Shown here: one piece after another, positions 1-64,000 of the stretch
How positions within the stretch are numbered: the first letter of the stretch is position 1
Layout: each line of letters opens with the position of its first letter
Sequence record: MZ868638.1
Length of the DNA stretch: 64,000 nt
Source of the DNA: Escherichia phage vB_EcoM-pEK20
Reading direction: 5' to 3' (one strand)
Notes under the pieces: generated by a model
Database searches by the model: none
Told to the model about the DNA's origin: nothing
What the model saw: only the letters and a program-made list of their open reading frames with translations
Position numbers and translations under genes: made by a program

Positions 1-306
1 TTTTATTTTAACGAACGTGAAACAGTTATTTCCGATAGGTTAATTAATTCGCTGTATCAGCATGCTGATTATGTCTATTTTCAAAATGAATTCGGACATT
101 GGAAGTTTCTTAAAAACCGTTCCGGGTTAACTAGTTTTGAATACTTTGACCGTAAAGACCTTTTAAACGAAATTCCATTACAACATAGGTTCCAGAAACG
201 CGAATCACTATACTATTGTCGTCATATACCAAATGCTGAATGTGTTGATGAAGTAATTAATCTATGGCGTAGACGTAGAGAACAAATTGATGATATGTCA
301 AAATAA
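1..306 (+). CDS. hypothetical protein, 5' end outside window (C-terminal ~101 aa)
   Basis: Frame 1 open from nt 1 to TAA 304-306; no homolog recognised. Confidence 0.4.
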   Translation, partial: FYFNERETVISDRLINSLYQHADYVYFQNEFGHWKFLKNRSGLTSFEYFDRKDLLNEIPLQHRFQKRESLYYCRHIPNAECVDEVINLWRRRREQIDDMSK

Positions 307-475
307 GAAGCCGGGTCGCTACCGGCAAGTCGTCGGACTGATGTTCCCTGAGTAAGGACTGGTCTTAATAAATCTTTATGATTTGTTAATATCCCCTTAC
401 ATCACAGCAGAAACGGCGCAAAGAATTATCGATTCGAGGAAATATCTTTGCCGTAAGCCGAGTAGCGTTTTTGAC

Positions 476-567
476 GGAACGTTCGGATATGGTCGAGATA
501 TGGCCTTTTAAAAATATTGAGTAGCGTCAACTGCTTAATAACCGGGTTCGAATCCCGGCGTTTCGTA
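476..567 (+). ncRNA. tRNA-like remnant or small stable RNA (non-canonical cloverleaf)
   Basis: T-arm ccggg-TTCGAAT-cccgg at 543-559; 476-482 cggaacg can pair with 560-566 cgtttcg; D and anticodon arms do not fold canonically. Confidence 0.2.
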
Positions 568-610
568 CAAACACTTGCCTTAGTAGGTGGAAACCCCGAC
601 AAGGTATATA

Positions 611-639
611 GCCCCTTCCGAAAGGTTGGGGCTTTTTTG
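611..639 (+). terminator. rho-independent terminator
   Basis: stem gcccc 612-616 / ggggc 629-633 followed by T-run 634-639. Confidence 0.7.
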
Positions 640-640
640 T

Positions 641-648
641 ATAAATAT
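641..648 (+). promoter_or_regulatory. T4-type late promoter core TATAAATA
   Basis: exact TATAAATA 35 nt upstream of internal-protein-like gene at 683. Confidence 0.5.
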
Positions 649-682
649 AGTAAACAATAAACCTACTTTCTAAGGACCATCA

Positions 683-1309
683 ATGTATACTTTTAATGAA
701 TTTTTAGCCGAAACGGAAGTAATCACCGAAGCCGGTGTACGTATGACAAAAGAGAAATGGCAAGCTGCTTACGATGCTATTTCTGGTACAAAAACTAGTA
801 CAGAGTTTTTCAAAAACGTTCAAGCCATGTATGGTATCGACACTTCCAGCCAAAAAGAATATTACAGAGCTTCTAAAGCATTCAAAGATATTGTTAGTGG
901 CGGTGTTTCTGCTAAATCGGGTTCGCCTAAAGTAAAACCTGCTCCTACCGTTCCTAAACCTGCGACCCCTAAAGCAATAGCAAAACCTGAGCCTAAGCCG
1001 GAAGTAAAAGCAACTCCTAAAGCTCCTGCTCTTAAGTTTGATACTTCTAGCCTGGAAAAAAAATATAAACAACTATCTTCGCTTGTTCGTGATATTGAAT
1101 CCGATACATCTTCACTCGTTCGTGAATTCAACAGTCTTCGTAATGGCCAACATATCAACAACCTTGATACCCCAGACCTTTATCGTCTTTATTTGACTAT
1201 CGAAGGTTTGAAGTATACTCAACCACTTCACGATGCGATTAAAGAAAAACTTCGTCAGGCAGGTCGTTTGGCTGCTGACGCTGCTCAGTATGCAAAAACT
1301 CGTAAGTAA
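683..1309 (+). CDS. internal (head-packaged) protein-like, Pro/Lys-rich, with capsid-targeting-like N-terminus
   Basis: N-terminus MYTFNEFLAE resembles T4 IP leader MKTYQEFIAE; SD taagga upstream; PKP repeats. Confidence 0.5.
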   Translation: MYTFNEFLAETEVITEAGVRMTKEKWQAAYDAISGTKTSTEFFKNVQAMYGIDTSSQKEYYRASKAFKDIVSGGVSAKSGSPKVKPAPTVPKPATPKAIAKPEPKPEVKATPKAPALKFDTSSLEKKYKQLSSLVRDIESDTSSLVREFNSLRNGQHINNLDTPDLYRLYLTIEGLKYTQPLHDAIKEKLRQAGRLAADAAQYAKTRK

Positions 1310-1314
1310 AGAAT

Positions 1315-1333
1315 GGGGACTTCGGTCCCCATT
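1315..1333 (+). terminator. UUCG-tetraloop hairpin (terminator/RNA stabiliser), no strong U-run
   Basis: ggggac-ttcg-gtcccc directly after stop of 683..1309. Confidence 0.4.
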
Positions 1334-1361
1334 AGGGGGTCTATAACTTACTGAAAAAGTT

Positions 1362-1390
1362 GTTTACTTCTTCCCTAGATGTGTTACTAT
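1362..1390 (+). promoter_or_regulatory. early promoter (T4 early type)
   Basis: -35 gtttac 1362-1367, 17-nt spacer, -10 tactat 1385-1390 preceded by tg. Confidence 0.6.
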
Positions 1391-1418
1391 AGACCTATAA
1401 AAACATGAGGAAAATGTT

Positions 1419-1922
1419 ATGAGTCTTTATACCGAACTGAATAAAAAATCTGAAGAATCTGCTGAAACTATTTTTAAAAACGTGCAAAAGCGTATTTTAG
1501 AAAAGATGTATAACACTGCAGCTAAAGGTGAAAAATCTTGCCGGTTTCCGATGAGGTGTTCTTCTGATTTATGCGCAAATACTATTGAATGGCTGGAAAG
1601 TGAAGGTCTTACGGTAGAGAAAAACCCGGCGACTTCTATTGACAGCGAATCATATATTAGTATTTCTTGGGATAAATCAAGGGTAGAAGAGAAAGATGGT
1701 GATTGGGTTGTAGATGTTAAAACTTCTGATGGTGGACGTTCTGTTGAAGTTTCAGCTGTAGTTAAAGGTACCCACGAACAAAGGACTTGGGGTTGGGGTG
1801 GTGAAGAAAAAGAAATTGTTCTTAGTGTGATTGCCAGGTCAACCAGTAATAAAATTGCACAAAGCATCATTGACGCTGCAATTGCTGAAGCAGAAAAAAT
1901 TTGCAAAATTAAAAATAAATGA
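1419..1922 (+). CDS. hypothetical protein
   Basis: ATG ORF with gagg SD 9 nt upstream; no homolog recognised. Confidence 0.5.
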   Translation: MSLYTELNKKSEESAETIFKNVQKRILEKMYNTAAKGEKSCRFPMRCSSDLCANTIEWLESEGLTVEKNPATSIDSESYISISWDKSRVEEKDGDWVVDVKTSDGGRSVEVSAVVKGTHEQRTWGWGGEEKEIVLSVIARSTSNKIAQSIIDAAIAEAEKICKIKNK

Positions 1923-1951
1923 TGTACAAACGCCAAGGACGGTGTTACTAT
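1923..1951 (+). promoter_or_regulatory. early promoter
   Basis: -35 tgtaca, -10 tactat 1946-1951; the listed ORF start at 1919 lies inside this promoter. Confidence 0.45.
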
Positions 1952-1981
1952 AGACTTATCAACTACAGAGGAGTAAACAAA

Positions 1982-2146
1982 ATGACTACTTTAATTATTT
2001 GGTTTGACGAAAATGAAGAAACATACTGTGTGAACATTGGCGAAAGCCCAATGCCTGAATTTGAATCCTCAGATAAAAACTCTGTTGTATCTTGGGCTGA
2101 AGGTTATAAAGCAGCTAAAGGTGACGTTGAAATAATTTACATCTAA
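1982..2146 (+). CDS. hypothetical small protein
   Basis: internal ATG (M22 of ORF 1919..2146) preceded by SD gaggag; upstream part of listed ORF is promoter sequence. Confidence 0.45.
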   Translation: MTTLIIWFDENEETYCVNIGESPMPEFESSDKNSVVSWAEGYKAAKGDVEIIYI

Positions 2147-2164
2147 GTAAGTTTATGTTATAGT
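2135..2164 (+). promoter_or_regulatory. early promoter
   Basis: -35 atttac, -10 tatagt 2159-2164 within tgttatagtag motif shared by many promoters here. Confidence 0.5.
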
Positions 2165-2192
2165 AGTCCTATCAAATCAAGAGGAAAACAAA

Positions 2193-2420
2193 ATGGCTAA
2201 AGTTAGTATTGATGTCGTTGATTATGAATACACCGAAGAAGTTATTCGCAACCGACACCCTGAAGTTCGTATCGATTCAGTCCAAGATTCCAAGTTCTGG
2301 ACAACTGAGCTTAATCTGAGCGGTCCTTATGAAGTTGTTAAGAAGTTCATGGTTGAAGAATACTGCGAAGGCATGCACCCGGAAGACGCCGAGTTTTATG
2401 TCAATTTGATTAAAAAATAA
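2193..2420 (+). CDS. hypothetical protein
   Basis: ATG ORF, SD agagga upstream. Confidence 0.5.
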   Translation: MAKVSIDVVDYEYTEEVIRNRHPEVRIDSVQDSKFWTTELNLSGPYEVVKKFMVEEYCEGMHPEDAEFYVNLIKK

Positions 2421-2449
2421 TTTACAAACTCTTGAGAGCAGAGTATAAT
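2421..2449 (+). promoter_or_regulatory. early promoter inside repeated stem-loop cassette
   Basis: -35 tttaca 2421-2426, -10 tataat 2444-2449 flanked by inverted repeat gagagc/gctctc. Confidence 0.55.
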
Positions 2450-2468
2450 GCTCTCGTTGGATAATAAA
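2425..2468 (+). repeat. promoter cassette copy A (near-identical to 32539..32584)
   Basis: caaactcttgagagcagagtataatgctctc...ttggataataaa occurs twice in window. Confidence 0.8.
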
Positions 2469-2490
2469 CCACCAATTGAAAGGTAATAAT

Positions 2491-3084
2491 ATGAACACAC
2501 TGAAGAAACTTGTTGAATTCATCCGCACTAAACTGGGTACTGCTATGGCTAAAAATCTGACTGTCGAAGAACAGTATAACGCAGCTGCAGATAAGTTGAT
2601 TACCCAAATCAAAGAACTAAAAACGGCTTCTGTTAAATCTATTAATGAAGAAAAACGTATTCGCGAACTTGTTATTGAAAAGAATAAGCAAGCCGCTTCT
2701 AAGGAACGTGAAATTCGTAAGCTCCTGGCTGAAGGACAAGATGTTACCATGCATGCTAAGCTTGGTCTTCTGTATCGTCGAACTGCCGAACAACTTAATA
2801 CAAAAGCTGACGGGTATGCCGCTATGCGAATTGAAATTGCTCGTAAGGTTGTTGAACTTGACGATGCTCGTCAGAATCTGGCAATCAAACTCGAATACAT
2901 TCGTGAAACTCGAGCAGCTAATGCCCTTGGTATCTCTACGGCTGATGATGTAATTGAAATCGCTGCACTGACTAAGGTTGATATCGAAGACACTCTGACT
3001 CGTGTTGAAACGTTCAATGGTACTCCAGCTGGTGTCGAAACCACTTCTGCTGATGTACAAGAATATATTAACTCTTTGAAATAA
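2491..3084 (+). CDS. hypothetical protein (likely coiled-coil)
   Basis: ATG at M6 of listed TTG-start ORF; heptad-like charged sequence. Confidence 0.5.
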
Positions 3085-3092
3085 AATAATAC

Positions 3093-3114
3093 GGAGGACT
3101 CCGGTCCTCCTTTT
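3093..3114 (+). terminator. rho-independent terminator
   Basis: stem ggaggac 3093-3099 / gtcctcc 3104-3110, loop tccg, then tttt. Confidence 0.7.
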
Positions 3115-3133
3115 GGATAATAAAGGAGTTAAC

Positions 3134-3730
3134 ATGCGAAACCAAAATAATGATATTGACTCAATGTTCGAAGAGTTCCGAGATAAGGTAAATCCACCTA
3201 CGTCTTTAGTTGATTCATTACGATATGTTGCAACTGGACGTAAATGGTACTGGTCGTCTTCTTATGAGACAACTGAATATGCAAATAACCGAAAATCTTT
3301 ATTAGCCCCAGGTATTATGATTCATGATATCGGAGCTATTGCTAAACTAGTTGCAGACCATGATATTAGATTCACTGATTTCGTTGCTCCTACGTGGTCT
3401 GTTTGTTGTTTAAACACTGAATGGGACTATATCAGTGAACGTTCAGATGATTACATAGGCTTTAGAGACAAGCTTTTAAGGTCTAACATGTTTTATATTG
3501 ATACAGAAGTTCTGGTCAATAATAAAAAATACTACTTCACTTTAATCGTCGATTCTGAAACTATGTATGAAGGCAAGCCTTTGCTTAAAAGAGTTGATGC
3601 TTTAAGTGCTATTGATGCGCTTTATGAAACCATGGTTGTTAGTCCTAATTTCACTAACAATTTAATCCTTGAGCAATTTATTATGGAATGTAGAGAATAT
3701 GTCAAAGCCAACCCTATACATGCCAAGTAA
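3134..3730 (+). CDS. hypothetical protein
   Basis: ATG with SD aaagga; C-terminus carries EQFIMECR junction motif. Confidence 0.5.
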   Translation: MRNQNNDIDSMFEEFRDKVNPPTSLVDSLRYVATGRKWYWSSSYETTEYANNRKSLLAPGIMIHDIGAIAKLVADHDIRFTDFVAPTWSVCCLNTEWDYISERSDDYIGFRDKLLRSNMFYIDTEVLVNNKKYYFTLIVDSETMYEGKPLLKRVDALSAIDALYETMVVSPNFTNNLILEQFIMECREYVKANPIHAK

Positions 3731-4094
3731 GCCCTGGGCGTATGAATACAAGCGTAAATTAATCCCAAATGAAGTACTATTTGGCCCTATTTTAGCTTTA
3801 GCGTTTTTAATCTTTATGTTTATAGGAGCTGTTTTAGATTCCAATAAAGTTATATCGTCTGATGCAGCGTTTTCATTAATGTTCGTCGCACCACTTATTG
3901 TACCGTTTTTATTAATGCCTATTAATTGGGCAGGATATTGGCACCAAGGCCGTCATCACAGAGCCCGATTAAGAGAATGGAAAGTTCAGTGCGCAAAAGC
4001 CCAAGCTCAGTATGATGAAGCTGTTAAAAAGTATGAATATGAAGAAGCTATGGAATTCGTTAAGGAAATAAGATGCAAAAACCTCAACTCTTAA
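3699..4094 (+). CDS. small membrane protein (2 predicted TM segments)
   Basis: first in-frame ATG of listed TTG ORF; hydrophobic segments; C-terminal EFVKEIRC motif; start uncertain (3720 also possible). Confidence 0.4.
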   Translation: MSKPTLYMPSKPWAYEYKRKLIPNEVLFGPILALAFLIFMFIGAVLDSNKVISSDAAFSLMFVAPLIVPFLLMPINWAGYWHQGRHHRARLREWKVQCAKAQAQYDEAVKKYEYEEAMEFVKEIRCKNLNS

Positions 4095-4315
4095 CCGTAT
4101 GGCCTTCTCTTGGTGAGAACGTTCTAATTTTTATTATGAGTATTGGCATGGGATTTGCCTTTGGATTAGTTGGATTTCTTATTGACGGCGTTGTGTTAGG
4201 ATTTATAGGGAACACTGTTGGATTCACAGACCAATGGCAGGACTTACGGTATACACAAGCCTTTGCATCCATCGCATCATTTTGTACTGTAGTCTATTTT
4301 TACTACGATTTATAA
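4073..4315 (+). CDS. small membrane protein
   Basis: ATG ORF, strongly hydrophobic 80 aa. Confidence 0.45.
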   Translation: MQKPQLLTVWPSLGENVLIFIMSIGMGFAFGLVGFLIDGVVLGFIGNTVGFTDQWQDLRYTQAFASIASFCTVVYFYYDL

Positions 4316-4426
4316 ACCATAACAAGAAAAATAAAAAGGTTTACGCTTCTCAAATGATTAGTTATAATGAACTCCTAGCTAGACGTGAAAATGAAACAAT
4401 CGAAAACTTTATTAAGGAATGTAGAA

Positions 4427-4732
4427 ATGAGTAAGATTATTGAAATTAAAGTACCAGAGTTTAATGATGCCAAATCCGCTTCAGATGCAATTTATAAACT
4501 TCTGAATCAAGCTGAACGTATCGAAGAAGAAGCAACAAAGATCGCAGACCAATATGCCGTATCATTTTCTGTAGGTGATTATGGTAGTGGTCGTACTTAT
4601 TATCCTAAGGGTGAAATCGTATCCCAGTGGATGAAAGATGAAATTGAAAATAATGGTGGCGATGTTAAGCGTGAAGGTAATGGTTACATTATTACTGAAG
4701 GTGCTTGGGTTTCGTCTTCTGCGTTGTGCTAA
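4427..4732 (+). CDS. small protein, paralog family with C-terminal GxW[VI]SSSxxC (copy 1)
   Basis: ATG at M15 of listed GTG ORF; C-terminus GAWVSSSALC. Confidence 0.5.
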   Translation: MSKIIEIKVPEFNDAKSASDAIYKLLNQAERIEEEATKIADQYAVSFSVGDYGSGRTYYPKGEIVSQWMKDEIENNGGDVKREGNGYIITEGAWVSSSALC

Positions 4733-4741
4733 GGAATCATT

Positions 4742-5014
4742 ATGTCTAAAGAACAAACCGAACTGGCTGAAGCCGTAGCAAAAATCTATGCAGCTATTGA
4801 GGCTGCCAAAGAAATTGCTGATAAACAAAACACAACATTCGACTTGTATCCAGCTTATGGTATGGGTGGAACCTATCATTCACCGGGACAACTTAAAGCC
4901 GATCTTGAACGTTGTACAAAAAACGGCTATGCTGAATGGGCTGACGTTTACCAATACGACTACAATCTGAGCCTCGAAACTGGTGGTTGGATTGCGTCTT
5001 CTCACACTTGCTAA
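4742..5014 (+). CDS. small protein, paralog family (copy 2)
   Basis: ATG ORF; C-terminus GGWIASSHTC. Confidence 0.5.
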   Translation: MSKEQTELAEAVAKIYAAIEAAKEIADKQNTTFDLYPAYGMGGTYHSPGQLKADLERCTKNGYAEWADVYQYDYNLSLETGGWIASSHTC

Positions 5015-5023
5015 GGAAATCAT

Positions 5024-5221
5024 ATGTCTCGTGAATTAGATTGTGCTGTACGTACGGCAGTAGCTGCCCTAGAAAACCTGTTCCAAATTGCAACAGAAGA
5101 ACGCGAAGAAGTTACATTATGGATTGAAGATAACGCAGGTCTGAATCTCCAGAATGCAATCTCGGTATCAAATAATAGTATTACTGTTCAAGGCTGGGTA
5201 TCATCTAGTTATTCTTGCTAA
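5024..5221 (+). CDS. small protein, paralog family (copy 3)
   Basis: ATG ORF; C-terminus QGWVSSSYSC. Confidence 0.5.
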   Translation: MSRELDCAVRTAVAALENLFQIATEEREEVTLWIEDNAGLNLQNAISVSNNSITVQGWVSSSYSC

Positions 5222-5225
5222 AACA

Positions 5226-5255
5226 GTTTACAACAAGATAGGGCTATGTTATAGT
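5226..5255 (+). promoter_or_regulatory. early promoter in stem-loop
   Basis: -35 gtttac 5226-5231, -10 tatagt 5250-5255; inverted repeat gatagg 5237-5242 / cctatc 5259-5264. Confidence 0.6.
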
Positions 5256-5283
5256 AGTCCTATCAAATTAAACGGAGACCACA

Positions 5284-5523
5284 ATGATTTATTACGAAAG
5301 TGTTGGAACCAAAGTGGTTGGTAAAACCATTACTCGTGAAAAGTTTGCAAAGATATTCGATATGCGTTATAAAAAATCTGAACACAAAGGCATCCGATTC
5401 GAAGATGCACACTGTACAATTTGCCCTTATAATGAAGACATAAATGGTACAATCGTTCCATTAGTAGAGGCTTCACACGATGACCTCTGGGATGAATATA
5501 ATATCGCATGTCGTGAAATTTAA
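5284..5523 (+). CDS. hypothetical protein
   Basis: ATG ORF with SD ggagacc upstream. Confidence 0.45.
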   Translation: MIYYESVGTKVVGKTITREKFAKIFDMRYKKSEHKGIRFEDAHCTICPYNEDINGTIVPLVEASHDDLWDEYNIACREI

Positions 5524-5547
5524 GTTAATTAATCCGAGGAAAATATT

Positions 5548-6504
5548 ATGATGTTAGTTATTGGTTCTCGTGCACTTCACTATCATGGTCTTATTGATTC
5601 TAGCGCTATCAAAAATAGCGATTGGGACTTTATTGCGGACCAAGGTTCTTGGAATGCATTCAAAAATCAAATGATGGGTGTATATGTTCACCAAGACAAC
5701 CCTGATGTCCAAGTTTTCAAATGCTTCCATAATGGACGCGAAACTCATTTTGAAGCATATATTGTTCCGGCAATCACTAATGTTCGTGAACTAGTCGGTG
5801 AACTCACTCCTGAAGATTTCACGTCTTCTTATGACCTTTTAAAATACGCCAAGAAAAATTTGACTAAAGATCGTTTGACCGGGTTTTACTGGGCAACTCC
5901 TGAGATATGTCTTGCAATTAAAATGTCTCATCGTTTCAAGAAAAATAATCCATTCTTTTTAAAGACTATGAACCATATTCAGTATCTTCGTGGTAAAGGT
6001 GTTACACTGAACGATGAACTTACTGAAATTATGCTGAAACGCCAGAAAGAAACTTTGAACTATGCTCACCCAGTTCTTGACACTTCTAAAAGTGCGTTCT
6101 TTAAAGATGACATCTATACATATGACCATGATACTATTCACGAAGCCATTGCACTAACAGACCGTCCGGCTTATACGTTTTACATGAAAGACGGTTCTGA
6201 AGTCATGACCTCACGCGAGAAGTTCGAATCGTTACCAGAAATGGTCAAATTGGCCGGCGTATATGAAGAATCATGTGTACTAGCGTTAGAACGTTCTCAG
6301 ATTCCTAATAACTTTGAAATTAACCCTGAAGCCAGTTTCATGATGGCATTAGAAAAAGTCTGCACAAGCATCACCTCCGGTTGGTTCCGTGAGTATGCCT
6401 GGGAGAACTATGGCAAAGTAGTAAGTATGTATCAAAGCTTAGGACACGACGATTACGTCAAGCGTTTCAAACAAAATTTTCATATGGTAAAACCTTTCAA
6501 ATAA
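5548..6504 (+). CDS. hypothetical protein (possible minimal nucleotidyltransferase fold, weak)
   Basis: 318-aa ORF, SD gagga; N-terminal IGSRALHY...DWD loosely resembles GS...DxD motif. Confidence 0.5.
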   Translation: MMLVIGSRALHYHGLIDSSAIKNSDWDFIADQGSWNAFKNQMMGVYVHQDNPDVQVFKCFHNGRETHFEAYIVPAITNVRELVGELTPEDFTSSYDLLKYAKKNLTKDRLTGFYWATPEICLAIKMSHRFKKNNPFFLKTMNHIQYLRGKGVTLNDELTEIMLKRQKETLNYAHPVLDTSKSAFFKDDIYTYDHDTIHEAIALTDRPAYTFYMKDGSEVMTSREKFESLPEMVKLAGVYEESCVLALERSQIPNNFEINPEASFMMALEKVCTSITSGWFREYAWENYGKVVSMYQSLGHDDYVKRFKQNFHMVKPFK

Positions 6505-6516
6505 CTTCACAAAACT

Positions 6517-6546
6517 GTTTACAACAAGATAGGACTATGTTATAGT
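6517..6546 (+). promoter_or_regulatory. early promoter in stem-loop
   Basis: -35 gtttac 6517-6522, -10 tatagt 6541-6546; inverted repeat ataggact/agtcctat. Confidence 0.6.
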
Positions 6547-6574
6547 AGTCCTATTAAAACATGAGGAGAATATT

Positions 6575-6880
6575 ATGAAATTAGGCGAAACCAACCGAAT
6601 TGGTCTTTTAACAATATTTGCATCACCTTTTTACGCAGCTCTTTCTGTTGCAGTATTACAAAAGGCTTACGATATGGATGGTGTTCCTGGTTGTATATTC
6701 TTATCACCATTTTTATTATTCGTCGGGGCTTTGTTATTATATGCCACGACTAGTTTTGACCATAATGTCTGGGTTAATTATAAATGTAAATTGTCTGAAG
6801 AAGAACACGCAGAAGCTCGTAAAAAAGCTATTGAATCTACCAATCTAGAAAATTTCATTAAAGAATGTCGAGGAAAATAA
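6575..6880 (+). CDS. small membrane protein with C-terminal ENFIKECR motif
   Basis: ATG ORF, SD gaggag; two hydrophobic segments. Confidence 0.5.
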   Translation: MKLGETNRIGLLTIFASPFYAALSVAVLQKAYDMDGVPGCIFLSPFLLFVGALLLYATTSFDHNVWVNYKCKLSEEEHAEARKKAIESTNLENFIKECRGK

Positions 6881-6881
6881 T

Positions 6882-7568
6882 ATGAATAGTTCTAAAGTGT
6901 TTAATAGTCAAGCTCGTGCAGTAGGTGGTTTCGCTGGCCGTATCAGTAATGATAAAATTAAAAATGAGCCTATGTTCTTCAACTGCGACCTGAAGTTTGC
7001 TTTTGATAATGGCGGTCCTATCACTCGTTCTTTCATCATGAATCTGCCTGATGACTGGAACACTAATGAAGTAGTATTCGATTCACGTGTTCATATGCTT
7101 ATGCCTGGTTGGTACCCTGCTATTCCTGGATATCACCATGACGATGTTCCTCGCCCTGATATTCCAGTCGGCCAACACTTTATTACTGCAGGACAACCTG
7201 ACTATGATAACCCTCGTTACCATTCTGAACATATTCTTGGTCTTGTTAACGCTGACGTGTGTCCTACTCATTTTGCAACAGGAACTGCAGAGTTCAGTCA
7301 GATTCCTGATGGCGAACTTATCTATCGCCAGTGGCACAAAGAAGTCCTCGAAAAAATTGAAAAAGGTGAACTAGAGAAATGGGAAGCTCCGGACCGTACT
7401 CTTCTTCAGTTTGATTGGCAAACATGGCACACTGGTTCTCGTGCAATTAGTAATGGATGGCGTTGGTTCGGACGTGTATCTCGTAATACAGACCGAGTTA
7501 AAAAGATTACCAATGAAATTCGTGTCAACGCTCAAGTTTATCTAGAATTCCCTATGGAAGGCTGGTAA
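6882..7568 (+). CDS. hypothetical protein
   Basis: 228-aa ATG ORF, start 1 nt after upstream stop. Confidence 0.5.
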   Translation: MNSSKVFNSQARAVGGFAGRISNDKIKNEPMFFNCDLKFAFDNGGPITRSFIMNLPDDWNTNEVVFDSRVHMLMPGWYPAIPGYHHDDVPRPDIPVGQHFITAGQPDYDNPRYHSEHILGLVNADVCPTHFATGTAEFSQIPDGELIYRQWHKEVLEKIEKGELEKWEAPDRTLLQFDWQTWHTGSRAISNGWRWFGRVSRNTDRVKKITNEIRVNAQVYLEFPMEGW

Positions 7569-8059
7569 TGATTAACAAAACATATTGGTCTAATATTGAC
7601 GACGGCAATGAAGGTATTTCGTACTATTCGGTGGATTGGACAGGATGTCCATCCTACTTAGTGAAACATATTTGCCAAGAATTTAAAATCGACCAGCCAG
7701 CAGGTATTATTGTGAACAGATACATTAACGGATATCAACCTATCGATGAAGTAATACGAACAACTCAAGCTGATCTTGAAAAGTTTTTCAATAAGTGCCA
7801 ATGGATAACAGGATGGATTATATTTGTACCGTCGGTATGGTTTTTTAGTACTAAAGTAAGTGCCTTTGCCATACCAGATATTATCGCTATCTTATTAGCA
7901 TCTACTATCGTAAGTATTATTGGTGGTATTATTGGTGGAGGTACTATAGGCATCATTATTAATCTTGTTAAAAGTAGTTTACAGGAACGTAAAGACAAGA
8001 TAAAGGCCAAGAATAATGAAGTTGAACGTTTTATTACCGAATGCAGGAATTTGAGATGA
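7568..8059 (+). CDS. membrane protein with C-terminal ERFITECR motif
   Basis: ATG overlapping upstream stop (taATGa); Gly/Ile-rich TM segment. Confidence 0.5.
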   Translation: MINKTYWSNIDDGNEGISYYSVDWTGCPSYLVKHICQEFKIDQPAGIIVNRYINGYQPIDEVIRTTQADLEKFFNKCQWITGWIIFVPSVWFFSTKVSAFAIPDIIAILLASTIVSIIGGIIGGGTIGIIINLVKSSLQERKDKIKAKNNEVERFITECRNLR

Positions 8060-8292
8060 GTATAGCAATTTACATTAAATCAGAATCATGTGATAGTTAT
8101 CTGTACACATACGATAAAGATGTGTCAGAAGAAAAAATCAAAGACGATCTTAATATGGACCTTGATTTGTTCAGTCCTATTGCAGATTACAAACTTGCGG
8201 TCTCTAATAGTGAAAGTCCATCTAAAGAAACGCGCATTGAAGAATTTATGTCCGAATTAATGGCCAAATCATGGGACCGAGATGATGAGTAA
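8056..8292 (+). CDS. hypothetical small acidic protein
   Basis: ATG at M6 of listed ORF, agga 9 nt upstream. Confidence 0.4.
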   Translation: MSIAIYIKSESCDSYLYTYDKDVSEEKIKDDLNMDLDLFSPIADYKLAVSNSESPSKETRIEEFMSELMAKSWDRDDE

Positions 8293-8740
8293 GAAAAATA
8301 AAGTGAAAGAACTATCAGCCGGTATTATTTTCCTTACCGAAAATAAAGAATTATTCATGGGTCGTGTAACTGGTTCTCGTCCTAAAGGTGCATTAGCTCA
8401 TCGGTGGGATATTCCTAAAGGCCGTGTCGAACCTGGCGAATCTCCTATTGAAGCCGCTATTCGTGAATGCGAAGAAGAAACTGGGTTTACACAATATGAT
8501 CCTGCCTTCCTGAAAGACCTAGGTGAACATCATTACTCAGACAATAAGAATATTCATCTGTTCCTATATACCATCCCTGTAGAGCACGAGCAATTCAGAA
8601 ACAGTGTTTGCAATTCCTATCATACATTCCCAGACGGACGTCAGATTCCTGAATTTGATGCATTCGCTTTAATTAAACCTTCTCAATGGGAATATGTAAT
8701 GGGCAAATCATTATATAAGGTGCTCACTACCCTCCTATAA
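8282..8740 (+). CDS. nudE: Nudix hydrolase (T4 NudE/e.1-like)
   Basis: Nudix box GRVEPGESPIEAAIRECEEETG; position immediately upstream of lysozyme as in T4. Confidence 0.75.
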   Translation: MMSKKNKVKELSAGIIFLTENKELFMGRVTGSRPKGALAHRWDIPKGRVEPGESPIEAAIRECEEETGFTQYDPAFLKDLGEHHYSDNKNIHLFLYTIPVEHEQFRNSVCNSYHTFPDGRQIPEFDAFALIKPSQWEYVMGKSLYKVLTTLL

Positions 8741-8774
8741 GTAATAAATACCTCCTATAAACGTGGGAGGTATT

Positions 8775-9263
8775 ATGAATATATTTGAAATGCTTCGTAA
8801 TGACGAAGGTCTTAGACTGACTTTATACAAAGACACTGAAGGCTTTTGGACGATTGGCATAGGCCATTTAGTAACAAAGAACCCGTCTTTAGCCGTAGCT
8901 AAAGCTGAACTTGACAGAATGATCGGACGTAAATGCAACGGTACAATTACCCTTGATGAGGCTGAAAAGTTATTTAATGAAGACGTTGATAAAGCTGTTC
9001 GCGGAATCTTGGGTAATGCTAAACTTAAACCGGTATATGATTCTTTAGATGCAGTTCGTCGATGTGCATTGGTCAATATGGTCTTCCAAATGGGTGTAGC
9101 AGGCGTCGCTGGTTTTACTAATTCTCTTCGTATGCTTCAACAGAAACGTTGGGACGAAGCGGCAGTAAATCTAGCCCAATCTAAATGGTATCGTCAGACA
9201 CCTAATCGCGCGAAACGCGTAATCTCAACATTTAAAACAGGAACTTGGAAAGCGTATATATGA
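8775..9263 (+). CDS. e: endolysin, T4 lysozyme
   Basis: MNIFEMLR...GHLLTK...[27 protein letters not shown] closely matches T4 gpe; SD gggagg. Confidence 0.95.
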
Positions 9264-9541
9264 AAACATATAGTGAATTTTTATCAGAATCTATTCTTAA
9301 CGAAGCTACTGACACATTTGCAACTAAGCTAGGTGCAGCTTTGGTTGAAGCTGAAAGTTTATTAGCACGTATTTCTGAACTTGCTAGTAAGATAGATACT
9401 CGCAAATTTGAGCGCACCAGTGATATCGTTAAGCTTGAAGCCTTGTTGCGTATGTGCGATAAACCGGAAGAAATCGCTAAGAACGGCTCGCTGATGAAAC
9501 AACGTCTTGAAAAATATATTTCAGGCGCTTCAGAAAAATAG
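9260..9541 (+). CDS. internal protein (capsid-targeting sequence [10 protein letters not shown]), IPII/IPIII-like
   Basis: T4 IP leader consensus at N-terminus; ATGA overlap with e stop; position between e and denV. Confidence 0.6.
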
Positions 9542-9542
9542 T

Positions 9543-9572
9543 GTTTACTTCCTCCAAGGGTTTTGATACTAT
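9543..9572 (+). promoter_or_regulatory. early promoter upstream of denV
   Basis: -35 gtttac 9543-9548, -10 tactat 9567-9572. Confidence 0.55.
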
Positions 9573-9599
9573 ACATTCATCAACTACTTGGAGGAAATT

Positions 9600-10013
9600 A
9601 TGACTCGTATCAATTTAACACTTGTTTCTGAACTGGCCGACCAACATCTTATGGCTGAGTATCGTGAATTACCACGCGTATTTGGTGCAGTCCGTAAACA
9701 TGTTCAAAACGGTAAACGTGTAAAGGATTTTAAAATCTCTCCAACATTTATCTTAGGCACAGGTCACGTAACATTCTTTTACGACAAACTCGAATTTTTA
9801 CGTTTACGCCAAATCGAGCTAATCGCTGAATGCTTGAAACGTGGTTTCAAAATCAAGGACACGACTGTCCAGGATATTTCCGACATCCCTGCCGAATTTC
9901 GTAATAATTATGTCCCGTCCGAAGCGTCCATTGCGATAAGTCAAGCACGCTTAGATGAAAAAATTGCTCAACGTCCGACTTGGTACAAATACTATGGTAA
10001 ATCAATTTACTAA
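9600..10013 (+). CDS. denV: endonuclease V, pyrimidine-dimer DNA glycosylase
   Basis: [28 protein letters not shown]... matches T4 DenV. Confidence 0.95.
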
Positions 10014-10019
10014 GGAAAA

Positions 10020-10136
10020 ATGAAAATGTATCAAGAATTTATCATTGAAGCAGAGGCCAAAGGTCCTAAAGTAGATGTTGACGATATTGGATATGATTTT
10101 AACAACTTCGGAATTATTTCTGGCGGTAAAGCTTAA
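10020..10136 (+). CDS. mini internal-protein-like ORF (38 aa) with capsid-targeting leader MKMYQEFIIE
   Basis: SD aagga then ATG 10020; not in ORF track because <60 aa. Confidence 0.35.
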   Translation: MKMYQEFIIEAEAKGPKVDVDDIGYDFNNFGIISGGKA

Positions 10137-10139
10137 ACG

Positions 10140-10169
10140 GTTTACGCTTAAGTATTAATATGGTATAAT
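10140..10169 (+). promoter_or_regulatory. early promoter
   Basis: -35 gtttac 10140-10145, extended -10 tggtataat, tataat 10164-10169. Confidence 0.65.
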
Positions 10170-10199
10170 TGCTCTATCAAAACAAACAAGGAAACAAAA

Positions 10200-10514
10200 A
10201 TGAAAACCTATAAAGAATTTATTGCAGAATCCGCCAACCAACGCGTTGAAGGTGGTTATATTTGGATTGAACAAGTTGAGCCACCGAGCCGCACTTCTAC
10301 AGGTAAATGGAAAATTACTGTTGATGGTCCTGGTGGTAAACGTAGGACTCTTAAAGAAATTAATGGGTACTATGAAGAAGCTCTTTCGGATGCAGGAACT
10401 TACATGATGCAAATCATGATTAAAAACCCTGAAAACCGTTTTGCAGCTAAAGTCTTCCGCCGTATTGGTAATAAACTTTATGATGCATATTCTAAAAACT
10501 TCCCTAAAGAATAA
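10200..10514 (+). CDS. internal protein (leader MKTYKEFIAE)
   Basis: T4 IP leader consensus; ~100 aa basic protein. Confidence 0.6.
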   Translation: MKTYKEFIAESANQRVEGGYIWIEQVEPPSRTSTGKWKITVDGPGGKRRTLKEINGYYEEALSDAGTYMMQIMIKNPENRFAAKVFRRIGNKLYDAYSKNFPKE

Positions 10515-10540
10515 CATAAATTAAAACAATAGGAAAAAAA

Positions 10541-10843
10541 ATGAAAACATATCAAGAATTTATTACTGAAGCGCGAGTGAGTGCAGGTAAATTAGAAGCC
10601 GCTATAAATAAAAAGGCCCATTCATTTCATGATTTGTCCGATAAAGACCGTAAGAAACTTGTAAGCCTTTATATTGACAAAGAGCGTATTCTCGCTCTTC
10701 CTGGCGCTAATGAAGGTAAACAGGCCAAGCCTTTGAATGCCGTCGAAAAGAAAATTGATAACTTTGCTTCTAAATTCGGTATGTCTATGGATGACCTTCA
10801 GCAAGCGGCTATCGAAGCAGCTAAAGTAATTAAAGGTAAATAA
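10541..10843 (+). CDS. internal protein (leader MKTYQEFITE)
   Basis: T4 IP leader consensus; SD aggaaa. Confidence 0.6.
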   Translation: MKTYQEFITEARVSAGKLEAAINKKAHSFHDLSDKDRKKLVSLYIDKERILALPGANEGKQAKPLNAVEKKIDNFASKFGMSMDDLQQAAIEAAKVIKGK

Positions 10844-10845
10844 CA

Positions 10846-10874
10846 GTTTACTTTCTCCTAGAATTGTGATAGTA
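10846..10874 (+). promoter_or_regulatory. early promoter (diverged copy of the denV promoter)
   Basis: -35 gtttac 10846-10851, -10 tagtat 10869-10874. Confidence 0.5.
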
Positions 10875-10900
10875 TATTCATAATTACTTGGATGGGTAAA

Positions 10901-10999
10901 ATGACTTATATTAATTTGACTTTAGTATCTAAATTTGCTGATCAACATTTAATCGCCGAATACTGTGAATTGCCACGTGTTTTTTGGTATAATTCGTAA
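10901..10999 (+). pseudogene. denV 5' fragment (frameshifted, truncated second copy)
   Basis: [28 protein letters not shown] then stop; deleting one T restores GIIRKHV matching DenV GAVRKHV. Confidence 0.6.
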
Positions 11000-11172
11000 A
11001 CACGTGGCAAAAATATTTACATTCAAATAAAATGGGAACAACCTGGACCTCATGATTCTATGAGGGATTCCCGCCAACCTGTAATAAGGTCGAGCCCAAG
11101 TGCGGTAATGGGTAAATACAGAAATGGACAATTCATGCGCCACGGAACGGCCCCAACCTTAAGAGAAACTAA

Positions 11173-11712
11173 ATGAGAACATTTTTAACCGGACCTTATC
11201 TATCCCTGATGAATGCTTTTACACACCATTCTGATGCTAGAGTAGAAGAAATTTGTAAGAACGGTTATGCCCCACCATTTGAAGACGTACTCAAGCAGTA
11301 CTGTACACTTCGTTTAGACGGTGGCAGACAATCCGGTAAATCAATTGCTGTGACTAATTTTGCTGCTAATTGGTTGTATGATGGCGGAACGGTTATTGTT
11401 CTTTCTAATACTTCAGCTTATGCTAAAATTTCTGCTGGCAACATTGAAAAAGAATTTTCTCGTTATTCTAGCGACGATATTCGATTCCGTTTATTTACTG
11501 ATTCTGTTCGTAGTTTTATTGGTAATGAAGGACATAAATTCCGTGGATTAACACTTTCTCGTATTCTGTACATAATTGACGAGCCTATTAAAGCTCCTGA
11601 TATGGATAAGATTTACGACATCCATATTAAAACAGTCCAACACTGTTGCAAAAGCAAATATTGCATCGGCGGTAATGCTCGTCCTCAATTTTTTGTGATT
11701 GGAATGCAATGA
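11173..11712 (+). CDS. P-loop NTPase, function unknown
   Basis: Walker A DGGRQSGKS and Walker B-like LYIIDEP. Confidence 0.5.
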   Translation: MRTFLTGPYLSLMNAFTHHSDARVEEICKNGYAPPFEDVLKQYCTLRLDGGRQSGKSIAVTNFAANWLYDGGTVIVLSNTSAYAKISAGNIEKEFSRYSSDDIRFRLFTDSVRSFIGNEGHKFRGLTLSRILYIIDEPIKAPDMDKIYDIHIKTVQHCCKSKYCIGGNARPQFFVIGMQ

Positions 11713-12017
11713 TGACCGCTATTGAAGTTTTTGAGTACTGTTATAACAGCCCAGTATGCAATAAAAGGGCCCTTGTAGAAAATTATGAGATTTACCATTT
11801 TAAACCTAAACGATACCGTTTGACTAAAGGTCCGTTCGCAGGGCAGCAGGTTCTTTGTACTGCTCCTAATGCACGGTTGATGACTAGTATTCCACATTTC
11901 AAAATGGAATTTATTGATGGGCCATTTAAAGGATTAATCACTCAAAGTTTAATGGCGTTTAATTCCGACCCATTTTTGATTAAAGAAAAAACTTGGATAA
12001 ATTTATTTTCTAATTGA
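11709..12017 (+). CDS. hypothetical protein
   Basis: ATG overlapping upstream stop (ATGATGA). Confidence 0.45.
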   Translation: MMTAIEVFEYCYNSPVCNKRALVENYEIYHFKPKRYRLTKGPFAGQQVLCTAPNARLMTSIPHFKMEFIDGPFKGLITQSLMAFNSDPFLIKEKTWINLFSN

Positions 12018-12023
12018 GGTTAT

Positions 12024-12386
12024 ATGAAAGCATATCAAATTCTTGAAGGTGAACATAAAGGCACTATTTATTTTGAAGACGGTACTCAAGCCCGGATTAT
12101 TGTCTCTAAGACTTTTAAAGAAGACACTATTGTAGACCCGGAAATTTTCTACGGTTTGAATGCTCGTGAAATTGAAATTGAACATCAACCTAAAGTTAAA
12201 ATTGAAGGTGGTCAACACCTGAACGTTAACGTTCTGCGTCGCGAAACTCTGGAAGATGCAGTTAAGCATCCAGAAAAATATCCGCAGCTGACCATCCGTG
12301 TATCCGGTTATGCAGTTCGCTTTAACTCTCTGACTCCGGAACAGCAGCGCGACGTTATCGCTCGTACCTTTACCGAGAGTCTATAA
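12024..12386 (+). CDS. grcA: autonomous glycyl-radical cofactor GrcA/YfiD-like protein
   Basis: C-terminal ~60 aa ...[59 protein letters not shown] matches E. coli GrcA as I recall it; 3' half GC-rich. Confidence 0.8.
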
Positions 12387-12610
12387 TGGCTAAATTGATT
12401 ATAGAAGGGTCTGAAGATGTTTTAAAATGTTTTGCCGCCTGGTTTAGTTGCCCAGGCGAGCAATCATTCATTGAAGCATTTAGAACGGGTGATATTACTG
12501 GAAACTATCCGACAACTGATATCACTGTACGTGGATATGGTATTAATGAGCCTATCCAATTGGTCGAATATGACCTTGCCACCGATGAGGAAATTCCTTA
12601 TGTCGATTGA
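12386..12610 (+). CDS. hypothetical protein
   Basis: ATG overlapping grcA stop (TAATG). Confidence 0.4.
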   Translation: MAKLIIEGSEDVLKCFAAWFSCPGEQSFIEAFRTGDITGNYPTTDITVRGYGINEPIQLVEYDLATDEEIPYVD

Positions 12611-12845
12611 AGACATCAAAGGCTACAAGCCGCATACCGATGATAAAATCGGTAAAGTGAACGCTATTAAAGATGCCGAAGTTCGTTTAGGACTTATTCT
12701 AGACGCCCTGGCAGAAGAAGCATTATCAGCAAATACTCCTGAAGCTCTGACGGCTTTGTCCCAATTGAACTGTGCTAAAGAACGCCTAAAGGAAGCTAGT
12801 ATGTGGGCTTGTCGTGCGGTATTTCAACCAGAGGAAAAATACTAA
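12600..12845 (+). CDS. hypothetical protein
   Basis: ATG at M57 of listed ORF 12432; SD gagg; upstream part overlaps the previous gene in another frame. Confidence 0.4.
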
Positions 12846-13144
12846 TGGCTCAAATCCTATCAGGCTTTGGAACTCATTATGAAGCATCTCGACGCATAAC
12901 TGAAAGCAATCCTTTTGGCCTTGTTCCGAAGCACAAGAAAATTCAAAGCCTTGATGACTTTGAGAATCGCCTATGGGCCCTCTTTAATGAGTACAAGGCA
13001 TATCTGAAAGAAGACGCTGACGATTGTCTTGAAGAAGATGAGATTGCGTATTACGAACAACGCCTTGAACAGCTCAAGAACTTCCACCAGGTTCGTGACG
13101 AAGTATCTAAAGCAGTTAAAAAGTTAATTCCTTTCAAAGAGTAG
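12845..13144 (+). CDS. hypothetical protein
   Basis: ATG overlapping upstream stop (TAATGG). Confidence 0.45.
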
Positions 13145-13172
13145 TTTACTTCTCCTCTAGTTGTGTTACTAT
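13144..13172 (+). promoter_or_regulatory. early promoter in stem-loop, upstream of regB
   Basis: -35 gtttac 13144-13149, -10 tactat 13167-13172; inverted repeat tctcctctagttg / caactagaggaga. Confidence 0.65.
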
Positions 13173-13200
13173 AGACCTGTCAACTAGAGGAGAAATCAAA

Positions 13201-13659
13201 ATGACTATCAATTCAGACGTTTTTATCCGCCGCAATAAACTCCGTCGAATCTTTGAAACGGAGTTCCGCAAAATAAATGCCAGTATAAAAGATGCTGCAA
13301 AGTCTCTTGGACTACCGGGCTTTCATATCAAGTATTCTCAACATCTCTTAGATCGTGCCATCCAGAGAGAAATAGATGAGAATTACGTTTTTGAATTATT
13401 TCATAAAGTAAAAAATCATGTTAAAGAAGTTGCAGAATTTTTATCAATGCCGGCACGTCCAGATGTTGATGAAGATTTTGTCGAAGGTGTCGAATATCGC
13501 CCAGGCCGTTTAGAAATAACTGATGGAAATCTTTGGTTAGGACTTACAGTTTGTCGCGAAAATCCAGCATTCAAAATGAAGACTCTTCAATGCAGAATGG
13601 CTATTATTAACAATAAACGACTACCAGGAAAAGCTTCTAAAGCAGTGATTAAAATCTAG
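13201..13659 (+). CDS. regB: RegB site-specific endoribonuclease
   Basis: MTINSDVFIRRNKLRR...YSQHLLDRAIQREIDE...LQCRMAIINNKRLPGKASKAVIK matches T4 RegB. Confidence 0.9.
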   Translation: MTINSDVFIRRNKLRRIFETEFRKINASIKDAAKSLGLPGFHIKYSQHLLDRAIQREIDENYVFELFHKVKNHVKEVAEFLSMPARPDVDEDFVEGVEYRPGRLEITDGNLWLGLTVCRENPAFKMKTLQCRMAIINNKRLPGKASKAVIKI

Positions 13660-13667
13660 AGGTAAAC

Positions 13668-14210
13668 ATGAGAAAAGCACTACTCGCTGGTCTATTTGCT
13701 CTTTCATTATCAGCACATAGCTCCGAGCATACTTTTAGTAATGTCCAACTCGATAACTTGAATTATGCTTATCAGTTTGGGGAACAGTTTTCTAAGGATG
13801 GAAAATTTAAAACGCATGAAAATATGCATAAGAAAGGACTTGGATACATAATGGCCGCAATACTATGGCAGGAATCATCTGCCGGTATTAATCTTAAAGA
13901 TAAGAAAGGTCACCATGCGTATGGAATGTTCCAAAATTATCTACCAACAATGAGGGCAAGAATTAACCAACTTGGTTATAATATGACTGATGCCCAAATT
14001 AAGAAAATGCTATCTAAGCGGTCTAATTCAGCCAGATGGGCTTATATAGAATTTTCTTATTGGTTAAATATACATAACGGGGATATAAGGAAAGCCTTAT
14101 CCTCATATAATGCGGGATGGAAGACAAGTGCTGGAAGTAAATATGCTTCTGAAGTCCTAGAAAAGGCTAATTACCTTAAATCAAATAAACTACTGGAAAT
14201 AAAAGAATGA
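13668..14210 (+). CDS. secreted lytic-transglycosylase-like protein (signal peptide)
   Basis: N-terminal signal peptide; WQESSAG...GMFQ resembles Slt-domain catalytic motif. Confidence 0.45.
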   Translation: MRKALLAGLFALSLSAHSSEHTFSNVQLDNLNYAYQFGEQFSKDGKFKTHENMHKKGLGYIMAAILWQESSAGINLKDKKGHHAYGMFQNYLPTMRARINQLGYNMTDAQIKKMLSKRSNSARWAYIEFSYWLNIHNGDIRKALSSYNAGWKTSAGSKYASEVLEKANYLKSNKLLEIKE

Positions 14211-14554
14211 CCAAAATGTTGGCTTTAATAGTTGGCTTGGTTTCATTTAACGCTCTTGCTAATACTACATATACTGATGTAACGGAGTATACAAACAGAA
14301 CGGCGTCTGATTATTGTGGTAAAAGTCAAGAGTGTAAAGTAGATTTTTCACAAAAATTGTTATATGCGTATAAAGACGGAGAAAAAGACGGGGCGTCTAG
14401 TAGGTTCAAGGCGTCTACTTTAATTAAAAGATACTATAAAAAATGGCAAATATTAGAATGCTCGGTGGCGGAACCTAAAGATAAGGCGGCATGCAATTCT
14501 ATGGTGGACCGTCTAGTTGACTCTTATACTAGAGGACTTGTAGCAAGTGATTAA
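14207..14554 (+). CDS. small secreted/periplasmic protein
   Basis: signal-peptide-like N-terminus MTKMLALIVGLVSFNALA. Confidence 0.45.
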   Translation: MTKMLALIVGLVSFNALANTTYTDVTEYTNRTASDYCGKSQECKVDFSQKLLYAYKDGEKDGASSRFKASTLIKRYYKKWQILECSVAEPKDKAACNSMVDRLVDSYTRGLVASD

Positions 14555-15014
14555 AAACTATATCAAGGGCGATATTGTCGCCCTGTTTTCTAAAGGTAAT
14601 AATATTGCTCATGGGTGCAATTGTTTTCATACAATGGGCGCCGGTGTAGCAGGTCAATTGGCAAAGGCTTATCCAAAAATTTTAGAAGCCGATAAACTTC
14701 AAACCGAATTCGGAGATGAGTCTAAACTCGGGACTTATTCGGTTTATGAAAAATATTTTAAGACCCATAAAGCTTATTGCTTTAATCTTTATACACAGTT
14801 TGAGCCGGGACCTAATTTTGAGTACTATGCTTTAATGAATTGTATAATAGAATTAAATGAATTCGGAAAAAATAAGATAACAAAGCCTGTAATTTATATG
14901 CCAAGAATTGGTGCAGGTATAGGTGGTGGAAACTGGGATATCATTGAAGAAATTCTTGATACATATTCCACTAAACTAGAAATTGTGATTGTTGATTGGG
15001 AACCATTATTATGA
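14547..15014 (+). CDS. macro-domain protein (ADP-ribose binding/hydrolase family)
   Basis: HGCNCFHTMGAGVAGQL and PRIGAGIGGGNW resemble macro-domain glycine-rich motifs; GTG start, no in-frame ATG near N-terminus. Confidence 0.55.
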   Translation: MIKNYIKGDIVALFSKGNNIAHGCNCFHTMGAGVAGQLAKAYPKILEADKLQTEFGDESKLGTYSVYEKYFKTHKAYCFNLYTQFEPGPNFEYYALMNCIIELNEFGKNKITKPVIYMPRIGAGIGGGNWDIIEEILDTYSTKLEIVIVDWEPLL

Positions 15015-15223
15015 ATGTGCATTACCCACATCCGTTTGATCCTAAAAATAAAGCAGTAATTATTCGTCAATGGGAACGCATTTGTCGTACTAAATGTCCA
15101 ATTAATAGTCCACATGATGTAGATAAAGACTACATCGGAACATTCGTTGAATATACCTTTATTGATAAGAAAGGTCGTAAACAACATGTAGAAGAATATT
15201 GCTTAAAGGTTACATGGTTATGA
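15011..15223 (+). CDS. hypothetical small protein
   Basis: ATG at M6 of listed ORF. Confidence 0.4.
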   Translation: MNVHYPHPFDPKNKAVIIRQWERICRTKCPINSPHDVDKDYIGTFVEYTFIDKKGRKQHVEEYCLKVTWL

Positions 15224-15405
15224 GTTTAAGTAAAGAACAAAAAGACATACTATTTTCTCTTATTCACGAAGTTATGGATAAAAATAGTGAATTGGAAAAA
15301 GTTTGCGATGAATGCGGTCCTTTTAATACCGACGAATACGAAGAACTGTGTAAAGATTTCGACGATAAAGAACAAGAACTTATTGATTATATAAATTCCT
15401 TATGA
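15214..15405 (+). CDS. hypothetical small protein
   Basis: ATG with aaagg 6 nt upstream. Confidence 0.4.
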   Translation: MVMSLSKEQKDILFSLIHEVMDKNSELEKVCDECGPFNTDEYEELCKDFDDKEQELIDYINSL

Positions 15406-15599
15406 TTACTCGCGAACAAAAGAATGAAATACGATTTTTAATCAGCGAAATTATTAGTTTAGAACGAGATTTATCTTTTGAATTGGCTTCGGATTATGGA
15501 GATGCTGAAACATACTACGAATTAGTAAAATCTATCGATAAAGCTGAAAATGATTTAGAAACATATTTAGAAAATTTAACTAAGGACTCTTATGGCTAG
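15402..15599 (+). CDS. hypothetical small acidic protein
   Basis: ATG overlapping upstream stop. Confidence 0.4.
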   Translation: MITREQKNEIRFLISEIISLERDLSFELASDYGDAETYYELVKSIDKAENDLETYLENLTKDSYG

Positions 15600-16173
15600 T
15601 TTAATTTTTACATATGCCGCTATGAACGCTGGTAAGTCTGCTTCATTACTTACTGCCGCTCATAACTATAAAGAACGTGGCATGGGTGTATTAGTTCTTA
15701 AACCGGCTATTGATACTCGCGATTCAAAAGGTGAAATAGTCTCTCGTATTGGTATTCGTCAGGACGCCAATATAATTACAAAAGACATGGATATCTTTGA
15801 ATTCTATAAATGGGCTGCAGCACAAAAGGATATTCATTGTGTATTTGTTGACGAAGCTCAATTCTTAACTACTGAAAAGGTGTATCAACTTAGTCGTATT
15901 GTTGACGTATACAATGTGCCGGTAATGGCATATGGACTACGAACAGATTTTAAAGGTAATCTATTTGAAGGTTCTCAAGCATTAATGGCTATTGCCGATA
16001 AGCTTGTTGAACTTAAAGGTGTCTGTCATTGTGGTAAAAAGACCACAATGGTAGCTAGAGTCACGGAAGACGGACTTCCAATTATAGATGGCAGTCAAAT
16101 TGAAATTGGTGATACTGATAGATATGTGTCATTATGCCGGAAGCATTGGAATGATTTGACAGGGTTGTTATAA
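15592..16173 (+). CDS. tk: thymidine kinase
   Basis: P-loop AAMNAGKS, FVDEAQF, C-terminal CxCG zinc ribbon; matches T4 Tk. Confidence 0.95.
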   Translation: MASLIFTYAAMNAGKSASLLTAAHNYKERGMGVLVLKPAIDTRDSKGEIVSRIGIRQDANIITKDMDIFEFYKWAAAQKDIHCVFVDEAQFLTTEKVYQLSRIVDVYNVPVMAYGLRTDFKGNLFEGSQALMAIADKLVELKGVCHCGKKTTMVARVTEDGLPIIDGSQIEIGDTDRYVSLCRKHWNDLTGLL

Positions 16174-16176
16174 ATA
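16169..16176 (+). promoter_or_regulatory. late promoter core TATAAATA
   Basis: exact TATAAATA upstream of 16201 and rI. Confidence 0.45.
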
Positions 16177-16200
16177 CTAATATCTAACCAAGAGGTATAT

Positions 16201-16413
16201 ATGCAGCAATTAAACGAAAGACAACTTCGTAATCTTACTGTAACCCAATTGGATGAAATCCGAAGAGAATTAGGACATTCTATTTCTCATTTAAACGAGG
16301 ATATCCGTCAAACTGGTTCTAAAGCTGATTATACACGCAAGCGCAAGCTGGAAAAATACCTCACAGATGTTAAGGCCGTCCAAAGGCGAAAAATAAATAC
16401 TGGCCAAAATTAA
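16201..16413 (+). CDS. hypothetical protein
   Basis: ATG ORF, SD agagg. Confidence 0.45.
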
Positions 16414-16425
16414 CAGGAGGCCTAT

Positions 16426-16728
16426 ATGGCCTTAAGAGCGATAGCTGTCATAGCGATGCTGGGGTTTTTTGCAGCAACAACTCCTATCGTTGGTACTGCA
16501 CATATCGACCCATATTTTGATAACTTTATGGAATCAGGGATTAAAAACGTATATACTTTGTTTGAAATTCAAAATGTCGAGAATTCTGAAAAATTCTATA
16601 AGTATATGGCAAAGCATTACAAAAATAGCCCCTGTGATGATGCATTTGAATGTCATGAACAAGGCATAAAAACCGCCAGACAATTTGCCGAGTTCATGAA
16701 AATAAAATTAGAGCCTACATCTATCTAA
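16426..16728 (+). CDS. rI: lysis-inhibition regulator RI (antiholin)
   Basis: signal-anchor N-terminus and DPYFDNFMESGI...FECHEQG resemble T4 RI; adjacent to tk. Confidence 0.75.
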   Translation: MALRAIAVIAMLGFFAATTPIVGTAHIDPYFDNFMESGIKNVYTLFEIQNVENSEKFYKYMAKHYKNSPCDDAFECHEQGIKTARQFAEFMKIKLEPTSI

Positions 16729-16734
16729 TTTACT

Positions 16735-16762
16735 AGCCCCTTCCTTATGGTTGGGGCTTTTT
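16735..16762 (+). terminator. rho-independent terminator
   Basis: agcccc 16735-16740 / ggggct 16753-16758 then T-run. Confidence 0.7.
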
Positions 16763-16773
16763 GGCATTTAGCA

Positions 16774-16802
16774 GTTTACTTCTCCTCAGGTTGTGTTATA
16801 GT
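16774..16802 (+). promoter_or_regulatory. early promoter
   Basis: -35 gtttac 16774-16779, -10 tatagt 16797-16802. Confidence 0.6.
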
Positions 16803-16829
16803 AGTCCTTACTTACTAGAGGAGAACGTT

Positions 16830-17009
16830 ATGACACGTAAAGAAAAAATTTCTAAGTTAATGTTTTTGATTGAAGAGTACGCTAATGCGGTATCTGATTG
16901 GGAAAATGCTCATGGTTGCGAAGATGGAGACATCGACATTAACAGAGCTATGAAAAAGATGGCTGAAGCCCACACCGAATTGCAAATGTATGTTAACGAG
17001 ATTATGTGA
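16830..17009 (+). CDS. hypothetical small protein
   Basis: ATG after SD agaggag; upstream part of listed ORF 16761 is promoter. Confidence 0.35.
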   Translation: MTRKEKISKLMFLIEEYANAVSDWENAHGCEDGDIDINRAMKKMAEAHTELQMYVNEIM

Positions 17010-17016
17010 GGATATT

Positions 17017-17226
17017 ATGCTTTACGATTATACTGGAAAATCTGAAGACGGTGTACTTGAACTTTTACCTGAAAGCGCTGAAGATGACGATATGACGACG
17101 GTGATGTTTTGTAAAAATGGCCCTGGGGATAAGGGATGGATTTATCTTCGTCAAGAAAATGACTTAATTGTTTTGGACCCTAAACAAGTTGAAGAACTTT
17201 ATCAACATTTAAAACACAATCGGTAG
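17017..17226 (+). CDS. hypothetical small acidic protein
   Basis: ATG at M10 of listed ORF, SD gagga. Confidence 0.4.
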   Translation: MLYDYTGKSEDGVLELLPESAEDDDMTTVMFCKNGPGDKGWIYLRQENDLIVLDPKQVEELYQHLKHNR

Positions 17227-17255
17227 TTTACGTCTTGGTAGGACTATGATATAGT
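17226..17255 (+). promoter_or_regulatory. early promoter in stem-loop
   Basis: -35 gtttac 17226-17231, -10 tatagt 17250-17255; inverted repeat ttggtaggact / taatcctaccaa. Confidence 0.6.
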
Positions 17256-17390
17256 AATCCTACCAAAACAAATGGAGAACAAAATGAAACTTTTGCTTAT
17301 CGCTTATGTTGTAGTACAATACAATTATCCGATGTTTACTTATAACATGGTAAACGGCATAGTGAATCTTATTGAAACGAGTATGGTAAA

Positions 17391-17570
17391 ATGACCCGTG
17401 AACAAGCTAATAAATTGATGGACCTTATCCGTGACTTACGTGAAGCCGATTCAGATTTGAATGATGTAGCTTATCATGCGGTAAATGATAACGAAGACTT
17501 TTATGAAAATCAGGTTGATGCTTGCCAGAATGCTTTGGTGAATTTTGTTGAAACTTTAATTGGTGAATAA
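17391..17570 (+). CDS. hypothetical small protein (59 aa)
   Basis: ATG ORF not in track (<60 aa); stop overlaps next start. Confidence 0.3.
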   Translation: MTREQANKLMDLIRDLREADSDLNDVAYHAVNDNEDFYENQVDACQNALVNFVETLIGE

Positions 17571-17571
17571 T

Positions 17572-18105
17572 ATGAAAACTGTAATTGAAACAACCGAGTT
17601 GTTTGGTGATTTATGTATCGAAAAACGTGGTTATGTGTATGTTCTGACACAAGAAGATGATGCTGCTACTATTCTTCCTATGGAACTGGACAAGATTTTG
17701 AAACTCAATCCGTCTGGACGTCGTCGAGAGGTAATTAACATTGGTAAAGACCTCCAAGTTCGTTTTTATCCTGGTCTTTACAATGTGGCTAATATCGAAA
17801 CTGAAGACGAATGTTTTTCTATTAATAATTGGAAAACATTCGTCACTAAGGTGAAAGAATTAATGGAATCTGAAACAGCCAAAAAGGCCAAACTTCAATG
17901 GGCTAAATGCCGTAATGCTTTTATTACAAATCAGGACCGCCCTGACTATACAACAGTCCTAGGCGTTAATCCTTCTTATGAAGATGGTGATGTCGTAGTT
18001 ATTCGTCAAATTGATGACCTTCGTCAACATATCGTTACATTAGACAAAGATGAAGCAGTTGCTCTTAAAGCTTATCTTGATTCTATTATCCCGACTTTGA
18101 AATAA
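17572..18105 (+). CDS. hypothetical protein
   Basis: ATG at M5 of listed ORF. Confidence 0.5.
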   Translation: MKTVIETTELFGDLCIEKRGYVYVLTQEDDAATILPMELDKILKLNPSGRRREVINIGKDLQVRFYPGLYNVANIETEDECFSINNWKTFVTKVKELMESETAKKAKLQWAKCRNAFITNQDRPDYTTVLGVNPSYEDGDVVVIRQIDDLRQHIVTLDKDEAVALKAYLDSIIPTLK

Positions 18106-18114
18106 GGAATTATT

Positions 18115-18588
18115 ATGATTATCAATGAAAACTCTTGGCACTTTAAAATTTATGCCGCGTTCAATAGTACATGGAATCGCCCGAAAACGTTGTGTGCTTA
18201 TTTTTGGAAAACGTTAATCCCGGTATTGGCTGTTTCAATTATTGGATTTGCGATTTTAGCAGCAGTCGTAATCATTGGCCAGGAAATTTTAACTAAATTC
18301 TTTGTTTTTAGCAGTCTATGGACATTAGTTCCAGCCTCAATTGGCGTAGGCATTTTAATGGTAGCAGTCATGGCTTTTATTGCTACCGGGTTGGTAATTG
18401 GCCCGTCTTGGCTGTTAGACAAATATAACGACAGAAAATATTATAAAGAAATTGAGCTCATTGCGCAAAACCAAGAACGAATTAAAAATGGACTAGAGCC
18501 TATTGAACGTAAGAAATCATTAATAGGTGAATACCTTAAAGCTCGTAAAGAAAAAATCTGTCCTACTCTTGAATATAAGGCTAAATGA
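18115..18588 (+). CDS. membrane protein
   Basis: multiple hydrophobic segments. Confidence 0.5.
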   Translation: MIINENSWHFKIYAAFNSTWNRPKTLCAYFWKTLIPVLAVSIIGFAILAAVVIIGQEILTKFFVFSSLWTLVPASIGVGILMVAVMAFIATGLVIGPSWLLDKYNDRKYYKEIELIAQNQERIKNGLEPIERKKSLIGEYLKARKEKICPTLEYKAK

Positions 18589-19574
18589 TGAAAACGATTG
18601 TTAAGGCTTACTTTGGTAGCCATCTTTATGGAACGTCTACTCCTGAATCTGACATCGATTTTAAAGAAATTTATGTCCCTCATGCTCGTGATATCTTGAC
18701 CGGTAACGTTAAAGAACACATGAGCAAGAACACGAATAACACATCTTCTAAGAACACAAAAGACGACGTGGACCATGAGTTGTATAGTCTCAAATATTTC
18801 TTTAAACTAGCTGCAGATGGCGAAACCGTCGCATTAGATATGCTTCACACTCCACCAAGTTTAGTAGTTAAATCTGATTTGCCTGATGTATGGAAGTATA
18901 TTCAAGATAACAGGTCTCGTTTCTATACCACTAACATGAAATCTTATTTAGGGTATGTCCGTAAGCAAGCTTCTAAATACGGTGTCAAGGGTTCTCGACT
19001 GGCTGTTCTTCGTCAAGCCCTTAAACGTTCTAATGAATGGGGACAATACTTTGATAATGGTGCAGTAATTCGTTTATCACATATGAAGAATGTTCTGCCT
19101 GTAGGTGAATTTGCTTCGTGGATTGAAACTGAAAACGAGAAAACAGGTAAGCAAACATTCTATAATCTGTTAGACCGTAAATTCCAAGACACGTTAACCA
19201 ATAAAGAGTTCAATGCCATCCTGGTTAAACTGGAAGAGAACTATGGTGAACGTGCTCGTAAGGCAGAAGCTAACGAAGGTATTGATTGGAAAGCATTGAG
19301 TCATGCATGTCGTGGTGGACTTCAACTATTAGAAATTTATAAAACCGGCGACCTGGTTTACCCACTTCAGGATGCTCCATTTATTCTCGATGTTAAGCTC
19401 GGTAAACATACGTTTAAAACTGTACAAGAATTCCTAGAAGATATCGTCGACCAAGTTGAACATGCGTCAGAACAAGCTGCCAAGAACGGTATGCAACAAA
19501 AAGTAGATATGAGTTTCTGGGATGATTTCCTTGAACAAGTCTATCTCGAAAATCATAATTCTTACTATAAATAA
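18585..19574 (+). CDS. predicted nucleotidyltransferase (pol-beta-like fold)
   Basis: N-terminal FGSHLYGTSTPESDID fits hG[GS]-x(9-13)-DxD nucleotidyltransferase signature. Confidence 0.45.
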   Translation: MMKTIVKAYFGSHLYGTSTPESDIDFKEIYVPHARDILTGNVKEHMSKNTNNTSSKNTKDDVDHELYSLKYFFKLAADGETVALDMLHTPPSLVVKSDLPDVWKYIQDNRSRFYTTNMKSYLGYVRKQASKYGVKGSRLAVLRQALKRSNEWGQYFDNGAVIRLSHMKNVLPVGEFASWIETENEKTGKQTFYNLLDRKFQDTLTNKEFNAILVKLEENYGERARKAEANEGIDWKALSHACRGGLQLLEIYKTGDLVYPLQDAPFILDVKLGKHTFKTVQEFLEDIVDQVEHASEQAAKNGMQQKVDMSFWDDFLEQVYLENHNSYYK

Positions 19575-19605
19575 GTAGATAAATAACCATTAACTTGAGG
19601 TAAAT

Positions 19606-19872
19606 ATGAAAAAATTAGTAATTGGTTTATTCGCAGTAATGATGGCATTCTCTGTTGGTGCTACCACGGGTGCAGGAGCTGGTGGTAACCAGTCTTCTGG
19701 GCCTTCTAATGGTTCGGTAAATGCATCACATTCTCAGGGTATTGAGAACATTAGATCAAGCTATATTAATAGCACCGCCGGACAAGCAACTGAAGCATGG
19801 TCAAAGGGCCGAGTAGTTACTCGCTCCGTATTCTGTGATATGCCTAATTATGTTGCTAAGTGCGATAAGTAA
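19606..19872 (+). CDS. small secreted Gly/Ser-rich protein
   Basis: signal peptide MKKLVIGLFAVMMAFSVGA. Confidence 0.5.
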   Translation: MKKLVIGLFAVMMAFSVGATTGAGAGGNQSSGPSNGSVNASHSQGIENIRSSYINSTAGQATEAWSKGRVVTRSVFCDMPNYVAKCDK

Positions 19873-19877
19873 ATGTG

Positions 19878-19896
19878 GGGACCTTCGGGTCCCTTT
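19878..19896 (+). terminator. UUCG-tetraloop hairpin terminator
   Basis: gggacc-ttcg-ggtccc then ttt. Confidence 0.5.
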
Positions 19897-19968
19897 AGGG
19901 GGTTAAAATATTTAAAAAAGTGGTGTACATGCTTTTAGGATATGTTATTATAGACCTATCGAAACGAA

Positions 19969-20970
19969 ATGAGTAAATTGGAGAATAAAATGTTCAACGT
20001 TCAAATCAAAAAAGGTATCTATCGTAATAACGAAATCTCTGGTTCTTATGTTGCCACAAAGACCTGGTTCCCGGCAAAGCTTAATCCTGAATGTTCCCAC
20101 TTAGGTGATGGTAAAATTTTCGTTATGATTGATGGTTCTGAACGTGGAGTATGGGTCTTCAAATCAGACATCGTAATGGAAGGAGTTGAGACGTCACCAG
20201 TTGCAGTTGTTGAAAGCACTGAAGATATGAAAACTCGTATCAACAAACGCTTTAAAGTAATGAACATGATGACGAATGGCATTATCGATGGCAAAATTCG
20301 TTCACTCATTATTTCAGGTGCAGCCGGTATTGGTAAGACGTATTCTCTGGATAAAGCACTTAATAATGCTAATGATAACGGTTTCATCAAATACAAAAGC
20401 ATTAATGGTAAAATCTCCGGTATTGGCCTTTACGAACAACTTTGGCTCAACCGTGATGCGGACAGCGTTCTCTTAATCGACGACGTTGACGTATTCTCGG
20501 ATATGGACATCTTGAACCTTCTTAAAGCAGCATTAGATACCGGAGATAAACGCAAAGTTTGCTGGAGCACTGCGTCATCTTATCTCGATGATAAGGGTAT
20601 TGATAAAGAATTTGAGTTTGAAGGTACTATCGTTTTCATTACAAACGTTGATATCGATAAAGAGTTAGAACGCGGTTCGAAACTTGCCCCACACCTTCAA
20701 GCTTTAGTATCTCGTTCAGTGTATCTCGACCTTGGAGTACACTCTAATGAAGAGATTATGGTTCGAGTTGAAGATGTAATATTATCTACTGACATGATGC
20801 AGAAACGTGGTCTGACAGATGCAGAAACGTATAAAGCATTGTCCTGGATGAAGGCTAACGTATCTCGTCTTCGCAATGTATCATTACGTACGGCTCTTTA
20901 CGTAGCAGATTTTATTTCAACTGATAAAGATGGTTGGGAGGAAATCTCTGAAGTAACTTTACTGAAATAA
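19969..20970 (+). CDS. AAA+/P-loop ATPase
   Basis: Walker A SGAAGIGKT, Walker B LLIDDVD. Confidence 0.6.
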   Translation: MSKLENKMFNVQIKKGIYRNNEISGSYVATKTWFPAKLNPECSHLGDGKIFVMIDGSERGVWVFKSDIVMEGVETSPVAVVESTEDMKTRINKRFKVMNMMTNGIIDGKIRSLIISGAAGIGKTYSLDKALNNANDNGFIKYKSINGKISGIGLYEQLWLNRDADSVLLIDDVDVFSDMDILNLLKAALDTGDKRKVCWSTASSYLDDKGIDKEFEFEGTIVFITNVDIDKELERGSKLAPHLQALVSRSVYLDLGVHSNEEIMVRVEDVILSTDMMQKRGLTDAETYKALSWMKANVSRLRNVSLRTALYVADFISTDKDGWEEISEVTLLK

Positions 20971-21108
20971 GCTTATAGGAAGTTCTGAGGTAACAAAAGC
21001 CATAAAGATGAATAATCATATGGCTTACCTCAAAGAAGGACACCAGGAACCTACTGAGGGCATAGAAATATTTAAAAATAATGATGTACAAATCAAAGAG
21101 GATATGTT

Positions 21109-21396
21109 ATGGATTTTATGCAAAAAATTAAAGCCGCAGTAGAACTCTATGCTCATCGTATGGTTAGTTCTACAATGCAATATAGCGAGGAGGTTCGCCA
21201 GGACTCTTCCTTGAAAGGAAAAACTAAAGCCTTAATTACCTTAGATCGTTTGCAAAAGAATGCCATAGAGATGCTCCAGTACGACAAGGCTGTATATAAG
21301 AAAGAACAGGAAGAGAAACTTAAATCTGAAAAATTACAGAAAATTCCGAAATCGGTTTGGTTCAGTGGAAAAAATACCGAAAAAAGTTTCTTTTAG
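21109..21396 (+). CDS. hypothetical protein
   Basis: ATG ORF. Confidence 0.4.
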   Translation: MDFMQKIKAAVELYAHRMVSSTMQYSEEVRQDSSLKGKTKALITLDRLQKNAIEMLQYDKAVYKKEQEEKLKSEKLQKIPKSVWFSGKNTEKSFF

Positions 21397-21398
21397 TT

Positions 21399-21427
21399 GT
21401 TTACAAGGTCTATAGTTATGTTATTAT
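21399..21427 (+). promoter_or_regulatory. early promoter in stem-loop
   Basis: -35 gtttac 21399-21404, -10 tattat 21422-21427; inverted repeat ggtctatag / tatagacc. Confidence 0.6.
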
Positions 21428-21454
21428 AGACCTATCAACTACTGGAGGTAAAAC

Positions 21455-21982
21455 ATGAACGCTAAAGATATTTTCAACCTGGTAAATTATAACGACGGTA
21501 AATTTAAATCTGAAGCACAAAGCAAGTTCTTTAATGACGTTGCTTATGGTAACGAGATTACCGTGGACGGAGGTCAGATTTTCAAATCTCGCTGGAATTG
21601 GATTGCTATCATCGATTCAGTTGGAATTGTGGAAGTCTACAAAAACACTAACAAAAAACGTACATTATTCTGGTCTCGTGAAACTAACGAGCAGTACAAA
21701 AAGGATAAAGCATCTCGTTTATCCAAAGTAACCCAGGAAGATATCGAGTTTATCAAGAAAGATATCGAGATGTACGAAAATTTAATCGCTGAAGACCAGG
21801 CAGTACTCGACAAGTTTGACGAAATTAAAGCTTCTCGTGAAATCCCTGACTTCATGAAAGAAACAGTAAATGAACGATACGCTCTCACTTCAGAACGTAT
21901 TGCAAACTATACAAAACAGAAAGCAGAACGTATTAGTACTCTTCGGAAATTTGAAGAACGTTTAAAGACGGTTCACGCATAA
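21455..21982 (+). CDS. hypothetical protein
   Basis: ATG ORF, SD ggaggt. Confidence 0.5.
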   Translation: MNAKDIFNLVNYNDGKFKSEAQSKFFNDVAYGNEITVDGGQIFKSRWNWIAIIDSVGIVEVYKNTNKKRTLFWSRETNEQYKKDKASRLSKVTQEDIEFIKKDIEMYENLIAEDQAVLDKFDEIKASREIPDFMKETVNERYALTSERIANYTKQKAERISTLRKFEERLKTVHA

Positions 21983-22009
21983 ACGCTTTACCCAAGGACG
22001 GGTTATAAT
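21983..22009 (+). promoter_or_regulatory. middle promoter (MotA-box type)
   Basis: acGCTTTA 21983-21990, 13-nt spacer, tataat 22004-22009. Confidence 0.5.
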
Positions 22010-22044
22010 GGTTTTGAGTTCCAATTCAATCTGAGGAAATAGTT

Positions 22045-23040
22045 ATGAGCATTACATCTGATGCGGTAAAACATGAAATTAACGGTTTATGTGCTTCACA
22101 GATTAAAGTGTGGTTTAAAGACCATAATGATCGCAGAGCACTTAATTATGAGCAAATTGCTATCCAAGTTCATCAATTACTGACTAGTAAATTTGATTTT
22201 CATATGCCGTCTGAAATTTATACTAATCTACCACGAGCGCTTATTAAAGCGTGTAAAGGTTACGGAAAATCAATGGCCGATGGAATCTTCAGCGCGCTGA
22301 ATAAACTTAACGTTCTGTCGATGATTAACTCTAACAACATCCTGCGTAATCTAGGACGTACTGATTTGTTCGGCCGTGAACAGTGTAAAATGCCTTTGAA
22401 ATGGATTGTTGCTCATCTTAACGAGAACCAAACACGTTTTATGGCCGTATCAGCACGCTTACAAATGGGTCTAGATCGTCAGATGAACTTTAAAACTCAT
22501 CCACGTTATTCAGGTTCAACAGACTTTTATAAATGTGAGCTTCAAAAGGTTGCAGGTAAAACTGTCTTAGTAGTTCGTGTAACGTTTGAAGGACGACGTC
22601 AAGGATATTTTGACCTAATCGGCTCTGGACTTAAACATTGTGGATTTATTGACGAAGTTGATATCAAGCGAGACAGCATTGGATACCGTATTGGATATGT
22701 TTGTACTCTTAAAGAAGAGATTTCAGGACCAGCACCAGGACTAAAAGACGTTAGATATAAAGACGAACTCGTTGAAGAAATAAAAGAAGTTGAATATGAT
22801 ATCAACCAAGAAGATGCTCTTAAAGACCTTATTGATGAACTAAACCAAGACGTTATTCCGGTTCAGAAATTTGAATCAAAACATGCTGAGCAAATCAAAT
22901 ACTTTGAAGCTTTGATTAACGAACTTAATGTAACTATTCAACAGACTGATGATGAAATCTCACGATTAGCAGGCTTAAACGGTAAAAATAAAACAGAACG
23001 AGCTAATCTTATCCAGGTAGTAAAACTTCTTAAGGAATGA
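22045..23040 (+). CDS. hypothetical protein with C-terminal coiled coil
   Basis: 331-aa ATG ORF. Confidence 0.5.
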   Translation: MSITSDAVKHEINGLCASQIKVWFKDHNDRRALNYEQIAIQVHQLLTSKFDFHMPSEIYTNLPRALIKACKGYGKSMADGIFSALNKLNVLSMINSNNILRNLGRTDLFGREQCKMPLKWIVAHLNENQTRFMAVSARLQMGLDRQMNFKTHPRYSGSTDFYKCELQKVAGKTVLVVRVTFEGRRQGYFDLIGSGLKHCGFIDEVDIKRDSIGYRIGYVCTLKEEISGPAPGLKDVRYKDELVEEIKEVEYDINQEDALKDLIDELNQDVIPVQKFESKHAEQIKYFEALINELNVTIQQTDDEISRLAGLNGKNKTERANLIQVVKLLKE

Positions 23041-23069
23041 TGTACAACCAAGGATGGTTGGAGTATAAT
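23041..23069 (+). promoter_or_regulatory. early promoter in stem-loop
   Basis: -35 tgtaca, -10 tataat 23064-23069; inverted repeat caacca/tggttg; same cassette as 24036..24065. Confidence 0.5.
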
Positions 23070-23095
23070 AAATTTTTCAACATGAGGAATATAAA

Positions 23096-24031
23096 ATGGC
23101 TTCTATTACACGTAGAGAACTTATCAAAGAATTTACCTCGAACGCATATACCCCAGGACCTAATCCTATCCGTATGCCTGTAAAGACTCCTGAAGAGATT
23201 GAGGAAATCTGTTCATATTATGGGATTAATTCTCGTAAGTTTACTCAATTTGAATGCGTTACTAACACACCCGTTAAAGAGTTCATTAAAAATGGTGAGT
23301 TCAGCCGTTTATTAGCCAAACAGAAACTTCGTAATTTTTGTATTGGCGGTGAAGGACAATATTTCGCTAAGCAGTTCAGGAATAACCTTAACAATCTGAT
23401 GGCCATTGCTTCTCGTATTCGTCCTCAAGCAATTAACATGAAACATTTGAAATATACTTACGATAAGTTAGAAATCATGGTTATCAGTGAGAACGAGTTC
23501 ACTCTTACGTATAAACCTAAGAATGATAACGTTGCTCGTGTATTCCACCAAGCGTTGGAAGTTTTAGGTGATAATATCCACCAGATTAAAGCAATTTATT
23601 CTCGTGAGCTTAATATTATCAACCCTATCAAGAATAAGGGCCATATCGCTATCCAGGCTCGTGTATCTGTTGGTAAAAAGGTTCCTGCGCCATGGTGGCA
23701 CAAAGACTCTGAATACTATCAAAATCTTAAAAAGGAAAATGCAACGTTCGAAGCGTCAATTACTACAACCCCAATTGGCAATGCTGAAGTTCAAGGTGCA
23801 TATTTTACTGCTCCATCTATATACACTTCACCGTCGACTAAACTGGAAATCTCTAACGGTCTTCTTCCTGCCGAAGATTACTATTATAATCAAATCAAAG
23901 CCACTGTGGACCAACTGTCTGTTGAACTTGACAAAGCACAAGCTAAGCTTCGTGATGCTCAACAAGTAGTTACCAAGCTCCAGTTGCAGTACTCTAAACT
24001 TTTTAACGCAATGAATGCATTAAAATCATAA
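23096..24031 (+). CDS. hypothetical protein with C-terminal coiled coil
   Basis: 311-aa ATG ORF. Confidence 0.5.
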   Translation: MASITRRELIKEFTSNAYTPGPNPIRMPVKTPEEIEEICSYYGINSRKFTQFECVTNTPVKEFIKNGEFSRLLAKQKLRNFCIGGEGQYFAKQFRNNLNNLMAIASRIRPQAINMKHLKYTYDKLEIMVISENEFTLTYKPKNDNVARVFHQALEVLGDNIHQIKAIYSRELNIINPIKNKGHIAIQARVSVGKKVPAPWWHKDSEYYQNLKKENATFEASITTTPIGNAEVQGAYFTAPSIYTSPSTKLEISNGLLPAEDYYYNQIKATVDQLSVELDKAQAKLRDAQQVVTKLQLQYSKLFNAMNALKS

Positions 24032-24035
24032 ATCA

Positions 24036-24065
24036 GTTTACAACCAAGGATGGTTGGAGTATAAT
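24036..24065 (+). promoter_or_regulatory. early promoter in stem-loop
   Basis: -35 gtttac 24036-24041, -10 tataat 24060-24065. Confidence 0.6.
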
Positions 24066-24093
24066 CTTTCTATCTTAACGAGAGGAAAATATT

Positions 24094-25038
24094 ATGACAC
24101 GTTCACATTACATTGATTATTTTGCAGGTCTTATCGCTAACGTTCATGCCCAACGTGCTTCTGGTTCATTAGGATTTGATGTTCCACACCGAGTTGTAGT
24201 AAGTGGTATTCTTCGCGATTTTGGTACATACACAGGCCAAGAAAATCATATCTGTAAAGATACTCAGAATGCATATTCTCATTCATTAGGGACACTGCTT
24301 CAATGGTTCAAACGTTCTCGTTTATTATCTTCTACTGTAGCTCGCGATAACATTAAAAACTTTATGAAGCCGAGCTTTATTAAATCTGTGACATCTAAAA
24401 CCGATTTGGTTGAATTCACTATTGTTAATGATGTTAAAAAGACTCATTTGGCTGATTGGTTATCTACCATTCCTGAAACTAAATTTGCTGATAAATTTGC
24501 TTGTGAATTCAATAACCAAGTGAATATGCTTTTTAAACATTCTCGTAAATTATTCACAGGCGGCGATGATCGTACAAATAAAGTTCATGTTAAAGATTGG
24601 GTTACTGCAGTATTCAAACCAACCGGTAATGGTAACGCATCATTATCAATTGATATCCAGGTTCCTTATTACTACTCACGTAATCTCGGTACCATGAAAG
24701 CCGAAGAAATTAATAAGCACAACAAAACCATTCGTTCGCTGTCTTATAAACTTCGCATGATGTTAAGAATCATGGACGTGGTAGAAATGTATGATGAAAC
24801 CGAAGATAATGGTTCAATGTTATACAGTTCTCGCATTCAAATTAAGTTGAAGAACCCTAACGAGTATAAGCCTATTAAAGAGCCTAAAGCAGAAAAAGTT
24901 GATAACTTAAGAGAAGAACGCGAATATCTCAAATCTCGTCTGAAAGAAGTCGAAGCCCAGATTGCAGAACAAACTAAATCGTTAAAAGCTCTGAATGCGA
25001 AAGCGGATGGCTTACGAAATGCCATTGAGGTGTTATAA
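24094..25038 (+). CDS. hypothetical protein with C-terminal coiled coil
   Basis: 314-aa ATG ORF. Confidence 0.5.
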   Translation: MTRSHYIDYFAGLIANVHAQRASGSLGFDVPHRVVVSGILRDFGTYTGQENHICKDTQNAYSHSLGTLLQWFKRSRLLSSTVARDNIKNFMKPSFIKSVTSKTDLVEFTIVNDVKKTHLADWLSTIPETKFADKFACEFNNQVNMLFKHSRKLFTGGDDRTNKVHVKDWVTAVFKPTGNGNASLSIDIQVPYYYSRNLGTMKAEEINKHNKTIRSLSYKLRMMLRIMDVVEMYDETEDNGSMLYSSRIQIKLKNPNEYKPIKEPKAEKVDNLREEREYLKSRLKEVEAQIAEQTKSLKALNAKADGLRNAIEVL

Positions 25039-25343
25039 TGAAACTACGTCTTTTAGAGGATATTGATATGAGCACTAATCATGGCTTGGTTAAGTTTATT
25101 GACGATAGTTCAAAGATTGAATTTGTTCAGCGAGATAAAATCCACGGTGAAGAAGAGTTCGTTCCTCCGGCATGGAACGAAATCATGAAAATGGTTGAAC
25201 GACGTGAAAATGCTGCCAAATCGGCAGCAAAACATCCATGTCCGGAATGTGGAACTATCCAAGTCCAACTGGTTAACTGGACCACTGATAACTTGAAATT
25301 GAAATGCCGTAAATGCTTCCACAAATTTGAGAGAACATTATAA
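25038..25343 (+). CDS. hypothetical protein with C-terminal zinc ribbon
   Basis: CPECG...CRKC motif. Confidence 0.45.
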   Translation: MKLRLLEDIDMSTNHGLVKFIDDSSKIEFVQRDKIHGEEEFVPPAWNEIMKMVERRENAAKSAAKHPCPECGTIQVQLVNWTTDNLKLKCRKCFHKFERTL

Positions 25344-25756
25344 TGAGATATAGCTTTCGTTGTTTTATCGCAGCTTTAGTTTTTGCTATTATTCCATTCA
25401 TTTGGAACAGCCAGAATACTTACATGGAAACTAAAGTAATTCCTGTGGAGGTAGTGGAATTAATCTCAGGCCAATCTACAGGAAAATATTCTAAATTAGA
25501 ATTTATTGCAGTCTATAAAGATGAGCAAGGACGAGTTTTTGACAGGCGTGTATCGCCGTCGTTTTATACGCTTCTGAATAAAGGTGATACGATAGCTATA
25601 GAAATTCGTGAGATGGATATAAAACAAACTACTAAAGATAACTTGATTTGGTTCTTTGGTACAGTGTTGTTGGTTTCTATCTGTATCACAGGTTTTATTA
25701 CATGTATTGTATTTGGCATTGCATATTTAATCGATGAAAGGAAAAATAATGTTTAA
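25343..25756 (+). CDS. membrane protein
   Basis: N- and C-terminal hydrophobic segments. Confidence 0.45.
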   Translation: MRYSFRCFIAALVFAIIPFIWNSQNTYMETKVIPVEVVELISGQSTGKYSKLEFIAVYKDEQGRVFDRRVSPSFYTLLNKGDTIAIEIREMDIKQTTKDNLIWFFGTVLLVSICITGFITCIVFGIAYLIDERKNNV

Positions 25757-26012
25757 AGTGTACGGGTATGACTCTACTATTCATAAATGCATTTATTGCG
25801 ATAATGCGAAACGATTGCTGACTGTTAAGAAACAACCATTCGAATTCATTAATGTTATGCCAGAAAAAGGTGTGTTCGATGATGAGAAAATTGCTGAGCT
25901 TCTGGTTAAGCTTGGTCGTGAATCACAAGTTGGATTGACTATGCCTCAAGTGTTTGCTCCTGATGGAACTTCGATCGGTGGCTTTGACCAACTACGAGAA
26001 TATTTTAAATGA
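25749..26012 (+). CDS. nrdC: glutaredoxin/thioredoxin NrdC
   Basis: MFKVYGYD...CIYCDNAKRLL...MPQVFAPDG matches T4 NrdC. Confidence 0.9.
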   Translation: MFKVYGYDSTIHKCIYCDNAKRLLTVKKQPFEFINVMPEKGVFDDEKIAELLVKLGRESQVGLTMPQVFAPDGTSIGGFDQLREYFK

Positions 26013-26365
26013 CATATTCATTAAATCTTAAAGATTTCCAAGATGTATACGAAGTTTGTGCCAATGAACTTGGTCCTGATGCTCCAACTATTATTGAAGT
26101 TTTAAATGTGCTCCCTTCATCATTAGCTTACGAAGCCAAATCATGGGGTTGGAACGACACTGTCGTTCGTGATGACCTTTACGTCCTGATGAACGATATG
26201 ATGGTTAAAAAGGCAGAACCGGTTGCACCAATGGTTACCATTACCGTTGAAGAATATAATCGCCTGCAAGCCATTGAAGAGCTTCTGTGGAACATTGAAT
26301 GTGACCTGCCATCCGGACTAGAATCCTGGATTGATTATGAAGAGCTCAATAAACTCCGGGGTTAA
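26009..26365 (+). CDS. hypothetical protein
   Basis: ATG overlapping nrdC stop. Confidence 0.45.
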   Translation: MTYSLNLKDFQDVYEVCANELGPDAPTIIEVLNVLPSSLAYEAKSWGWNDTVVRDDLYVLMNDMMVKKAEPVAPMVTITVEEYNRLQAIEELLWNIECDLPSGLESWIDYEELNKLRG

Positions 26366-26493
26366 ACCGTGGTATTCGGCTCGATGGGAGACAGTCGAGC
26401 CAGACGTCGAAACAGTTTACAATGACGAAGAAACGTGTTATGATGAACCTTCAATAAATGAATTAATTGATATGGAAATGGGAAGAGATTATT

Positions 26494-26664
26494 ATGCAAG
26501 TTAAATTATTGTACCGTTTATTAAAAAATGGCAAGCATGATTGGTATTTGCTTATTAAAACCGATCCGAATTTTTTCTCTGGACAACCATTTACAGTTCG
26601 TCCTACTAAACGTCAGCTTCGCAAAGCTAAACGTTCTCATCGTAACTTTTATAGAGAATATTGA
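26494..26664 (+). CDS. small basic protein, RPTKRQ-motif family (copy 1)
   Basis: C-terminus VRPTKRQLRKAKRSHRNFY. Confidence 0.4.
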   Translation: MQVKLLYRLLKNGKHDWYLLIKTDPNFFSGQPFTVRPTKRQLRKAKRSHRNFYREY

Positions 26665-26665
26665 T

Positions 26666-27079
26666 ATGAATATTTCTGAAACTCGCGGTAAATGGTTCAA
26701 GATTGTTAAAGAAGACGAAGAACTCCAAGATAAGTTTCCTGAATTAAAGAAAGATACGATCATCAAGGTAATTGGTACTACTACCGAAGATGGTTATGGC
26801 GACCATGGCATTATCGAAGTGATGTTGAACACAGGTGAGAAACTTTGCATCTATGACCGTGATACTTCTCTTTGGTGCTTCTGGGAATCCCATTCAATAG
26901 ATGAACTCGAAGAAATTGACCAAGTAGTTTGTGATGGTGGACTTGGCGAATTCAAAGGTGAACGTATTTCTTATGCTTTAGCTAAATTAGCCGCCCAAGA
27001 AAATAATGACGGTTATGAAGGTAATCTGATGCAAGCCGCAGCGGAATACATTGAATATTTAGAAAGACGTTTAAGTTAA
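26666..27079 (+). CDS. hypothetical acidic protein
   Basis: ATG at M47 of listed ORF 26528. Confidence 0.45.
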   Translation: MNISETRGKWFKIVKEDEELQDKFPELKKDTIIKVIGTTTEDGYGDHGIIEVMLNTGEKLCIYDRDTSLWCFWESHSIDELEEIDQVVCDGGLGEFKGERISYALAKLAAQENNDGYEGNLMQAAAEYIEYLERRLS

Positions 27080-27088
27080 GGGCTTATT

Positions 27089-27268
27089 ATGAAAACTGCA
27101 TTATTTTTTGGCGAAAGAACAAACGGTCAAAAATCTTGGAAATTTGTTATAATTGGTGCTCCAAACAATCCGAACATGAGGACTTCAATCATTTCGGTAA
27201 CACGTCCTACTAAAAGAATGATTCGCCAATACAAACGTTTTCATCGAGACTTTTATAACGTTTACTAA
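27089..27268 (+). CDS. small basic protein, RPTKRQ-motif family (copy 2)
   Basis: 59-aa ORF not in track; C-terminus TRPTKRMIRQYKRFHRDFY. Confidence 0.35.
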   Translation: MKTALFFGERTNGQKSWKFVIIGAPNNPNMRTSIISVTRPTKRMIRQYKRFHRDFYNVY

Positions 27269-27270
27269 AT

Positions 27271-27278
27271 TATAAATA
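27271..27278 (+). promoter_or_regulatory. late promoter core TATAAATA upstream of gene 49
   Basis: exact TATAAATA 30 nt upstream of 49. Confidence 0.5.
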
Positions 27279-27307
27279 CCCTTATCTATTTAAGGTAAGG
27301 GTTTATC

Positions 27308-27781
27308 ATGTTATTATCAGGCGCAAAATATAAAGAAGAAAAACAAAAATTTTATGATGCACAGAACGGTAAGTGTCCTATTTGCCACCGTGAATTAGAC
27401 CCTGATGTTCAAGGTAACCATCTTGACCACGACCACGAATTAAACGGGCCAAAAGCCGGTAGAGTTCGTGGATTACTCTGTAATCTGTGCAACGCAGCAG
27501 AAGGTCAAATGAAGCATAAGTTCAACCGTTCCGGTCTTAAAGGACGTGATGTCGACTACCTCGAATGGCTTGAAGCTCTTCTTGCTTATTTGAAACAAGA
27601 TTATTCTGATAATAATATCCATCCTAATTTTGTTCCAGACAAAACTAAAGAGTTCTCAAGACTAGGTAAAGAGGAAATGATGGCTGAGATGCTTCAAAGA
27701 GGATTTGAATATAATGAATCTGATACCAAAACACAATTAATAGCTTCATTCAAAAAGCAGCTTAGAAAGAGTTTAAAATGA
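27308..27781 (+). CDS. 49: endonuclease VII (Holliday junction resolvase)
   Basis: near-identical to T4 gp49 over whole length (CPICHREL...GLLCNLCNAAEGQ). Confidence 0.95.
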   Translation: MLLSGAKYKEEKQKFYDAQNGKCPICHRELDPDVQGNHLDHDHELNGPKAGRVRGLLCNLCNAAEGQMKHKFNRSGLKGRDVDYLEWLEALLAYLKQDYSDNNIHPNFVPDKTKEFSRLGKEEMMAEMLQRGFEYNESDTKTQLIASFKKQLRKSLK

Positions 27782-29595
27782 AAATTGAAAAAGAAATTGA
27801 AGGATTAATTCATAAAACTAATAAAGATCTTTTGAACGAGAATGCTAATAAAGATTCTCGTGTTTTTCCAACTCAACGGGACCTTATGGCTGGTATTGTG
27901 TCTAAGCACATTGCCAAAAATATGGTCCCGTCTTTTATTATGAAAGCACATGAAAGCGGAATTGTCCATTTCCATGATATTGATTATTCCCCTGCTCTTC
28001 CATTTACTAATTGCTGTTTAGTAGATTTAAAAGGAATGCTTGAAAACGGGTTTAAGCTAGGTAATGCTCAAATTGAAACGCCTAAATCGATTGGTGTTGC
28101 TACTGCAATTATGGCACAAATTACCGCACAGGTTGCTTCACATCAGTACGGCGGAACGACTTTTGCTAATGTAGATAAAGTACTTTCTCCTTATGTTAAA
28201 CGCACCTATGCAAAACATATTGAGGATGCAGAAAAATGGCAAATCGCTGATGCGTTGAATTATGCCCAATCTAAAACAGAAAAAGACGTATACGATGCAT
28301 TTCAAGCTTATGAGTATGAAGTAAATACTCTTTTTAGCTCAAACGGTCAAACGCCTTTTGTAACAATTACATTTGGTACTGGAACTGACTGGACTGAACG
28401 AATTATTCAGAAAGCAATTCTTAAAAACCGCATTAAAGGCCTTGGTCGTGATGGAATAACTCCTATTTTCCCTAAACTTGTTATGTTCATTGAAGAGGGT
28501 GTCAATCTTTATAAAGACGACCCGAACTATGATATTAAGCAGCTTGCTCTAGAGTGTGCAAGCAAAAGAATGTATCCTGATATTATTTCAGCTAAGAACA
28601 ATAAAGCTATCACTGGTTCATCTATTCCTGTTTCTCCAATGGGTTGTCGTAGTTTCTTGAGTGTATGGAAAGATTCGACTGGAAATGAAATTCTTGATGG
28701 ACGTAATAATCTTGGTGTTGTAACACTGAATCTTCCTCGTATTGCGTTAGATTCTTATATTGGAACACAATTCAATGAACAGAAATTTGTTGAGCTATTT
28801 AATGAACGAATGGATCTGTGTTTTGAAGCCTTGATGTGTAGAATTAGTTCTTTAAAGGGTGTTAAAGCAACAGTTGCTCCTATTCTTTACCAAGAAGGTG
28901 CATTTGGGGTTCGTCTTAAACCTGATGATGATATAATTGAGCTATTTAAAAACGGTAGAAGTTCAGTGTCTTTAGGATACATTGGTATTCACGAATTGAA
29001 TATTCTTGTCGGTCGTGATATTGGACAGGAAATTTTGACTAAAATGAATGCTCGTCTTAAGCAGTGGACTGAAAGAACCGGTTTTGCTTTTAGCTTGTAT
29101 TCTACTCCTGCTGAAAACCTGTGCTATCGCTTCTGTAAACTTGATACTGAAAAATATGGAAGTGTAAAAGATGTTACTGATAAAGGCTGGTACACTAATA
29201 GTTTCCATGTTTCAGTAGAAGAAAATATCACTCCGTTTGAAAAGATTTCTCGCGAAGCCCCATATCATTTCATTGCGACTGGCGGACACATTTCTTATGT
29301 TGAACTTCCTGATATGAAAAATAACCTAAAAGGTCTTGAGGCTGTCTGGGATTATGCTGCGCAACATTTAGATTATTTTGGTGTTAATATGCCAGTAGAT
29401 AAATGTTTTACGTGTGGAAGTACCCATGAAATGACTCCTACCGAAAACGGATTTGTTTGTTCTATTTGTGGAGAAACTGATCCTAAAAAGATGAACACAA
29501 TAAGAAGAACTTGTGGTTATCTTGGAAATCCTAACGAACGTGGATTTAATCTCGGCAAAAATAAAGAAATCATGCATAGGGTTAAACACCAATGA
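27778..29595 (+). CDS. nrdD: anaerobic ribonucleoside-triphosphate reductase
   Basis: 605 aa, glycyl-radical motif RTCGYLG and zinc-site cysteines at C-terminus; uninterrupted (no intron). Confidence 0.95.
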   Translation: MKIEKEIEGLIHKTNKDLLNENANKDSRVFPTQRDLMAGIVSKHIAKNMVPSFIMKAHESGIVHFHDIDYSPALPFTNCCLVDLKGMLENGFKLGNAQIETPKSIGVATAIMAQITAQVASHQYGGTTFANVDKVLSPYVKRTYAKHIEDAEKWQIADALNYAQSKTEKDVYDAFQAYEYEVNTLFSSNGQTPFVTITFGTGTDWTERIIQKAILKNRIKGLGRDGITPIFPKLVMFIEEGVNLYKDDPNYDIKQLALECASKRMYPDIISAKNNKAITGSSIPVSPMGCRSFLSVWKDSTGNEILDGRNNLGVVTLNLPRIALDSYIGTQFNEQKFVELFNERMDLCFEALMCRISSLKGVKATVAPILYQEGAFGVRLKPDDDIIELFKNGRSSVSLGYIGIHELNILVGRDIGQEILTKMNARLKQWTERTGFAFSLYSTPAENLCYRFCKLDTEKYGSVKDVTDKGWYTNSFHVSVEENITPFEKISREAPYHFIATGGHISYVELPDMKNNLKGLEAVWDYAAQHLDYFGVNMPVDKCFTCGSTHEMTPTENGFVCSICGETDPKKMNTIRRTCGYLGNPNERGFNLGKNKEIMHRVKHQ

Positions 29596-30062
29596 ATTAT
29601 GATAGATTTTATCCTTGCGATTTTGTGAATGGCCCTGGTTGCAGGGTCGTTCTTTTCGTTACAGGTTGTTTGCATAAATGCGAAGGGTGTTATAATAAAT
29701 CAACATGGAATGCTAGAAATGGTATTCCATTCACAGGTGAAACACTAGAGCAATTAATTGAATGTTTGAATAATGATTATATAGAAGGATTAACTATAAC
29801 TGGAGGAGACCCTCTCTATCCCGATAACAGAGATGTTGTTCATTGCATTGCTCAAACAGTAAAAAATCTTTATCCCAATAAAAGCATTTGGTTGTGGACA
29901 GGATATAAGTTTGAAGATATTAAACAACTAGAAATGCTTAAATATGTTGATGTTATTATTGATGGGAAGTATGAGAAAAATCTTCCGACCAAAAAACTGT
30001 GGCGAGGATCAGATAATCAGCGACTTTGGTCAAATACCGATGGGGTGTGGAAACATGATTAA
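29592..30062 (+). CDS. nrdG: anaerobic RNR activating enzyme (radical SAM)
   Basis: CxxxCxxC-type cluster CLHKCEGCYN; immediately downstream of nrdD. Confidence 0.9.
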   Translation: MNYDRFYPCDFVNGPGCRVVLFVTGCLHKCEGCYNKSTWNARNGIPFTGETLEQLIECLNNDYIEGLTITGGDPLYPDNRDVVHCIAQTVKNLYPNKSIWLWTGYKFEDIKQLEMLKYVDVIIDGKYEKNLPTKKLWRGSDNQRLWSNTDGVWKHD

Positions 30063-30172
30063 ATTGAATTACATTATGGATACTATAAATGATATGATTT
30101 TTCGTTTTGGTCCAGAATTTTATTCGCAGTATAGTTTGGTGTTTATCAATGCTTAGTTAATTAAGGGTAAAT

Positions 30173-30388
30173 ATGTATAAATTTCGTAAAGGTTTAGCTG
30201 ATTTTCTTACAACTGTAACGTTCTTTTTGTTTATGGCAGTTGGAGCTATTTTTCTTATTCCTTTTACTGTTGTATTTTTCTTGATTAGTTTAATTTCTCC
30301 GGAAAAGGGTTTATCCTCCAGCGAATTCAATGAACGTTTGGACAAAATTACTAATAAACTGAATTCTGTTCTTGATAAAAAGGCTTAA
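30173..30388 (+). CDS. small membrane protein
   Basis: hydrophobic 71-aa ORF. Confidence 0.4.
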   Translation: MYKFRKGLADFLTTVTFFLFMAVGAIFLIPFTVVFFLISLISPEKGLSSSEFNERLDKITNKLNSVLDKKA

Positions 30389-30390
30389 TT

Positions 30391-30708
30391 ATGATTAGTT
30401 TTGAGCGGTATGTGGTAGAGAGTTGGAAAGGTTTTGATATGTTCGGTAATGACTATTATTTTTACGAATGTAATCTAAATCCTAGTTTTTGGGCTGGACG
30501 TGAACGAGATCTCGAAGAAATTAATGCTCGTGCCGAATTGTTAGGTGAACTGCCTACAGTTTATTTTACCTTTGATGAATCTGGATTTGTTATCCAGGTT
30601 TATTTTCCTGAAGAAAACTCTGGCGAGGATTCTGTTAATCCTCCTTATTGGGCTTACCAAGGAATTATTTCTCGTGGAACAAAACTCGAACTTAAAGAAC
30701 AAGATTGA
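30391..30708 (+). CDS. hypothetical protein
   Basis: ATG ORF. Confidence 0.45.
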   Translation: MISFERYVVESWKGFDMFGNDYYFYECNLNPSFWAGRERDLEEINARAELLGELPTVYFTFDESGFVIQVYFPEENSGEDSVNPPYWAYQGIISRGTKLELKEQD

Positions 30709-30997
30709 AATTTATGGCATCCCTGAAGAAGTAGGACGTTGTCCGGGATGTTATACTGTTACAAAACTTTTAAAGGAGCTCAATGCTCCTTATACGTTTT
30801 ATAAAGTCCTCACTAATAATGGTAAGATTGAATATGACCGTCCTTTAATCGTATCTCTTGCTAAACGTGCAGGATTCACTTCACTTAATATTCGTTATCC
30901 TGTCATATTTTTAAATGATAAGAAACAAAAGAATATTGCAGAGTTTAAAAAGTCCTTGATTTCATTAGGATATGACTCCGATATCATAGAAGATTGA
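30674..30997 (+). CDS. nrdH: glutaredoxin-like protein NrdH
   Basis: CPGCY redox motif; no in-frame ATG near N-terminus, start assigned to GTG 30674 (ATT 30704 also possible). Confidence 0.55.
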   Translation: MEQNSNLKNKIEIYGIPEEVGRCPGCYTVTKLLKELNAPYTFYKVLTNNGKIEYDRPLIVSLAKRAGFTSLNIRYPVIFLNDKKQKNIAEFKKSLISLGYDSDIIED

Positions 30998-31020
30998 CCA
31001 GGTGCCGCCTGGTCTTCTTT
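30996..31020 (+). terminator. rho-independent terminator
   Basis: gaccagg 30996-31002 / cctggtc 31008-31014 then ttcttt. Confidence 0.6.
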
Positions 31021-31106
31021 ATCTCATTTCTAATATAATCCATTGGAATCTTCACTTCACTATCTCCTTGTGCCCCTCTCAAATCAAAAAATATTTTCAT
31101 AAAACA

Positions 31107-31135
31107 GTTTACATCCTCAATAGATGTGTTAAGAT
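31107..31135 (+). promoter_or_regulatory. early promoter
   Basis: -35 gtttac 31107-31112, -10 taagat 31130-31135. Confidence 0.5.
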
Positions 31136-31163
31136 TAAACCATCTACTATAGAGGAAAATAAA

Positions 31164-31346
31164 ATGACAATTGAAGATAAAGAAATTAAGGTCGACCAGT
31201 ACTATTCTGTCAACGGTAGTGCAGTACAGATAACCAGAGTTTCAAGCCTGGATGTTTGGTACCGTTCGATCAAATATCCAGAAATTGGTGAAATGCTTTG
31301 TGACCGTGGTATCTTCTGTTCAATTGCGAAGGAAATTAAGCCATGA
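31164..31346 (+). CDS. hypothetical small protein
   Basis: ATG at M55 of listed ORF, SD agagga. Confidence 0.35.
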   Translation: MTIEDKEIKVDQYYSVNGSAVQITRVSSLDVWYRSIKYPEIGEMLCDRGIFCSIAKEIKP

Positions 31347-31591
31347 TTAGTTTAGATTCAAAGAAAGTTGTTCTAACCCTTAAAGTTAATGATGAGCGTC
31401 TAGTATTCGTTACCATTTCAGATTTGCATGTTGAAATTGCTAATGGCGTCCGTACTTATCAAACGTCTAAAACACAATGGGACTATATCCCAATGTTGAC
31501 GCTTACTCAGCGTTTAGAATCAATCGGTCTTAAAGACCTTTCAGTAAGTGAAGTGAATTTTATCAAACGCGTTGTATCAATCAACCTCTGA
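31343..31591 (+). CDS. hypothetical protein
   Basis: ATG overlapping upstream stop. Confidence 0.4.
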   Translation: MISLDSKKVVLTLKVNDERLVFVTISDLHVEIANGVRTYQTSKTQWDYIPMLTLTQRLESIGLKDLSVSEVNFIKRVVSINL

Positions 31592-31598
31592 GGTACTT

Positions 31599-31892
31599 AT
31601 GGGTAAAACGTATCGTCGTAAAGATTTGAAAGTTCGTGATTACGACTATTTTGGTAAACGTAAAGCTCCTGACGGTGTTAGCCACAAAGACATGGTTGAA
31701 AACATTTTCCGCTCAGATAAATGGAAACGTATGAAAGGCGTTGATTCTGAAGTCAAGAACGAAATGAATCGACAACTCCGCAAAGAAGTTCGTAAGTTGA
31801 AAAAAGATGTTTACAGTAAAGAAGATTATGATTATAATACTTCTCATACTGAAGCCAAACGTAAAGCTAATGAATGTTATCGTTACAGTTGA
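31599..31892 (+). CDS. hypothetical basic protein
   Basis: ATG at M10 of listed ORF. Confidence 0.4.
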   Translation: MGKTYRRKDLKVRDYDYFGKRKAPDGVSHKDMVENIFRSDKWKRMKGVDSEVKNEMNRQLRKEVRKLKKDVYSKEDYDYNTSHTEAKRKANECYRYS

Positions 31893-32030
31893 GGAAATTA
31901 TGAATATCAAACGAATGCTTTTTAAGCAGGGATTATATACTTTAAATGTTAATCCAAAGGGTGATACAACTAAATGGTCTGTAAATGACTGGATTAAGTT
32001 CATCGATGAAAATGGGGCGTGGAACACAAA

Positions 32031-32231
32031 ATGAATCCTGAAAATATTGTGTCATGGCAACTTCGTGAAGAACGTGCCGAATTCTTTGCCAATATGAAAC
32101 TCAACGGCGTTGAGGACGAAGACTTTTTACGTTGGTTCTGGATTTACAAATACAAAGAATGCCAGCACGCTGTACTACTGACTTGTGCAGCTATGTATGA
32201 AGGCTGGAAAGGCGCTAAAAAGTTCGGTTAA
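32031..32231 (+). CDS. hypothetical small protein
   Basis: ATG at M5 of listed ORF. Confidence 0.4.
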   Translation: MNPENIVSWQLREERAEFFANMKLNGVEDEDFLRWFWIYKYKECQHAVLLTCAAMYEGWKGAKKFG

Positions 32232-32294
32232 TAATGTACAACGATAGGAAGACGTGTTATTATCTTCCTATCGTCTTAAAATGAGGAAAATATC

Positions 32295-32534
32295 ATGGAA
32301 CAAGAATTAGACGTTATTACATCGAAAAAACGTCTTGAAGTCGTAGTGAATGGCTCAACTATTAAGTTTGTATATGACACTTTAACTGATGCTATTACCG
32401 TTAGTTGTGGTGGAAAGGCTTTTAGTCTAGATTCTACTGAAAACAAATACCCGTTCTATAAAGGTATCTTTGATATGGGTGTTGATATCAGTGTTCGTCA
32501 AGCAAACTATTTACATTATCTTATCACGGAATAA
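32295..32534 (+). CDS. hypothetical protein
   Basis: ATG ORF, SD gagga; upstream inverted repeat gacgataggaaga/tcttcctatcgtc. Confidence 0.45.
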   Translation: MEQELDVITSKKRLEVVVNGSTIKFVYDTLTDAITVSCGGKAFSLDSTENKYPFYKGIFDMGVDISVRQANYLHYLITE

Positions 32535-32563
32535 TGCACAAACTCTTGAGAGCAGAGTATAAT
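32535..32563 (+). promoter_or_regulatory. early promoter inside repeated stem-loop cassette
   Basis: -35 tgcaca, -10 tataat 32558-32563. Confidence 0.5.
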
Positions 32564-32584
32564 GCTCTCTCATTGGATAATAAA
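32539..32584 (+). repeat. promoter cassette copy B (near-identical to 2425..2468)
   Basis: caaactcttgagagcagagtataatgctctc shared with 2425-2455. Confidence 0.8.
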
Positions 32585-32602
32585 ATAACCGAGGAAAATA
32601 AT

Positions 32603-32935
32603 ATGTCTACTAAAATCAAAAACGTAGTTAATTCTTTCGCTTTCGATAAAGTTGTTGCTCTTCTGGAATCCGGCAATATTGTTACTCCTCAAGTCCTTGA
32701 CGCGTGGGAATTCCGTCTTTATGAAATCATGCAAAAACACGACCAGAAAATTGGACGTAATTCTATTCGTGAAATTCTAGTACAATATATTCTTTCTGAA
32801 TTTGACGTTGCTGCATTTGGTGTTGAATCTAAAGCTTATCAGAAACATGAAATCTCTGAAAAGACTATCCGTCGTATGAAAAATCAACGTAAGAAAAAAT
32901 TCGTTGACCTGAAAATTGTTAAGGCGGTAAAATGA
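32603..32935 (+). CDS. hypothetical protein
   Basis: ATG at M24 of listed ORF, SD gagga. Confidence 0.45.
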   Translation: MSTKIKNVVNSFAFDKVVALLESGNIVTPQVLDAWEFRLYEIMQKHDQKIGRNSIREILVQYILSEFDVAAFGVESKAYQKHEISEKTIRRMKNQRKKKFVDLKIVKAVK

Positions 32936-33159
32936 GTGTATTAACAGAATCTTTGATTAATGACCTGCGTCTAGCTGGTTACGAAGTTGGTACAAATAGC
33001 CTAGGTCTTTCTCAGATTGAAGGGCTTGGATTTATCCTAGAATATGAATTCAAACAATGGTGGCTATATGCTACGGCTGACGATGCGTTGAATATCGATT
33101 TCGTTGACCAATTTGATTCGTTGGATGATGCTCTTGAAGCAGCAAAGGAACTAGAATGA
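32932..33159 (+). CDS. hypothetical acidic protein
   Basis: ATG overlapping upstream stop. Confidence 0.4.
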   Translation: MSVLTESLINDLRLAGYEVGTNSLGLSQIEGLGFILEYEFKQWWLYATADDALNIDFVDQFDSLDDALEAAKELE

Positions 33160-33425
33160 AATTAACTCGAATCAGTATAACTGAAGAAAAGCTGGGCGAA
33201 TTTTATGTTGACGAATACATGAAAGTCACGTATTTTCCATTCGTTAAAGGTGTTGGTTTTTGGGAAACTCATGTATCTCAATTAAACGAAGGCGACTATA
33301 ACGAAACACATGAGAACTTTTTAGATTTTCTTTATAATGCCGGTCTTACTGAGCTTTATATCGATATCCATGAGTTCAAACGTTTAATGGAAAAAGTGTT
33401 TCAGGCTTATTGTTTGCTCCGATAG
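33156..33425 (+). CDS. hypothetical protein
   Basis: ATG overlapping upstream stop. Confidence 0.4.
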   Translation: MKLTRISITEEKLGEFYVDEYMKVTYFPFVKGVGFWETHVSQLNEGDYNETHENFLDFLYNAGLTELYIDIHEFKRLMEKVFQAYCLLR

Positions 33426-33432
33426 TATCTCG

Positions 33433-33477
33433 TGCTTTAAGATAGGTCTCTAAATATTATGATATAATAGACCTATG
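33433..33477 (+). promoter_or_regulatory. promoter-containing stem-loop upstream of gene 55 (MotA-box-like tgcttta)
   Basis: tgcttta 33433-33439; inverted repeat ataggtct 33442-33449 / agacctat 33470-33477 enclosing tattat and tataat. Confidence 0.4.
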
Positions 33478-33497
33478 AATTGAGCTAAGAGGTACTT

Positions 33498-34055
33498 ATG
33501 ACCGAACAAAAACCTAAAAATAACTATGTGAATAATAAAGAGCTTCTCGCCGCTATAATCGAGTGGAAAAAGGAGCTCTTAAATAATAAAGACCCAAACA
33601 AAATTATTCGTCAGAATGATACCATCGGTTTAGCAATTATGCTTATCGCCGAAGGCCTGTCCAAACGTTTCAACTTTTCAGGATATACCCAGTCTTGGAA
33701 GCAGGAGATGATTGCAGATGGGATTGAAGCCTCTATTAAGGGACTTCATAATTTCGACGAAACTAAGTACAATAACCCACATGCATACATAACTCGAGCT
33801 TGTTTTAATGCTTTTGTCCAACGTATCAAAAAAGAACGTAAGGAAGTTGCAAAGAAATATAGTTACTTCGTTCATAACGTCTACGACAGTCATGACGATG
33901 ATATGGTAGCGTTGGTAGATGAAACGTTTATTCAAGACATCTACGATAAAATGACGCATTATGAAGAATCCGCTTATAAAGCTCCTGGGGCTGAAAAGAA
34001 GGAAGTTGTTAGCGATTCGCCTAGTTTGGATTTTTTATATGAGGATGACAATTGA
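33498..34055 (+). CDS. 55: late-transcription sigma factor gp55
   Basis: near-identical to T4 gp55 (YVNNKELL...[39 protein letters not shown]). Confidence 0.95.
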
Positions 34056-34254
34056 CATCTCTAACTACTTAGAAGAACCTTTTGACGAAGCAATCCCTTA
34101 TTTGGTAAAACTGTTGGGTCGTGAATTTAAAATTAATTTTGACATCGACCCTTTGAACCCACATGACGTGTCATTTTCGATAAATGGGACTCCGGTTGAG
34201 TATGAGTTCTGTATTGAAGAGGATGGACGTTTTTATTTTAATTTAATGAGATAA
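34039..34254 (+). CDS. hypothetical small protein
   Basis: ATG at M27 of listed ORF 33961, overlapping 55 stop. Confidence 0.35.
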
Positions 34255-34255
34255 T

Positions 34256-34579
34256 ATGACTACCGAGATTATTGAAAATAAAGAAGCAGAAGATGCAGTA
34301 GCTAAAATGCTACAAGAAATCCAAAAGAAAAATGAAGCTGAAGCACGTAAAAAATCCGAAAAGATTCTTAAAAAGAATCGTTTTGAACTAAACCGTCTTT
34401 ATGCTCATGCTCAAGAAGCAGCAATTCAAAACAACTTCGAAGCTTACGAATATGCTATTAAGAAATCTCGGGATATTCTACGACAACCATATAATGACAA
34501 GTTAATTAAAATCCAGTGGATTACTACTCGTCAGGCTATTGAGGACATCATTAATGGCGCTAGTTCAAACAAAGTTTAA
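34256..34579 (+). CDS. hypothetical protein
   Basis: ATG ORF. Confidence 0.45.
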   Translation: MTTEIIENKEAEDAVAKMLQEIQKKNEAEARKKSEKILKKNRFELNRLYAHAQEAAIQNNFEAYEYAIKKSRDILRQPYNDKLIKIQWITTRQAIEDIINGASSNKV

Positions 34580-34760
34580 ACGTCTGAAGCTGAACGCAGG
34601 GTTCACCCTTAAATTGGGAGGTCCTCTTTGTGTTAAAATTTCTGAAAAGGAATATCACGACGGTTCTATTACAGAAATTTGTCCGCCTATTGTAAAGGCA
34701 GACCCAAAACAACTCGTGTGGGTTGATTCATTTCAAGTTAAGAAATGGTGGAAACGATGA
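34554..34760 (+). CDS. hypothetical small protein
   Basis: ATG at M6 of listed ORF. Confidence 0.35.
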   Translation: MALVQTKFKRLKLNAGFTLKLGGPLCVKISEKEYHDGSITEICPPIVKADPKQLVWVDSFQVKKWWKR

Positions 34761-34799
34761 GAGAAATCGATTTAGGCATTTTCTGAGAGGTGCTTATGC

Positions 34800-34973
34800 A
34801 TGACGAACATCCCGACTTCTGAAAATTTCGATAAAATCCGTAAAGGCAAAGCAGAAAGAATGAGACGTTTTAAAGAGTCTTATGATAAAGCTAAAGCCGA
34901 AGGAACTATTACATACAAGCCCATTCGATTTAAAAGTTCAAATGAGCCTCTGTACGGTGTACTATGTGGATAG
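34800..34973 (+). CDS. hypothetical small basic protein (57 aa)
   Basis: ATG ORF not in track; followed directly by terminator. Confidence 0.3.
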   Translation: MTNIPTSENFDKIRKGKAERMRRFKESYDKAKAEGTITYKPIRFKSSNEPLYGVLCG

Positions 34974-34996
34974 GAACTCTTCGGAGTTCCTTTTTT
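34972..34996 (+). terminator. rho-independent terminator
   Basis: aggaactc-ttcg-gagttcct then T6 34991-34996. Confidence 0.7.
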
Positions 34997-35042
34997 GCTT
35001 TATAAACGGATGATAGAATGAATTAACTAATGAGGAAATAAT

Positions 35043-36062
35043 ATGAAAATTTTAAATTTAGGTGATTGGCATTTAGGTGTTAAAGCCGATGATGAGTGGG
35101 TTCAATCCATTCAGTTGGATGGAATTAAGCAGGCGATAGAATATTCTAAGAAAAATGGAATTACTACATGGATTCAATACGGCGATATTTTTGATGTGCG
35201 AAAAGCAATCACGCATAAAACTATGGAGTTCGCACGTGAAATAGTTCAAATGCTTGATGATGCTGGTATTACCCTACATACTGTTGTAGGAAACCATGAT
35301 ATGCACTTTAAAAATACTTTAACTCCAAACGCTTCTACTGAGCTTTTAGCTAAATATCCTAATGTTAAAGTATATGATAAGCCTACTACAGTAGATTTTG
35401 ACGGATGTTTGATTGATTTAATTCCTTGGATGTGCGAAGAAAATACTGGTGAAATTCTTGAACATATCAAAACTTCATCTGCTTCTTTTTGTGTTGGGCA
35501 CTGGGAACTGAATGGTTTTTATTTCTATAAAGGAATGAAGTCTCATGGGCTTGAACCTGATTTTTTAAAGACCTATAAACAAGTCTGGTCCGGCCACTTC
35601 CACACAATCTCTGAAGCTGCTAACGTCAAATATATTGGGACACCATGGACCCTTACTGCAGGTGATGAAAACGACCCTCGAGGATTCTGGGTATTTGACA
35701 CCGATGTTGAACGTATGGAATTTATTCCTAATGAAACAACATGGCATCGACGAATCACTTATCCGTTTAAAGGCAAAATCAATTATTCTGATTATACTAA
35801 TCTAGCCGTACGTGTTATAGTATCAGAAATTGATTCAGAGTTGACTAAGTTTGAATCTGAACTTGAAAAAGTAGTTCACTCTCTTCGTATGGTTTCTAAA
35901 GTTGATAACAGTGTTGAATCTGATGACGACCAGGAAATCGAGATTAAATCACTTCAAGATATCATTAAAGAATATATTGACGCGATTCCAGATATCTCAG
36001 ACGAAGACAGAGAAGCGCTGGTCAAATATTCCAACGAACTTTATATTGAGGCAACACAATGA
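35043..36062 (+). CDS. 47: recombination endonuclease subunit gp47 (Mre11-like)
   Basis: 339 aa; phosphoesterase motifs DWHLG, GDIFD, GNHD; matches T4 gp47. Confidence 0.95.
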   Translation: MKILNLGDWHLGVKADDEWVQSIQLDGIKQAIEYSKKNGITTWIQYGDIFDVRKAITHKTMEFAREIVQMLDDAGITLHTVVGNHDMHFKNTLTPNASTELLAKYPNVKVYDKPTTVDFDGCLIDLIPWMCEENTGEILEHIKTSSASFCVGHWELNGFYFYKGMKSHGLEPDFLKTYKQVWSGHFHTISEAANVKYIGTPWTLTAGDENDPRGFWVFDTDVERMEFIPNETTWHRRITYPFKGKINYSDYTNLAVRVIVSEIDSELTKFESELEKVVHSLRMVSKVDNSVESDDDQEIEIKSLQDIIKEYIDAIPDISDEDREALVKYSNELYIEATQ

Positions 36063-36316
36063 CTTTAGATGAATTTAACAATGCTGGACTCAGGCTTGAA
36101 GTTGAAATGGACGTTAAAGATGATGATGGATTCGAGAACACTATCAAGTATTGGATTGAGCCATTACGTGTTGAAGGCAATGAAGTTAAAGCAGTTCATG
36201 TCTGCACCGACTGGGCTATTGAATTTAGCTTTAATATAATGGACAACGATACTCCTGGCTCTATTCTTAAAATGGCTGAAGCGTGTATTGAGGACGCGTA
36301 TAATGACGAAGACTGA
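36059..36316 (+). CDS. hypothetical acidic protein
   Basis: ATG overlapping 47 stop. Confidence 0.45.
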   Translation: MTLDEFNNAGLRLEVEMDVKDDDGFENTIKYWIEPLRVEGNEVKAVHVCTDWAIEFSFNIMDNDTPGSILKMAEACIEDAYNDED

Positions 36317-37163
36317 CTATGAAACTCAAATTTATAAAATTCTTAAAACCTCCTTCCCTTCGTGGGAAGGACTTGATGAGTATTTAAACTTTATAAAAAC
36401 TAATTCCACTAATAAAGTAAAAGGACTGACTCAGGTTCACCATATACTACCAAAATCTATTTTTCCAGATTTTAAAACATGTAAATGGAACTTGTGTCAT
36501 TTAAGTCATTATAACCATTTTATTGCACATAGCATTTTGGCAAAAACTGGCAACCACAAGATGATTAACGCGCTTCAAAGAATGTATACCGGGCGATTTA
36601 ATTTAAATTGTACAACGCATGAACTAAATAATATAGCCGAGGCGTATTCTTTAGAATTCGAAAATGTTTGTAAAGTTAATTCTATAAAAATGACATTATA
36701 CTATTCCAATCAGGATAATAGAATTAAGATTAGTCAAGCTTTAAAAGCATGGTTTAAAAATCCGGAAAATTTAAAGAAACATAGAATTATGACAAGTTCA
36801 AAGGAATTTAAAGAAACCGTCTCTATTATGACCCAAAAGTGGTTTAGTGACCCTATTAATAAACAAAAACATTTGGATGCTTGTCGTAAAATATCTAAAA
36901 CAACCGAATATAGAGAATCATTATCGGCTGGAGTTTCACGCAGTTGGAAAAATCCTAAAGTTAGAGACACTCATTTGAAATCTAGAAGAAAAGGATATCA
37001 TTGGGAAAATTTTGATATGCTTTACGTTGAATGGGTTAAAATGAACAAACCTAAATATGTAACTTTTTCTAAAAATTTAGTCAATTTAGGATATCCTATA
37101 CAAAGTTCTTTACAGGCTTTAGTTTCTGAATTCATGAGGAAAAATTTAAGTGAAAACATTTAA
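36303..37163 (+). CDS. HNH homing endonuclease with NUMOD-like repeats
   Basis: HNH core VHHILPKS...NLCHLSHYNHFIAH; three KxWxNPxxxKxH-type repeats; ATG at M6 of listed TTG ORF. Confidence 0.6.
   Translation: MTKTDYETQIYKILKTSFPSWEGLDEYLNFIKTNSTNKVKGLTQVHHILPKSIFPDFKTCKWNLCHLSHYNHFIAHSILAKTGNHKMINALQRMYTGRFNLNCTTHELNNIAEAYSLEFENVCKVNSIKMTLYYSNQDNRIKISQALKAWFKNPENLKKHRIMTSSKEFKETVSIMTQKWFSDPINKQKHLDACRKISKTTEYRESLSAGVSRSWKNPKVRDTHLKSRRKGYHWENFDMLYVEWVKMNKPKYVTFSKNLVNLGYPIQSSLQALVSEFMRKNLSENI
36303..37163 (+). mobile_element. free-standing homing endonuclease gene between genes 47 and 46
   Basis: HNH endonuclease ORF in a slot that holds only small ORFs in T4. Confidence 0.5.
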
Positions 37164-38838
37164 ATTAAATCGTGTTCGTTATAAAAATATAATGTCTGTT
37201 GGGCAAAATTTTATCGATATCCAATTAGATAAAGTCCAAAAGACCTTAATCACAGGTAAAAATGGTGGTGGTAAATCTACGATGTTAGAAGCCATTACTT
37301 TCGGACTTTTCGGTAAACCATTTCGTGATGTTAAGAAAGGGCAAATCATTAATAGCACGAACAAGAAAGAGCTCTTAGTTGAGCTTTGGATGGAATTCGA
37401 TGGTAAAAAATACTTCATTAAACGTGGCCAAAAACCCAATATTTTCGAAATCTCCGTTGACGGTGTTCGTCTTGATGAATCTGCCAGCAGTCGTGACTTC
37501 CAAGAAGAATTTGAACGCAGCATCGGAATGTCATACGCGTCTTTTAAACAAATCGTTGTGCTTGGGACGGCAGGGTATACCCCTTTCATGGCTCTTAGCA
37601 CCCCTGCTCGCAGAAAACTTGTCGAAGACCTTTTAGAAGTCGGCACACTCGCTGAAATGGATAAAATCAATAAGTCTCAAGTTCGAGAACTTAATTCCCA
37701 GGGACAAGTTCTCGATGCCAAGAAAGATGGTATTATCCAACAAATTAAGATTTATAACGAGAATATCGAACGTCAAAAGAAATTATCTGGTGATAATGTA
37801 GCGCGTCTACAGAATATGTATGACGACCTAGCCAAAGAAGCTCGTTCATTAAAAGCAGAAATCGAAGAAGCTAATGAGCGACTACTTAATATCGTTCTTG
37901 ATGAAGACCCTACTGAGGCATTCAACAAGATAGGACAAGAAGCATTCTTGATTAAATCTAAAATCGACTCATATAACAAAGTTATTAAGATGTATCATGA
38001 CGGTGGCACATGTCCTACTTGTGCATCACAGTTGCACCAGGGTGATCCTATTGTCTCTAAGATTACCGATAAGCTTCACGAATGTAATCACTCATTCGAA
38101 CAACTTACATGTCACAGAGATAATCTGAGTGTCTTAGTGGACGAATATAGAGCTAATGTTAAGACTAAACAGGACCTTGCATCTGATATTCGTACCAAGA
38201 AACAAGCAATGATTGCCACTATTGATAAAGCTAAGAAAGTTAAAGCTGCAATAGAACAAGCCTCAGCGGAATTTATCGACCATGCCGATGAGATAGCTTT
38301 GCTTCAAAAAGAACTTGATAAAATCATTAAAACAAAATCGGATATCGTTCTTGAAAAATACCATCGTGGTATTATCACAGATATGTTAAAAGATTCTGGT
38401 ATTAAAGGTGCTATCATTAAAAAATATGTGCCTCTGTTCAACAAACAGATTAACCATTATCTTAAAATCATGGAAGCTGATTACGTGTTTTCTATTGACG
38501 AAGAATTCAATGAATCTATAAAATCACGTGGTCGTGAAGAGTTCAGTTATGCTTCATTTAGTCAAGGTGAAAAGGCACGTATCGATATCGCATTGTTGTT
38601 TACATGGCGAGATATTGCTGAAAAGGTCTCTGGTGTTAGAATCAATACATTAATTATGGACGAAGTCATGGATTCCGCGACTGATTCTGAAGGTATTAAA
38701 GCTATTTCAACAATTCTTAACTCTCTAACCGATGCAAACGTGTTTATAATTAGTCACAGAGACCATGACCCACAAGCTTATGGACAACATCTTCAAATGA
38801 GCAAAGTTGGACGATTTACTGTAATGACTGTTTCATAA
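37150..38838 (+). CDS. 46: recombination endonuclease subunit gp46 (Rad50/SbcC-like)
   Basis: Walker A GKNGGGKST, coiled-coil middle, CPTC zinc hook, signature FSQGEKARI; GTG start overlapping HEG end. Confidence 0.95.
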   Translation: MKTFKLNRVRYKNIMSVGQNFIDIQLDKVQKTLITGKNGGGKSTMLEAITFGLFGKPFRDVKKGQIINSTNKKELLVELWMEFDGKKYFIKRGQKPNIFEISVDGVRLDESASSRDFQEEFERSIGMSYASFKQIVVLGTAGYTPFMALSTPARRKLVEDLLEVGTLAEMDKINKSQVRELNSQGQVLDAKKDGIIQQIKIYNENIERQKKLSGDNVARLQNMYDDLAKEARSLKAEIEEANERLLNIVLDEDPTEAFNKIGQEAFLIKSKIDSYNKVIKMYHDGGTCPTCASQLHQGDPIVSKITDKLHECNHSFEQLTCHRDNLSVLVDEYRANVKTKQDLASDIRTKKQAMIATIDKAKKVKAAIEQASAEFIDHADEIALLQKELDKIIKTKSDIVLEKYHRGIITDMLKDSGIKGAIIKKYVPLFNKQINHYLKIMEADYVFSIDEEFNESIKSRGREEFSYASFSQGEKARIDIALLFTWRDIAEKVSGVRINTLIMDEVMDSATDSEGIKAISTILNSLTDANVFIISHRDHDPQAYGQHLQMSKVGRFTVMTVS

Positions 38839-38839
38839 A

Positions 38840-38864
38840 CGCTTTAACACGATGTGGTTATAAT
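38840..38864 (+). promoter_or_regulatory. middle promoter (MotA-box type)
   Basis: cGCTTTA 38840-38846, 12-nt spacer, tataat 38859-38864; inverted repeat gatgtggt/accacatc. Confidence 0.55.
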
Positions 38865-38892
38865 GACCACATCAAATTAAATGGAGAACAAC

Positions 38893-39081
38893 ATGGAGTA
38901 TTCAACTGGCCAACATCTTCTCGTTGTCCCTGAAATTAAAAAATATGTTTTGACCAATACGTTTTCAGGTGAAGAACATATTGTTACTGAACAAATGCTC
39001 AAATCTGCTTTTAAAGATGAGTATAATAAAATAATGTCTAATCGCAATTCCGCATGGACAGTTACCGACTTCTACGAATAA
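38893..39081 (+). CDS. 45.2: small protein 45.2-like
   Basis: ATG at M5 of listed ORF; position upstream of rpbA/45. Confidence 0.5.
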   Translation: MEYSTGQHLLVVPEIKKYVLTNTFSGEEHIVTEQMLKSAFKDEYNKIMSNRNSAWTVTDFYE

Positions 39082-39093
39082 GAGAGAAATAAT

Positions 39094-39510
39094 ATGTTTA
39101 CTACTGCTAAAGGTTTCACTGCTGCTGATCTGAAAGTTACTTCTATCCGTACTGACGCTAACCCACATAACCATAATCGTGTTCGTAAAGCATGGGTCCT
39201 GCATTGTGATGACGCAAGTGCTAAAAAGCTTCAATCTCTTCCACAAGAAACTCGTTTTATGATTTATGGTTTTATTGATAACGATGTATCTGATATGTGG
39301 ATTCATCTGATGCGTAAGCACTATAAAGATTCTATTGAAGCCGGCGGAAAAATCGTTCTTGATAAAGATGGTTCTGAGCGTCTGGAAGATTTCTACTGTG
39401 TTGATGCCGACGAACAACTAATTGCAGCTGGCGAAATTGTTGCTTCTAAAATTCCAGAATATATTGAATCACTGCCTGAAGCTATTAAAAAGCAAATGGT
39501 TGCTGCATAA
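39094..39510 (+). CDS. rpbA: RNA polymerase-binding protein RpbA
   Basis: position immediately upstream of gene 45 and size as in T4. Confidence 0.65.
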   Translation: MFTTAKGFTAADLKVTSIRTDANPHNHNRVRKAWVLHCDDASAKKLQSLPQETRFMIYGFIDNDVSDMWIHLMRKHYKDSIEAGGKIVLDKDGSERLEDFYCVDADEQLIAAGEIVASKIPEYIESLPEAIKKQMVAA

Positions 39511-39550
39511 TAAATTTGTTAAACTTTGAATTGTCTTGAAAGGAAATAAA

Positions 39551-40237
39551 ATGAAACTGTCTAAAGATACTATCGCTATTCTGAAAAACTTTGCCTCTAT
39601 TAACTCCGGCATTCTGCTGAGTCAAGGTAAATTTATTATGACTCGTGCAGTTAATGGCACAACTTATGCGGAAGCAAATATCTCTGATGAAATTGATTTT
39701 GACGTAGCACTTTATGATTTGAATAGCTTCTTAAGCATTTTGAGTCTAGTGTCTGATGATGCTGAAATTTCAATGCACACCGATGGCAATATTAAAATTG
39801 CAGATACACGTTCCACGGTTTATTGGCCTGCCGCTGACAAGAGCACCATTGTTTTTCCTAATAAGCCAATTCAATTTCCAGTGGCTTCTGTGATTACTGA
39901 AATTAAAGCTGAAGACCTTCAACAATTGCTTCGAGTTTCACGTGGTCTTCAGATTGATACAATTGCTATTACAAATAAAGATGGTAAAATTGTTATCAAT
40001 GGCTATAATAAAGTTGAAGATTCTGGACTAACTCGTCCTAAGTATTCTTTGACTCTTACCGATTATGATGGTTCTAACAACTTTAACTTCGTAATCAATA
40101 TGGCTAATATGAAAATCCAGCCAGGTAACTATAAAGTAATGTTGTGGGGAGCTGGTGATAAAGTTGCAGCCAAGTTTGAAAGCTCTCAAGTAAGTTATGT
40201 TATTGCGATGGAAGCCGATTCTACTCACGACTTCTAA
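39551..40237 (+). CDS. 45: sliding clamp gp45
   Basis: MKLSKDT..LKNFASINSGILL matches T4 gp45 N-terminus; 228 aa. Confidence 0.95.
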   Translation: MKLSKDTIAILKNFASINSGILLSQGKFIMTRAVNGTTYAEANISDEIDFDVALYDLNSFLSILSLVSDDAEISMHTDGNIKIADTRSTVYWPAADKSTIVFPNKPIQFPVASVITEIKAEDLQQLLRVSRGLQIDTIAITNKDGKIVINGYNKVEDSGLTRPKYSLTLTDYDGSNNFNFVINMANMKIQPGNYKVMLWGAGDKVAAKFESSQVSYVIAMEADSTHDF

Positions 40238-40312
40238 GTCAAAGCTTTACGTTTAATGTAGTACTATTATGGAGGAGAAATCCTCCAGTTTAATGATAAT
40301 GAGGAAAATTAC

Positions 40313-41275
40313 ATGATTACTATCAATTCCAAAGAACACATTCTAGAACAGAAATATCGTCCTTCTTCCATTGACGAATGTATTCTGCCTGCGTATGACC
40401 ATGAAACATTCAAGTCTTTAGTATCTAAAGGAAAACTTCCTCATATTATTTTGCACTCTCCTTCTCCTGGTACAGGTAAAACAACCGTAGCAAAAGCATT
40501 ATGTAATGATATCAATGCCGAAATGATGTTCGTCAACGGTTCTGATTGTAAGATTGATTTTGTGCGTGGTCCGTTAACCGCATTCGCTCGTTCAGTCTCA
40601 ATGGAAGGCAAGCCTAAAGTTATTGTTATTGATGAATTTGACCGTAGTGGCCTCGCCGAATCACAACGTCACCTTCGTACATTCATGGAAGAATTCTCTA
40701 GTAACTGCTCTATTATTATTACTGCTAACAACATCGATGGAATTATTGAACCATTACGTAGTCGTTGTCGAGTTATCGAATTCGGACGTCCAACCGAAGA
40801 AGATAAAATCTCGATGATGAAGAAAATGATTCATCGTATGGTTGAAATCTGTAAGAACGAAAATATCGAAATCGCTGATATGAAAGTTGTTGCAGCTCTG
40901 GTTAAAAAGAACTTCCCGGACTTTCGTCGCACAATTGGACAATTAGACCAGTACTCGTCTAAAGGTGTTCTTGATGCGGGTATTTTGTCTATCGTAACTA
41001 ATGACCGTGGCACGGTCTCTGATGTTATCGAAGCAATGAAGAACAAAGATATCAAACAGCTTCGTGCATTAGCTCCAAAATATGCCGCAGATTATTCATG
41101 GTTCATCGATAAATTAGTTTCAGAATGTTATGACCAAGTTGCACCTGGTAAAAGTATTATTTCGCTTTATGAAATTGCAGGCGAAAACAATAAGTTTCAT
41201 GGATTAGCAAGTAATATTGAATTACATGTTATGTATATGCTTCTTCAACTGACCTGCGAACTGACTTGGAAATAA
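40313..41275 (+). CDS. 44: clamp loader large subunit gp44 (AAA+)
   Basis: Walker A SPGTGKTT, Walker [12 protein letters not shown] motif. Confidence 0.95.
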
Positions 41276-41276
41276 T

Positions 41277-41840
41277 ATGAACTTATTCGATGATGACGTC
41301 CAGCTTAACGAGCACCAAATTGCATGGAAGTCTAATGACGCTGATGCGATTCAAAAATGTGCTGATATGTTTAAAGAAAAACCTGAGAATGAATTCTTTA
41401 AAATCATTAATGCTATTAATGAAAAGAAATCTATGTCAATTGCTCAGGTCGACTACTCAAAATTTATGGTTGAGAACTCATTATCCCAGTTCCCAGAATG
41501 TATGCCAGCTGTTTACATGATGAACTTAGTCGGTTCTGAATTAAGTGATGAAGCGCACTTCAACTATATGATGGCGGCAATTCCGCGTGGTCGTCGATTC
41601 TCTAAATGGGCTAAACTAGTCGAAGACACTTCAGAGTTACTAGTTATCAAACTGTTGATGAAACATTACACAATCAACATGAATGATGCTACTGAGTATA
41701 AGCGGCTCCTTGAAAAAAATAACAAGTTGCCAATAGTCCTTAAAGAACTGAAGGCCATGGTCACTGATGAGTTTCTCAAAGAAGTTACAAAAAATGTGAA
41801 AGAACAAAAACAATTTAAAAAATTAGCATTGGAATGGTAA
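41277..41840 (+). CDS. 62: clamp loader small subunit gp62
   Basis: 187 aa, directly follows 44 as in T4. Confidence 0.9.
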
Positions 41841-41842
41841 AA

Positions 41843-42211
41843 ATGATTGAAATTAAATTGAAGAACCCTGAAGATTTTCTGAAAGTCAAAGAGACTTTGA
41901 CCCGTATGGGCATCGCTAATAACAAGGATAAAGTCCTTTACCAGTCTTGTCATATCCTCCAAAAGCAAGGTAAATACTATATCGTCCACTTTAAAGAAAT
42001 GCTGCGTATGGACGGACGTCAGGTTGATATTGATGGTGAAGACTATCAGCGACGTGATTCGATTGCTCAGTTGCTTGAAGACTGGGGATTGATTGTTATT
42101 GAAGACTCTGCTCGTGAAGATCTGTTTGGTCTGACTAATAACTTCCGCGTTATCTCTTTTAAACAGAAAGATGACTGGACTTTGAAAGCAAAATATACAA
42201 TTGGTAATTAA
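41843..42211 (+). CDS. regA: translational repressor RegA
   Basis: MIEIKLKNPEDFLKVKETLTRMGIANNKDKVLYQSCHILQK matches T4 RegA. Confidence 0.95.
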   Translation: MIEIKLKNPEDFLKVKETLTRMGIANNKDKVLYQSCHILQKQGKYYIVHFKEMLRMDGRQVDIDGEDYQRRDSIAQLLEDWGLIVIEDSAREDLFGLTNNFRVISFKQKDDWTLKAKYTIGN

Positions 42212-42216
42212 AGCAA

Positions 42217-42235
42217 TGGGACTTCGGTCCCATTT
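42217..42235 (+). terminator. UUCG-tetraloop hairpin between regA and 43
   Basis: tgggac-ttcg-gtccca then ttt; followed by tataat 42240-42245. Confidence 0.45.
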
Positions 42236-42292
42236 GGAGTATAATAAGTTCATCAACAAACAAAAGACAATAACTCGTCTAAAGGAAATTAA

Positions 42293-45004
42293 ATGAAAGA
42301 ATTTTACTTAACGGTTGAACAGATTGGTGATTCAATTTTTGAACGTTACATCGATTCTAACGGTCGTGAACGTACTCGTGAAGTAGAATATAAACCATCA
42401 CTGTTTGCTCATTGTCCAGAAAGTCAGGCTACGAAATATTTCGATATCTACGGTAAGCCGTGTACTCGTAAGTTGTTCGCCAATATGCGTGATGCCTCCC
42501 AATGGATTAAACGCATGGAAGATATCGGACTTGAAGCACTTGGCATGGACGATTTCAAATTGGCGTATTTGTCCGACACTTATAACTATGAAATAAAATA
42601 CGACCATACAAAAATTCGTGTGGCTAACTTCGACATCGAAGTAACATCTCCAGATGGGTTCCCTGAGCCATCACAAGCAAAACATCCGATTGATGCTATC
42701 ACTCATTATGACTCAATTGACGACAGGTTCTACGTATTTGACCTTTTGAATTCTCCATACGGTAATGTAGAAGAATGGTCTATCGAAATTGCGGCTAAGC
42801 TTCAAGAACAAGGTGGTGATGAAGTTCCATCCGAAATTATCGATAAAATCATTTATATGCCGTTTGATAACGAAAAAGAATTGTTGATGGAATATCTCAA
42901 CTTCTGGCAACAGAAAACTCCTGTCATTTTGACTGGATGGAACGTTGAGTCATTTGATATTCCATATGTGTATAACCGAATCAAGAATATTTTTGGCGAA
43001 TCTACTGCGAAACGTTTATCACCACATCGTAAAACTCGTGTTAAAGTTATCGAAAACATGTATGGTTCTCGTGAAATCATTACATTGTTCGGTATCTCTG
43101 TTCTTGATTACATTGACCTTTACAAAAAATTCTCTTTTACCAATCAACCATCATATTCTCTGGATTACATTTCAGAATTTGAATTGAACGTTGGTAAACT
43201 GAAATATGACGGCCCTATTTCTAAGCTTCGTGAAAGCAATCACCAACGATATATTTCTTATAACATTATCGACGTATATCGTGTATTGCAAATTGACGCT
43301 AAGCGTCAGTTCATCAACTTGAGTTTGGACATGGGTTATTATGCTAAGATACAGATTCAATCTGTGTTTAGCCCAATTAAAACATGGGATGCTATTATTT
43401 TTAATAGCCTTAAAGAGCAGAACAAGGTGATTCCACAAGGTCGTTCTCACCCGGTTCAACCTTATCCAGGCGCTTTTGTTAAGGAACCTATTCCAAATCG
43501 GTACAAATATGTAATGAGTTTCGACCTTACATCTCTGTATCCAAGTATTATTCGCCAAGTGAATATTAGCCCAGAAACAATAGCAGGAACGTTTAAAGTA
43601 GCTCCATTGCATGATTATATTAACGCTGTTGCTGAACGTCCTTCTGATGTGTACAGTTGTTCTCCTAACGGCATGATGTATTATAAAGACCGTGACGGTG
43701 TTGTTCCAACTGAAATCACTAAGGTCTTTAATCAACGTAAAGAACATAAAGGTTACATGCTTGCAGCTCAACGTAATGGTGAAATAATTAAAGAGGCATT
43801 GCATAATCCTAATCTTTCTGTTGACGAACCATTAGATGTTGATTATCGTTTCGACTTCAGTGATGAGATTAAAGAAAAGATTAAAAAGTTGTCTGCTAAA
43901 TCTCTTAACGAAATGTTGTTTAGAGCTCAACGTACTGAAGTTGCAGGTATGACTGCCCAAATTAACCGTAAATTGCTTATCAACTCACTTTATGGTGCAC
44001 TTGGCAACGTTTGGTTCCGTTATTATGATTTGCGTAATGCTACTGCAATCACAACATTCGGGCAAATGGCTTTACAGTGGATTGAACGTAAAGTTAATGA
44101 ATATTTGAATGAAGTTTGTGGCACAGAAGGTGAAGCTTTCGTTCTTTATGGTGATACAGACTCTATTTACGTATCTGCTGATAAAATTATCGATAAGGTT
44201 GGTGAATCTAAATTCCGTGATACCAACCATTGGGTAGACTTCTTAGATAAGTTTGCACGTGAACGTATGGAACCAGCTATTGATAGAGGTTTCCGTGAAA
44301 TGTGTGAATACATGAACAATAAACAACACTTAATGTTCATGGACCGAGAAGCTATCGCTGGGCCTCCACTCGGTTCTAAAGGTATTGGTGGATTCTGGAC
44401 TGGTAAGAAACGTTATGCATTAAACGTGTGGGATATGGAAGGTACTCGTTACGCTGAGCCTAAACTCAAAATCATGGGTCTAGAGACTCAGAAATCTTCG
44501 ACTCCTAAAGCAGTACAGAAAGCTCTTAAAGAATGTATTCGTCGTATGCTTCAAGAAGGTGAAGAATCATTACAAGAATATTTTAAAGAGTTTGAAAAAG
44601 AATTCCGTCAATTGAATTATATTAGCATCGCGTCGGTATCTTCTGCGAATAACATTGCTAAATATGATGTAGGTGGATTCCCTGGTCCCAAATGCCCGTT
44701 CCATATTCGTGGAATTCTGACGTATAACCGGGCTATCAAAGGTAATATCGATGCACCACAAGTTGTAGAAGGTGAAAAAGTATATGTTCTGCCTTTACGT
44801 GAAGGAAACCCATTCGGTGATAAATGTATCGCATGGCCTTCTGGTACTGAAATCACAGATTTAATTAAAGACGATGTACTTCATTGGATGGACTACACTG
44901 TTCTCCTTGAGAAGACATTTATTAAACCACTTGAAGGATTCACATCAGCAGCGAAACTCGATTACGAGAAGAAAGCATCTCTGTTCGATATGTTCGATTT
45001 TTGA
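42293..45004 (+). CDS. 43: DNA polymerase gp43 (family B)
   Basis: 903 aa; exo motif FDIEV, pol motifs SFDLTSLYPSII, KILINSLYGALG, YGDTDS; N-terminus as I recall for RB69 gp43. Confidence 0.98.
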   Translation: MKEFYLTVEQIGDSIFERYIDSNGRERTREVEYKPSLFAHCPESQATKYFDIYGKPCTRKLFANMRDASQWIKRMEDIGLEALGMDDFKLAYLSDTYNYEIKYDHTKIRVANFDIEVTSPDGFPEPSQAKHPIDAITHYDSIDDRFYVFDLLNSPYGNVEEWSIEIAAKLQEQGGDEVPSEIIDKIIYMPFDNEKELLMEYLNFWQQKTPVILTGWNVESFDIPYVYNRIKNIFGESTAKRLSPHRKTRVKVIENMYGSREIITLFGISVLDYIDLYKKFSFTNQPSYSLDYISEFELNVGKLKYDGPISKLRESNHQRYISYNIIDVYRVLQIDAKRQFINLSLDMGYYAKIQIQSVFSPIKTWDAIIFNSLKEQNKVIPQGRSHPVQPYPGAFVKEPIPNRYKYVMSFDLTSLYPSIIRQVNISPETIAGTFKVAPLHDYINAVAERPSDVYSCSPNGMMYYKDRDGVVPTEITKVFNQRKEHKGYMLAAQRNGEIIKEALHNPNLSVDEPLDVDYRFDFSDEIKEKIKKLSAKSLNEMLFRAQRTEVAGMTAQINRKLLINSLYGALGNVWFRYYDLRNATAITTFGQMALQWIERKVNEYLNEVCGTEGEAFVLYGDTDSIYVSADKIIDKVGESKFRDTNHWVDFLDKFARERMEPAIDRGFREMCEYMNNKQHLMFMDREAIAGPPLGSKGIGGFWTGKKRYALNVWDMEGTRYAEPKLKIMGLETQKSSTPKAVQKALKECIRRMLQEGEESLQEYFKEFEKEFRQLNYISIASVSSANNIAKYDVGGFPGPKCPFHIRGILTYNRAIKGNIDAPQVVEGEKVYVLPLREGNPFGDKCIAWPSGTEITDLIKDDVLHWMDYTVLLEKTFIKPLEGFTSAAKLDYEKKASLFDMFDF

Positions 45005-45044
45005 TATAATGTCATGGACGGTAAACTAATTAAATGAGAGAAAT

Positions 45045-45680
45045 ATGAAAACTACTCCTATTACTATCGCTATTGACGCAATCATAAAACAAGCTTCTTC
45101 TTTGGCCGCTATGGCCAAAGTAATTAGTCAAAACCCTGCTCGTTATAATGCTATTCTAGAAACTCTTCGACGCCCGGGACTTAGTAATTATGAAAGTCGT
45201 GTAATTATTACAGGTGTGGGTAAGAATGCTAATATTGCAACTAAAGCTTCTGAGACATTTGCTTCACTTGGTATCCCGAGTATGTACTTGAACACCGGGC
45301 ATTATTCTCACGGTGATGCAGGATTCATTGCGCCTAATGATGTGTTGATTCATATTAGTCGTTCTGGTAAAACTGAAGAAATGATAGGCGTGGCTAAGCA
45401 TCTTAAAATGATTCGTCCGAACGTCAAACAGATTCTGTTGCATTGTAACCCAGACATTCCACAAGAAAATGAAGCCCTTTTTGATTACTCTTTCTGTACA
45501 GGCATCGCAGTAGAGGTTGATGAGAATTCTCTGGCTCCGACTATGTCCACTACATTGTTGTTAGCGCTTATCGATACGTTTGCTATCAACCTTTCGTCTG
45601 AACGTGGATTTACCTCTAATGACTTCCTTAAGTTCCACCCTGGCGGTGCACTAGGTGCCATGTTACGAGGCGAACAATGA
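45045..45680 (+). CDS. SIS-domain sugar-phosphate isomerase (arabinose-5-phosphate isomerase-like, no CBS domains)
   Basis: SIS motifs VIITGVGKNANIATKA, LIHISRSGKTEE and KpsF/KdsD-type FHPGGALG. Confidence 0.75.
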   Translation: MKTTPITIAIDAIIKQASSLAAMAKVISQNPARYNAILETLRRPGLSNYESRVIITGVGKNANIATKASETFASLGIPSMYLNTGHYSHGDAGFIAPNDVLIHISRSGKTEEMIGVAKHLKMIRPNVKQILLHCNPDIPQENEALFDYSFCTGIAVEVDENSLAPTMSTTLLLALIDTFAINLSSERGFTSNDFLKFHPGGALGAMLRGEQ

Positions 45681-45820
45681 AAGCAATAACAATAGGACTT
45701 TTACTATTGATGCTTGTCATGACTATCTACTGGAGCTTAACGGCTCCAGTAATGATTCCGACTCTTATAATCGGATGGATTATGATTGGACTACAAGCAA
45801 AGTATGAATGCTTTAACTAG
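45677..45820 (+). CDS. tiny hydrophobic protein (47 aa)
   Basis: ATGA overlap with SIS stop; single TM segment; not in track. Confidence 0.3.
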   Translation: MKAITIGLLLLMLVMTIYWSLTAPVMIPTLIIGWIMIGLQAKYECFN

Positions 45821-45833
45821 AATAGTGTACAAT
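45809..45833 (+). promoter_or_regulatory. middle promoter (MotA box) upstream of nucleotidyltransferase-kinase gene
   Basis: TGCTTTA 45809-45815, 12-nt spacer, tacaat 45828-45833. Confidence 0.55.
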
Positions 45834-45861
45834 ACTCCTACTTACCAATGAGGACCACAAC

Positions 45862-47550
45862 ATGAAAAAAGCTGTTATTCTTGGTGCTGGACTGGCAACT
45901 CGTTTGTATCCAATAACGCATCATATTCCTAAGGTGCTTGTTAACTATAAACAAGACACTATTCTGAGCAATTTGTATACAATTTATTCTGACCTTGGCG
46001 CAGATGAAATTATTGTAGTAGTTCATTCAAAATTTGCTGAAACTGTTCGAGCTTATTGTGAGCAAGAAGGGTTCAATGTGACTATTCGTACAGTTGATGA
46101 AGCGTATGGTTCCGCTTATGCTCTTGCTAAATTACACAAAGATTTAGACGGCCATAATGTAATTGTTAACTGGTGTGATATTATTCCCGATTTTGGTTCA
46201 TGGTCTTGGAATGTTAACGCAATCTATGTTAAGGGCGACGAATGTCGTTATAATTTCGACGGTGAAAATATCACTAACGTAGGTTCAACAGGTGGTAATG
46301 TTGTAGGAATTTATCAGTTCAAAGACTGGGAATTCTATATGGGTTCTACTGATGAGGAAATTCATGAATACTGCAAAGGACGTGATTTCGTAGAATTCCT
46401 TTACGGCAGCGCATTCAATAAATCAGAGCTTATGAATATCATCGACCTTGGTGATATGCCTAAACTTGAAAAAGCTCATGAAGTTCGTGAACTTAATCGT
46501 AGTTTTAATGCAGTTGAAATTGGCGAAGAAACGGTAACAAAGATTGCTTTAACAGAACAGGGCGTTGCACTTCAAAAAGATGAAGTCAATTGGTATAAGA
46601 AAGTTAAATCAGATTCAGTTCCACGGATTGTAAGTTATCATCCTGGCGGCCACTTTATTATGGAACGCATTAAAGGTAAGCCAGCATTTGAATATATTAA
46701 ATCCAAATCGAGTCTTGCTCGTCCACAAATTGTTGATGCAATTTTAGACGCACTGAAATTCAGCACAGACACTTATTTTGTAAGTCCTGAAACTGTTCGT
46801 CGTGATTTCACTAAAGAATTCTATACGAAAGTTATTGATCGTTGTGAAAGTATTCAACCATTGATTGATTCATTTGGTAAAATCACACATGTGAACTACA
46901 CTAAGATTGGGCGTCTGAAGCCAATGCTGAAACAAGCTTTAGAACACCTTATTCGTTATCATAACCGTTCTCAGGGACAGTACTCTGTTATTCATGGTGA
47001 CCCGAACTTCAGTAATACTATGATTACTGATAATGGTGAAGTCAAGTTTATCGACCCTCGTGGATATTTTGGTGAAACCAAGATTTATGGGCCAAAATTG
47101 TATGATGAAGCTAAAGTGCTTTATGCTGTTTCAGGTTATGATGAATTCAACGCTAATCCGACCTGGGGTCAGTTTACTATTGATGAAACAACTTGTAATG
47201 TGACTATTAACATCAATCCATTAGTTTACAAATATGGAAAGATGAGTTCGTTTAATGAGTATCATCATTTGGCTGTAGCAATTATCTGGATTGCATTAGG
47301 TGGTTATTTCAAGAATAATCCACTTAAAGCGGTAGCCGCATATTATAAAGGTATGGAACTTCTGACTAAGCAATTACGTAACATGGGCCGTGTACTTCAG
47401 GACGGCACTATTAGTTATGATGTAGCAGAACCTGTAACGGCTACTCTGATTACAAAAAATCCTGGTAAATGGGTACTAACTGATAAAGAAACTGGTGTTT
47501 CTTATCGTCCAATCGGTGGCGATATCACTCATCAATGGGAACGAATCTAA
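45862..47550 (+). CDS. bifunctional sugar-1-phosphate nucleotidyltransferase / anomeric sugar kinase
   Basis: N-terminal GAGLATRLYPIT (RmlA/GlmU-type NT); C-terminal HGDPNFSNTMI...IDPRG (APH/choline-kinase-type kinase). Confidence 0.7.
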   Translation: MKKAVILGAGLATRLYPITHHIPKVLVNYKQDTILSNLYTIYSDLGADEIIVVVHSKFAETVRAYCEQEGFNVTIRTVDEAYGSAYALAKLHKDLDGHNVIVNWCDIIPDFGSWSWNVNAIYVKGDECRYNFDGENITNVGSTGGNVVGIYQFKDWEFYMGSTDEEIHEYCKGRDFVEFLYGSAFNKSELMNIIDLGDMPKLEKAHEVRELNRSFNAVEIGEETVTKIALTEQGVALQKDEVNWYKKVKSDSVPRIVSYHPGGHFIMERIKGKPAFEYIKSKSSLARPQIVDAILDALKFSTDTYFVSPETVRRDFTKEFYTKVIDRCESIQPLIDSFGKITHVNYTKIGRLKPMLKQALEHLIRYHNRSQGQYSVIHGDPNFSNTMITDNGEVKFIDPRGYFGETKIYGPKLYDEAKVLYAVSGYDEFNANPTWGQFTIDETTCNVTININPLVYKYGKMSSFNEYHHLAVAIIWIALGGYFKNNPLKAVAAYYKGMELLTKQLRNMGRVLQDGTISYDVAEPVTATLITKNPGKWVLTDKETGVSYRPIGGDITHQWERI

Positions 47551-47936
47551 TGCACCGTGTAGAAAACATGCTTAATCTTTGTTTTGATGTCGATGATTGT
47601 ATAACAGAGTGGAATAACAACCGTGATTACGTGAACTTCAAACCAGACGTCGAAATGGTGACTGCCATTAATGCCCTGTACGATGCAGGGCATACCATAA
47701 CGCTTTACACTGCTCGCGGTATGAAGTCAGTCGGTCCTGGTCGTATAGCAATTGACATTCTCCCAAGTCTGATTCAGAACTTGGCAAACATTGGATTGAA
47801 GTACCATAATTTGCTAACACATAAACCAGTATATGATTGGATTATCGACGACAAAGCTATGCGTCCTGACGAATTCAAAGCTCTTATGAATAAAGGCGAA
47901 TTCGAAACATTTAAATCGTATAAACCGAATCTATAA
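47550..47936 (+). CDS. HAD-superfamily phosphatase
   Basis: motif I LCFDVDDCIT at N-terminus; ATG overlapping upstream stop. Confidence 0.6.
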   Translation: MHRVENMLNLCFDVDDCITEWNNNRDYVNFKPDVEMVTAINALYDAGHTITLYTARGMKSVGPGRIAIDILPSLIQNLANIGLKYHNLLTHKPVYDWIIDDKAMRPDEFKALMNKGEFETFKSYKPNL

Positions 47937-47992
47937 TAATTTAAGTAAGACCTGCAAAAACCATCGCGTCAATTAACGTGAGATGCAAAAAA

Positions 47993-49153
47993 ATGAATAC
48001 TTTTAAAATCGGAACGAATTTTGATTTAGCTCTTCTTGATAAAATCGTAGAGCTCAATAAAACTTATCCTAATAGCTTGATAAACGAAGTATACGGCTCT
48101 ACAAGAGAAATGGCTTTTGTAGCAGCCAGACCTGATTTTAGGCTTCCTGACGTTGACAAAAAGATGTTAGAAGATTACGTTAAACGTTGTAACGAATTAG
48201 GTATTTGCTTTAACTATACACTCAACACGATAAATCCTGGTTCAAAAAGAGAACTAGTTGAGTGGAAGAAGAAAGCTATTCAGGATTATGTTCAGTATCT
48301 TTGGTCAATAGGCGTATGGCGTATTACTATCGCTAACCCTGTTGTTATGGAAATTGTTCGTGAAGTCAATAAAGACATTGAGATTGAAGTTTCAACAATT
48401 CTACATGTCGATGCTGTAACTCAAATCAAATACTTGCATGACCAGTATAATATCAAAAAGGTCTGCTGTGGAATTCATAAGAACCGTTCGGTTTCTTTCC
48501 TGAAGCGTGCAGCAGAGTTTTGCAATAAGAACAATATAATATTTGAAGTTCTTGTAAATGAGTTCTGTTCTAATGCTGGTAAAGGGTATACAACACATTG
48601 TAGCTATCGTGACTCTTGCTATATTTTCCATAGTACTGATGTTACCGCTGATGATGCTAAATCCTTAAATGGATATCCAATGCAACACTGCATTAAAGCT
48701 CGTGATACAGATCCATTTAACTGGTTGAGAACTCGTTTTGTTCGTCCTCAAGATTTGAAACTTTATAATGATATTGGTATCACTCAATTCAAAGTTTCAG
48801 GACGTACAGGTAGCACAGACTACATTTTGAAAGTTCTTGAAGCTTATGCTTCCGAAAAATTTGAAGGTAATTTGTTGGAATTGTGGAAGCCTTTAGAGAC
48901 CATTTTCACTCTTGAAAATGAGACCGAGTTTTCACATACGGTAAATATTGAAACCTCTTTGTTAGATGGCTTTTTAGAAAAAAGGTGGTTCAGACATCCA
49001 GATTTCGATTGTGCTAATGAAATCTGTGGGACGACGTGTACATATTGTGAAAGATATTATAAACGTCAATTATCTAAAAATGGGTTATCAGAAAACTCTA
49101 TATCTATTATTGATATAACTAACTCTGACGACGCTTTGAGGTACCCAGAATGA
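47993..49153 (+). CDS. peptidase-U32-family-like protein (putative Fe-S/radical enzyme), function unknown
   Basis: LGICFNYTLNT, NEFCSNAGKGYTTHC and FKVSGRTGSTDYILKVLEAY resemble U32 family motifs; C-terminal Cys cluster CGTTCTYC. Confidence 0.4.
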   Translation: MNTFKIGTNFDLALLDKIVELNKTYPNSLINEVYGSTREMAFVAARPDFRLPDVDKKMLEDYVKRCNELGICFNYTLNTINPGSKRELVEWKKKAIQDYVQYLWSIGVWRITIANPVVMEIVREVNKDIEIEVSTILHVDAVTQIKYLHDQYNIKKVCCGIHKNRSVSFLKRAAEFCNKNNIIFEVLVNEFCSNAGKGYTTHCSYRDSCYIFHSTDVTADDAKSLNGYPMQHCIKARDTDPFNWLRTRFVRPQDLKLYNDIGITQFKVSGRTGSTDYILKVLEAYASEKFEGNLLELWKPLETIFTLENETEFSHTVNIETSLLDGFLEKRWFRHPDFDCANEICGTTCTYCERYYKRQLSKNGLSENSISIIDITNSDDALRYPE

Positions 49154-49388
49154 TTTCTAGAAAAACTTTTAACCACCAACTTAATGAAGAGATTTTGACT
49201 ATGAAAATTAACAGCAACGAACAAATTCTTAAAAAGGCCCTTATGGGCCTGTTTGAAACCAAAGCGGCTTAAAGTGATTAAAGAACCTGTTCAATTGTAA
49301 TACTACGCTGATGCATTTCTTCATAGTGTCCTTGGAAGTATCGATGCCGAAGCTCTACGTTATATCAACATCGCTAAGAAATTCAAAT

Positions 49389-49413
49389 AAGCTTTATGAA
49401 TTGAGTATATAAT
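49389..49413 (+). promoter_or_regulatory. middle-type promoter upstream of gene 42
   Basis: aGCTTTA 49390-49396, 11-nt spacer, tataat 49408-49413. Confidence 0.45.
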
Positions 49414-49432
49414 AAATTGTATTGAGGTAAAC

Positions 49433-50149
49433 ATGGGAAAACATAACACAATGAAATATATTAAAGCCGCAGATTTTCAATCCGCATTTAAAGCTGTCAA
49501 TCGTGAAATTTTAGAAAACCCGGAATTCGTAACTGATTCTCGTATTGGACGTTGTAATGAAATTGGGTCTATGACAGTAGTTGTTGACACTCCATCATCA
49601 TTCAAAATGACCGACCCACGTATTAACCGCATCTCTTATGAATATGCTGAAGACTTCTGGAAGTTTATGGTTTCTGGTGGTACTGATGCAGAAGAAGCAT
49701 TTAAGGCATATCCTAACGTTGCTAAATTTATTTCTAAACCTAAATCAGACGCTTTGCCTGCAAACTTCAACACTTTCTACGGTCCACGAATTGCGGCCCA
49801 ATTACCAGCTCTTTTAAAAGAACTTAAAGAGAAGCCTAACTCTCGAAGAGTTGTGTTTCAAATTCTTGAAAGTTCTGATCAGGCTTTGCTTGATTCGGAC
49901 GAAACGCTTGAATATCCATGTACTGACTCAGTGACTTATTATATTCGTGATGGTAAGCTTTATACCCACTGCCATATGCGTTCTCAGAACTGTGCTGTTG
50001 TTATGCAGTTGGATTTTTATCTCCAAGGAAAATTACTTCATTATATCGCTAACGAATGTGGTGTAGAAGTTGGTGATTATACTCATACCATGGTAAGTGC
50101 CCATGTGTTTGAACGTGATTTTGATTATGTTAAAGGATTCCTTGACTAA
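49433..50149 (+). CDS. 42: dCMP hydroxymethylase
   Basis: thymidylate-synthase-like motifs PNSRRVVFQI and TDSVTYYIRDGKLYTHCHMRSQN parallel T4 gp42. Confidence 0.9.
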   Translation: MGKHNTMKYIKAADFQSAFKAVNREILENPEFVTDSRIGRCNEIGSMTVVVDTPSSFKMTDPRINRISYEYAEDFWKFMVSGGTDAEEAFKAYPNVAKFISKPKSDALPANFNTFYGPRIAAQLPALLKELKEKPNSRRVVFQILESSDQALLDSDETLEYPCTDSVTYYIRDGKLYTHCHMRSQNCAVVMQLDFYLQGKLLHYIANECGVEVGDYTHTMVSAHVFERDFDYVKGFLD

Positions 50150-51048
50150 TGGCTATTTTCCGCGTACCTATCTTGAGTATGCGGTCTTATGAAACTGGAC
50201 AGTATGCTATCCTTAAGGATGGCAACTTCCAACTTCATTTGCACCGTGCTAATCCAGGTGATGTGATTACATATCCACGTAATGCATCTGATATTAAAGA
50301 ATGTGAACGTCTTTTCCCAGAATTTAAGTTTGTTCCATTATGGTATAAAGATAACGCGTATAACACTCGTAAATATTTCTGGTCTGAAAATGAATTTGTG
50401 GTTGATTCATTAATTGCTTATTATGATTGTGATTTTCTAATAACAGATATCACTGGATATGATGGTGCTTTTGATGTAGAATTCAATTTCAATATCACCG
50501 CAGACCCTAATAAACCGCGTTTTTATATTGACGAATTCTTAAAAACCGACATGTTGTCGGTTAATCGTTCACTTCAAACTACTGTGTTGAATGAACGTCA
50601 AAAGGAAGTGCTGGTTAACGCTGGTGCGGATGGTAATAAGATTATCGTAACGCAGAAAGTTATACGTCCTTCCATCATGCAGCGTCTTGTAGGTGATTTG
50701 GCTCCTATTCATCTAGATGGTATTTTTCATCCATTTCGAATTAGTGACCCGTGCTATCGTTTTGAACAAGTGGTTGAATGTGCAATTCAATTAGGCCAAC
50801 CGCTTTATATAACCGATCCAAATAATAGCTTCGACAGAAATAAGTATCCTGAAGAAGCGCTGATTCGAATTTTTAAACCAACTAAAACCGAGTACTATCA
50901 AATTCTTAAAGGACGTCCAAAGATTCAATATTTCGAAAATCCTGAAGAAGTATTCCATCCAGGTCTTGGTGAGTTCATCTACTTTAATGCTTTAATTTCT
51001 TCGCCGTATAATATACCTAAATACGAAGATGTCGTAATCGAGGAATAA
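50149..51048 (+). CDS. hypothetical protein in the beta-glucosyltransferase slot (candidate hmC glycosyltransferase)
   Basis: 299-aa ORF between 42 and uvsX; no similarity to T4 Bgt noted; assignment by synteny only. Confidence 0.3.
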   Translation: MAIFRVPILSMRSYETGQYAILKDGNFQLHLHRANPGDVITYPRNASDIKECERLFPEFKFVPLWYKDNAYNTRKYFWSENEFVVDSLIAYYDCDFLITDITGYDGAFDVEFNFNITADPNKPRFYIDEFLKTDMLSVNRSLQTTVLNERQKEVLVNAGADGNKIIVTQKVIRPSIMQRLVGDLAPIHLDGIFHPFRISDPCYRFEQVVECAIQLGQPLYITDPNNSFDRNKYPEEALIRIFKPTKTEYYQILKGRPKIQYFENPEEVFHPGLGEFIYFNALISSPYNIPKYEDVVIEE

Positions 51049-51049
51049 A

Positions 51050-51598
51050 ATGGCTAAAATTATTTTAGTAGATGGCCCGGATAATGCTGGTAAAACAACT
51101 TTCATTAATGACATAATGGAAATTAGTGAAAGATATGTAAAGATTGATTTCCCTAAACGAACGGTTGATGGACGTTTCGATGTTAAGTCTCGAAATGAAG
51201 TTGGCTGTTTCGAAACGATGCTGAATTATTTAGACCCTACTAAGATTTATCTGTTAGATCGTGGATATATTAGTAACTGGGTTTACGGACGTATTCGACA
51301 AGATGCGGACTCGGTTCTTGACGTTTATGAACAGGATTATGTTCGTCTTTGCCAAAACCATGATGTGTTCACAATTATTTTAACACGTAACGAAATGACT
51401 GAAAGTTTTGAAGACGACCTTATTACTTTGTCTTCATTCGGTTTTAATACAGTAATTTCATATTTTGAAGAGTTTGCAATCCATAACGAAATCCAAACGT
51501 ATCAATTACTTAATCATGATGGTGCTAACAAAGTTATAGGATTTAATGCAAGCGAACGTAATAATTTGATTACAGAAATTATCAAATGGGCTCGTTAA
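51050..51598 (+). CDS. P-loop kinase-like protein
   Basis: Walker A VDGPDNAGKTT; LLDRGY resembles nucleotide-kinase DRx motif. Confidence 0.5.
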   Translation: MAKIILVDGPDNAGKTTFINDIMEISERYVKIDFPKRTVDGRFDVKSRNEVGCFETMLNYLDPTKIYLLDRGYISNWVYGRIRQDADSVLDVYEQDYVRLCQNHDVFTIILTRNEMTESFEDDLITLSSFGFNTVISYFEEFAIHNEIQTYQLLNHDGANKVIGFNASERNNLITEIIKWAR

Positions 51599-51619
51599 GA
51601 GCCTGTTTAAAGTTTTAAA

Positions 51620-51644
51620 TGCTGTATAACCCTTAGTATATAAT
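51620..51644 (+). promoter_or_regulatory. middle promoter upstream of uvsX
   Basis: TGCTGTA 51620-51626, 12-nt spacer, tataat 51639-51644. Confidence 0.5.
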
Positions 51645-51697
51645 CGTCTTATCTTTTAAACATGAGTAAAATATAATGATGCCTATGGAAAAATACA

Positions 51698-52870
51698 ATG
51701 TCTGATTTAAAATCTCGTCTGATTAAAGCTTCTACTTCTAAAATGACTGCAGACTTGACTAAGTCTAAGTTGTTTAATAATCGCGATGAAGTCCCTACTC
51801 GTATTCCGATGTTGAATATTGCATTAGGTGGTGCACTGAATGCTGGGTTGCAATCAGGCTTAACTATTTTTGCTGCTCCTTCTAAACACTTTAAAACGTT
51901 GTTTGGACTGACCATGGTTGCAGCATATATGAAGAAATATAAAGATGCAATTTGTTTGTTCTATGATTCAGAATTTGGTGCTTCAGAATCTTATTTTCGT
52001 TCGATGGGTGTTGATTTAGACCGTGTAGTTCATACTCCGATTCAATCTGTCGAACAACTTAAAGTTGATATGACTAATCAGCTTGACGCGATTGAACGCG
52101 GTGATAAAGTTATTATCTTTATCGATTCAATTGGTAATACTGCATCTAAGAAAGAAACCGAAGATGCGTTGAACGAGAAAGTTGTAGGTGATATGTCTCG
52201 TGCTAAGGCACTTAAATCTCTGTTCCGCATTGTGACTCCTTATCTGACTATTAAAGATATTCCGTGTGTTGCAATCAACCATACAGCAATGGAAATTGGC
52301 GGACTATATCCTAAAGAGATTATGGGTGGTGGTACAGGTATTCTTTACTCTGCTAACACTGTATTCTTTATCTCTAAACGTCAGGTTAAAGAAGGTACAG
52401 AATTGACCGGTTATGACTTCACGTTGAAAGCAGAAAAATCTCGTACAGTTAAAGAGAAATCTACTTTCCCAATCACAGTCAATTTCGATGGCGGTATCGA
52501 CCCATTCAGTGGCTTGTTAGAAATGGCAACTGAAATTGGTTTTGTAGTTAAGCCTAAAGCCGGGTGGTATGCTCGAGAATTCCTTGACGAAGAAACAGGC
52601 GAAATGATTCGTGAAGAGAAATCATGGCGTGCTAAAGCTACTGATTGTGTAGAATTCTGGGGACCGTTGTTTAAACACAAACCTTTCCGAGATGCAATTG
52701 AAACTAAATATAAACTAGGTGCTATCTCTTCTATTAAAGAAGTCGATGACGCTGTTAACGACCTTATTAATTGCAAAGCAACAACTAAAGTTCCGGTTAA
52801 AACTTCTGATGCTCCGTCTGCAGCAGATATAGAAAACGACCTTGACGAAATGGAAGATTTCGATGAATAA
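51698..52870 (+). CDS. uvsX: recombinase UvsX (RecA-like)
   Basis: 390 aa; RecA-fold motifs; matches T4 UvsX. Confidence 0.95.
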   Translation: MSDLKSRLIKASTSKMTADLTKSKLFNNRDEVPTRIPMLNIALGGALNAGLQSGLTIFAAPSKHFKTLFGLTMVAAYMKKYKDAICLFYDSEFGASESYFRSMGVDLDRVVHTPIQSVEQLKVDMTNQLDAIERGDKVIIFIDSIGNTASKKETEDALNEKVVGDMSRAKALKSLFRIVTPYLTIKDIPCVAINHTAMEIGGLYPKEIMGGGTGILYSANTVFFISKRQVKEGTELTGYDFTLKAEKSRTVKEKSTFPITVNFDGGIDPFSGLLEMATEIGFVVKPKAGWYAREFLDEETGEMIREEKSWRAKATDCVEFWGPLFKHKPFRDAIETKYKLGAISSIKEVDDAVNDLINCKATTKVPVKTSDAPSAADIENDLDEMEDFDE

Positions 52871-53204
52871 TCTCGATGATTTAAATCTAGAAATCGTTGA
52901 TGAATCCCCTTCTTCGGAAGGGGAAGACATTCGCAAAGAACGAGTGTTTAATGAATCTCTTAAAATTGTCCGTTCAGCAATGGAAAATGTCATTCAAGAG
53001 ATTCTGATTACGCTTGAAGATGGTTCTCATCATATAGTCTATATTACAAAACTAGACTGGGTTGATGGTAAAATCGTAATGGACTTTGCAGTTCTTGACC
53101 AGGACAGAAAAGCAGAACTTGCACCACATGTTGAAAAATGTGTTACAATGCAAGTACAACAAGCTTTTAATGAACGGGCCAAGAAAAAATTTAGATTCTT
53201 TTAA
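52863..53204 (+). CDS. 40: gp40-like protein (head vertex assembly chaperone)
   Basis: position between uvsX and 41 as in T4; ATG overlapping uvsX stop. Confidence 0.5.
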   Translation: MNNLDDLNLEIVDESPSSEGEDIRKERVFNESLKIVRSAMENVIQEILITLEDGSHHIVYITKLDWVDGKIVMDFAVLDQDRKAELAPHVEKCVTMQVQQAFNERAKKKFRFF

Positions 53205-53213
53205 GGAGTTATC

Positions 53214-54656
53214 GTGGTAGAAATTATTTTGTCTCATCTAGTATACGACCAGGCTTATTTTTCTAAGGTCTGGCCTTATATGGATTCTGAGTATTTTGAG
53301 CGTGGACCGGCAAAAAATGTCTTTAAAATTATAAAGAGCCACGTTAACGAATATAATGCAATGCCGTCTATCAATGCATTAAAGGTGGCTTTAGATAACA
53401 GTTCTTTAACTGAAGCCGAATATAAAGGAACTTCAGACCTAATTGAAAAATTGGCTGATACTCCTGAAGACCACGAATGGTTGGTTAAAGAAACTGAGAA
53501 ATATGTCCAGCAAAAAGCGATGTATAATGCTACATCCAAAATCATTGAGATTCAGTCTAATGCTGAACTACCTCCAGAACAACGTAACAAGAAAATGCCT
53601 GACGTAGGAGCTATTCCTGATATTATGCGTCAAGCACTTTCAATTTCGTTTGATAGTTATGTTGGACATGACTGGATGGAAGACTATGAAGCACGCTGGC
53701 TTTCTTATCTGAACAAAGCACGTAAGGTCCCGTTCAAATTAAACATTCTGAATAAAATCACTAAAGGTGGTGCTGAAACCGGTACACTGAATGTTTTAAT
53801 GGCTGGTGTTAACGTTGGTAAATCTTTAGGCCTTTGTTCACTTGCTGCAGATTATCTTCAAACAGGTCATAATGTTCTTTATATTTCCATGGAAATGGCT
53901 GAAGAAGTTTGTGCTAAGCGTATAGATGCAAACATGCTTGACGTATCACTCGATGATATCGATGATGGTAACGTATCTTATGCTGAATATAAAGCCAAGA
54001 TGGAAAAATGGCGTTCAAAATCCACATTAGGACGTTTAGTGGTTAAACAGTATCCTACTGGCGGAGCTAATGCTAATACATTCCGTGCATTGCTTAATGA
54101 ATTGAAACTCAAGAAGAACTTTGTGCCATCTGTAATCATGGTTGATTACTTAGGTATTTGTGGGTCTTGTCGTATCAGAGTTTACACTGAAAATAGCTAC
54201 ACATTAGTTAAAGCTATCGCAGAAGAACTTCGTGCATTAGCAGTAGAATCTGAAACAGTTCTATGGACTGCAGCTCAAGTAGGACGTGCAGCATGGGATG
54301 CTTCGGATATGAACATGAGCGATATTGCAGAATCAGCAGGTTTACCAGCAACGGCAGATTTCATGTTGGCCGTAATTGAAACCGAAGAACTTGCACAAGC
54401 TGAACAACAACTTATCAAACAAATCAAATCACGATATGGTGATAAGAATAAGTGGAATAAATTCCTGATGGGTGTACGTAAAGGCAACCAGAAATGGATT
54501 GAGATTGAGCAAGAAGGCATGAACACATCTAACACAGTAAATGAAAACGCAGGTGCTCAGATGCGTCAGGCAGAGGTGAATCGTACGGAACGCGTAGGTA
54601 AAGCCAAAGCAACACGTGCTGACCTAGATAGCTTAGCCAATGAGTTAAAATTTTAA
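53214..54656 (+). CDS. 41: replicative DNA helicase gp41 (DnaB-like)
   Basis: MVEIILSHL..., Walker A GVNVGKS; matches T4 gp41; GTG start. Confidence 0.95.
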   Translation: MVEIILSHLVYDQAYFSKVWPYMDSEYFERGPAKNVFKIIKSHVNEYNAMPSINALKVALDNSSLTEAEYKGTSDLIEKLADTPEDHEWLVKETEKYVQQKAMYNATSKIIEIQSNAELPPEQRNKKMPDVGAIPDIMRQALSISFDSYVGHDWMEDYEARWLSYLNKARKVPFKLNILNKITKGGAETGTLNVLMAGVNVGKSLGLCSLAADYLQTGHNVLYISMEMAEEVCAKRIDANMLDVSLDDIDDGNVSYAEYKAKMEKWRSKSTLGRLVVKQYPTGGANANTFRALLNELKLKKNFVPSVIMVDYLGICGSCRIRVYTENSYTLVKAIAEELRALAVESETVLWTAAQVGRAAWDASDMNMSDIAESAGLPATADFMLAVIETEELAQAEQQLIKQIKSRYGDKNKWNKFLMGVRKGNQKWIEIEQEGMNTSNTVNENAGAQMRQAEVNRTERVGKAKATRADLDSLANELKF

Positions 54657-54662
54657 TAAAAA

Positions 54663-54681
54663 GGAGACTTCGGTCTCCTTT
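54663..54681 (+). terminator. UUCG-tetraloop hairpin terminator
   Basis: ggagac-ttcg-gtctcc then ttt. Confidence 0.55.
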
Positions 54682-54685
54682 CGGG

Positions 54686-54715
54686 GTTTACATCTTCCTC
54701 TAGGCATGATATGAT
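54686..54715 (+). promoter_or_regulatory. early promoter
   Basis: -35 gtttac 54686-54691, -10 tatgat 54710-54715. Confidence 0.5.
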
Positions 54716-54744
54716 GTACTTACACAAACCAAGAGGAAAACATT

Positions 54745-55119
54745 ATGAATATGTCTCAAGCAATTTTTACTGCAATCACCGAAAACACAACTGTTGAAGT
54801 AGTTTCTCCGCTGGCAACCTACGTTATTCTTGCTCCTAAAACTATTGTATCTCGTATGGAAAACATGGGCAAACGTATCGTACAAATTGTTGGAGCCGGA
54901 AATCAAAAACTTGATTATCTGCGAACCATCAAAGCTTATGAACATTTCCAACTCGAAAAAGGTTCTCCTATCCAGGTAGAACTCGTAAATGGTGATATTG
55001 TTCGAGCAATGTTCCATCATTTCTATGCATTGAATGACCCATCTAAAGCGGTTCGTTTAATTGCATACGACGCAAACCAAAACGAAATCAACGCAGATGT
55101 ATCTAAATTACGTTTTTAA
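54745..55119 (+). CDS. hypothetical protein
   Basis: ATG ORF, SD agagga. Confidence 0.5.
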   Translation: MNMSQAIFTAITENTTVEVVSPLATYVILAPKTIVSRMENMGKRIVQIVGAGNQKLDYLRTIKAYEHFQLEKGSPIQVELVNGDIVRAMFHHFYALNDPSKAVRLIAYDANQNEINADVSKLRF

Positions 55120-55148
55120 GTTTACTTCTCCAGTAGTTGTGTTATTAT
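55120..55148 (+). promoter_or_regulatory. early promoter in stem-loop
   Basis: -35 gtttac 55120-55125, -10 tattat 55143-55148; inverted repeat ctccagtagttg / caactactggag. Confidence 0.65.
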
Positions 55149-55174
55149 AGACCTATCAACTACTGGAGAACAAA

Positions 55175-55492
55175 ATGAAAACCATCGATTGTAAAGCAGA
55201 ATTTAAGATTTTTTATCACGGTTCAAGTAGTTCAGCTAACATCGAAAACATGCTTTGTCCTCCTGAGGAAACAGGAGTTCTGTCTGAAACCGGACGTAAG
55301 AAAAACTTGGATCGTGTATTCTTTACTGAAGATATCGGTTTAGCAAAGATTTATGCAGGACGAGCAGCACGCTCTTATGGAGGTGAACCACGTCTCTATC
55401 GAGTAATTTCTCCGGTAGACGTAGTTCAAATGAATAATACTAAAGGTGCTACAGTTTATCACGCTGAATGGGCATTTTGCGAGGAAATATGA
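55175..55492 (+). CDS. hypothetical protein
   Basis: ATG ORF. Confidence 0.5.
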   Translation: MKTIDCKAEFKIFYHGSSSSANIENMLCPPEETGVLSETGRKKNLDRVFFTEDIGLAKIYAGRAARSYGGEPRLYRVISPVDVVQMNNTKGATVYHAEWAFCEEI

Positions 55493-55680
55493 GCAAATTA
55501 ACTAAAGTTACTTTTATTGGTTGGTTTAAAAGTGGTGAGATGTTCACTAAAGATATCATGTTATCAGGTGACCGTGAAGAAATCGAGTGGGTTGCTGTAC
55601 AACTCGCTGAAGTGAACAGTGCACTTGTTAAAGCATTTGTTAATGACGAGAAAGTTTTTGAAGCTGATTTCAGAGGATAA
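55489..55680 (+). CDS. hypothetical small protein
   Basis: ATG at M8 of listed ORF. Confidence 0.4.
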   Translation: MSKLTKVTFIGWFKSGEMFTKDIMLSGDREEIEWVAVQLAEVNSALVKAFVNDEKVFEADFRG

Positions 55681-55681
55681 T

Positions 55682-55894
55682 ATGTATTCAACTGTGTTTA
55701 AACCATCAACATACGAATTTGCATCAACTACACAATGGAAAGCTCTTATTCTGGAAGGATGGGAACTAATGATGGACTGTGAAGCATCTGAAAAGTTTCC
55801 ACACGGCAAAGTGGACTTCGTTAAATTTGCTGTACGTCCGACTAAACGACAGATTCGTCAAGAAAAACGCAAATTTCGCAAAAGTTTAAAATAA
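55682..55894 (+). CDS. small basic protein, RPTKRQ-motif family (copy 3)
   Basis: C-terminus VRPTKRQIRQEKRKFRKSLK. Confidence 0.4.
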   Translation: MYSTVFKPSTYEFASTTQWKALILEGWELMMDCEASEKFPHGKVDFVKFAVRPTKRQIRQEKRKFRKSLK

Positions 55895-55896
55895 CT

Positions 55897-55926
55897 GTTT
55901 ACAAGCACCACATACTGTGTTACTAT
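55897..55926 (+). promoter_or_regulatory. early promoter
   Basis: -35 gtttac 55897-55902, -10 tactat 55921-55926. Confidence 0.6.
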
Positions 55927-55954
55927 CTTTTTATCAACTACAGAGGAAATTGAA

Positions 55955-56323
55955 ATGAAAAAATTAATCGCTTTAGCAATGGTATTTGGATTAACCGGAT
56001 GTGGTGCCCATGGCTTTATCCCTAATAACGTTGGCCAACTGATTTACAATCCGAATGTTAAACAGTATGACCAACCTAAAGTTGAAGTGGAAGACCCGGT
56101 TACTGTAGGTAATCGAATGATTCAAGCTGATGCCCATGCTCAACGTTATCGTGACTCTGATACTGTAGCATTGTCAAAAGAACAACGCGTTAAAGAACAT
56201 TGTCTACAATCTACTGAAATCGCATTCATTCGCTATGTTGAAACAACTGGTAAAGAGCCTACCCAGAAACAAATCGCAAATAACTACGTCCAGTGTATTG
56301 AACGTTTAAACAAATTTAACTAA
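55955..56323 (+). CDS. lipoprotein
   Basis: signal peptide with lipobox LTGC. Confidence 0.55.
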   Translation: MKKLIALAMVFGLTGCGAHGFIPNNVGQLIYNPNVKQYDQPKVEVEDPVTVGNRMIQADAHAQRYRDSDTVALSKEQRVKEHCLQSTEIAFIRYVETTGKEPTQKQIANNYVQCIERLNKFN

Positions 56324-56326
56324 TTG

Positions 56327-56356
56327 GTTTACACCAAAGTTAAAATAAGATACTAT
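56327..56356 (+). promoter_or_regulatory. early promoter
   Basis: -35 gtttac 56327-56332, -10 tactat 56351-56356. Confidence 0.55.
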
Positions 56357-56384
56357 AAACATAACAAATCAAGAGGAAATTAAC

Positions 56385-56633
56385 ATGGAATTATTCGTAG
56401 CTAGTTCAGTAGCAGTTTTAATCGCAGGTATTGGTTCAATCATCATTTACATGTTGCCTTGGGTAATCGCACTTATTCGTGGCACAAAAAGCACAACAGC
56501 AATCTTCTTTGTATCTTTACTCTTTAACTGGACGATGATTGGTTGGATTGGAACTTTAATTTGGTCTATCGTTGCCGAAAAGAAATCTGCTCAGCAGCCT
56601 CAACAAGTAATTATTATTCGCGAAAAAGAATAA
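56385..56633 (+). CDS. small membrane protein
   Basis: two hydrophobic segments. Confidence 0.5.
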   Translation: MELFVASSVAVLIAGIGSIIIYMLPWVIALIRGTKSTTAIFFVSLLFNWTMIGWIGTLIWSIVAEKKSAQQPQQVIIIREKE

Positions 56634-56637
56634 ACTT

Positions 56638-56667
56638 GTTTACATTATAGATGGACTATAGTATAGT
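56638..56667 (+). promoter_or_regulatory. early promoter in stem-loop
   Basis: -35 gtttac 56638-56643, -10 tatagt 56662-56667; inverted repeat ggactat/atagtcc. Confidence 0.6.
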
Positions 56668-56696
56668 AGTCCTATCAAATCAACTAAGGAGTTAAA

Positions 56697-56990
56697 ATGA
56701 AAAAGTTATCATTGGCAGCAATCTTACTTGCAGTATCATGTGCACCAGCTCCAGTTACGGCAGGTTATGATAAAGACCTCTGTGAGTGGTCAATGACTGC
56801 AAATCAAGAAGATGTTGAACAACAAATCTTCTCTGATATCATGAACATCACTAAACGAGACCGTCCTAATATGGTTAATAAAGTTGTTGAACAACTTAAG
56901 TCTGGCGGTATCATGCAGTACAACTATGTTTTGTATTGTGACCCTAATTTCGATAACAAAGATATCGTAACCGAAATCACAGGTGAATAA
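56697..56990 (+). CDS. sp: periplasmic protein, spackle (Sp)-like
   Basis: signal peptide; 97 aa; GYDKDLCEWSMTA resembles my recollection of T4 Sp; lies between 41 and 61. Confidence 0.45.
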   Translation: MKKLSLAAILLAVSCAPAPVTAGYDKDLCEWSMTANQEDVEQQIFSDIMNITKRDRPNMVNKVVEQLKSGGIMQYNYVLYCDPNFDNKDIVTEITGE

Positions 56991-56991
56991 C

Positions 56992-57642
56992 ATGATTTAT
57001 TACATGCACAAAAATGCGCCATTTAAATATGGTAAATTTCCTAATGCGCAATGTTATAATATAACGCCGAATGAAAATAATAACGGATATCATATTGGTG
57101 TAATTTTTGTAATTGTTAAAGATAACGAAATCGTTGCCTGGGCAGATTTTAAAGGTACAACATATGATGTTAATCCTGTGCCTTTCACATATTACAATAT
57201 AATGGATTTGGCATATGATTATAATTGGTTTAATCACGACGCGTTGGCTCATATTGAAGGTGTAGGATTTGACATCTCTTATTCTAGCTATTCATTATGT
57301 CCTATGAGCCGAGCTCACGGTAAAGATGCATCATATCTTTCATTTCGGAAACGTGTAAACTTCAAACGTAGTACAGAGTATGTCGGTGGACTCTTTGTTA
57401 AAGATAATAAAATAACCCGTATTAGTTATCCTCTAAGTGTAGGTCAAAAAGATGTTGATGTTGATTTAGACTTAACTGAAAATAACATTAATCATATTGC
57501 TTCTGTATATTTTGATATCGATGAAAAAATTGTAGTGTGTGGATACGAATTACCACCCGAAGAAAAGGCTGAAGCAATTGAAGTCGAATTAGAAATTTCT
57601 GTCGATGACCAAATATTTAATGCATTTATGAATCGAGGTTAA
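56992..57642 (+). CDS. hypothetical protein
   Basis: ATG at M4 of listed GTG ORF. Confidence 0.5.
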   Translation: MIYYMHKNAPFKYGKFPNAQCYNITPNENNNGYHIGVIFVIVKDNEIVAWADFKGTTYDVNPVPFTYYNIMDLAYDYNWFNHDALAHIEGVGFDISYSSYSLCPMSRAHGKDASYLSFRKRVNFKRSTEYVGGLFVKDNKITRISYPLSVGQKDVDVDLDLTENNINHIASVYFDIDEKIVVCGYELPPEEKAEAIEVELEISVDDQIFNAFMNRG

Positions 57643-57643
57643 A

Positions 57644-57841
57644 ATGACTACTGCAATTTGCACTGGTTCTAAAATTAGTGTTTTTACAAGTTTTGAAGAT
57701 TATGAAGTTATTTCAAAACACCAATGCCATATTAGCGTAAAAGCTAATGACGGTGTAATTTGGAATATTCCACAGTATGAAGGCACTACATATGAAGTCA
57801 CAGATATAAATGGTGACAAAGCAATCTTTGTAATTGATTAA
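57644..57841 (+). CDS. hypothetical small protein
   Basis: ATG ORF. Confidence 0.4.
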   Translation: MTTAICTGSKISVFTSFEDYEVISKHQCHISVKANDGVIWNIPQYEGTTYEVTDINGDKAIFVID

Positions 57842-57860
57842 ATATACTCAGGAGGTACCT

Positions 57861-58328
57861 ATGGGTATTATTAACACTGCAATAGATTCTGTTTACGCAT
57901 ATAAGTTTATTCGACTAATGCAAAAACCTTTTACTGAATGGAAAGCATACGAAGCCAAAATCATCGATGAACGTGGAAGTGTTCTTAAACGTCCTTCCAC
58001 TCCTGAAGAGAAAGCGGCTTATACACCTTTTCATGCTTCAGTTCGTTCAATGAAGCGAATGATGAGCACTGTTCCAGGTCTTAATGGAATGGCCTCAATG
58101 ATGTCTGCCTGGAGTGCTGTAGCTTCACGCTATAACATTACGGAAGAACAGCAGAAAGAAATATTTAAAGAACTCCCTTTATTTGAGGATATGGTTGCTG
58201 GTGATTCAGGTGGCAGCCCTCAAGCTATTGCATCAGGAACAACTACAGGTGCAGTAGTAAATAAAGGTCCAGAACAAATTCCTTCCAAGAAAAGAAAGCG
58301 AATTAAAGTAAATATTAATAAGTTGTGA
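57861..58328 (+). CDS. hypothetical protein
   Basis: ATG at M10 of listed ORF, SD ggaggt. Confidence 0.45.
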   Translation: MGIINTAIDSVYAYKFIRLMQKPFTEWKAYEAKIIDERGSVLKRPSTPEEKAAYTPFHASVRSMKRMMSTVPGLNGMASMMSAWSAVASRYNITEEQQKEIFKELPLFEDMVAGDSGGSPQAIASGTTTGAVVNKGPEQIPSKKRKRIKVNINKL

Positions 58329-58367
58329 TAAGATGGCCTTATTAATTTAAGGCCTCTGGAGAATACT

Positions 58368-59390
58368 ATGGCTGAATGGATAGATAATGAATTTGCTTAT
58401 CGCGCGTTTTCTCACCTACCTCGTTTTAGACAAATCAATAATTCAAGCACATTTAAATTAACATTTCGATGTCCAGTTTGTGGCGACTCCCAGACAGATG
58501 CAATGAAAGCTCGCGGATGGTATTATGGCGGTACTCCTGGTAATGTACATTGTTATAATTGCCAATACCACAATACAATTTCCGGATACTTAAAAGAGTA
58601 TGATGAAGAGCTTTATCGCGAATATCTAATGGAAGTTCGTAAAGAAAAAGCTAGAATGGAACCAAAGATTGAAAAGGTTCCTGAACATAAACCAGAACCG
58701 GAGAAAAAGACTATAAATTCTTTGCCGTCTTGTTCTCGTCTGGACAAGCTGCCCGAAGAGCATCCTATTGTGAAATATGTTAAGTCTCGGTGTATTCCTA
58801 AAGAATCGTGGAACAGATTATGGTTCACATTAGAATGGCCTAAATTGGTCAACAAGATTCAACCTGGTACGTATAAGAAAGAGATTCCCGAACCACGTTT
58901 AGTGATTCCTATTTTTAATAAAGATGGGAAGGCCGAGTCATTCCAAGGACGTGCACTTCGTAAAGATGCTCCTCAGAAATATATCACTATTAAAGCGTTT
59001 GAGTCTGCAACAAAAATTTATGGTGTTGAACGTGTTAAGGAAGGGGACGTCTGGGTAATGGAAGGCCCTATTGATAGTTTATTCATACCCAATGCAATCG
59101 CTATTACAGGCGGCTCAATAGATTTAGATGTGGTACCATTTAAAGAACGTCGGGTATGGGTAATGGATAATGAACCTAGGCATCCGGATACTATAGCTCG
59201 CATGAAGCGATTAGTTGATGCAGGCGAACGTGTCATGTTCTGGGACCGAGCTCCGTGGAGATCAAAGGATGTGAATGATATGGTAATGAAAGAAAATGCA
59301 ACACCACAAGAAATTTTAGAATATATGAAACAGAATATTTCAAGTGGGTTGCATGCTAAAATGAGATTATCTCGTTATTCGAAGATTTAA
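58368..59390 (+). CDS. 61: DNA primase gp61
   Basis: N-terminal zinc ribbon CPVCGDS...CYNC, TOPRIM-like motifs; matches T4 gp61. Confidence 0.95.
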   Translation: MAEWIDNEFAYRAFSHLPRFRQINNSSTFKLTFRCPVCGDSQTDAMKARGWYYGGTPGNVHCYNCQYHNTISGYLKEYDEELYREYLMEVRKEKARMEPKIEKVPEHKPEPEKKTINSLPSCSRLDKLPEEHPIVKYVKSRCIPKESWNRLWFTLEWPKLVNKIQPGTYKKEIPEPRLVIPIFNKDGKAESFQGRALRKDAPQKYITIKAFESATKIYGVERVKEGDVWVMEGPIDSLFIPNAIAITGGSIDLDVVPFKERRVWVMDNEPRHPDTIARMKRLVDAGERVMFWDRAPWRSKDVNDMVMKENATPQEILEYMKQNISSGLHAKMRLSRYSKI

Positions 59391-59584
59391 ACAAGCCCTA
59401 TAATAGCAAAGGCCAAATCAACTACAGTATCCAATGGAACAGAAGGAACCATAACACCATGGGCAACTAACAATGGTGCAATCCCGAAGTTCCATGAAAT
59501 AATGCCACCTACAACTATTGCAGCGATAGCAGTTTTCTTTTTATTGCCTTTAATAGCGTTGATTAACGATGGAAGTTTAAACAT
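59387..59584 (-). CDS. small hydrophobic membrane protein (minus strand)
   Basis: only minus-strand ORF in an intergenic gap; strong SD aaggag 5 nt upstream of ATG (complement of 59590-59595). Confidence 0.45.
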   Translation of the reverse strand: MFKLPSLINAIKGNKKKTAIAAIVVGGIISWNFGIAPLLVAHGVMVPSVPLDTVVDLAFAIIGLV

Positions 59585-59614
59585 AATATCTCCTTAGTTA
59601 CCTATTATTTATTA

Positions 59615-59639
59615 CGCTTTATAAAATTAATGTTAGAAT
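59615..59639 (+). promoter_or_regulatory. middle promoter (MotA box) upstream of gene 56
   Basis: cGCTTTA 59615-59621, 12-nt spacer, tagaat 59634-59639. Confidence 0.5.
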
Positions 59640-59673
59640 TAACTTCTCTTATACTGAATTGAAAGGAAAAATA

Positions 59674-60195
59674 ATGGCACACTTTAACGAATGTTCACAA
59701 CTTATTTCTGGTGTTGATAAAGCAGAAGAAGCTTATTTTAATGCTCTGATTCACGAAGATAAAGACCCTCTGCAGGTAATGCTTGATATGCAGAAATCTT
59801 TACAGGTTCGTCTGGCAAATGACAAGCCTGAACATAACAAACATCCTGATGAATTGGCCACTGCTGGTGATGTTGTTGATTGGCTGCGTAATCAGAAAGA
59901 TTATATTGATGATGAATTCCGTGAACTGTTGACTTCACTTGGTGGTATGAGCAATGGTGAAAAAGCCGCTAGCTCTGTATGGAAGCCGTGGAAAGCACAA
60001 CATGCTGAATATCGAAATCGTCGTATCGATGAACTGTCTCCTGAAGACCAGCTTGAAATTAAATTTGAAATGATTGATATTCTGCATTTCGTTCTAAATA
60101 TGTTCCAAGGTCTAGGACTTTCTGCTGAAGAAATCTTCAAACTGTATTACCTGAAAAACCAACACAACTTTGAACGCCAGGATAATGGTTACTAA
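59674..60195 (+). CDS. 56: dCTPase/dUTPase gp56 (MazG-like)
   Basis: MAHFNEC...DPLQVMLDMQ...ELATAGDVVDWLR...IDDEFRELLTSLGG matches T4 gp56. Confidence 0.95.
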   Translation: MAHFNECSQLISGVDKAEEAYFNALIHEDKDPLQVMLDMQKSLQVRLANDKPEHNKHPDELATAGDVVDWLRNQKDYIDDEFRELLTSLGGMSNGEKAASSVWKPWKAQHAEYRNRRIDELSPEDQLEIKFEMIDILHFVLNMFQGLGLSAEEIFKLYYLKNQHNFERQDNGY

Positions 60196-60201
60196 TTAAG
60201 T

Positions 60202-60209
60202 TATAAATA
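60202..60209 (+). promoter_or_regulatory. late promoter core TATAAATA upstream of soc
   Basis: exact TATAAATA 31 nt upstream of soc ATG. Confidence 0.6.
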
Positions 60210-60240
60210 CACCTGTAATTAAACAACAAAGGAGTTAATT

Positions 60241-60477
60241 ATGGGTGGTTACGTTAATATCAAAACCTTTACGCATCCTGCAGGTGAAGGCAAAGAAGTT
60301 AAAGGTATGGAAGTTTCTGTACCGTTTGAGATTTATTCAAACGAACATCGGATTGCGGATTCTCATTACCAAATCTTTCCGTCAGAAAAGGCAGCTTATT
60401 CTGATGTCGTTTCTGATGCAGCAACTTGGAAAACTAAGAACGCTGCAATGTTTACCCCTACACCAGTAAGTGGTTAA
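60241..60477 (+). CDS. soc: small outer capsid protein Soc
   Basis: GYVNIKTF...HYQIFPSEKAAYS matches T4 Soc; downstream of 56 as in T4. Confidence 0.85.
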   Translation: MGGYVNIKTFTHPAGEGKEVKGMEVSVPFEIYSNEHRIADSHYQIFPSEKAAYSDVVSDAATWKTKNAAMFTPTPVSG

Positions 60478-60486
60478 ATAATTTAA

Positions 60487-60511
60487 GGAATCCTTCGGGA
60501 TTCCTTTTTTT
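60487..60511 (+). terminator. rho-independent terminator
   Basis: ggaatcc-ttcg-ggattcc then T7 60505-60511. Confidence 0.8.
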
Positions 60512-60520
60512 GTTTCTACA

Positions 60521-60550
60521 GTTTACAACCACTAAAAACTGTGTTAAGAT
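60521..60550 (+). promoter_or_regulatory. early promoter
   Basis: -35 gtttac 60521-60526, -10 taagat 60545-60550. Confidence 0.5.
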
Positions 60551-60578
60551 ATTATTACTTACTCAAGAGGAGAACAAT

Positions 60579-60806
60579 ATGTTAAATCGTTGGATTAAAC
60601 CTAATAACACATTAGGTGCTTTGATTGCTCAAGAAGTTTCGTTGAAATATGGTCTTGGATATTATGACGACGTAGTCGTACACTCATTCATGATGGATGG
60701 TGAAGACGTCAAATTTAATGCCGAAATCCGTTGGGATGATGGTGGTGTTCGTTTTGTTCGAGGAACAATTAATGCTTACGATGCTGAAGAAGTTGTTTGC
60801 TGTTAA
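60579..60806 (+). CDS. hypothetical small protein
   Basis: ATG at M24 of listed ORF, SD agaggag. Confidence 0.4.
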   Translation: MLNRWIKPNNTLGALIAQEVSLKYGLGYYDDVVVHSFMMDGEDVKFNAEIRWDDGGVRFVRGTINAYDAEEVVCC

Positions 60807-60819
60807 ACCAGGCGAAGGT

Positions 60820-61008
60820 ATGATGCCTATTCCTGATACACGTGAAAAGGCTTGGGAATACATTGGTGACGGCATGATGGAAGAAGTTATTCGTCCAAAG
60901 TCTGCTTCAAGCTCTTCAAGTTATAATCATTCATACGTATCGTCTTGGTCTGGTGATTCTGGGTCAAGTTATTCTGATTGTGATTCAAGCTCAGGGAGCT
61001 GCGAATGA
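60820..61008 (+). CDS. small protein with Ser-rich low-complexity C-terminus
   Basis: ATG with SD gaagg; C-terminus SASSSSSYNHSYVSSWSGDSGSSYSDCDSSSGSCE. Confidence 0.35.
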   Translation: MMPIPDTREKAWEYIGDGMMEEVIRPKSASSSSSYNHSYVSSWSGDSGSSYSDCDSSSGSCE

Positions 61009-61184
61009 ACAAGATAGTTAAATGGTTTAAAAGCTGGGACGATGGTGTCGGTCCAGAAGATTGGCTGGATGTTCTTGAAGAGAATATGGCTAAAGAATTC
61101 CAGAAACATGAAGAAAAGCTCGTCGAAGATGAAGGCGAACGTATTGTAAAACTTTATATGGGTGAACCATCGAGGAAATTATAA
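61005..61184 (+). CDS. hypothetical small acidic protein (59 aa)
   Basis: ATG overlapping upstream stop; not in track. Confidence 0.3.
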   Translation: MNKIVKWFKSWDDGVGPEDWLDVLEENMAKEFQKHEEKLVEDEGERIVKLYMGEPSRKL

Positions 61185-61543
61185 TGGATGCTATGCTATT
61201 TAAAATGTATTTGCTTGAAGCCAAGTCATTTAAACATATACCAGTGGAAGATAAGACTCCACTAGAAATAGCTATTCTAATTAACAAAAGTCTAAATAAT
61301 CCGCAATATATCGTAGAAGAATTCTGCAAATTGCAGATTCCTAAAGGTTACAAAATTCGTGTAGAGCGAGTTGGAGCTATTACTCGTTCTAAAAATTCTC
61401 CGTTTAGTCTTGAAGAAGGCATAAAGGACTTAGGTTATGAATCTACGGAAAATGCAGTTTATGTGAATCCTGAAAAGCGTTTAGACTTGTTTGAAAAGCG
61501 AGACCATAAGTATTTTGCCAAAAATACTTTATTACATCATTAG
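61184..61543 (+). CDS. hypothetical protein
   Basis: ATG overlapping upstream stop. Confidence 0.45.
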   Translation: MDAMLFKMYLLEAKSFKHIPVEDKTPLEIAILINKSLNNPQYIVEEFCKLQIPKGYKIRVERVGAITRSKNSPFSLEEGIKDLGYESTENAVYVNPEKRLDLFEKRDHKYFAKNTLLHH

Positions 61544-61639
61544 CAGATTTAGTCCATTTGCAACGAGCTATTTGGAAATTTTTTAAGACAAAAGGTGTAG
61601 CGCTAGAAACATTCTCTGAACCTGCTAGTTTTTATCTAG

Positions 61640-61828
61640 GTGAATAATATGGACCTTATGAGTATGTTTGACGAGCCTGAAGTTGAGGCTCCTAAAGTGC
61701 ATCGTAGTGAACTTATTGATGAACTAGATAGTATTATACAACGACACGGCTTTAGTTTACCTGTTGAAGCCCTGAAAGACCTTGCATCTTATTATGACGA
61801 CCCTCCACCATGGAGTCCTTGGAAATGA
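61640..61828 (+). CDS. hypothetical small acidic protein
   Basis: ATG ORF. Confidence 0.4.
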   Translation: MNNMDLMSMFDEPEVEAPKVHRSELIDELDSIIQRHGFSLPVEALKDLASYYDDPPPWSPWK

Positions 61829-61989
61829 AAGAGAAATTGAAAGAGAAATTCTTACTAGAAATCAAGGAAAAAGACTTTGAGACATGGTATCGAATGGTGA
61901 AAGGGCTGACATTGCTTTTTAAAGCATCGTTATTCATGTTAGAACAACCTGGTCCTGATGGGCCTTTAGTAGGAAAGCTTAAAAAGTAG
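61825..61989 (+). CDS. hypothetical small protein (54 aa)
   Basis: ATGA overlap with upstream stop; not in track. Confidence 0.3.
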   Translation: MKEKLKEKFLLEIKEKDFETWYRMVKGLTLLFKASLFMLEQPGPDGPLVGKLKK

Positions 61990-62017
61990 TTTACATTCCC
62001 TCCTCTCGTGTTATGAT
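61989..62017 (+). promoter_or_regulatory. early promoter
   Basis: -35 gtttac 61989-61994, -10 tatgat 62012-62017. Confidence 0.5.
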
Positions 62018-62044
62018 AGGCTTATCTTTAAATGGAGGTCTATC

Positions 62045-62626
62045 ATGACATGTCAATCTGAACTTCAAGAACGCGAATACCTAACAAATCTGATTGATAG
62101 CAAATTCACCCGCCAAGAACAAAACATTCTCTGGGCCTGCACCGATTCTAAGGAAGACCCGGATTTCCACTATGAATTAGACCATCTTGTTCGTAAGCAT
62201 ATGACTTCTACAGTGCCAGTAGAACTCTACCGTGGTGTAACTCCAGAAGAAGTAGAACGTCTTTCCCTTCTTTCTGTGGGATGCCATTGGTCTCCTGGAC
62301 GAGTAACATCGTTCACAACTGATTTCAGTACAGCTCGTCAATTCTCCGGGAGATGGGAATATCAGACGTACACTATTCTTAGTCTCAGGAATGCTCCATT
62401 CATTTTTGATTACTACCAAAACATGGTTAACATTGTACTTGCCGGAAAGAACCCTAAGCATGTTATGGAAGAAACGCGTGTTGACGTCCTAGATATGATT
62501 GAATCTGAACAAGAATACATGGTCTCAGGTATCTCTAGATTTGAGATTGTGGAAATTGAAGAGTTAGAGTATGACCCTTTGTCTCGAGTATACAAAATCA
62601 TTCACTTAAAGATGTTGAATTTTTAG
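62045..62626 (+). CDS. ADP-ribosyltransferase, ModA/ModB-like
   Basis: R-S-E ART motifs: YRG, SFTTDF, EQEYMVSG; paralog of next gene; position downstream of soc as for T4 modA/modB. Confidence 0.55.
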   Translation: MTCQSELQEREYLTNLIDSKFTRQEQNILWACTDSKEDPDFHYELDHLVRKHMTSTVPVELYRGVTPEEVERLSLLSVGCHWSPGRVTSFTTDFSTARQFSGRWEYQTYTILSLRNAPFIFDYYQNMVNIVLAGKNPKHVMEETRVDVLDMIESEQEYMVSGISRFEIVEIEELEYDPLSRVYKIIHLKMLNF

Positions 62627-62655
62627 TGTACAAACTCTACCTACGATGATACTAT
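62626..62655 (+). promoter_or_regulatory. early promoter
   Basis: -35 gtgtac 62626-62631, -10 tactat 62650-62655. Confidence 0.5.
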
Positions 62656-62683
62656 ACTTTTATCAACCACAGGAGAAACCTAA

Positions 62684-63292
62684 ATGTTTATGCCGTATAA
62701 CGAGTGTGAAATTGAAGAAATGGTTCGTCGTGCTCAAAACCCCGAATATCAAGATGTATTGCAGTACGAAATTGATAGTCAATTCAGCGACATTGAACAA
62801 AGTGTACTGTGGCAGTGTATGGAAAACAAGCCAGACTGTATTCAACAGGAGTTAAGTTCAATCGTTCGTAGAAATTGGACGTCTTCTGTTCCTGAGACAA
62901 TGTATCGTGGAATCTCTAAGAAAACTATAGCCACACTCGATGATAAAGGTATTGGTAGTATTATTAAATTTGACAGAGTAATGAGCTTCAGCCCAGTGTT
63001 CGGTGTAGCACGTAACTTTGCTTCGTATAATTTTTACGGAACATTTAATATGTTCTGCATCAAAGATGCACCATTTGCTTTCAACTTCCGTGAACATATG
63101 CTTAATATGATTCTGGCTGCACCATCTTGTGAGTTCAATGGAGCTTTCCCTGAAGCGACAAGACGGTCTAATGCTAGACTTATATCTGACGAATGTGAAT
63201 TTATGCTCCCTATAGGGACTACACTGCGTGTAGATTCTATTATTCAAGATGGACGTTATACAATCTGGAATCTGTCTATTGTCAGTTACTGA
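62684..63292 (+). CDS. ADP-ribosyltransferase, ModA/ModB-like
   Basis: R-S-E ART motifs: YRG, SFSPVF, ECEFMLPIG. Confidence 0.55.
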   Translation: MFMPYNECEIEEMVRRAQNPEYQDVLQYEIDSQFSDIEQSVLWQCMENKPDCIQQELSSIVRRNWTSSVPETMYRGISKKTIATLDDKGIGSIIKFDRVMSFSPVFGVARNFASYNFYGTFNMFCIKDAPFAFNFREHMLNMILAAPSCEFNGAFPEATRRSNARLISDECEFMLPIGTTLRVDSIIQDGRYTIWNLSIVSY

Positions 63293-63444
63293 CTGAATTG
63301 GAATAACCGGATGGAACTCAGAACCATTATAACACATAAAAAATTAAAGCATTTTATGAAAAAAGAGTGTACACTACCTGAGGGCATGATATTATAAGCT
63401 TATCAGCTAAATGACCTAACGTCCGTAAGACAGAGGAAAATATT

Positions 63445-64000
63445 ATGTTGTCAAATAATAAAATTAACAAAATCAATCGTCGTCTTGACCACACCAGAGC
63501 TTCTGCGAAGAGACGCTCTAAGGATTTTAACTTAGACTTTAATTACCTTAAAAACATTCTTGATCAAAAGGTCTGCGCTTACTCAGGTGAATCTTTTAAT
63601 AACTCTGTTGAAGGTGAGAAATTATCCTTAGAACGTTTTAATAATGATATCGGCTACATTAAAGGTAATGTTATCCCAGTTAAGAAAAAATATAACACGG
63701 CTCGTTCTGATTTAACATTAGAAGAACTTATTGAGAAACGTGATGCCATTGCAAGACGTATCGCTAATCCTTCTGCCCGTAAAGTAGAGAAACTTAATCT
63801 CGACGAGAAGAAATGGGCCCAAATTAAAAAGGTTTATGGTACTATTTTAAAAATCCGAGCAAAACGTGAAAATCGTGTTAAGCATATGGCGAACATGATG
63901 AAAAATCAACCTTTATCTAACGAATCTAAACTTAGAATTGTTGCTTTGAAAGCACGCATTAATGGCTCACATCAAGCAGAAGGCCATGAACTTACTAAAC
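63445..64000 (+). CDS. hypothetical basic protein, 3' end outside window
   Basis: ATG 63445 after SD agaggaaaa; open to window end. Confidence 0.4.
   Translation, partial: MLSNNKINKINRRLDHTRASAKRRSKDFNLDFNYLKNILDQKVCAYSGESFNNSVEGEKLSLERFNNDIGYIKGNVIPVKKKYNTARSDLTLEELIEKRDAIARRIANPSARKVEKLNLDEKKWAQIKKVYGTILKIRAKRENRVKHMANMMKNQPLSNESKLRIVALKARINGSHQAEGHELTK

Follow-up and report, generated by a model that had tools for sequence, protein, structure and literature searches.

We analysed a 64,000-nucleotide stretch of the genome of Escherichia phage vB_EcoM-pEK20 (MZ868638.1; hereafter referred to as the window) and conclude that it very probably derives from an RB69-type phage in which arabinosylated 5-hydroxycytosine takes the place of cytosine, the glucosyltransferases and Dam of T4 are missing, and the superinfection-immunity gene imm has been kept and moved. 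Mosigvirus DNA carries arabinosylated 5-hydroxycytosine (5hoC), as against the glucosylated 5-hydroxymethylcytosine (hmC) of T4, and three accessory slots of the T4 map, those of a-gt (between genes 55 and 47), imm (43 and 42) and dam (61 and 56), would reflect this difference. The glucosyltransferases are probably absent because the hydroxymethyl acceptor is not made. Homologies, indel boundaries, a GT-B fold and near-identity to experimentally characterised RB69 and HY126 proteins are established below, whereas the DNA chemistry of the present isolate is inferred. A preliminary description of the same DNA had proposed that the phage differs from T4 in both its DNA-modification and its superinfection-immunity genes. 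The first part stands, in that no Agt, Bgt or Dam homologue was found and a sugar-gene module adjoins a divergent thymidylate-synthase (TS) homologue, whereas the second part does not.

By sequence, the window belongs to a Mosigvirus, that is, an RB69-type T-even phage. Its closest relatives are in the RB69/JS09/PNJ-9 group (~97% identical); PNJ-9 shares 97.9% identity across 20 kb, and the same 20-kb DNA comparison returned 148 records with at least 80% query coverage. RB69 has 100% amino-acid identity in gp43 and 97% DNA identity across the 43-uvsX module. For whole-genome negatives, we used the complete PNJ-9 genome (170,071 bp) as a proxy, this genome being covered as the 64-kb window, and searched both with T4 Agt, Bgt, Dam, mobB, 47.1, segA and segF by tblastn. 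The best E values in the window and PNJ-9, respectively, were 2.6 and 1.4 for Agt (400 aa), 1.6 and 4.7 for Bgt (351 aa), and 1.1 and 1.3 for Dam (259 aa), indicating that none of the three has a detectable homologue in either sequence. The 47.1 protein gave E > 0.5 in both, mobB gave a weak motif match alone (E = 0.013 and 0.033), and segA and segF had no match in the window, their PNJ-9 matches being confined to a SegD-type gene outside the window region. The PNJ-9 annotation lists no methyltransferase. These absences are homology results in which motif counts play no part, so chance is not at issue; the scope of tblastn leaves room for very remote homologues. Thomas et al. (2018) reported that RB69 ORF003c is ~10% identical to an a-gt-related glycosyltransferase, and a distant a-gt relative therefore exists outside the window; the PNJ-9 homologue of RB69p003 (99.2% identity) is located at 165003-166103, likewise outside the window.

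Table 1 Features of the window at and around the three slots
Feature	Position	Strand	Evidence
Gene 55, late-transcription sigma factor; left border of the a-gt slot	33498-34055	+	90.7% aa to T4 gp55; 99.5% to RB69 gp55
a-gt.5 orthologue	34039-34254	+	46.6% to T4 a-gt.5, E 1e-14; 100% to RB69p070; phrog_1169 E 1e-24
a-gt.4 orthologue	34256-34579	+	57.7% to T4 a-gt.4, E 3.5e-32; 99.1% to RB69p069; phrog_951
a-gt.3 orthologue	34554-34760	+	70.8% to T4 a-gt.3, E 1.7e-29; 100% to RB69p068; phrog_1648
a-gt.2 orthologue	34800-34973	+	75.9% to T4 a-gt.2, E 3e-24; 94.7% to RB69p067; phrog_2140
Terminator-like hairpin, AGGAACTC-TTCG-GAGTTCCT then TTTTTT	34972-34997	+	Terminator scan
MotA-box-type middle-promoter-like site, TGCTTTA-N11-TAGAAT	34996-35019	+	Pattern match; T4 alignment
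Indel junction	35007-35040		34 bp versus 2,252 bp in T4 (record 38701-36450: mobB, a-gt, 47.1)
Gene 47, SbcD-like nuclease subunit; right border of the a-gt slot	35043-36062	+	86.4% aa to T4 gp47
HNH-type homing endonuclease ORF	36288-37163	+	phrog_655 homing endonuclease E 2.7e-31; phrog_12434 HNH E 2.5e-12
Putative arabinose-5-phosphate isomerase (RB69 gp55 equivalent)	45045-45680	+	Pfam SIS E 1e-10; 100% aa to RB69p055; role from Lee et al. 2026
T4 imm-42 intercistronic remnant	45698-45810	+	72% DNA identity to T4 record 26349-26237
Putative bifunctional sugar-1-phosphate nucleotidyltransferase/kinase (RB69 gp52:53, HY126 AfhE equivalent)	45862-47550	+	Pfam NTP_transferase E 9.6e-10; 95-99% aa to RB69p052/p053
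Putative HAD-like sugar phosphatase (RB69 gp51, HY126 AfhF equivalent)	47550-47936	+	98.4% aa to RB69p051; no Pfam match; function from literature
U32-family protein (RB69 gp50)	47978-49153	+	Pfam Peptidase_U32 E 7.5e-11; 99.5% aa to RB69p050
5-Hydroxy-dCMP synthase, flavin-dependent thymidylate-synthase homologue	49433-50149	+	99.2% aa to RB69 gp48; Pfam Thymidylat_synt E 2.4e-15
GT-B-fold glycosyltransferase, 299 aa (RB69 gp46:47, proposed arabinosyltransferase 1)	50149-51048	+	AlphaFold/Foldseek; 99-100% aa to RB69p046/p047
Thymidylate-kinase-like nucleotide kinase (RB69 gp45)	51050-51598	+	phrog_761 E 5e-45; 98.9% aa to RB69p045
imm.1	55955-56323	+	32% to T4 Imm.1, E 3.7e-15; 98.4% to RB69p037
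imm, superinfection immunity	56385-56633	+	65.1% to T4 Imm over 83/83 aa, E 2.6e-31; phrog_1039 'immunity to superinfection' E 1e-30
sp (spackle), at its T4 position	56697-56990	+	66% to T4 Sp, E 4e-43
Gene 61, primase; left border of the dam slot	58368-59390	+	74% to T4 gp61; 99.4% to RB69
RB69ORF029w-family hydrophobic ORF, 65 aa	59387-59584	-	95.4% to RB69p029; phrog_2024 E 2.6e-27
MotA-box-like site, CGCTTTA-N12-TAGAAT; candidate promoter	59616-59640	+	Sequence, upstream of gene 56
Gene 56, dCTPase; right border of the dam slot	59674-60195	+	71.7% to T4 gp56

The 987 bp (34056-35042) that separate the stop codon of gp55 (34055) from the start of gp47 (35043) contain four small plus-strand ORFs and no ORF of ~400 aa. 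This much had been described correctly, including the lack of an alpha-glucosyltransferase. The ORFs had also been taken for genes different from those of T4; they are T4's own a-gt.5, a-gt.4, a-gt.3 and a-gt.2, arranged in T4 order (47-76% amino-acid identity, E values of 1e-14 to 4e-32), and the slot just lacks mobB, a-gt and 47.1. As in T4, a-gt.5 overlaps gene 55, by 17 nt from the start at 34039 (RB69 and JS09 annotate 34045), and a-gt.3 overlaps the end of a-gt.4. The whole interval aligns gap-free to RB69.

The hairpin that follows a-gt.2 (-13.9 kcal/mol, z = -3.4, with an equally good fold in 0 of 200 shuffles) is common to T4, where it aligns with the hairpin GGAGCTTCGGCTCC; it is intrinsic-terminator-like and may terminate transcription. 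In T4 middle promoters, a MotA box, (a/t)(a/t)TGCTT(t/c)A, precedes a TAnnnT -10 element by ~12 bp. The site at 34996-35019 contains both elements and may function as a middle promoter; the MotA-type pattern occurs 14 times against 1.36 expected, and motA is annotated in PNJ-9 at 3490-4122. It aligns with TGCTTTA...TAAAAT upstream of mobB in T4, where a promoter has been reported (Edgell et al. 2010), and faces gene 47 here, whereas its T4 counterpart faces mobB and a-gt. The blastn boundaries (window 33433-35006 to T4 40222-38702, and window 35041-36083 to T4 36449-35407) place the extra 2.25 kb of T4 between the shared terminator/middle-promoter element and gene 47. The a-gt slot is empty rather than refilled, with the candidate middle promoter that faces mobB, a-gt and 47.1 in T4 abutting gene 47 here. 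Separately, a-gt appears to be missing from the same junction in other genera too.

Between gene 43, which ends at 45004, and the TS-family gene lie four larger genes, encoding a SIS isomerase, a nucleotidyltransferase/kinase, a 128-133-aa protein and a U32-family protein, with no imm among them, in agreement with the sugar module that had been recognised in the 43-42 interval. The remnant of the T4 imm-42 intercistronic region within this interval appears to mark the place where imm would have been, and RB69 is annotated there as 'ORF054c similar to T4 42-imm intercistronic region'. The isomerase, kinase/nucleotidyltransferase and HAD phosphatase are 95-100% identical to RB69p055, p053, p052 and p051 at the amino-acid level, and would together yield UDP-arabinofuranose, as proposed for an arabinose-5-phosphate isomerase, a bifunctional kinase/uridylyltransferase and a phosphatase. 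The C-terminal half of the bifunctional protein has weak APH/kinase matches in Pfam, and its function is assigned from the literature. The module proteins of 299, 182 and 133 aa have no Pfam match at E <= 0.01, nor do the HNH ORF and the minus-strand ORF; all of these were identified via PHROGs, RB69 identity and a fold search.

The TS homologue had been read as gene 42, but it is 24% identical to T4 gp42, the dCMP hydroxymethylase, and is not its orthologue; 235 of its 238 residues are identical to PDB 9IQC/9IR2. RB69 gp48 has been shown by experiment to act as a 5-hydroxy-dCMP synthase, hydroxylating dCMP with O2 in a flavin-dependent reaction, and the same activity is cited in that work for the HY126 enzyme (Lee et al.). 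At 99% identity, the enzyme encoded here probably also hydroxylates dCMP, and we designate it 5-hydroxy-dCMP synthase. Directly downstream, where T4 has b-gt, is the gene for the 299-aa protein, whose AlphaFold model (pLDDT 94.6, pTM 0.89) was built from a 61-sequence alignment, a single-sequence model (pLDDT 36) having been discarded. The model adopts a GT-B fold; the top Foldseek match was the retaining glycosyltransferase MshA (3C4Q), and HepE and 6KIH were also recovered, all three with probability 1.00. The same MshA-type fold has been published for RB69 gp46:47 (Lee et al., PMC13326640); the individual transferases were inactive in vitro, and the first arabinosyl transfer by gp46:47-type enzymes is a proposal. 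The flavin-dependent TS homologue would supply 5-hydroxy-dCMP, followed by the GT-B transferase in the b-gt position of T4 and then by the nucleotide kinase. The 43-to-uvsX module is recognisable as the published arabinosyl-5-hydroxycytosine pathway.

The dam slot, described at first as a ~280-bp spacer with one minus-strand ORF and no dam, indeed measures 283 bp from the end of gene 61 (59390) to the gene 56 ATG (59674) and holds that single ORF. The ORF is no replacement for dam: T4 itself has an unannotated 66-aa homologue next to dam (record 17738-17938; 55.6% identity over 63 aa, E = 7e-20). It lies tail-to-tail with gene 61, with a 4-nt overlap, has the ribosome-binding site AAGGAG, and is preceded by no consensus T4 late promoter (TATAAATA), 7/8 matches alone being found upstream (AATAAATA here, GATAAATA in T4). 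DNA homology with the upstream region of T4 gene 56 begins at 59629, inside the MotA-box-like site (window 59629-60195 to T4 16830-16270). The soc gene (60241-60477; 57% to T4) directly follows gene 56, with no segF between them. A gene 69 had been reported missing from the 61-56 interval; the absence holds (best segF match E = 7.2 in the window), but the placement does not, T4 'gene 69' being segF, between soc and 56. The dam slot lacks dam only (about 0.9 kb), the antisense ORF and the gene-56 promoter region being common to T4.

The superinfection-immunity genes were supposed to differ from those of T4, yet imm, imm.1 and sp are all in the window, with Imm 65% identical to its T4 counterpart over the full length and the T4 Imm match spanning 56385-56630. 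The T4 Imm search suggested alongside this proposal recovered the gene in a new place, the very outcome that had been named as refuting it. The imm DNA is 69% identical to T4 record 26633-26372. Relative to T4, imm and imm.1 have moved about 7 kb, from the 43/42 interval, where imm is no longer found, to the 61.4/sp interval, an arrangement already visible in the 2003 annotation of RB69. The promoter-like motif GTTTAC-N18-TACTAT precedes imm.1 (55897-55926) and imm (56327-56356), and GTTTAC-N18-TATAGT precedes sp (56638-56667). The two genes are retained between 61.4 and sp, apparently as self-promoted cassettes, so that the two superinfection-exclusion genes are adjacent. T4 sequence is matched on both sides of the imm.1-imm cassette over about 30 bp alone. 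Long direct repeats were considered as marks of its insertion; just 13-17-nt repeats near ribosome-binding sites occur, too short to serve as proof.

A comparison with known systems places the window closest to RB69 (NC_004928) and other Mosigvirus members (JS09, HX01, HY126 and PNJ-9), which have an identical gene order at all three slots and 95-100% protein identity for a-gt.5-.2, imm, imm.1, sp, ORF029w and the whole 43-uvsX module; RB69's own annotation lists a-gt.2-.5, ORF029w, and imm/imm.1 between 61.4 and sp. RB69 differs in its native gene 47 5′ end, which in the window and JS09 is Tequatrovirus-type over ~460 nt, and both RB69 and JS09 lack the HNH gene that replaces 46.1 in the window and PNJ-9. 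Each of the split RB69 ORF pairs 46/47 and 52/53 corresponds to one uninterrupted ORF here, which fits the sequencing errors that Lee et al. point out. The window matches the arabinosyl-5-hydroxycytosine cluster of Lee et al. (NAR 2026, PMC13326640, which also cites the HY126 Afh enzymes) in every component and in their order, from the isomerase through the kinase/uridylyltransferase, phosphatase, U32-like protein, 5hodCMP synthase and GT-B transferase to the nucleotide kinase, and no difference is detectable within it. Two further enzymes of the pathway are encoded outside the window: RB69 gp3, the second transferase, has a homologue in PNJ-9 (165003-166103), and for RB69 gp159, the cognate dNMP kinase, PNJ-9 annotates a dNMP kinase at 89724-90458.

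Compared with the nrdG-dda segment of T4 (NC_000866), 47 of the 58 T4 genes were matched (E < 1e-5), including a-gt.5-.2, 55, 47, 46, 45, 44, 62, regA, 43, uvsX, 41, sp, 61, 56 and soc, in T4 order save for imm and imm.1, which lie between 43 and 42 in T4; the hairpin and middle-promoter-like element after a-gt.2 are also common to both. Present in T4 but missing here are mobB, a-gt, 47.1, b-gt, segA, dam, segF and 46.1. The slots resemble, in general features, the hyperplastic regions and promoter/terminator cassettes (PeSLs) of T4-type phages (Arbiol et al. 2010, PMC2839356; Comeau et al. 2014, PMC4122927), in which genes are present, absent or relocated between conserved core blocks. Here too, the junctions are marked by predicted terminator hairpins and promoters, and imm.1, imm and sp each have an early-promoter-like motif; the repeats flanking the imm cassette are 13-17 nt long.

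That the three T4 slots have been refilled with different genes, and that glucosylation, Dam methylation and Imm-type immunity have been lost or replaced, is unlikely. The undetectable Agt, Bgt and Dam and the non-T4 sugar genes between gene 43 and the TS homologue would be expected on such a view, but the ORFs of the a-gt slot are T4's own, the immunity genes are all retained, and the minus-strand ORF beside the dam slot also occurs in T4, which confines the different genes to the 43-uvsX region. That the missing genes were recently deleted from this one isolate or lost in its assembly, rather than being absent from the lineage, is scarcely credible: single-gene deletions do happen in such variable regions, but we found no support for them here, and an unbroken a-gt.2-to-47 junction occurs in 148 phage records, an unbroken 61.4-imm.1-imm-sp block in 154, and RB69 (sequenced in 2003), JS09 and PNJ-9 share the arrangement gap-free.

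It is also very improbable that equivalents of Agt and Bgt have diverged beyond the reach of tblastn and that hmC is still glucosylated by remote GT-B homologues, such as the 299-aa protein and the RB69p003 homologue. The GT-B fold of the former would suit this role, and Thomas et al. (2018) first read the RB69 base as arabinosyl-hmC and saw the remote similarity of ORF003c to a-gt-type enzymes. However, the near-identical counterpart of the TS homologue (99%) has been shown to produce 5-hydroxy-dCMP rather than hmdCMP, published NMR and MS data show that RB69 DNA has arabinose ether-linked to 5hoC, and the sugar genes would yield an arabinose donor rather than UDP-glucose.

The biology described here has already been published for RB69: Thomas et al. 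(2018) reported that it lacks a-gt and b-gt, and the replacement chemistry, arabinosylated 5-hydroxycytosine made via a flavin-dependent TS homologue and a UDP-arabinose module, had been worked out by 2026 (Lee et al., PMC13326640). Our findings are thus of small value as discovery, and their practical use lies in annotation against the T4 map, in which the 238-aa TS homologue should not be called 'gene 42 / dCMP hydroxymethylase' and superinfection immunity should not be read as missing. The DNA would be expected to resist most restriction enzymes and to carry no phage-encoded GATC methylation.

The first ~460 nt of gene 47 appear to be a Tequatrovirus-type recombination tract that reaches the border of the empty a-gt slot and stops there. 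In 102-nt bins, gene 47 is 95-98% identical to that of the Tequatrovirus RB51 in bins 1-4 and 68-77% identical in bins 7-10, whereas identity to RB69 is 66-77% in bins 1-4 and 96-100% in bins 7-10; the tract also occurs in JS09, and RB69 is without it. It stops at most 2 nt from the gene-47 start codon, where the donor would carry 47.1 and a-gt. The balance of evidence leans towards the empty slot being an end-point of real inter-genus exchange, with a Mosigvirus sub-lineage (the window, JS09 and PNJ-9) carrying a ~460-bp conversion tract and RB69 keeping the native allele. If so, glucosyl-hmC and arabinosyl-5hoC phages recombine in nature, despite the reputation of RB69 for genetic isolation from T4, and the modification genes themselves are kept out, by a homology limit or by selection. 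Co-conversion of the tract with the neighbouring HNH gene was considered and rejected, in that the tract occurs in JS09 without the HNH gene, and the two are separated by the 3′ half of gene 47, which is RB69-like. The HNH region (~36330-37150) has no DNA match in RB69 or JS09, and T4 gp46.1 had no tblastn match in the window; the HNH ORF takes the place of gene 46.1, and PNJ-9 annotates its start at the equivalent of 36303.

The complete set of annotated T4 proteins covering nrdG to dda (58 proteins; NC_000866.4, record positions 9000–43000) was searched by tblastn against the window and the complete 170,071-bp genome of PNJ-9, its closest relative, with a first pass of 13 proteins. At E < 1e-5, 47 of the 58 were matched, with the T4 order kept except for imm and imm.1. 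T4 Agt, Bgt and Dam had no significant tblastn match, with best E values of 2.6, 1.6 and 1.1 in the window and 1.4, 4.7 and 1.3 in complete PNJ-9, respectively. The preliminary description of the T4 a-gt, imm and dam slots was thus confirmed as written at all three. The interval 34056–35042, which begins directly after the gp55 stop and ends directly before the gp47 start, contains only small ORFs and no alpha-glucosyltransferase; sugar-metabolism genes, instead of imm, lie between gene 43 and a thymidylate-synthase-family gene; and the 61-to-56 spacer, estimated at about 280 bp, measures 283 bp (59391–59673) and carries a single minus-strand ORF and no dam. Gene 69 is indeed absent, but had been assigned to the wrong position, as T4 gene 69 is segF, located between soc and 56.

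Nearly all long ORFs of the window lie on the + strand. In a DNA search with positions 30000–50000, PNJ-9 matched over the full length with 97.9% identity, and JS09, HX01, ST0, F2 and HY126 with 96–98%; in 148 phage records, one match spans at least 80% of the query. These relatives belong to the Straboviridae, Tevenvirinae, genus Mosigvirus, with RB69 as the type member. RB69 shares 97% DNA identity across the whole 43-to-uvsX region and 93.9%, gap-free, across the 55-to-47 region, and its gp43 and arabinose-5-phosphate isomerase are 100% identical at the protein level. The nrdD gene is one 605-aa ORF in the window (27778–29595), whereas PNJ-9 nrdD (121509–124371) is annotated as two parts with a homing-endonuclease gene (122295–123065) between them, a mobile-element difference between otherwise near-identical genomes. 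The mod region is also variable within the Mosigvirus group: the ORFs at 62045–62626 and 62684–63292 are named modB and modA in JS09, whereas PNJ-9 annotates a single ADP-ribosyltransferase, and the best match of both T4 ModA and T4 ModB is the second ORF (62690–63283, about 30% identity).

Features of the a-gt, 43-to-uvsX, imm and dam regions in window coordinates.
Feature	Coordinates	Strand	Evidence
a-gt.5 orthologue	34039-34254		tblastn T4, 47% identity, E 1e-14; PHROG family
a-gt.4 orthologue	34256-34579		tblastn T4, 58% identity, E 4e-32; PHROG family
a-gt.3 orthologue	34554-34760		tblastn T4, 71% identity, E 2e-29; PHROG family
a-gt.2 orthologue	34800-34973		tblastn T4, 76% identity, E 3e-24; PHROG family
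SIS domain	45045-45680		Pfam
Nucleotidyltransferase with weak kinase-like matches	45862-47550		Pfam
U32-family domain	47978-49153		Pfam
Thymidylate-synthase domain	49433-50149		Pfam
Early-promoter-like GTTTAC-N18-TAnnnT sites before imm.1, imm and sp	55897-55926; 56327-56356; 56638-56667		motif
RB69ORF029w-family ORF, 65 aa	59387-59584	-	95% identity to RB69ORF029w; phrog_2024

In T4, the 55-to-47 order is 55, a-gt.5, a-gt.4, a-gt.3, a-gt.2, mobB, a-gt, 47.1 and 47. The four small ORFs of the window, previously taken for different genes, are orthologues of T4's own a-gt.5, a-gt.4, a-gt.3 and a-gt.2, with the same order and overlaps. The DNA alignment with T4 ends at 35006, 29 nt beyond the a-gt.2 stop, and restarts 2 nt short of the gene-47 ATG, at 35041, such that 34 bp in the window correspond to 2,252 bp containing mobB, a-gt and 47.1 in T4. 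The left edge of this indel, shared with T4, is a hairpin (AGGAACTC-TTCG-GAGTTCCT, then T6) with a predicted folding energy of −13.9 kcal/mol (z = −3.4). It is followed by TGCTTTA-N11-TAGAAT, a sequence of the MotA-box middle-promoter type, whose pattern has 14 occurrences in the window versus 1.4 expected. In T4, the same hairpin and TGCTTTA...TAAAAT stand immediately after a-gt.2 and upstream of mobB, in agreement with the reported transcription of mobB from a promoter in the upstream non-coding region (Edgell et al. 2010). The left edge thus appears to be a regulatory element common to both genomes, and its predicted promoter would face mobB and a-gt in T4 and gene 47 in the window. Together, the orthology, the alignment edges and the shared element indicate that the a-gt slot is empty, not refilled.

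The supposed difference in superinfection immunity did not stand, as Imm was found relocated, the outcome named as refuting it. T4 Imm matches 56385–56630 over all 83 residues (65% identity, E 2.6e-31), flanked by matches to Imm.1 (55961–56308, 32% identity, E 4e-15) and Sp (56697–56987, 66% identity), and DNA alignment places the imm.1–imm cassette inside the equivalent of the T4 61.4–sp intergenic region. A GTTTAC-N18-TA(c/t)(t/a)(a/g)T motif, of the T4 early-promoter form, lies upstream of each of the three genes; GTTTAC-N18-TAnnnT was counted 26 times in the window versus 2.9 expected, with 23 on the + strand. The same gene arrangement runs uninterrupted in 154 phage records and is present in the 2003 RB69 annotation. 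On this sequence evidence, imm is not lost but relocated.

The sole slot where different genes sit is 43-to-uvsX. Its proteins share 95–100% identity with RB69 p055, p053/p052, p051, p050, p048, p047/p046 and p045. RB69 DNA contains mono- and di-arabinosylated 5-hydroxycytosine, gp48 is a 5-hydroxy-dCMP synthase using flavin and O2, and the adjoining genes are assigned roles in making UDP-arabinofuranose and in the transfer step (Lee et al., NAR 2026, PMC13326640). The window counterpart of gp48 (238 aa) has 235 residues in common with PDB 9IQC/9IR2 but only 24% identity to T4 gp42, and its assignment as gene 42 was rejected. Directly downstream, at the position of b-gt in T4, lies a 299-aa protein with no match in a Pfam search. 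The top structural match of its model (61 homologues, pLDDT 94.6) is the retaining GT-B glycosyltransferase MshA (3C4Q), with 6KIH also recovered, the same matches as published for RB69 gp46:47 (Lee et al., PMC13326640). A 113-bp remnant of the T4 imm–42 intergenic region (45698–45810, 72% identity) lies between the arabinose-5-P isomerase and kinase/nucleotidyltransferase genes; the RB69 annotators noted it, and a 36-aa 'ORF054c' is annotated over it.

These results fit together as a lineage-level difference in how cytosine is hypermodified, in which the dCTPase (gene 56) is kept, dCMP would be hydroxylated instead of hydroxymethylated, and GT-B enzymes would transfer arabinose from a phage-made nucleotide sugar. 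The acceptor of both T4 glucosyltransferases is the hydroxymethyl group; this acceptor would not be made, so T4-type glucosyltransferases would not be expected. Overall, the finding is already known: RB69 is stated to lack a-gt and b-gt (Thomas et al. 2018; Lee et al. 2026, PMC13326640), the arabinosyl module, its chemistry and its distribution in Straboviridae are published (Lee et al. 2026, PMC13326640), and the RB69 record gives the positions of imm, a-gt.2–.5 and ORF029w. Gain, loss and shuffling of genes at such junctions is the established hyperplastic-region picture of T4-type genomes (PMC2839356, PMC4122927).

The sequence-homology evidence for the absence of dam is robust. About 45 nt ahead of gene 56, at 59629, T4 DNA homology restarts within a CGCTTTA-N12-TAGAAT element, and only about 0.9 kb with dam is missing relative to T4. 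The minus-strand ORF of this spacer runs 4 nt into the end of gene 61 and is preceded by a strong AAGGAG ribosome-binding site. Its T4 homologue is intact (66 aa, record 17738–17938 (+), 56% identity to RB69ORF029w and the window ORF, E 7e-20), and conservation across genera suggests that this T4 ORF is a real gene. It encodes a hydrophobic protein, likewise overlaps gene 61 tail to tail by 4 nt, occupies the 309-bp spacer that otherwise appears 'empty' between gene 61 and dam, and is not annotated in the RefSeq feature table.

At its 5′ end, gene 47 carries a tract of ~460 nt (35041 to about 35500) that shares 95–98% identity with the Tequatrovirus RB51 and 80–97% with T4, whereas the flanks share only 68–77% with RB51. 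RB69 shows the reverse pattern (66–77% identity to the window inside the tract, 96–100% downstream), and its identity to T4 inside the tract (53–75%) is the usual divergence between the genera. The tract, also found in JS09, thus looks like gene conversion between genera, in which a Mosigvirus sub-lineage acquired Tequatrovirus DNA; the match ranking suggests fewer than about 30 carriers among the 148 contiguous records. Its boundary, the gene-47 start codon, is the edge of the empty slot, where the donor has 47.1 and a-gt; in RB51 these lie directly upstream of gene 47. A second mosaic patch (38500–38950, 3′ end of gene 46 to 45.2) has the reverse affinity, with 98.7% identity to RB69 and only 82–87% to JS09. 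Between 46.2 and 46, an HNH-type homing-endonuclease ORF (36288–37163 (+), 286–291 aa, phrog_655, E 2.7e-31) stands in place of 46.1. PNJ-9 shares this ORF, but RB69 and JS09 lack it and encode a 79-aa gp46.1 at the site. In RB51, the corresponding position is an unannotated gap of ~865 bp that is only weakly similar (about 70% over 100–190 nt).

Follow-up and report, generated by a model that had tools for sequence, protein, structure and literature searches.

A predicted Mob-type HNH homing endonuclease gene in place of gene 46.1, and a linked sequence polymorphism in gene 46, in Mosigvirus phages

The 286-aa open reading frame (ORF) between genes 46.2 and 46 of Escherichia phage vB_EcoM-pEK20 is, on sequence criteria, a free-standing HNH gene of the Mob type (T4 MobA–E-like) and an ordinary member of that class. 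It stands in place of gene 46.1 and is probably a homing endonuclease gene (HEG) that homes on an 'S' type of gene 46, its carriers being protected by an 'R' patch that would confer immunity. The analysis covered a window of 64,000 nucleotides (MZ868638.1), the source of which is a Mosigvirus, an RB69-like T4-type phage. All positions below refer to this window and all features lie on the plus strand.

The part of the operon shown opens with gene 47 (35043..36062), which encodes an Mre11/SbcD-like nuclease subunit (Pfam Metallophos, E 2.7e-8; annotated as gp47 in relatives). It is followed by an 85-aa homologue of gene 46.2 (36059..36316; Pfam PF25721 T4_Y03C, E 5.6e-44; PHROG 2192), by the predicted Mob-type HNH ORF (36303..37163) and by gene 46 (37150..38838), the product of which is a Rad50/SbcC-like ATPase subunit matched by Pfam AAA_23, SMC_N and Rad50_zn_hook. 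The HNH ORF runs from ATG 36303 to a TAA stop at 37161–37163 and, as the first-pass annotation had stated, overlaps both neighbours, by 14 nt with gene 46.2 upstream and by 14 nt with gene 46 downstream; the program-made ORF could alternatively begin at TTG 36288. It is a separate, free-standing ORF whose flanks are intact and collinear with T4, and its GC content of 29.8% (window mean 37.0%, sd 1.9) falls within the lowest 0.3% of 861-bp windows.

The family assignment draws on a match to PHROG 655 ('homing endonuclease', E 3.8e-31), on homology to the Mob proteins through T4 mobD (29% identity over residues 43–277, E 5e-13, tblastn) and on an AlphaFold model (pLDDT 91.2). With proteins annotated as MobE or Mob-like, similarity is confined to the N-terminal ~90 residues (MobE: 37%, E 1e-6), and 772 homologue representatives were found at E<=1e-3. 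In an alignment of 109 sequences, H46, H47, N63, H72 and H76 are invariant, and these HH-N-H-H residues sit on a predicted beta-beta-alpha unit (strands 43–47 and 64–68, helix 69–82), in agreement with the HNH core proposed earlier. The predicted beta-beta-alpha-metal (HNH) catalytic core accordingly spans residues 43–82 (VHHILPKS...WNLCHLSHYNHFIAH; 36429..36548). The HNH motif of McrA aligns in register with that of the ORF (hhalign P 2.8e-4).

Profile searches gave a different picture from the HNH_3/NUMOD match that had been anticipated. At E<=1, Pfam returned no HNH, HNH_3, HNH_5 or NUMOD match for the ORF protein, NCBIfam contained no nuclease or NUMOD match for it, and neither HNH_3 (PF13392) nor zf-His_Me_endon was present in the protein or its 109 homologues; PF01844 was matched weakly by 3 of the 109 (best E 0.0046). 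The family is of the T4 Mob type instead, and Mob proteins have been placed in the PF01844-type HNH group, not in the I-HmuI/HNH_3 group (Jablonska et al. 2017, PMC5714182). Sequence searches of the PDB, queried with the ORF protein alone or with a profile of the 109 sequences, yielded nothing relevant, and Foldseek comparison of the full model with the PDB gave only matches at E>1; these include the HNH-type entries teneurin, GVE2 HNH and retron HNH. In GenBank, the family is already labelled 'MobD-like' (F2 and Melville records), and the phage SQ17 record names the ORF 'MobE mobile endonuclease'.

The model suggests that an HNH (His-Me finger) nuclease occupies the N-terminus, with putative helical DNA-binding repeats behind it. 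Three helix-pair repeats with W-x-N-P...H motifs occupy residues 137–228 (36711..36986), as units at residues 137–164, 167–198 and 201–228. The similarity between repeats 1 and 2 is significant (19.5 bits versus a maximum of 11.2 in 2000 shuffles), whereas repeat 3 is recognised only by eye and in the structure model. The earlier description of three NUMOD-like repeats thus holds for the helix-pair units but not for the NUMOD profiles: Pfam NUMOD1, NUMOD3 and NUMOD4 gave no match to the repeat region at E<=1, and against an ad hoc NUMOD3 HMM built from 18 segments of homologues the ORF protein scored no better than shuffles. Because 35 of the 109 homologues carry NUMOD3 (PF07460), the repeats may be diverged NUMOD3 derivatives; they are best described as putative DNA-binding modules, NUMOD3-like at most. 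A conserved C-terminal domain follows (residues 232–285; 36996..37157), helical in the model and common to all four gene-46-associated homologues compared in a four-protein alignment.

Reading of the sequence places a GAGGA Shine–Dalgarno motif at 36290..36294, 8 nt upstream of the HNH ATG; it derives from gene 46.1, which the same bases precede in HNH-less phages. The corresponding GAGGA of gene 46 (37136..37140) is provided by the 3' end of the HNH ORF, and the sequence upstream of gene 46 is entirely different in HNH-less phages. Gene 46 begins, as the first-pass annotation had it, with a GTG in the last codons of the endonuclease gene (37150), 9 nt after the GAGGA, and the N-terminus of gp46 aligns with gp46 of T4, T6, ST0 and Melville. 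In ORF-less relatives the homologous codon is ATG; since gene 46 of T4 is natively GTG (annotated 'gtg start'), this codon is not due to the insertion as such. For annotators, a gene 46 GTG behind the HNH ORF is easily mis-called, as in phage UKE1. A promoter/terminator scan recognised no promoter of the ORF's own, sigma-70-like matches being at chance level, and the T4 late-promoter TATAAATA is absent within 35–39 kb. RNA folding around the ORF start, computed as a test of ribosome-binding-site sequestration, indicated no structure (z = +1.2).

Comparison with relatives showed what the ORF replaces. Similarity to HNH-less phages stops at 36324 in BLAST, and the breakpoints (query 1282 and 2109 against ST0, PNJ-6, HX01 and ATK47) delimit an 826-bp segment found only in HNH phages (36325..37150), where about 140 related records have the 215-bp body of gene 46.1. 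At the left edge of the replacement, BLAST and alignments identify the retained 5' end of 46.1 (start codon and six codons, MTKTDYE; 36303..36324), which now forms the first codons of the ORF, gene 46.1 keeping its ribosome-binding site and its first 7 codons, the start included. Gene 46.1 itself is a DUF5487 gene, not an endonuclease. The mobile insertion between genes 47 and 46 that had been proposed as likely is, in these alignments, a replacement of the 46.1 body and not a plain insertion; its mobility is supported by the distribution of the element.

The ORF occurs in only 9 database records, against about 145 Mosigvirus records without it (9 of roughly 155), and in every Mosigvirus copy it is intact and keeps the HNH catalytic residues. 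The segment is 99.4–99.6% identical among HNH+ phages, although gene 47 differs by 14%; Mosigvirus gene 47 haplotypes fall at 99% and 86% identity and the HNH gene is found with both. Patchy occurrence of near-identical copies on diverged backgrounds is the pattern expected of a HEG in genome comparisons. The opposite pattern, the same ORF in all relatives and no target-site signature, is contradicted by this patchiness, by the near-identical copies and by a linked, target-site-like polymorphism, and the same three observations support the first-pass reading of a free-standing HNH homing endonuclease in the 47–46 operon. Homologues of 42–56% identity lie directly upstream of gene 46 in two further genera, Tequatrovirus (T6, T2) and Gelderlandvirus (Melville). 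A frameshift interrupts the T2 copy, in line with expectation for the HEG life cycle, and the left junctions differ by lineage, lying after 46.1 in T6, inside 46.1 in the source phage and directly after 47 in Melville. A literature search, in which absence is no proof, found no publication describing a HEG at the 46.1/46 locus.

Comparison of the 47–46 junction with ORF-less relatives, the route by which a target site had been expected to emerge, revealed a signature within gene 46. Base-by-base alignments place it at gene 46 nt 34–66 (37183..37215; core nt 46–66, 37195–37215), where the R patch differs from the majority S allele by 12 substitutions in 33 bp and is linked to the HNH ORF. Predicted to be the immune or co-converted version of the homing target, the patch accompanies the HNH gene in each of the five HNH+ Mosigvirus loci for which a base-by-base alignment was made, and all nine HNH+ records match a 101-nt stretch containing it at 100%. 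Most HEG-less phages encode the S-type gp46 (...YQNIMSVGG(N/S)PID...). The S/R dimorphism recurs with the same right boundary beside the homologues in Tequatrovirus and Gelderlandvirus, and in all three genera gene 46 beside the HEG has its first 66 nt in the R version; a linked difference at a nearby conserved site, as looked for beside a HEG, is thus present in each of them. Within each genus, R and S are 61–80% identical in nt 1–66 versus 97–99% in nt 67–300, and over nt 1–66 Melville gene 46 shares 82% identity with T6 versus 61% with S16 of its own genus.

Partial R tracts were also found in HEG-less phages, covering nt 46–66 in CGG4-1, nt 34–105 in ESCO47, WFL6982 and PTE-Eco05, and nt 7–105 in G2285, such that nt 46–66 are included in every one; the right-hand tract is shorter in the HEG+ phage AV112. 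Such tracts can also come from ordinary crossing-over, and the association of the HEG with the R patch could be simple linkage by descent, because the two are less than 70 bp apart. R-like sequence is present in the HEG-less outgroups Klebsiella phage KP179 and T4, so R is not HEG-specific and may be the older state. Identity of the R core between genera does not extend to every wobble site: the G18 codon varies; in addition, the S-type phage wV7 shares AAT ATA.

Under the homing reading that we favour, the enzyme would, in a mixed infection, recognise the S-type sequence at about nt 34–66 of gene 46 in a HEG-less co-infecting phage and nick or cut gene 46 there. Processing of the damaged DNA, with the HEG-carrying genome as repair template, would copy the R patch into the recipient, and the HEG too if the tract extends further left; the carrier would be immune to its own enzyme through the R patch. 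MobE provides a precedent, being promoterless, nicking T2 nrdB and inherited with co-conversion (PMC2790892, PMC2988022); how a nick leads to gene conversion is an open question (PMC2988022). Counting against the homing model, the candidate site lies only 35–70 bp from the ORF, whereas hundreds of bp usually separate the cleavage site from the gene in characterised free-standing T4 HEGs (PMC2988022). We offer more tentatively, as an extension that could well prove wrong, that one Mob-type HNH lineage specialises in the 5' end of gene 46 and has moved among at least three Tevenvirinae genera together with a coding patch of ~66 nt, creating the trans-genus S (YQNIMSVGG-PID) / R (Y(K/S)NIMSVGQ...) polymorphism; the nested partial conversion tracts would then pin cleavage to ~20 bp (nt 46–66), ~50 bp from the gene.

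The polarity of the system could also be the reverse, although we regard this as unlikely: the same Mob-type HEG would recognise the HEG-less R locus (46.1/46 junction plus R, as in G2285 and T4), insertion of the gene would disrupt the site, and S would be a cleavage-resistant escape variant. The R-like sequence of HEG-less KP179 and T4 suggests that R is older and S derived, the HEG is found in the R context only, and the standing of S as the majority allele in E. coli T-even phages fits a successful resistant allele; T6 (HEG+) and T4 (HEG-less R) moreover differ at nt 63–64 and codons 1–3. However, the left junction is different in each of the three HEG lineages, which makes a site spanning a shared junction unlikely. 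Melville nt 10–33 are T4/T6-like, not Gelderlandvirus-like, at every wobble position, pointing to import of the gene 46 5' end together with the HEG and not to a native insertion context. Between the three genera, the S alleles vary at wobble positions in the manner of native sequence. Characterised free-standing T4 HEGs also leave their own sites undisrupted (PMC2988022).

Less likely again is that the HEG is stranded or domesticated, immobile and kept either for the gene 46 translation initiation region or for harming co-infecting competitors (marker exclusion). Gene 46 does rely on the GAGGA and GTG within the 3' end of the ORF, but HEG-less R-allele phages show that the ORF can be lost with gene 46 keeping an ATG start. 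The rarity of the element (9 records) speaks for this reading, as does interference competition by a phage HEG, which is documented (PMC11620839); against this, the ORF is intact, its catalytic residues are conserved in each copy, and copies that are 99.4% or more identical sit on two diverged gene-47 backgrounds. An ancestral 47–46 operon gene lost by most relatives, which homologues at the same locus in three genera might suggest, is highly improbable, given that these homologues are only 42–56% identical versus 72–79% for the flanking genes at the DNA level, that left junctions are unlike between genera, that 46.1 stands at this place in T4 and in most genomes of each genus, and that the HNH ORF is a compositional outlier with near-identical copies across diverged backgrounds.

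This kind of gene has long been known from T4, and the main value of the locus lies in the predicted cleavage site: the homing reading makes the testable prediction of a site of ~20–33 bp in S-type gene 46 of three genera. The mob genes are known, yet are the least understood of the T4 homing endonucleases, and the locus would also offer resistant alleles and partial-conversion recombinants that occur naturally, again in three genera. A selfish element would here be rewriting the N-terminus of an essential protein, the Rad50-like gp46. A lineage dedicated to gene 46, if real, would provide an exceptionally compact and tractable setting in which to study nick-triggered homing by a Mob enzyme.

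Among known systems, T4 MobD (nrdC.11/mobD.1 locus) is the closest named T4 relative, with the same layout of N-terminal HNH and helical C-terminal region; it differs in its locus and in the low identity to the ORF. No target is known for MobB, MobC or MobD, nor any activity for MobD (PMC2988022), and strand-specific nicking with super-Mendelian inheritance has been shown among Mob proteins only for MobA and MobE (PMC2988022). As proposed for the ORF, T4 MobE (nrdA/nrdB locus) is a free-standing HNH HEG, promoterless inside an operon; its site of action in HEG-less phages is the 5' part of the neighbouring essential gene, and its inheritance involves co-conversion (PMC2790892). Its target, however, is nrdB and not gene 46, and nicking, shown for MobE, is assumed by analogy for the ORF protein.

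The 'intronless homing' of SegF and SegG in T4 follows the scheme proposed here, with a HEG next to a conserved gene, sequence differences that protect its carrier, and co-conversion of flanking markers (PMC2988022); these enzymes belong to the GIY-YIG catalytic family and cleave hundreds of bp from their gene, versus 35–70 bp for the candidate site here. SegH and Hef likewise take a locus by replacing the resident gene and not by clean insertion: by the account of Sandegren et al. 2005 cited in PMC2988022, they replace mobC and mobE in T4-related phages. There HEG replaces HEG, whereas the gene replaced here, 46.1 (DUF5487), is a non-endonuclease. Finally, I-HmuI (PDB 1U3E; HNH_3 plus the I-HmuI NUMOD-like domain), a nicking enzyme that drives homing (PMC5714182, PMC2988022), shares the layout predicted for the ORF protein, an HNH nuclease joined to extended helical DNA-binding modules; unlike the ORF it is intron-encoded, and it belongs to His-Me finger group 2, whereas the Mob proteins belong to group 1 (PMC5714182).

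The window has the gene order of a T4-type phage (55 ... 47, 46.2, HNH ORF, 46, 45.2, rpbA, 45, 44), and across 47-46 it shares 92-98.5% identity with many Mosigvirus (RB69/JS09-like) genomes, the best match being PNJ-9 (97.5%). Gene 47 (35043-36062; Metallophos match) and 46.2 (36059-36316; Pfam T4_Y03C, E 5.6e-44) are followed by the HNH ORF (36303-37163, + strand, 286 aa), with GAGGA 8 nt before its ATG, and by gene 46 (GTG at 37150; AAA_23, SMC_N and Rad50 zinc-hook matches). As the first-pass annotation had it, the ORF overlaps both neighbours, by 14 nt with 46.2 and 14 nt with gene 46, and gene 46 begins at a GTG within its last codons. Judged by alignment this start is genuine, since the gp46 N-terminus (VKTFKLNRV...) matches residue for residue that of relatives with ATG at this position, and the T4 gene 46 annotation also gives a GTG start. 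Gene 46 is annotated 14 codons shorter in 172859UKE1 (locus L011:2554-2596) and Klebsiella phage KP179 (L023:402-444), where annotation probably overlooked the GTG start that matches every other gp46 N-terminus.

The ORF had been described as an insertion between 47 and 46; it stands there, but it replaces the body of a resident gene. About 140 Mosigvirus records have at this place a 79-aa gene 46.1 (Pfam DUF5487, E 4.7e-13). BLAST similarity to HNH-less phages ends sharply at 36324 and restarts at 37151, so that 215 bp are replaced by 826 bp (36325-37150). The left edge falls 22 nt into the ORF, which retains from 46.1 the ribosome-binding site, the ATG and the first seven codons (MTKTDYE). 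The right edge is the gene 46 start codon; in HNH-less phages this codon overlaps 46.1 in an ATGA, and here the 3' end of the ORF brings a new GAGGA, 9 nt before the gene 46 GTG. On this comparison, the ORF arose at the locus by replacement rather than simple insertion. Neither in nor before the ORF do sigma-70-like or late-promoter signals exceed chance, and no RNA structure was found at its start; it therefore looks like a promoterless cassette transcribed from the 47 operon, resembling T4 mobE and others (PMC2790892; PMC2988022).

Rather than being present in all relatives without a target-site signature, the ORF occurs in only nine records (eight distinct phages), always at the same site, with protein identity of at least 99%, and gene 46 carries an allelic signature beside it. 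Its description as a likely mobile gene is borne out by this distribution, by a cassette that is 99.4-99.6% identical among HNH+ phages and accompanies both of their gene 47 haplotypes (99% and 86% identical to the window), and by a GC content of 29.8% vs 37.0 ± 1.9% (lowest 0.3% of windows). Distal gene 46 identity among HNH+ phages falls to 93%. In a comparison of the window with the gene 47 loci of L001-L017, gene 47 forms two haplotypes ~14% apart within Mosigvirus and 46.2 and 46 are 97-99% identical, which suggests that a mosaic boundary lies close to the 47/46.2 junction, independent of endonuclease presence. Although recorded as Tequatrovirus, phage F2 (NC_054913.1) shares 95.8% identity with this Mosigvirus window across 47-46. 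The second-lowest GC stretch (14700-15700, 31.4%) includes a 155-aa ORF (14547-15014) and lies 5' of a thymidine-kinase-like ORF (15592-16173); a regular-expression search of it for Mob-HNH and GIY-YIG motifs found none.

The Pfam check proposed for the protein was negative, with no HNH, HNH_3 or NUMOD match even at E≤1, and neither NCBIfam nor PDB sequence searches gave a match. PHROGs assigned it to phrog_655 'homing endonuclease' (E 3.8e-31) and phrog_12434 'HNH endonuclease' (E 2.7e-12). In tblastn against phage genomes, T4 mobD aligned over residues 43-277 (29% identity, E 5e-13), and ORFs annotated Mob-like or MobE aligned with the first ~90 residues; exhaustive phmmer recovered 772 representative relatives at E≤1e-3, just one better than E 1e-30. 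Homology thus establishes membership of the Mob family. T4 MobA-E belong to His-Me finger group 1 (PF01844 type), outside the I-HmuI/HNH_3 group (Jablonska et al. 2017, PMC5714182). In a 109-sequence family alignment, Y27, H46, H47, I48, L49, P50, N63, H72 and H76 are invariant (HHILP...N..L...H...H), and the AlphaFold2 model (pLDDT 91.2 full length, 89.6 N-terminal domain) places these residues on strands 43-47 and 64-68 and then helix 69-82, a beta-beta-alpha topology. With hand-entered reference sequences, hhalign aligned the McrA HNH motif in register with this one (P 2.8e-4, probability 41%), and weakly so that of colicin E9. The proposed HNH core, and with it HNH chemistry, is well supported by motif and predicted topology, but fold searches gave no independent confirmation.

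Past the core, the model consists of helices throughout and includes three helix pairs (residues 137-164, 167-198 and 201-228), each bearing the motif ...S......W(F/K)xNP....H.... An HMM of repeat 2, built from four homologues, recovered repeat 1 (19.5 bits, whereas 2000 shuffles reached at most 11.2) and gave no statistical recovery of repeat 3. Pfam NUMOD3 is present in 35 of the 109 homologues, in some followed by '..F.NPE', as in the repeats here; an HMM from these NUMOD3 segments scored the protein no higher than shuffles, and 'NUMOD-like' therefore describes a resemblance. Of the three NUMOD-like repeats first reported, the three helix pairs and the likeness of repeats 1 and 2 stand, but repeat 3 statistics and a NUMOD profile match do not. 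All four gene-46-associated homologues compared have in common a conserved helical domain at the C-terminus (residues 232-285).

Several Mosigvirus phages have a second, different Mob-like HNH ORF directly 3' of gene 46 on the opposite strand: ST0 (L001:4682-5398, - strand, 238 aa, without annotation in the RefSeq record), F2 (L002:5239-5955), G2285 (L014) and ESCO47 (L015), both from 3885. It carries HHIIP...NL..L...EH..AH, a NUMOD3-like FTAETRKKMSES segment and Cys-rich ribbons. The window has only a short spacer (38839-38880) instead. Optional endonuclease genes thus flank gene 46 on both sides.

Directly 3' of the ORF, gene 46 nt 34-66 (numbered from the GTG) differ from HNH-less phages by 12 substitutions in 33 bp, and the following ~230 nt are 97-98% identical. 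This allele, R, differs from the majority allele, S, by three missense changes (Q12K, G19Q, P21F) and six synonymous ones; R vs S identity in Mosigvirus is 79% over nt 1-66 and 97% over nt 67-300. All nine records with the ORF carry R and none carries S, about 140 have S without it, and five have R without it (G2285, WFL6982, WFK, ESCO47 and PTE-Eco05). Partial R tracts in genomes lacking the homing endonuclease gene (HEG) form a nested series, all spanning nt 46-66: nt 46-66 in CGG4-1, nt 34-105 in ESCO47, WFL6982 and PTE-Eco05, and nt 7-105 in G2285. In HEG+ AV112 the right end of the tract lies between nt 66 and nt 96.

Directly 5' of gene 46, Tequatrovirus also has homologues at 42-45% identity (T6 and about 80 records), Gelderlandvirus at 56% (Melville, SEA1 and CF-SP2) and one metagenomic contig at 54%. 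The T6 copy is intact (284 aa); that of T2 (L005:2932-3784), frameshifted into two ORFs of 205 and 85 aa, seems to be decaying. An R-type gp46 N-terminus (Y(K/S)NIMSVGQ...) is present in every HEG-carrying genome examined, and among HEG-less genomes the majority in each genus are of S type, YQNIMSVGGNPID (ST0, wV7) or YQNIMSVGGSPID (S16). R vs S identity over nt 1-66 and nt 67-300 is 71-80% and 98-99% in Tequatrovirus, and 61% and 97% in Gelderlandvirus; divergence ends at nt 63-66 in all three genera. Melville nt 1-66 are 82% identical to T6 vs 61% to its congener S16, and nt 10-33 (L004:3821-3844) agree with T4/T6 at every wobble position (21/21 identical) vs 11 differences from S16. These matches are direct sequence evidence that a short 5' piece of gene 46 travelled between genera. 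The Melville and T6 endonucleases are only 43% identical, and the Melville flank and endonuclease gene seem to have separate histories.

The simplest reading, following the T-even intronless homing paradigm (PMC2988022), is homing via S-type gene 46. The enzyme would recognise the S-type gene of a co-infecting phage and nick or cut it near nt 46-66; repair templated by the HEG+ genome would convert the patch to R, a conversion tract ~50-70 bp longer would install the ORF in place of 46.1, and the R patch would shield the carrier. What the sequences show is the anatomy of the locus, the distribution of the ORF, the mosaic structure and the dimorphism across genera; nuclease activity, target identity and carrier immunity are what we infer here. 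Because ORF and patch lie so close together, linkage by descent could also account for their association, and ordinary crossovers can produce partial R tracts as well. R-like sequence also occurs in HEG-less T4 and the outgroup KP179, so that R may have preceded S. A reversed polarity, with R-type empty sites as target and S as escape allele, is less likely: it agrees less well with left junctions that differ in all three lineages and with the imported gene 46 5' end in Melville.

Several GenBank records label the ORF 'MobD-like homing endonuclease', 'mobile endonuclease' or 'HNH endonuclease', and a literature search for a HEG at the 46.1/46 locus found no study. Added here are the exact replacement anatomy and a target-site prediction that is specific, can be tested and has support from three genera. 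That a HEG can take the place of a resident gene is already known from SegH and Hef, as cited in PMC2988022 (ref. 41 therein). The closest known systems are T4 MobE in function, SegF and SegG in genetics and T4 MobD in sequence.

Follow-up and report, generated by a model that had tools for sequence, protein, structure and literature searches.

Which sugar is activated by the genes lying between the DNA polymerase gene and a ThyA-family gene of Escherichia phage vB_EcoM-pEK20, which DNA base receives it, and do all of these genes contribute to that task? In the window, meaning the whole 64,000-nucleotide stretch analysed (record MZ868638.1), four same-strand open reading frames occupy exactly positions 45045-49153, flanked by gp43 (42293-45004) and the ThyA-family gene (49433-50149). 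A preliminary description had placed four adjacent frames there, with coordinates that proved exact, and profile searches returned the families it had named, namely SIS, NTP-transferase plus APH-like kinase, HAD, and Peptidase_U32. The window derives from a Mosigvirus, RB69 or a very near relative, its DNA polymerase being identical to RB69 gp43 at 903 of 903 residues, and the region shares 98.7% DNA identity with phage HY126.

Gene set and order are identical to those described for HY126 (He et al., Nat Chem Biol 2026) and for RB69 gp45-gp55 (Lee et al., NAR 2026; Thomas et al., Viruses 2018), and represent the same system. Per-protein identities amount to 95-100%, or 98-100% if the AfhF frame is started at ATG 47550, without substantial differences among the clusters. 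The region is a published cluster for arabinosyl-cytosine (RB69 gp45-55; HY126 AfhE/AfhF), worked out between 2018 and 2026, and the four-gene finding is therefore already known. The cluster makes activated arabinose for decorating the phage's own DNA cytosines, and as a functional unit it reaches past 49153, the whole of it spanning 45045-51598. With high confidence, we regard the region studied as the sugar-activation half of the arabinosyl-5-hydroxycytosine DNA hypermodification cluster known from RB69-like Mosigviruses, and virtually nothing speaks against this identification. The U32 protein may serve a separate, O2-independent route.

Route to the activated sugar

The first gene (45045-45680, + strand) encodes a SIS-only arabinose-5-phosphate isomerase, homologous to RB69 gp55 and identical to RB69 ORF055c at 211 of 211 residues, with an HPGGALG motif close to its C-terminus. 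It matches Pfam SIS (1e-10) and PHROG 5670 'arabinose 5-phosphate isomerase' (4e-116), as well as the NCBIfam models KpsF/GutQ (2e-32) and KdsD (7e-31), in both cases under the trusted cut-offs because CBS domains are absent. From its family and PMC13326640, this protein is predicted to turn ribulose-5-P into arabinose-5-P.

The AfhE homolog (45862-47550, +; RB69 gp52:53) is identical to HY126 AfhE at 559 of 562 residues, and shows an NTP_transferase match at residues 3-99 (9.6e-10) and sub-threshold kinase matches only in its C-terminal half (APH, 0.0045; Fructosamin_kin, 0.0038). The AfhF homolog (47550-47936, +; RB69 gp51) is a small HAD phosphatase, identical to its HY126 counterpart at 127 of 128 residues; its longest frame begins at 47535, and the ATG at 47550, which overlaps the AfhE stop, agrees with the HY126 annotation. 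The profile search gave no Pfam match for it, a match under the cut-off to NCBIfam TIGR01689 'capsule biosynthesis phosphatase' (4.6e-13) and one to PHROG 1238 (8e-43), and its sequence contains FDVDDC, the HAD motif I. For HY126 AfhF, PMC13326640 reports a phosphatase activity that depends on Mg2+.

According to He et al. 2026, as relayed in PMC13326640, the APH-like kinase domain of AfhE phosphorylates D-arabinofuranose-5-P at C1 to Ara-1,5-P2, AfhF removes the 5-phosphate to leave Ara-1-P, and the N-terminal nucleotidyltransferase domain of AfhE joins Ara-1-P with UTP into UDP-Araf, HY126 AfhE and AfhF being reported to prepare UDP-arabinose starting from Ara5P. This route was demonstrated on near-identical proteins elsewhere and, judged by identity, the window homologs would follow it: ribulose-5-P would be isomerized by the SIS protein to Ara-5-P, which the AfhE kinase domain would convert to Ara-1,5-P2, AfhF to Ara-1-P and the AfhE nucleotidyltransferase domain to UDP-Araf. 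The phage-encoded NDP-pentose pathway proposed in the preliminary description is in this way borne out as an RB69-like UDP-D-arabinofuranose route from ribulose-5-P.

Activated heptose, made on an NDP-heptose route by GmhA/HldE/GmhB analogues, had been offered as an alternative product, and the step logic of that route does recur here: as in the ADP-heptose pathway (GmhA, HldE, GmhB), there are a SIS isomerase, an anomeric kinase acting on a sugar phosphate, a HAD bisphosphate phosphatase and a nucleotidyltransferase fused to the kinase, and the HAD gene bears the label 'phosphoheptose isomerase' in both PHROG and RefSeq. Nonetheless, the SIS protein belongs to the KpsF/KdsD type, matching KpsF/GutQ/KdsD (2e-32) rather than GmhA, and the module kinase domain is APH-like, unlike the ribokinase-type fold of the HldE kinase domain. 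The substrate is moreover a pentose, the nucleotide is UDP and not ADP, the product goes to DNA and not to LPS, and arabinose is the sugar that the DNA carries (PMC13326640, PMC13390438), so that heptose as the activated sugar has next to no probability.

The modified base and the downstream genes

The gene at 49433-50149 (+), called gene 42 in the preliminary description and taken there for a dCMP hydroxymethylase, encodes a ThyA-superfamily protein (Thymidylat_synt, 2.4e-15) identical at 236 of 238 residues to RB69 gp48, which makes 5-hydroxy-dCMP and not hmC in a flavin- and O2-dependent reaction (PMC13326640); that assignment is thus not kept. The homolog carries LEYPC and RSQN...LD, that is, L143E, D169N and N177D. 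By itself, the ThyA homolog yields 5hodC in aerobic E. coli (PMC13326640). NMR, MS and 18O2 work identified 5-hydroxycytosine with a direct ether link together with a 5hodCMP synthase, the acceptor base being 5-hydroxycytosine, to which arabinose is joined by that ether link (PMC13326640; PMC13390438).

The GT-B glycosyltransferase that follows (50149-51048, +; RB69 gp46:47), a putative DNA arabinosyltransferase 1, has 299 residues, 297 of them identical in HY126, and gave no Pfam or NCBIfam match; its AF2 model (pLDDT 94.2) best matches MshA (3c4q; E 1.3e-6, TMq 0.63), further UDP-sugar GT-B enzymes ranking next. With near-identical proteins, 5hoC is first incorporated into DNA and then arabinosylated there by GT-B transferases. 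The last gene (51050-51598, +; RB69 gp45) encodes a P-loop thymidylate-kinase-like nucleotide kinase (PHROG 761 'thymidylate kinase', 5e-45), identical to that of HY126 at 182 of 182 residues.

The four genes had been read as producing NDP-arabinose through free arabinose, for glycosylation of hmC supplied by a gp42-type dCMP hydroxymethylase. The domain families are compatible with such a scheme, and a 2018 paper on RB69 did propose ara-hmC (PMC6024577), but the later nucleoside structure, a 5-hydroxycytosine ether, contradicts it (PMC13326640; PMC13390438). Passage through free arabinose disagrees with the order reported in PMC13326640, where the kinase comes first and the phosphatase acts on the 1,5-bisphosphate, and Acinetobacter phages arabinosylate without U32. 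Glycosylation of DNA cytosines is retained from this reading, hmC as their acceptor is not, and the scheme as a whole is very unlikely.

The arrangement recalls the T4 hmC-glucose system (gp42, gp1, gp56, alpha- and beta-glucosyltransferases), in which a ThyA-superfamily enzyme likewise makes a C5-oxygenated dCMP, the modified dCMP is incorporated and the DNA glycosylated after replication, and the genes share the slot between genes 43 and uvsX. It differs in using 5-hydroxy-C rather than hydroxymethyl-C and flavin/O2 rather than folate, and in that the sugar nucleotide is supplied by the phage itself, since UDP-arabinose is absent from the host (PMC13326640).

The U32-family protein

The fourth gene (47993-49153, +; RB69 gp50; longest frame from GTG 47978) encodes a U32-family protein (Peptidase_U32, PF01136, 7.5e-11) identical to that of HY126 at 386 of 386 residues, the best fold match of its AF2 model (pLDDT 90) being PDB 5d88. 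Among the four E. coli U32 paralogs compared, only RlhA, the 23S rRNA 5-hydroxycytidine synthase with product ho5C2501, aligns well (hhalign 82.6%, E 1e-5). Ten Cys are invariant in its family; C208 and C214 align with RlhA C169 and C176, so that the CX6CX15CX3-4C pattern of U32 hydroxylases is half conserved, with only two of the four canonical cluster cysteines aligned, and the remaining invariant ones lie elsewhere, including an extra C-terminal CX4CX3CX2C. At 391 aa against 653 aa, the phage protein is shorter and the C-terminal half of RlhA is missing.

The preliminary description had counted this protein as a member of the sugar pathway. It is not needed for the sugar route, because it is absent from Acinetobacter phages that share the API-AfhE-AfhF-ThyAh-GT-kinase set, and AfhE plus AfhF of HY126 are reported to make UDP-arabinose out of Ara5P (PMC13326640). 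We put at roughly even odds that it is, outside the sugar branch, a prephenate-dependent, O2-independent pyrimidine C5 hydroxylase. It would then provide a second, O2-independent route to a 5-hydroxy pyrimidine nucleotide, as an Fe-S enzyme with prephenate as oxygen donor, the mechanism proposed for RlhA, TrhP and UbiU/V, and would let the phage go on modifying its DNA in an anoxic host, much as NrdD/NrdG, also encoded in the window, back the aerobic reductase. T4-like phages indeed carry both O2-dependent and O2-independent enzymes (NrdAB and NrdDG) for one dNTP-supply step, although their chemistry and protein families are unrelated to those of the ThyA homolog/U32 pair. Genetic work has established prephenate as a requirement or O-donor of U32 hydroxylases (PMC10990095; PMC5727448), none of which has yet been reconstituted in vitro as a hydroxylase (PMC10990095). 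With RlhA (ho5C2501), TrhP (ho5U34) and UbiU/UbiV, each of which has an O2-dependent counterpart (TrhO, UbiI/H/F), the phage protein shares the PF01136 domain, conserved Cys, a link to prephenate supply, here through chorismate mutase or DAHPS neighbours, and, in facultative anaerobes, coexistence with an O2-dependent enzyme giving the same product. The proposed phage substrate, by contrast, would be a deoxynucleotide or DNA, and not RNA or a quinone. If true, this would be an unrecognised oxygen-free way of making hydroxylated cytosine. The accessible literature offers no explanation of the gene's role, and He et al. 2026 or Mahler et al. 2025 may assign one.

U32 was detected in 221 phage records; their hosts are Enterobacterales or Shewanella throughout, and none falls below 80% identity. 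AfhE turned up in 373 records, 57 of them from Acinetobacter, a strict aerobe; in DLP1, the HAD gene directly abuts the ThyA homolog. Serratia phage LC53 carries a CM_2 chorismate mutase between U32 and the ThyA homolog, the same gene being present in 54 phage records, and in 6 of 30 unrelated lineages a DAHP synthase or DAHPS-CM fusion is at most two genes away from U32. Among 30 non-T4-like U32 lineages, a GT1 homolog (19), a kinase (20) or AfhE (11) was found within 10 kb, the Kin-GT-U32 triad recurring; none showed a ThyA-family gene within that distance, though one could be located beyond 10 kb in uncultivated contigs, and E. coli ThyA is recognised by the same HMM at 1e-9. Matches in eight GTDB genomes fall in Lachnospiraceae, Romboutsia (2), Erysipelotrichales, Bacillota, Tannerella, Phocaeicola and BRC1, all of which we take, by taxonomy only, to be anaerobes or likely anaerobes. 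These patterns suggest that U32 stands in for the ThyA-type synthase beside the same kinase and glycosyltransferase in these 30 other lineages, including phages or prophages of obligate anaerobes.

That U32 is instead a sugar-branch enzyme, for instance tailoring the pentose or interconverting ring forms, seems improbable. Its gene directly follows AfhF, public annotations call it 'putative enzyme involved in UDP-arabinose biosynthesis' or 'sugar or heterocycle reductase', and in some non-T4 loci it adjoins SIS, AfhE and KdsC-like genes. Besides the reported synthesis of UDP-arabinose from Ara5P by AfhE and AfhF, however, it is missing not only from Acinetobacter clusters but also from E. coli Dhakaviruses such as JS98, which have the pathway; it occurs without SIS or AfhE in Kin-GT-U32 triads and bacterial Gmk::MTase-U32 cassettes; and the linked chorismate mutase or DAHPS has no role in pentose chemistry. 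We likewise hold it unlikely that U32 is a prephenate-dependent rRNA/tRNA hydroxylase (RlhA/TrhP-like, acting on host or phage RNA) or a genuine peptidase unrelated to DNA modification, even if its closest characterised paralog, RlhA, acts on rRNA and the family name 'peptidase' is used in phage record annotations. The missing half of RlhA speaks against this, as does the setting, inside a DNA-modification cluster in every lineage, with neighbours such as NMP kinases, MazG-like or dCTPase-like proteins, dCMP deaminase, NT5C, dNK and DNA glycosyltransferases; in the T4-like group, every phage found to have U32 carries AfhE as well.

The hydroxylase role favoured here has its own counterweights, namely the half-conserved cluster Cys, the lack of chorismate mutase in RB69-like phages (window included), the Dhakavirus pathway without U32, and the aerobic sufficiency of the ThyA homolog (PMC13326640).

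Small reading frames and a promoter-like site

At 49150-49272 (+) lies a 40-aa homolog of RB69 ORF049c (79 aa), truncated in the window and HY126 relative to the RB69 record; alignment with both phages reveals a +1 insertion as well as a new stop codon. It sits where related phages have chorismate mutase, and was rejected as such an enzyme (HMM score -0.2 bits). A hydrophobic 47-aa frame (45677-45820, +) overlaps the SIS stop codon, is identical at 47 of 47 residues to an annotated CDS of HY126, and has a counterpart in LC53 annotated 'transmembrane segment(s)'.

The MotA-type middle promoter said to precede the module is not found as described, since ahead of 45045 there is only TGaTATAAT, a 4/7 match to the MotA box. 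A consensus match, TGCTTTA-N12-TACAAT (TGCTTTAACTAGAATAGTGTACAAT; 45809-45833, +), marks a middle-promoter-like site within the module, upstream of its second gene, the AfhE homolog; the pattern TGCTTNA-N11-13-TANNNT occurs 17 times in the window, where 3.8 occurrences are expected.

Gene order and the arabinosyl-5-hydroxycytosine cluster

This part of the window shows a T4-type arrangement with all its ORFs on the + strand. The gp44 gene (40313-41275) is followed by those for gp62 and RegA, the gp43 DNA polymerase gene (42293-45004) directly precedes the module of four ORFs at 45045-49153, and a ThyA-family gene (49433-50149), a 299-aa ORF (50149-51048), a 182-aa P-loop ORF (51050-51598) and UvsX (51698-52870) come after it. 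Megablast with 45045-49153 returned 154 phage records covering at least 80% of the query, Escherichia phage HY126 being the best match (98.7% over 100%). Upon protein comparison, the polymerase was identical to RB69 gp43 at 903/903 positions, and likewise to the HY126 protein, the SIS protein was identical to RB69 gp55 at 211/211 and the ThyA homolog to RB69 gp48 at 236/238. Identities to the HY126 proteins were 559/562 for the AfhE-type fusion protein, 127/128 for the small HAD protein, 386/386 for the U32 protein, 297/299 for the 299-aa glycosyltransferase (GT) and 182/182 for the kinase-like protein. This near-identity indicates that the window is RB69 or a very close Mosigvirus. GC is flat across the module (0.33-0.40), and thus base composition does not mark it as a recent foreign insert.

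The four ORFs that the preliminary description placed at 45045-49153 do exist, and profile searches back the family assignment of each. The SIS isomerase carries the HPGGALG motif (Pfam SIS, 1e-10; KpsF/GutQ, 2e-32; KdsD, 7e-31; PHROG 'arabinose 5-phosphate isomerase', 4e-116) and is of the SIS-only form, without a CBS pair. For the 562-aa protein, described as a nucleotidyltransferase fused to an APH-type kinase, the first half was confirmed (NTP_transferase, residues 3-99, 9.6e-10), whereas the C-terminal half gave sub-threshold Pfam matches to APH, fructosamine kinase and EcKL, and nothing more. The HAD phosphatase assignment agrees with TIGR01689 'capsule biosynthesis phosphatase' (4.6e-13, below the cut-off), PHROG 1238 and the HAD motif FDVDDC, the Pfam profile search returning no match for this small ORF.

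Together with the genes that follow them, these ORFs provide the components of the cluster for arabinosylated 5-hydroxycytosine (ara-5hoC): the predicted arabinose-5-P isomerase (SIS), AfhE (NTP_transferase plus APH-like domain, HY126 identity), the HAD phosphatase AfhF (TIGR01689, DxD motif, HY126 identity), a putative GT-B DNA arabinosyltransferase (AF2 model of the 299-aa protein) and a ThyA homolog with the 5hodCMP-synthase signature. Arabinosylated 5-hydroxy-dC has been demonstrated in the DNA of RB69, HY126 and NP (PMC13326640, PMC13390438). Arabinose on RB69 DNA was found by Thomas et al. 2018, who put forward two members of an eight-gene module lying between the genes of the polymerase and UvsX, ORF055c and the fused ORF053_052c, as UDP-arabinose genes (PMC6024577). 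Thus, phage-made NDP-arabinose for DNA glycosylation is a correct reading that was already in print (Thomas 2018; Lee 2026; He 2026 via Lee).

As cited from He et al. 2026 in PMC13326640, HY126 AfhE is bifunctional, acting as an Ara-5-P kinase giving Ara-1,5-P2 and as a UDP-arabinose pyrophosphorylase, and AfhF is a Mg2+-dependent phosphatase yielding Ara-1-P. The proposed route via free arabinose is wrong, the reported order being Ara-5-P to Ara-1,5-P2 to Ara-1-P (PMC13326640). This order shares the logic of the ADP-heptose pathway (GmhA/HldE/GmhB), an NDP-heptose route having been offered as an alternative, but the phage substrate is a pentose. Moreover, the SIS protein is KdsD-like and not GmhA-like (its best matches are KpsF/KdsD/GutQ, with no GmhA model among the matches listed), and the kinase matches are to APH, fructosamine-kinase and EcKL instead of the ribokinase-type kinase of HldE.

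The ThyA-family gene had been taken for dCMP hydroxymethylase (gene 42), with hmC as the acceptor. On the contrary, it encodes a homolog of RB69 gp48, which makes 5-hydroxy-dCMP; 18O2 labels the product, and the enzyme binds flavin (PMC13326640). The base is 5-hydroxycytosine with mono- or di-arabinose in ether linkage, as determined by MS and NMR, and arabinosylation takes place on DNA (Lee et al. 2026, PMC13326640). An independent 2026 paper calls the earlier hmC assignment for RB69 erroneous (PMC13390438). In the window protein, LEYPC and RSQN..LD correspond to the signature L143E, D169N and N177D (E. coli numbering), with residues mapped according to the structural alignment of PMC13326640; MAFFT alignment of ThyA homologs puts a 2-residue gap there and fails to recover the D169N/N177D register as published. 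The 299-aa GT gave no Pfam, NCBIfam or PDB-sequence match, even when searched as a family profile. It was identified by its structure model alone, the AF2 model (pLDDT 94.2) matching the retaining GT-B enzyme MshA (3c4q; E 1.3e-6, TMq 0.63) and then other UDP-sugar GT-B proteins. Judging from coordinate offsets, a second transferase (RB69 gp3) would fall outside the window.

The module is therefore the published system, and its initial reading, mostly right yet superseded, had the wrong base and the wrong sequence of steps. As stated, that finding is a rediscovery, adding mainly that a sequence-only reader can recognise such a pathway. Within this otherwise known system, the U32 gene is a worthwhile, testable lead.

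Family and gene neighbours of the U32 protein

The U32 protein (47993-49153), homolog of RB69 gp50, contains the PF01136 catalytic domain (Peptidase_U32, 7.5e-11, 42 bits versus a cut-off of 22.4), and its AF2 model (pLDDT 90.3) is closest to the U32 structure 5d88; a phmmer search of PDB sequences gave no match. Of the E. coli U32 paralogs, RlhA alone gives a significant alignment to the phage family (hhalign 82.6%, E 1e-5, 204 columns), alignments with UbiU, TrhP and UbiV being insignificant (5.7%, 7.8% and 0.5%). RlhA is required for 5-hydroxycytidine 2501 of 23S rRNA. Genetic work shows that RlhA needs prephenate, which has been demonstrated to donate the oxygen in the UbiU/V pathway; both depend on Fe-S clusters (PMC5727448; PMC10990095), and as of PMC10990095 none of the U32 enzymes had been reconstituted in vitro. 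RlhA, TrhP, UbiU and UbiV have a [4Fe-4S]-binding four-Cys motif, whereas the phage protein has two of those four Cys and others elsewhere. Phage C208 and C214 correspond in the alignment to RlhA C169 and C176, but RlhA C192 and C196 have no aligned phage Cys, and thus the canonical CX6CX15CX3-4C is matched at two positions. Ten Cys are invariant in the phage family, a C-terminal CX4CX3CX2C motif among them; the eight beyond C208/C214 include C197, C238 and C345/350/354/357.

By tblastn, the AfhE homolog was found in 373 phage records, 57 of them Acinetobacter phages, and the U32 homolog in 221, all with at least 80% identity and all with Enterobacterales or Shewanella hosts. AfhE is only 42-73% identical in the same phages, as seen in Proteus Pm5461 (U32 82% vs AfhE 42%) and Shewanella Thanatos (82% vs 54%). 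The difference points to an unusually strong constraint on U32 or to its recent horizontal spread among T4-like phages.

ORFs were then called in a set of 62 U32 loci (47 viral contigs, several metagenome contigs, 8 GTDB contigs, reference phages and the window) and searched with profiles seeded from window proteins. The ThyA homolog is carried by 17/17 T4-like loci, all forming one cluster at 80% identity. The remaining loci represent 30 non-T4-like lineages, none of which (0/30) showed a ThyA-family gene within ~10 kb of U32 by profile search; as positive control, the ThyA profile detects E. coli ThyA at 1e-9, and precomputed Pfam lists for five loci (L001, L002, L010, L011 and L012) agree. 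Homologs of the GT were present in 19 of these lineages, of the kinase in 20, of AfhE in 11, of SIS in 8 and of chorismate mutase or DAHP synthase in 6, and a kinase-GT-U32 triad recurs among them. This constant partnership with a nucleoside-monophosphate kinase points to a nucleotide-level substrate. A MazG/dUTPase_2-like protein lies just upstream of the triad in L032 and L056, dCMP deaminase, a Tmk-like kinase and a MazG-like protein neighbour U32 in L001, and in bacterial contigs U32 comes after a guanylate-kinase::methyltransferase fusion.

Chorismate mutase adjoins U32 in 13-14 of the 17 T4-like loci. The ara-5hoC phage LC53 of Serratia encodes it as a 114-aa protein (CM_2, 1.7e-11) between U32 and the ThyA homolog; its homologs occur in 54 phage records, every genus being a U32 carrier, usually with genes annotated 'peptidase' and 'thymidylate synthase' on either side. 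The window and other RB69-like phages have no chorismate mutase, the slot being occupied by an unrelated small ORF, truncated in the window. In unrelated uncultivated phages, the U32-adjacent gene is DAHP synthase (L010, 10145-10891; L027), and a DAHP synthase-chorismate mutase fusion adjoins U32 in L038, L040, L041, L043 and L052 (~11100-12200). The phage DAHP synthases are of type I-beta, alone or with a C-terminal chorismate mutase, at most two genes from U32; both enzymes are encoded by shikimate-pathway genes serving as phage auxiliary genes. That the DAHP_synth_1 neighbours might be KDO-8-P synthases, which use Ara-5-P, was rejected on scores of 6e-48 and 3e-70 for DAHPS models versus 4e-15 and 3e-17 for KDO8PS.

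Other U32 loci differ in content. L001, a 466-kb contig of megaphage size, encodes at 944-11086 one block with MazG-like, radical SAM/SPASM, Tmk-like kinase, UDG, PolIII-alpha and U32 proteins, as well as dCMP deaminase and a 402-aa GT-like protein (weak QTMAN_N match). The bacterial cassette, conserved across Phocaeicola faecalis, Tannerella, BRC1 and a Bacillota MAG (L069:3044-7137, L068:7192-11083, L067:6929-11068, L064/L002), consists of GP88 (PF17338), the guanylate-kinase::SAM-methyltransferase fusion, an unassigned ~265-aa protein and U32, and may serve to hydroxylate and O-methylate nucleotides. In L002 it is accompanied by NT5C, a PnuC-like transporter, dNK, radical SAM/SPASM, a second U32 and nucleoside 2-deoxyribosyltransferase. 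L011 and L035 (~7000-15200) carry the kinase, GT, U32, a TAGT-like (Tet-associated) glycosyltransferase, dUTPase/DCD and UDP-galactopyranose mutase, with no TET or ThyA homolog in that stretch, which suggests a galactofuranosyl hydroxy-pyrimidine DNA modification.

Oxygen and the role of the U32 protein

Sequence and gene context give an even chance, in our estimate, that U32 (RB69 gp50) is an Fe-S, prephenate-dependent and O2-independent 5-hydroxy-pyrimidine-nucleotide synthase, which would make it a DNA-precursor enzyme of a new type. RB69-like phages infecting facultative anaerobes would have it as a reserve for the O2/flavin-dependent ThyA-type 5hodCMP synthase and would depend on host PheA/TyrA for prephenate. 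For many uncultivated phages of obligate anaerobes, U32 alone would supply the hydroxyl group that DNA glycosylation requires; these phages carry MazG-like/kinase/GT/U32 modules, often together with a phage chorismate mutase or DAHP synthase. No statement linking phage U32 to 5hoC was found in the literature searched, which did not include He et al. 2026 or Mahler et al. 2025; Lee et al. 2026 table RB69 gp50 as a 'sugar or heterocycle reductase', without discussion (PMC13326640).

The distribution of U32 was considered with regard to oxygen. U32 matches were found in 8 of 100,044 species genomes (GTDB), assigned to Erysipelotrichales, Bacillota, Lachnospiraceae, Romboutsia (2), Tannerella, Phocaeicola faecalis and BRC1, which are anaerobes or likely anaerobes. 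U32 without a ThyA-type synthase, sought within ~10 kb, occurs on contigs binned with obligate anaerobes, host physiology being inferred; U32 together with the O2-dependent synthase occurs in phages of facultative anaerobes; and the O2-dependent synthase without U32 occurs in phages of the strict aerobe Acinetobacter and in some E. coli phages. The published 5hoC route needs O2, though the window encodes an anaerobic ribonucleotide reductase at 27778-30062, comprising NrdD (PF13597, 1.7e-170) and its radical-SAM activase NrdG. These two genes indicate a phage built to replicate without O2. Upstream of them lie Endonuclease VII (27308-27781) and PinA (26528-27079).

A place in the sugar branch, as the fourth gene of that pathway, appears unlikely for U32, even though the family call itself was right and BASEL records label the protein 'putative enzyme involved in UDP-arabinose biosynthesis'. 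Acinetobacter phage DLP1 has genes for API, AfhE, HAD, ThyA homolog, GT and kinase in this order, with HAD abutting the ThyA homolog and U32 missing, while the related DLP3 still makes tri-arabinosylated 5hoC (PMC13326640); U32 is also absent from E. coli Dhakavirus JS98. It is likewise improbable that U32 hydroxylates RNA or is a protease; for a PrtC-type collagenase peptidase the family name is the sole evidence and no context points to a protease substrate.

If U32 does act as an O2-independent synthase of 5-hydroxy-pyrimidine nucleotides, this would (i) explain how gut phages replacing every cytosine continue without oxygen, (ii) give the U32 'organic O-donor' hydroxylases, which are poorly understood, a first deoxynucleotide/DNA substrate, and do so with a small soluble protein that lends itself to reconstitution in vitro, (iii) predict glycosylated 5-hydroxy-pyrimidine DNA in many uncultivated anaerobe phages, and (iv) account for shikimate-pathway genes in phages.

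Promoters and small ORFs of the module

A MotA-type middle promoter had been placed before the module, but the sole consensus site, TGCTTTA-N12-TACAAT at 45809-45833, lies upstream of the second gene; upstream of 45045, TGaTATAAT is accompanied by a poorly matching -30 element. The MotA-box-like pattern TGCTTNA-N11-13-TANNNT gave 17 matches in the window (11 on the + strand) versus 3.8 expected, including sites at 47117, within the AfhE gene, and at 50988, within the GT gene and upstream of the kinase gene. The late-promoter motif TATAAATA showed no enrichment and does not occur in the module, where sigma-70-like promoters and terminator-like sites are about as frequent as expected by chance.

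The gap between the U32 gene and the ThyA homolog (49154-49432) holds a 40-aa ORF (49150-49272) corresponding to the 5' half of the 79-aa RB69 ORF049c, shortened, as in HY126, by a one-base insertion and a TTGGAA-to-TTGTAA change. It could be a real pseudogene or reflect an error in the older RB69 record; a degenerate chorismate mutase was ruled out for ORF049c and its 40-aa remnant (-0.2 bits, no Pfam match). A further 47-aa, strongly hydrophobic ORF (45677-45820) overlaps the SIS stop codon, is identical in HY126 at 47/47 positions, and occupies the position of the imm superinfection-immunity gene in JS98 and T4.
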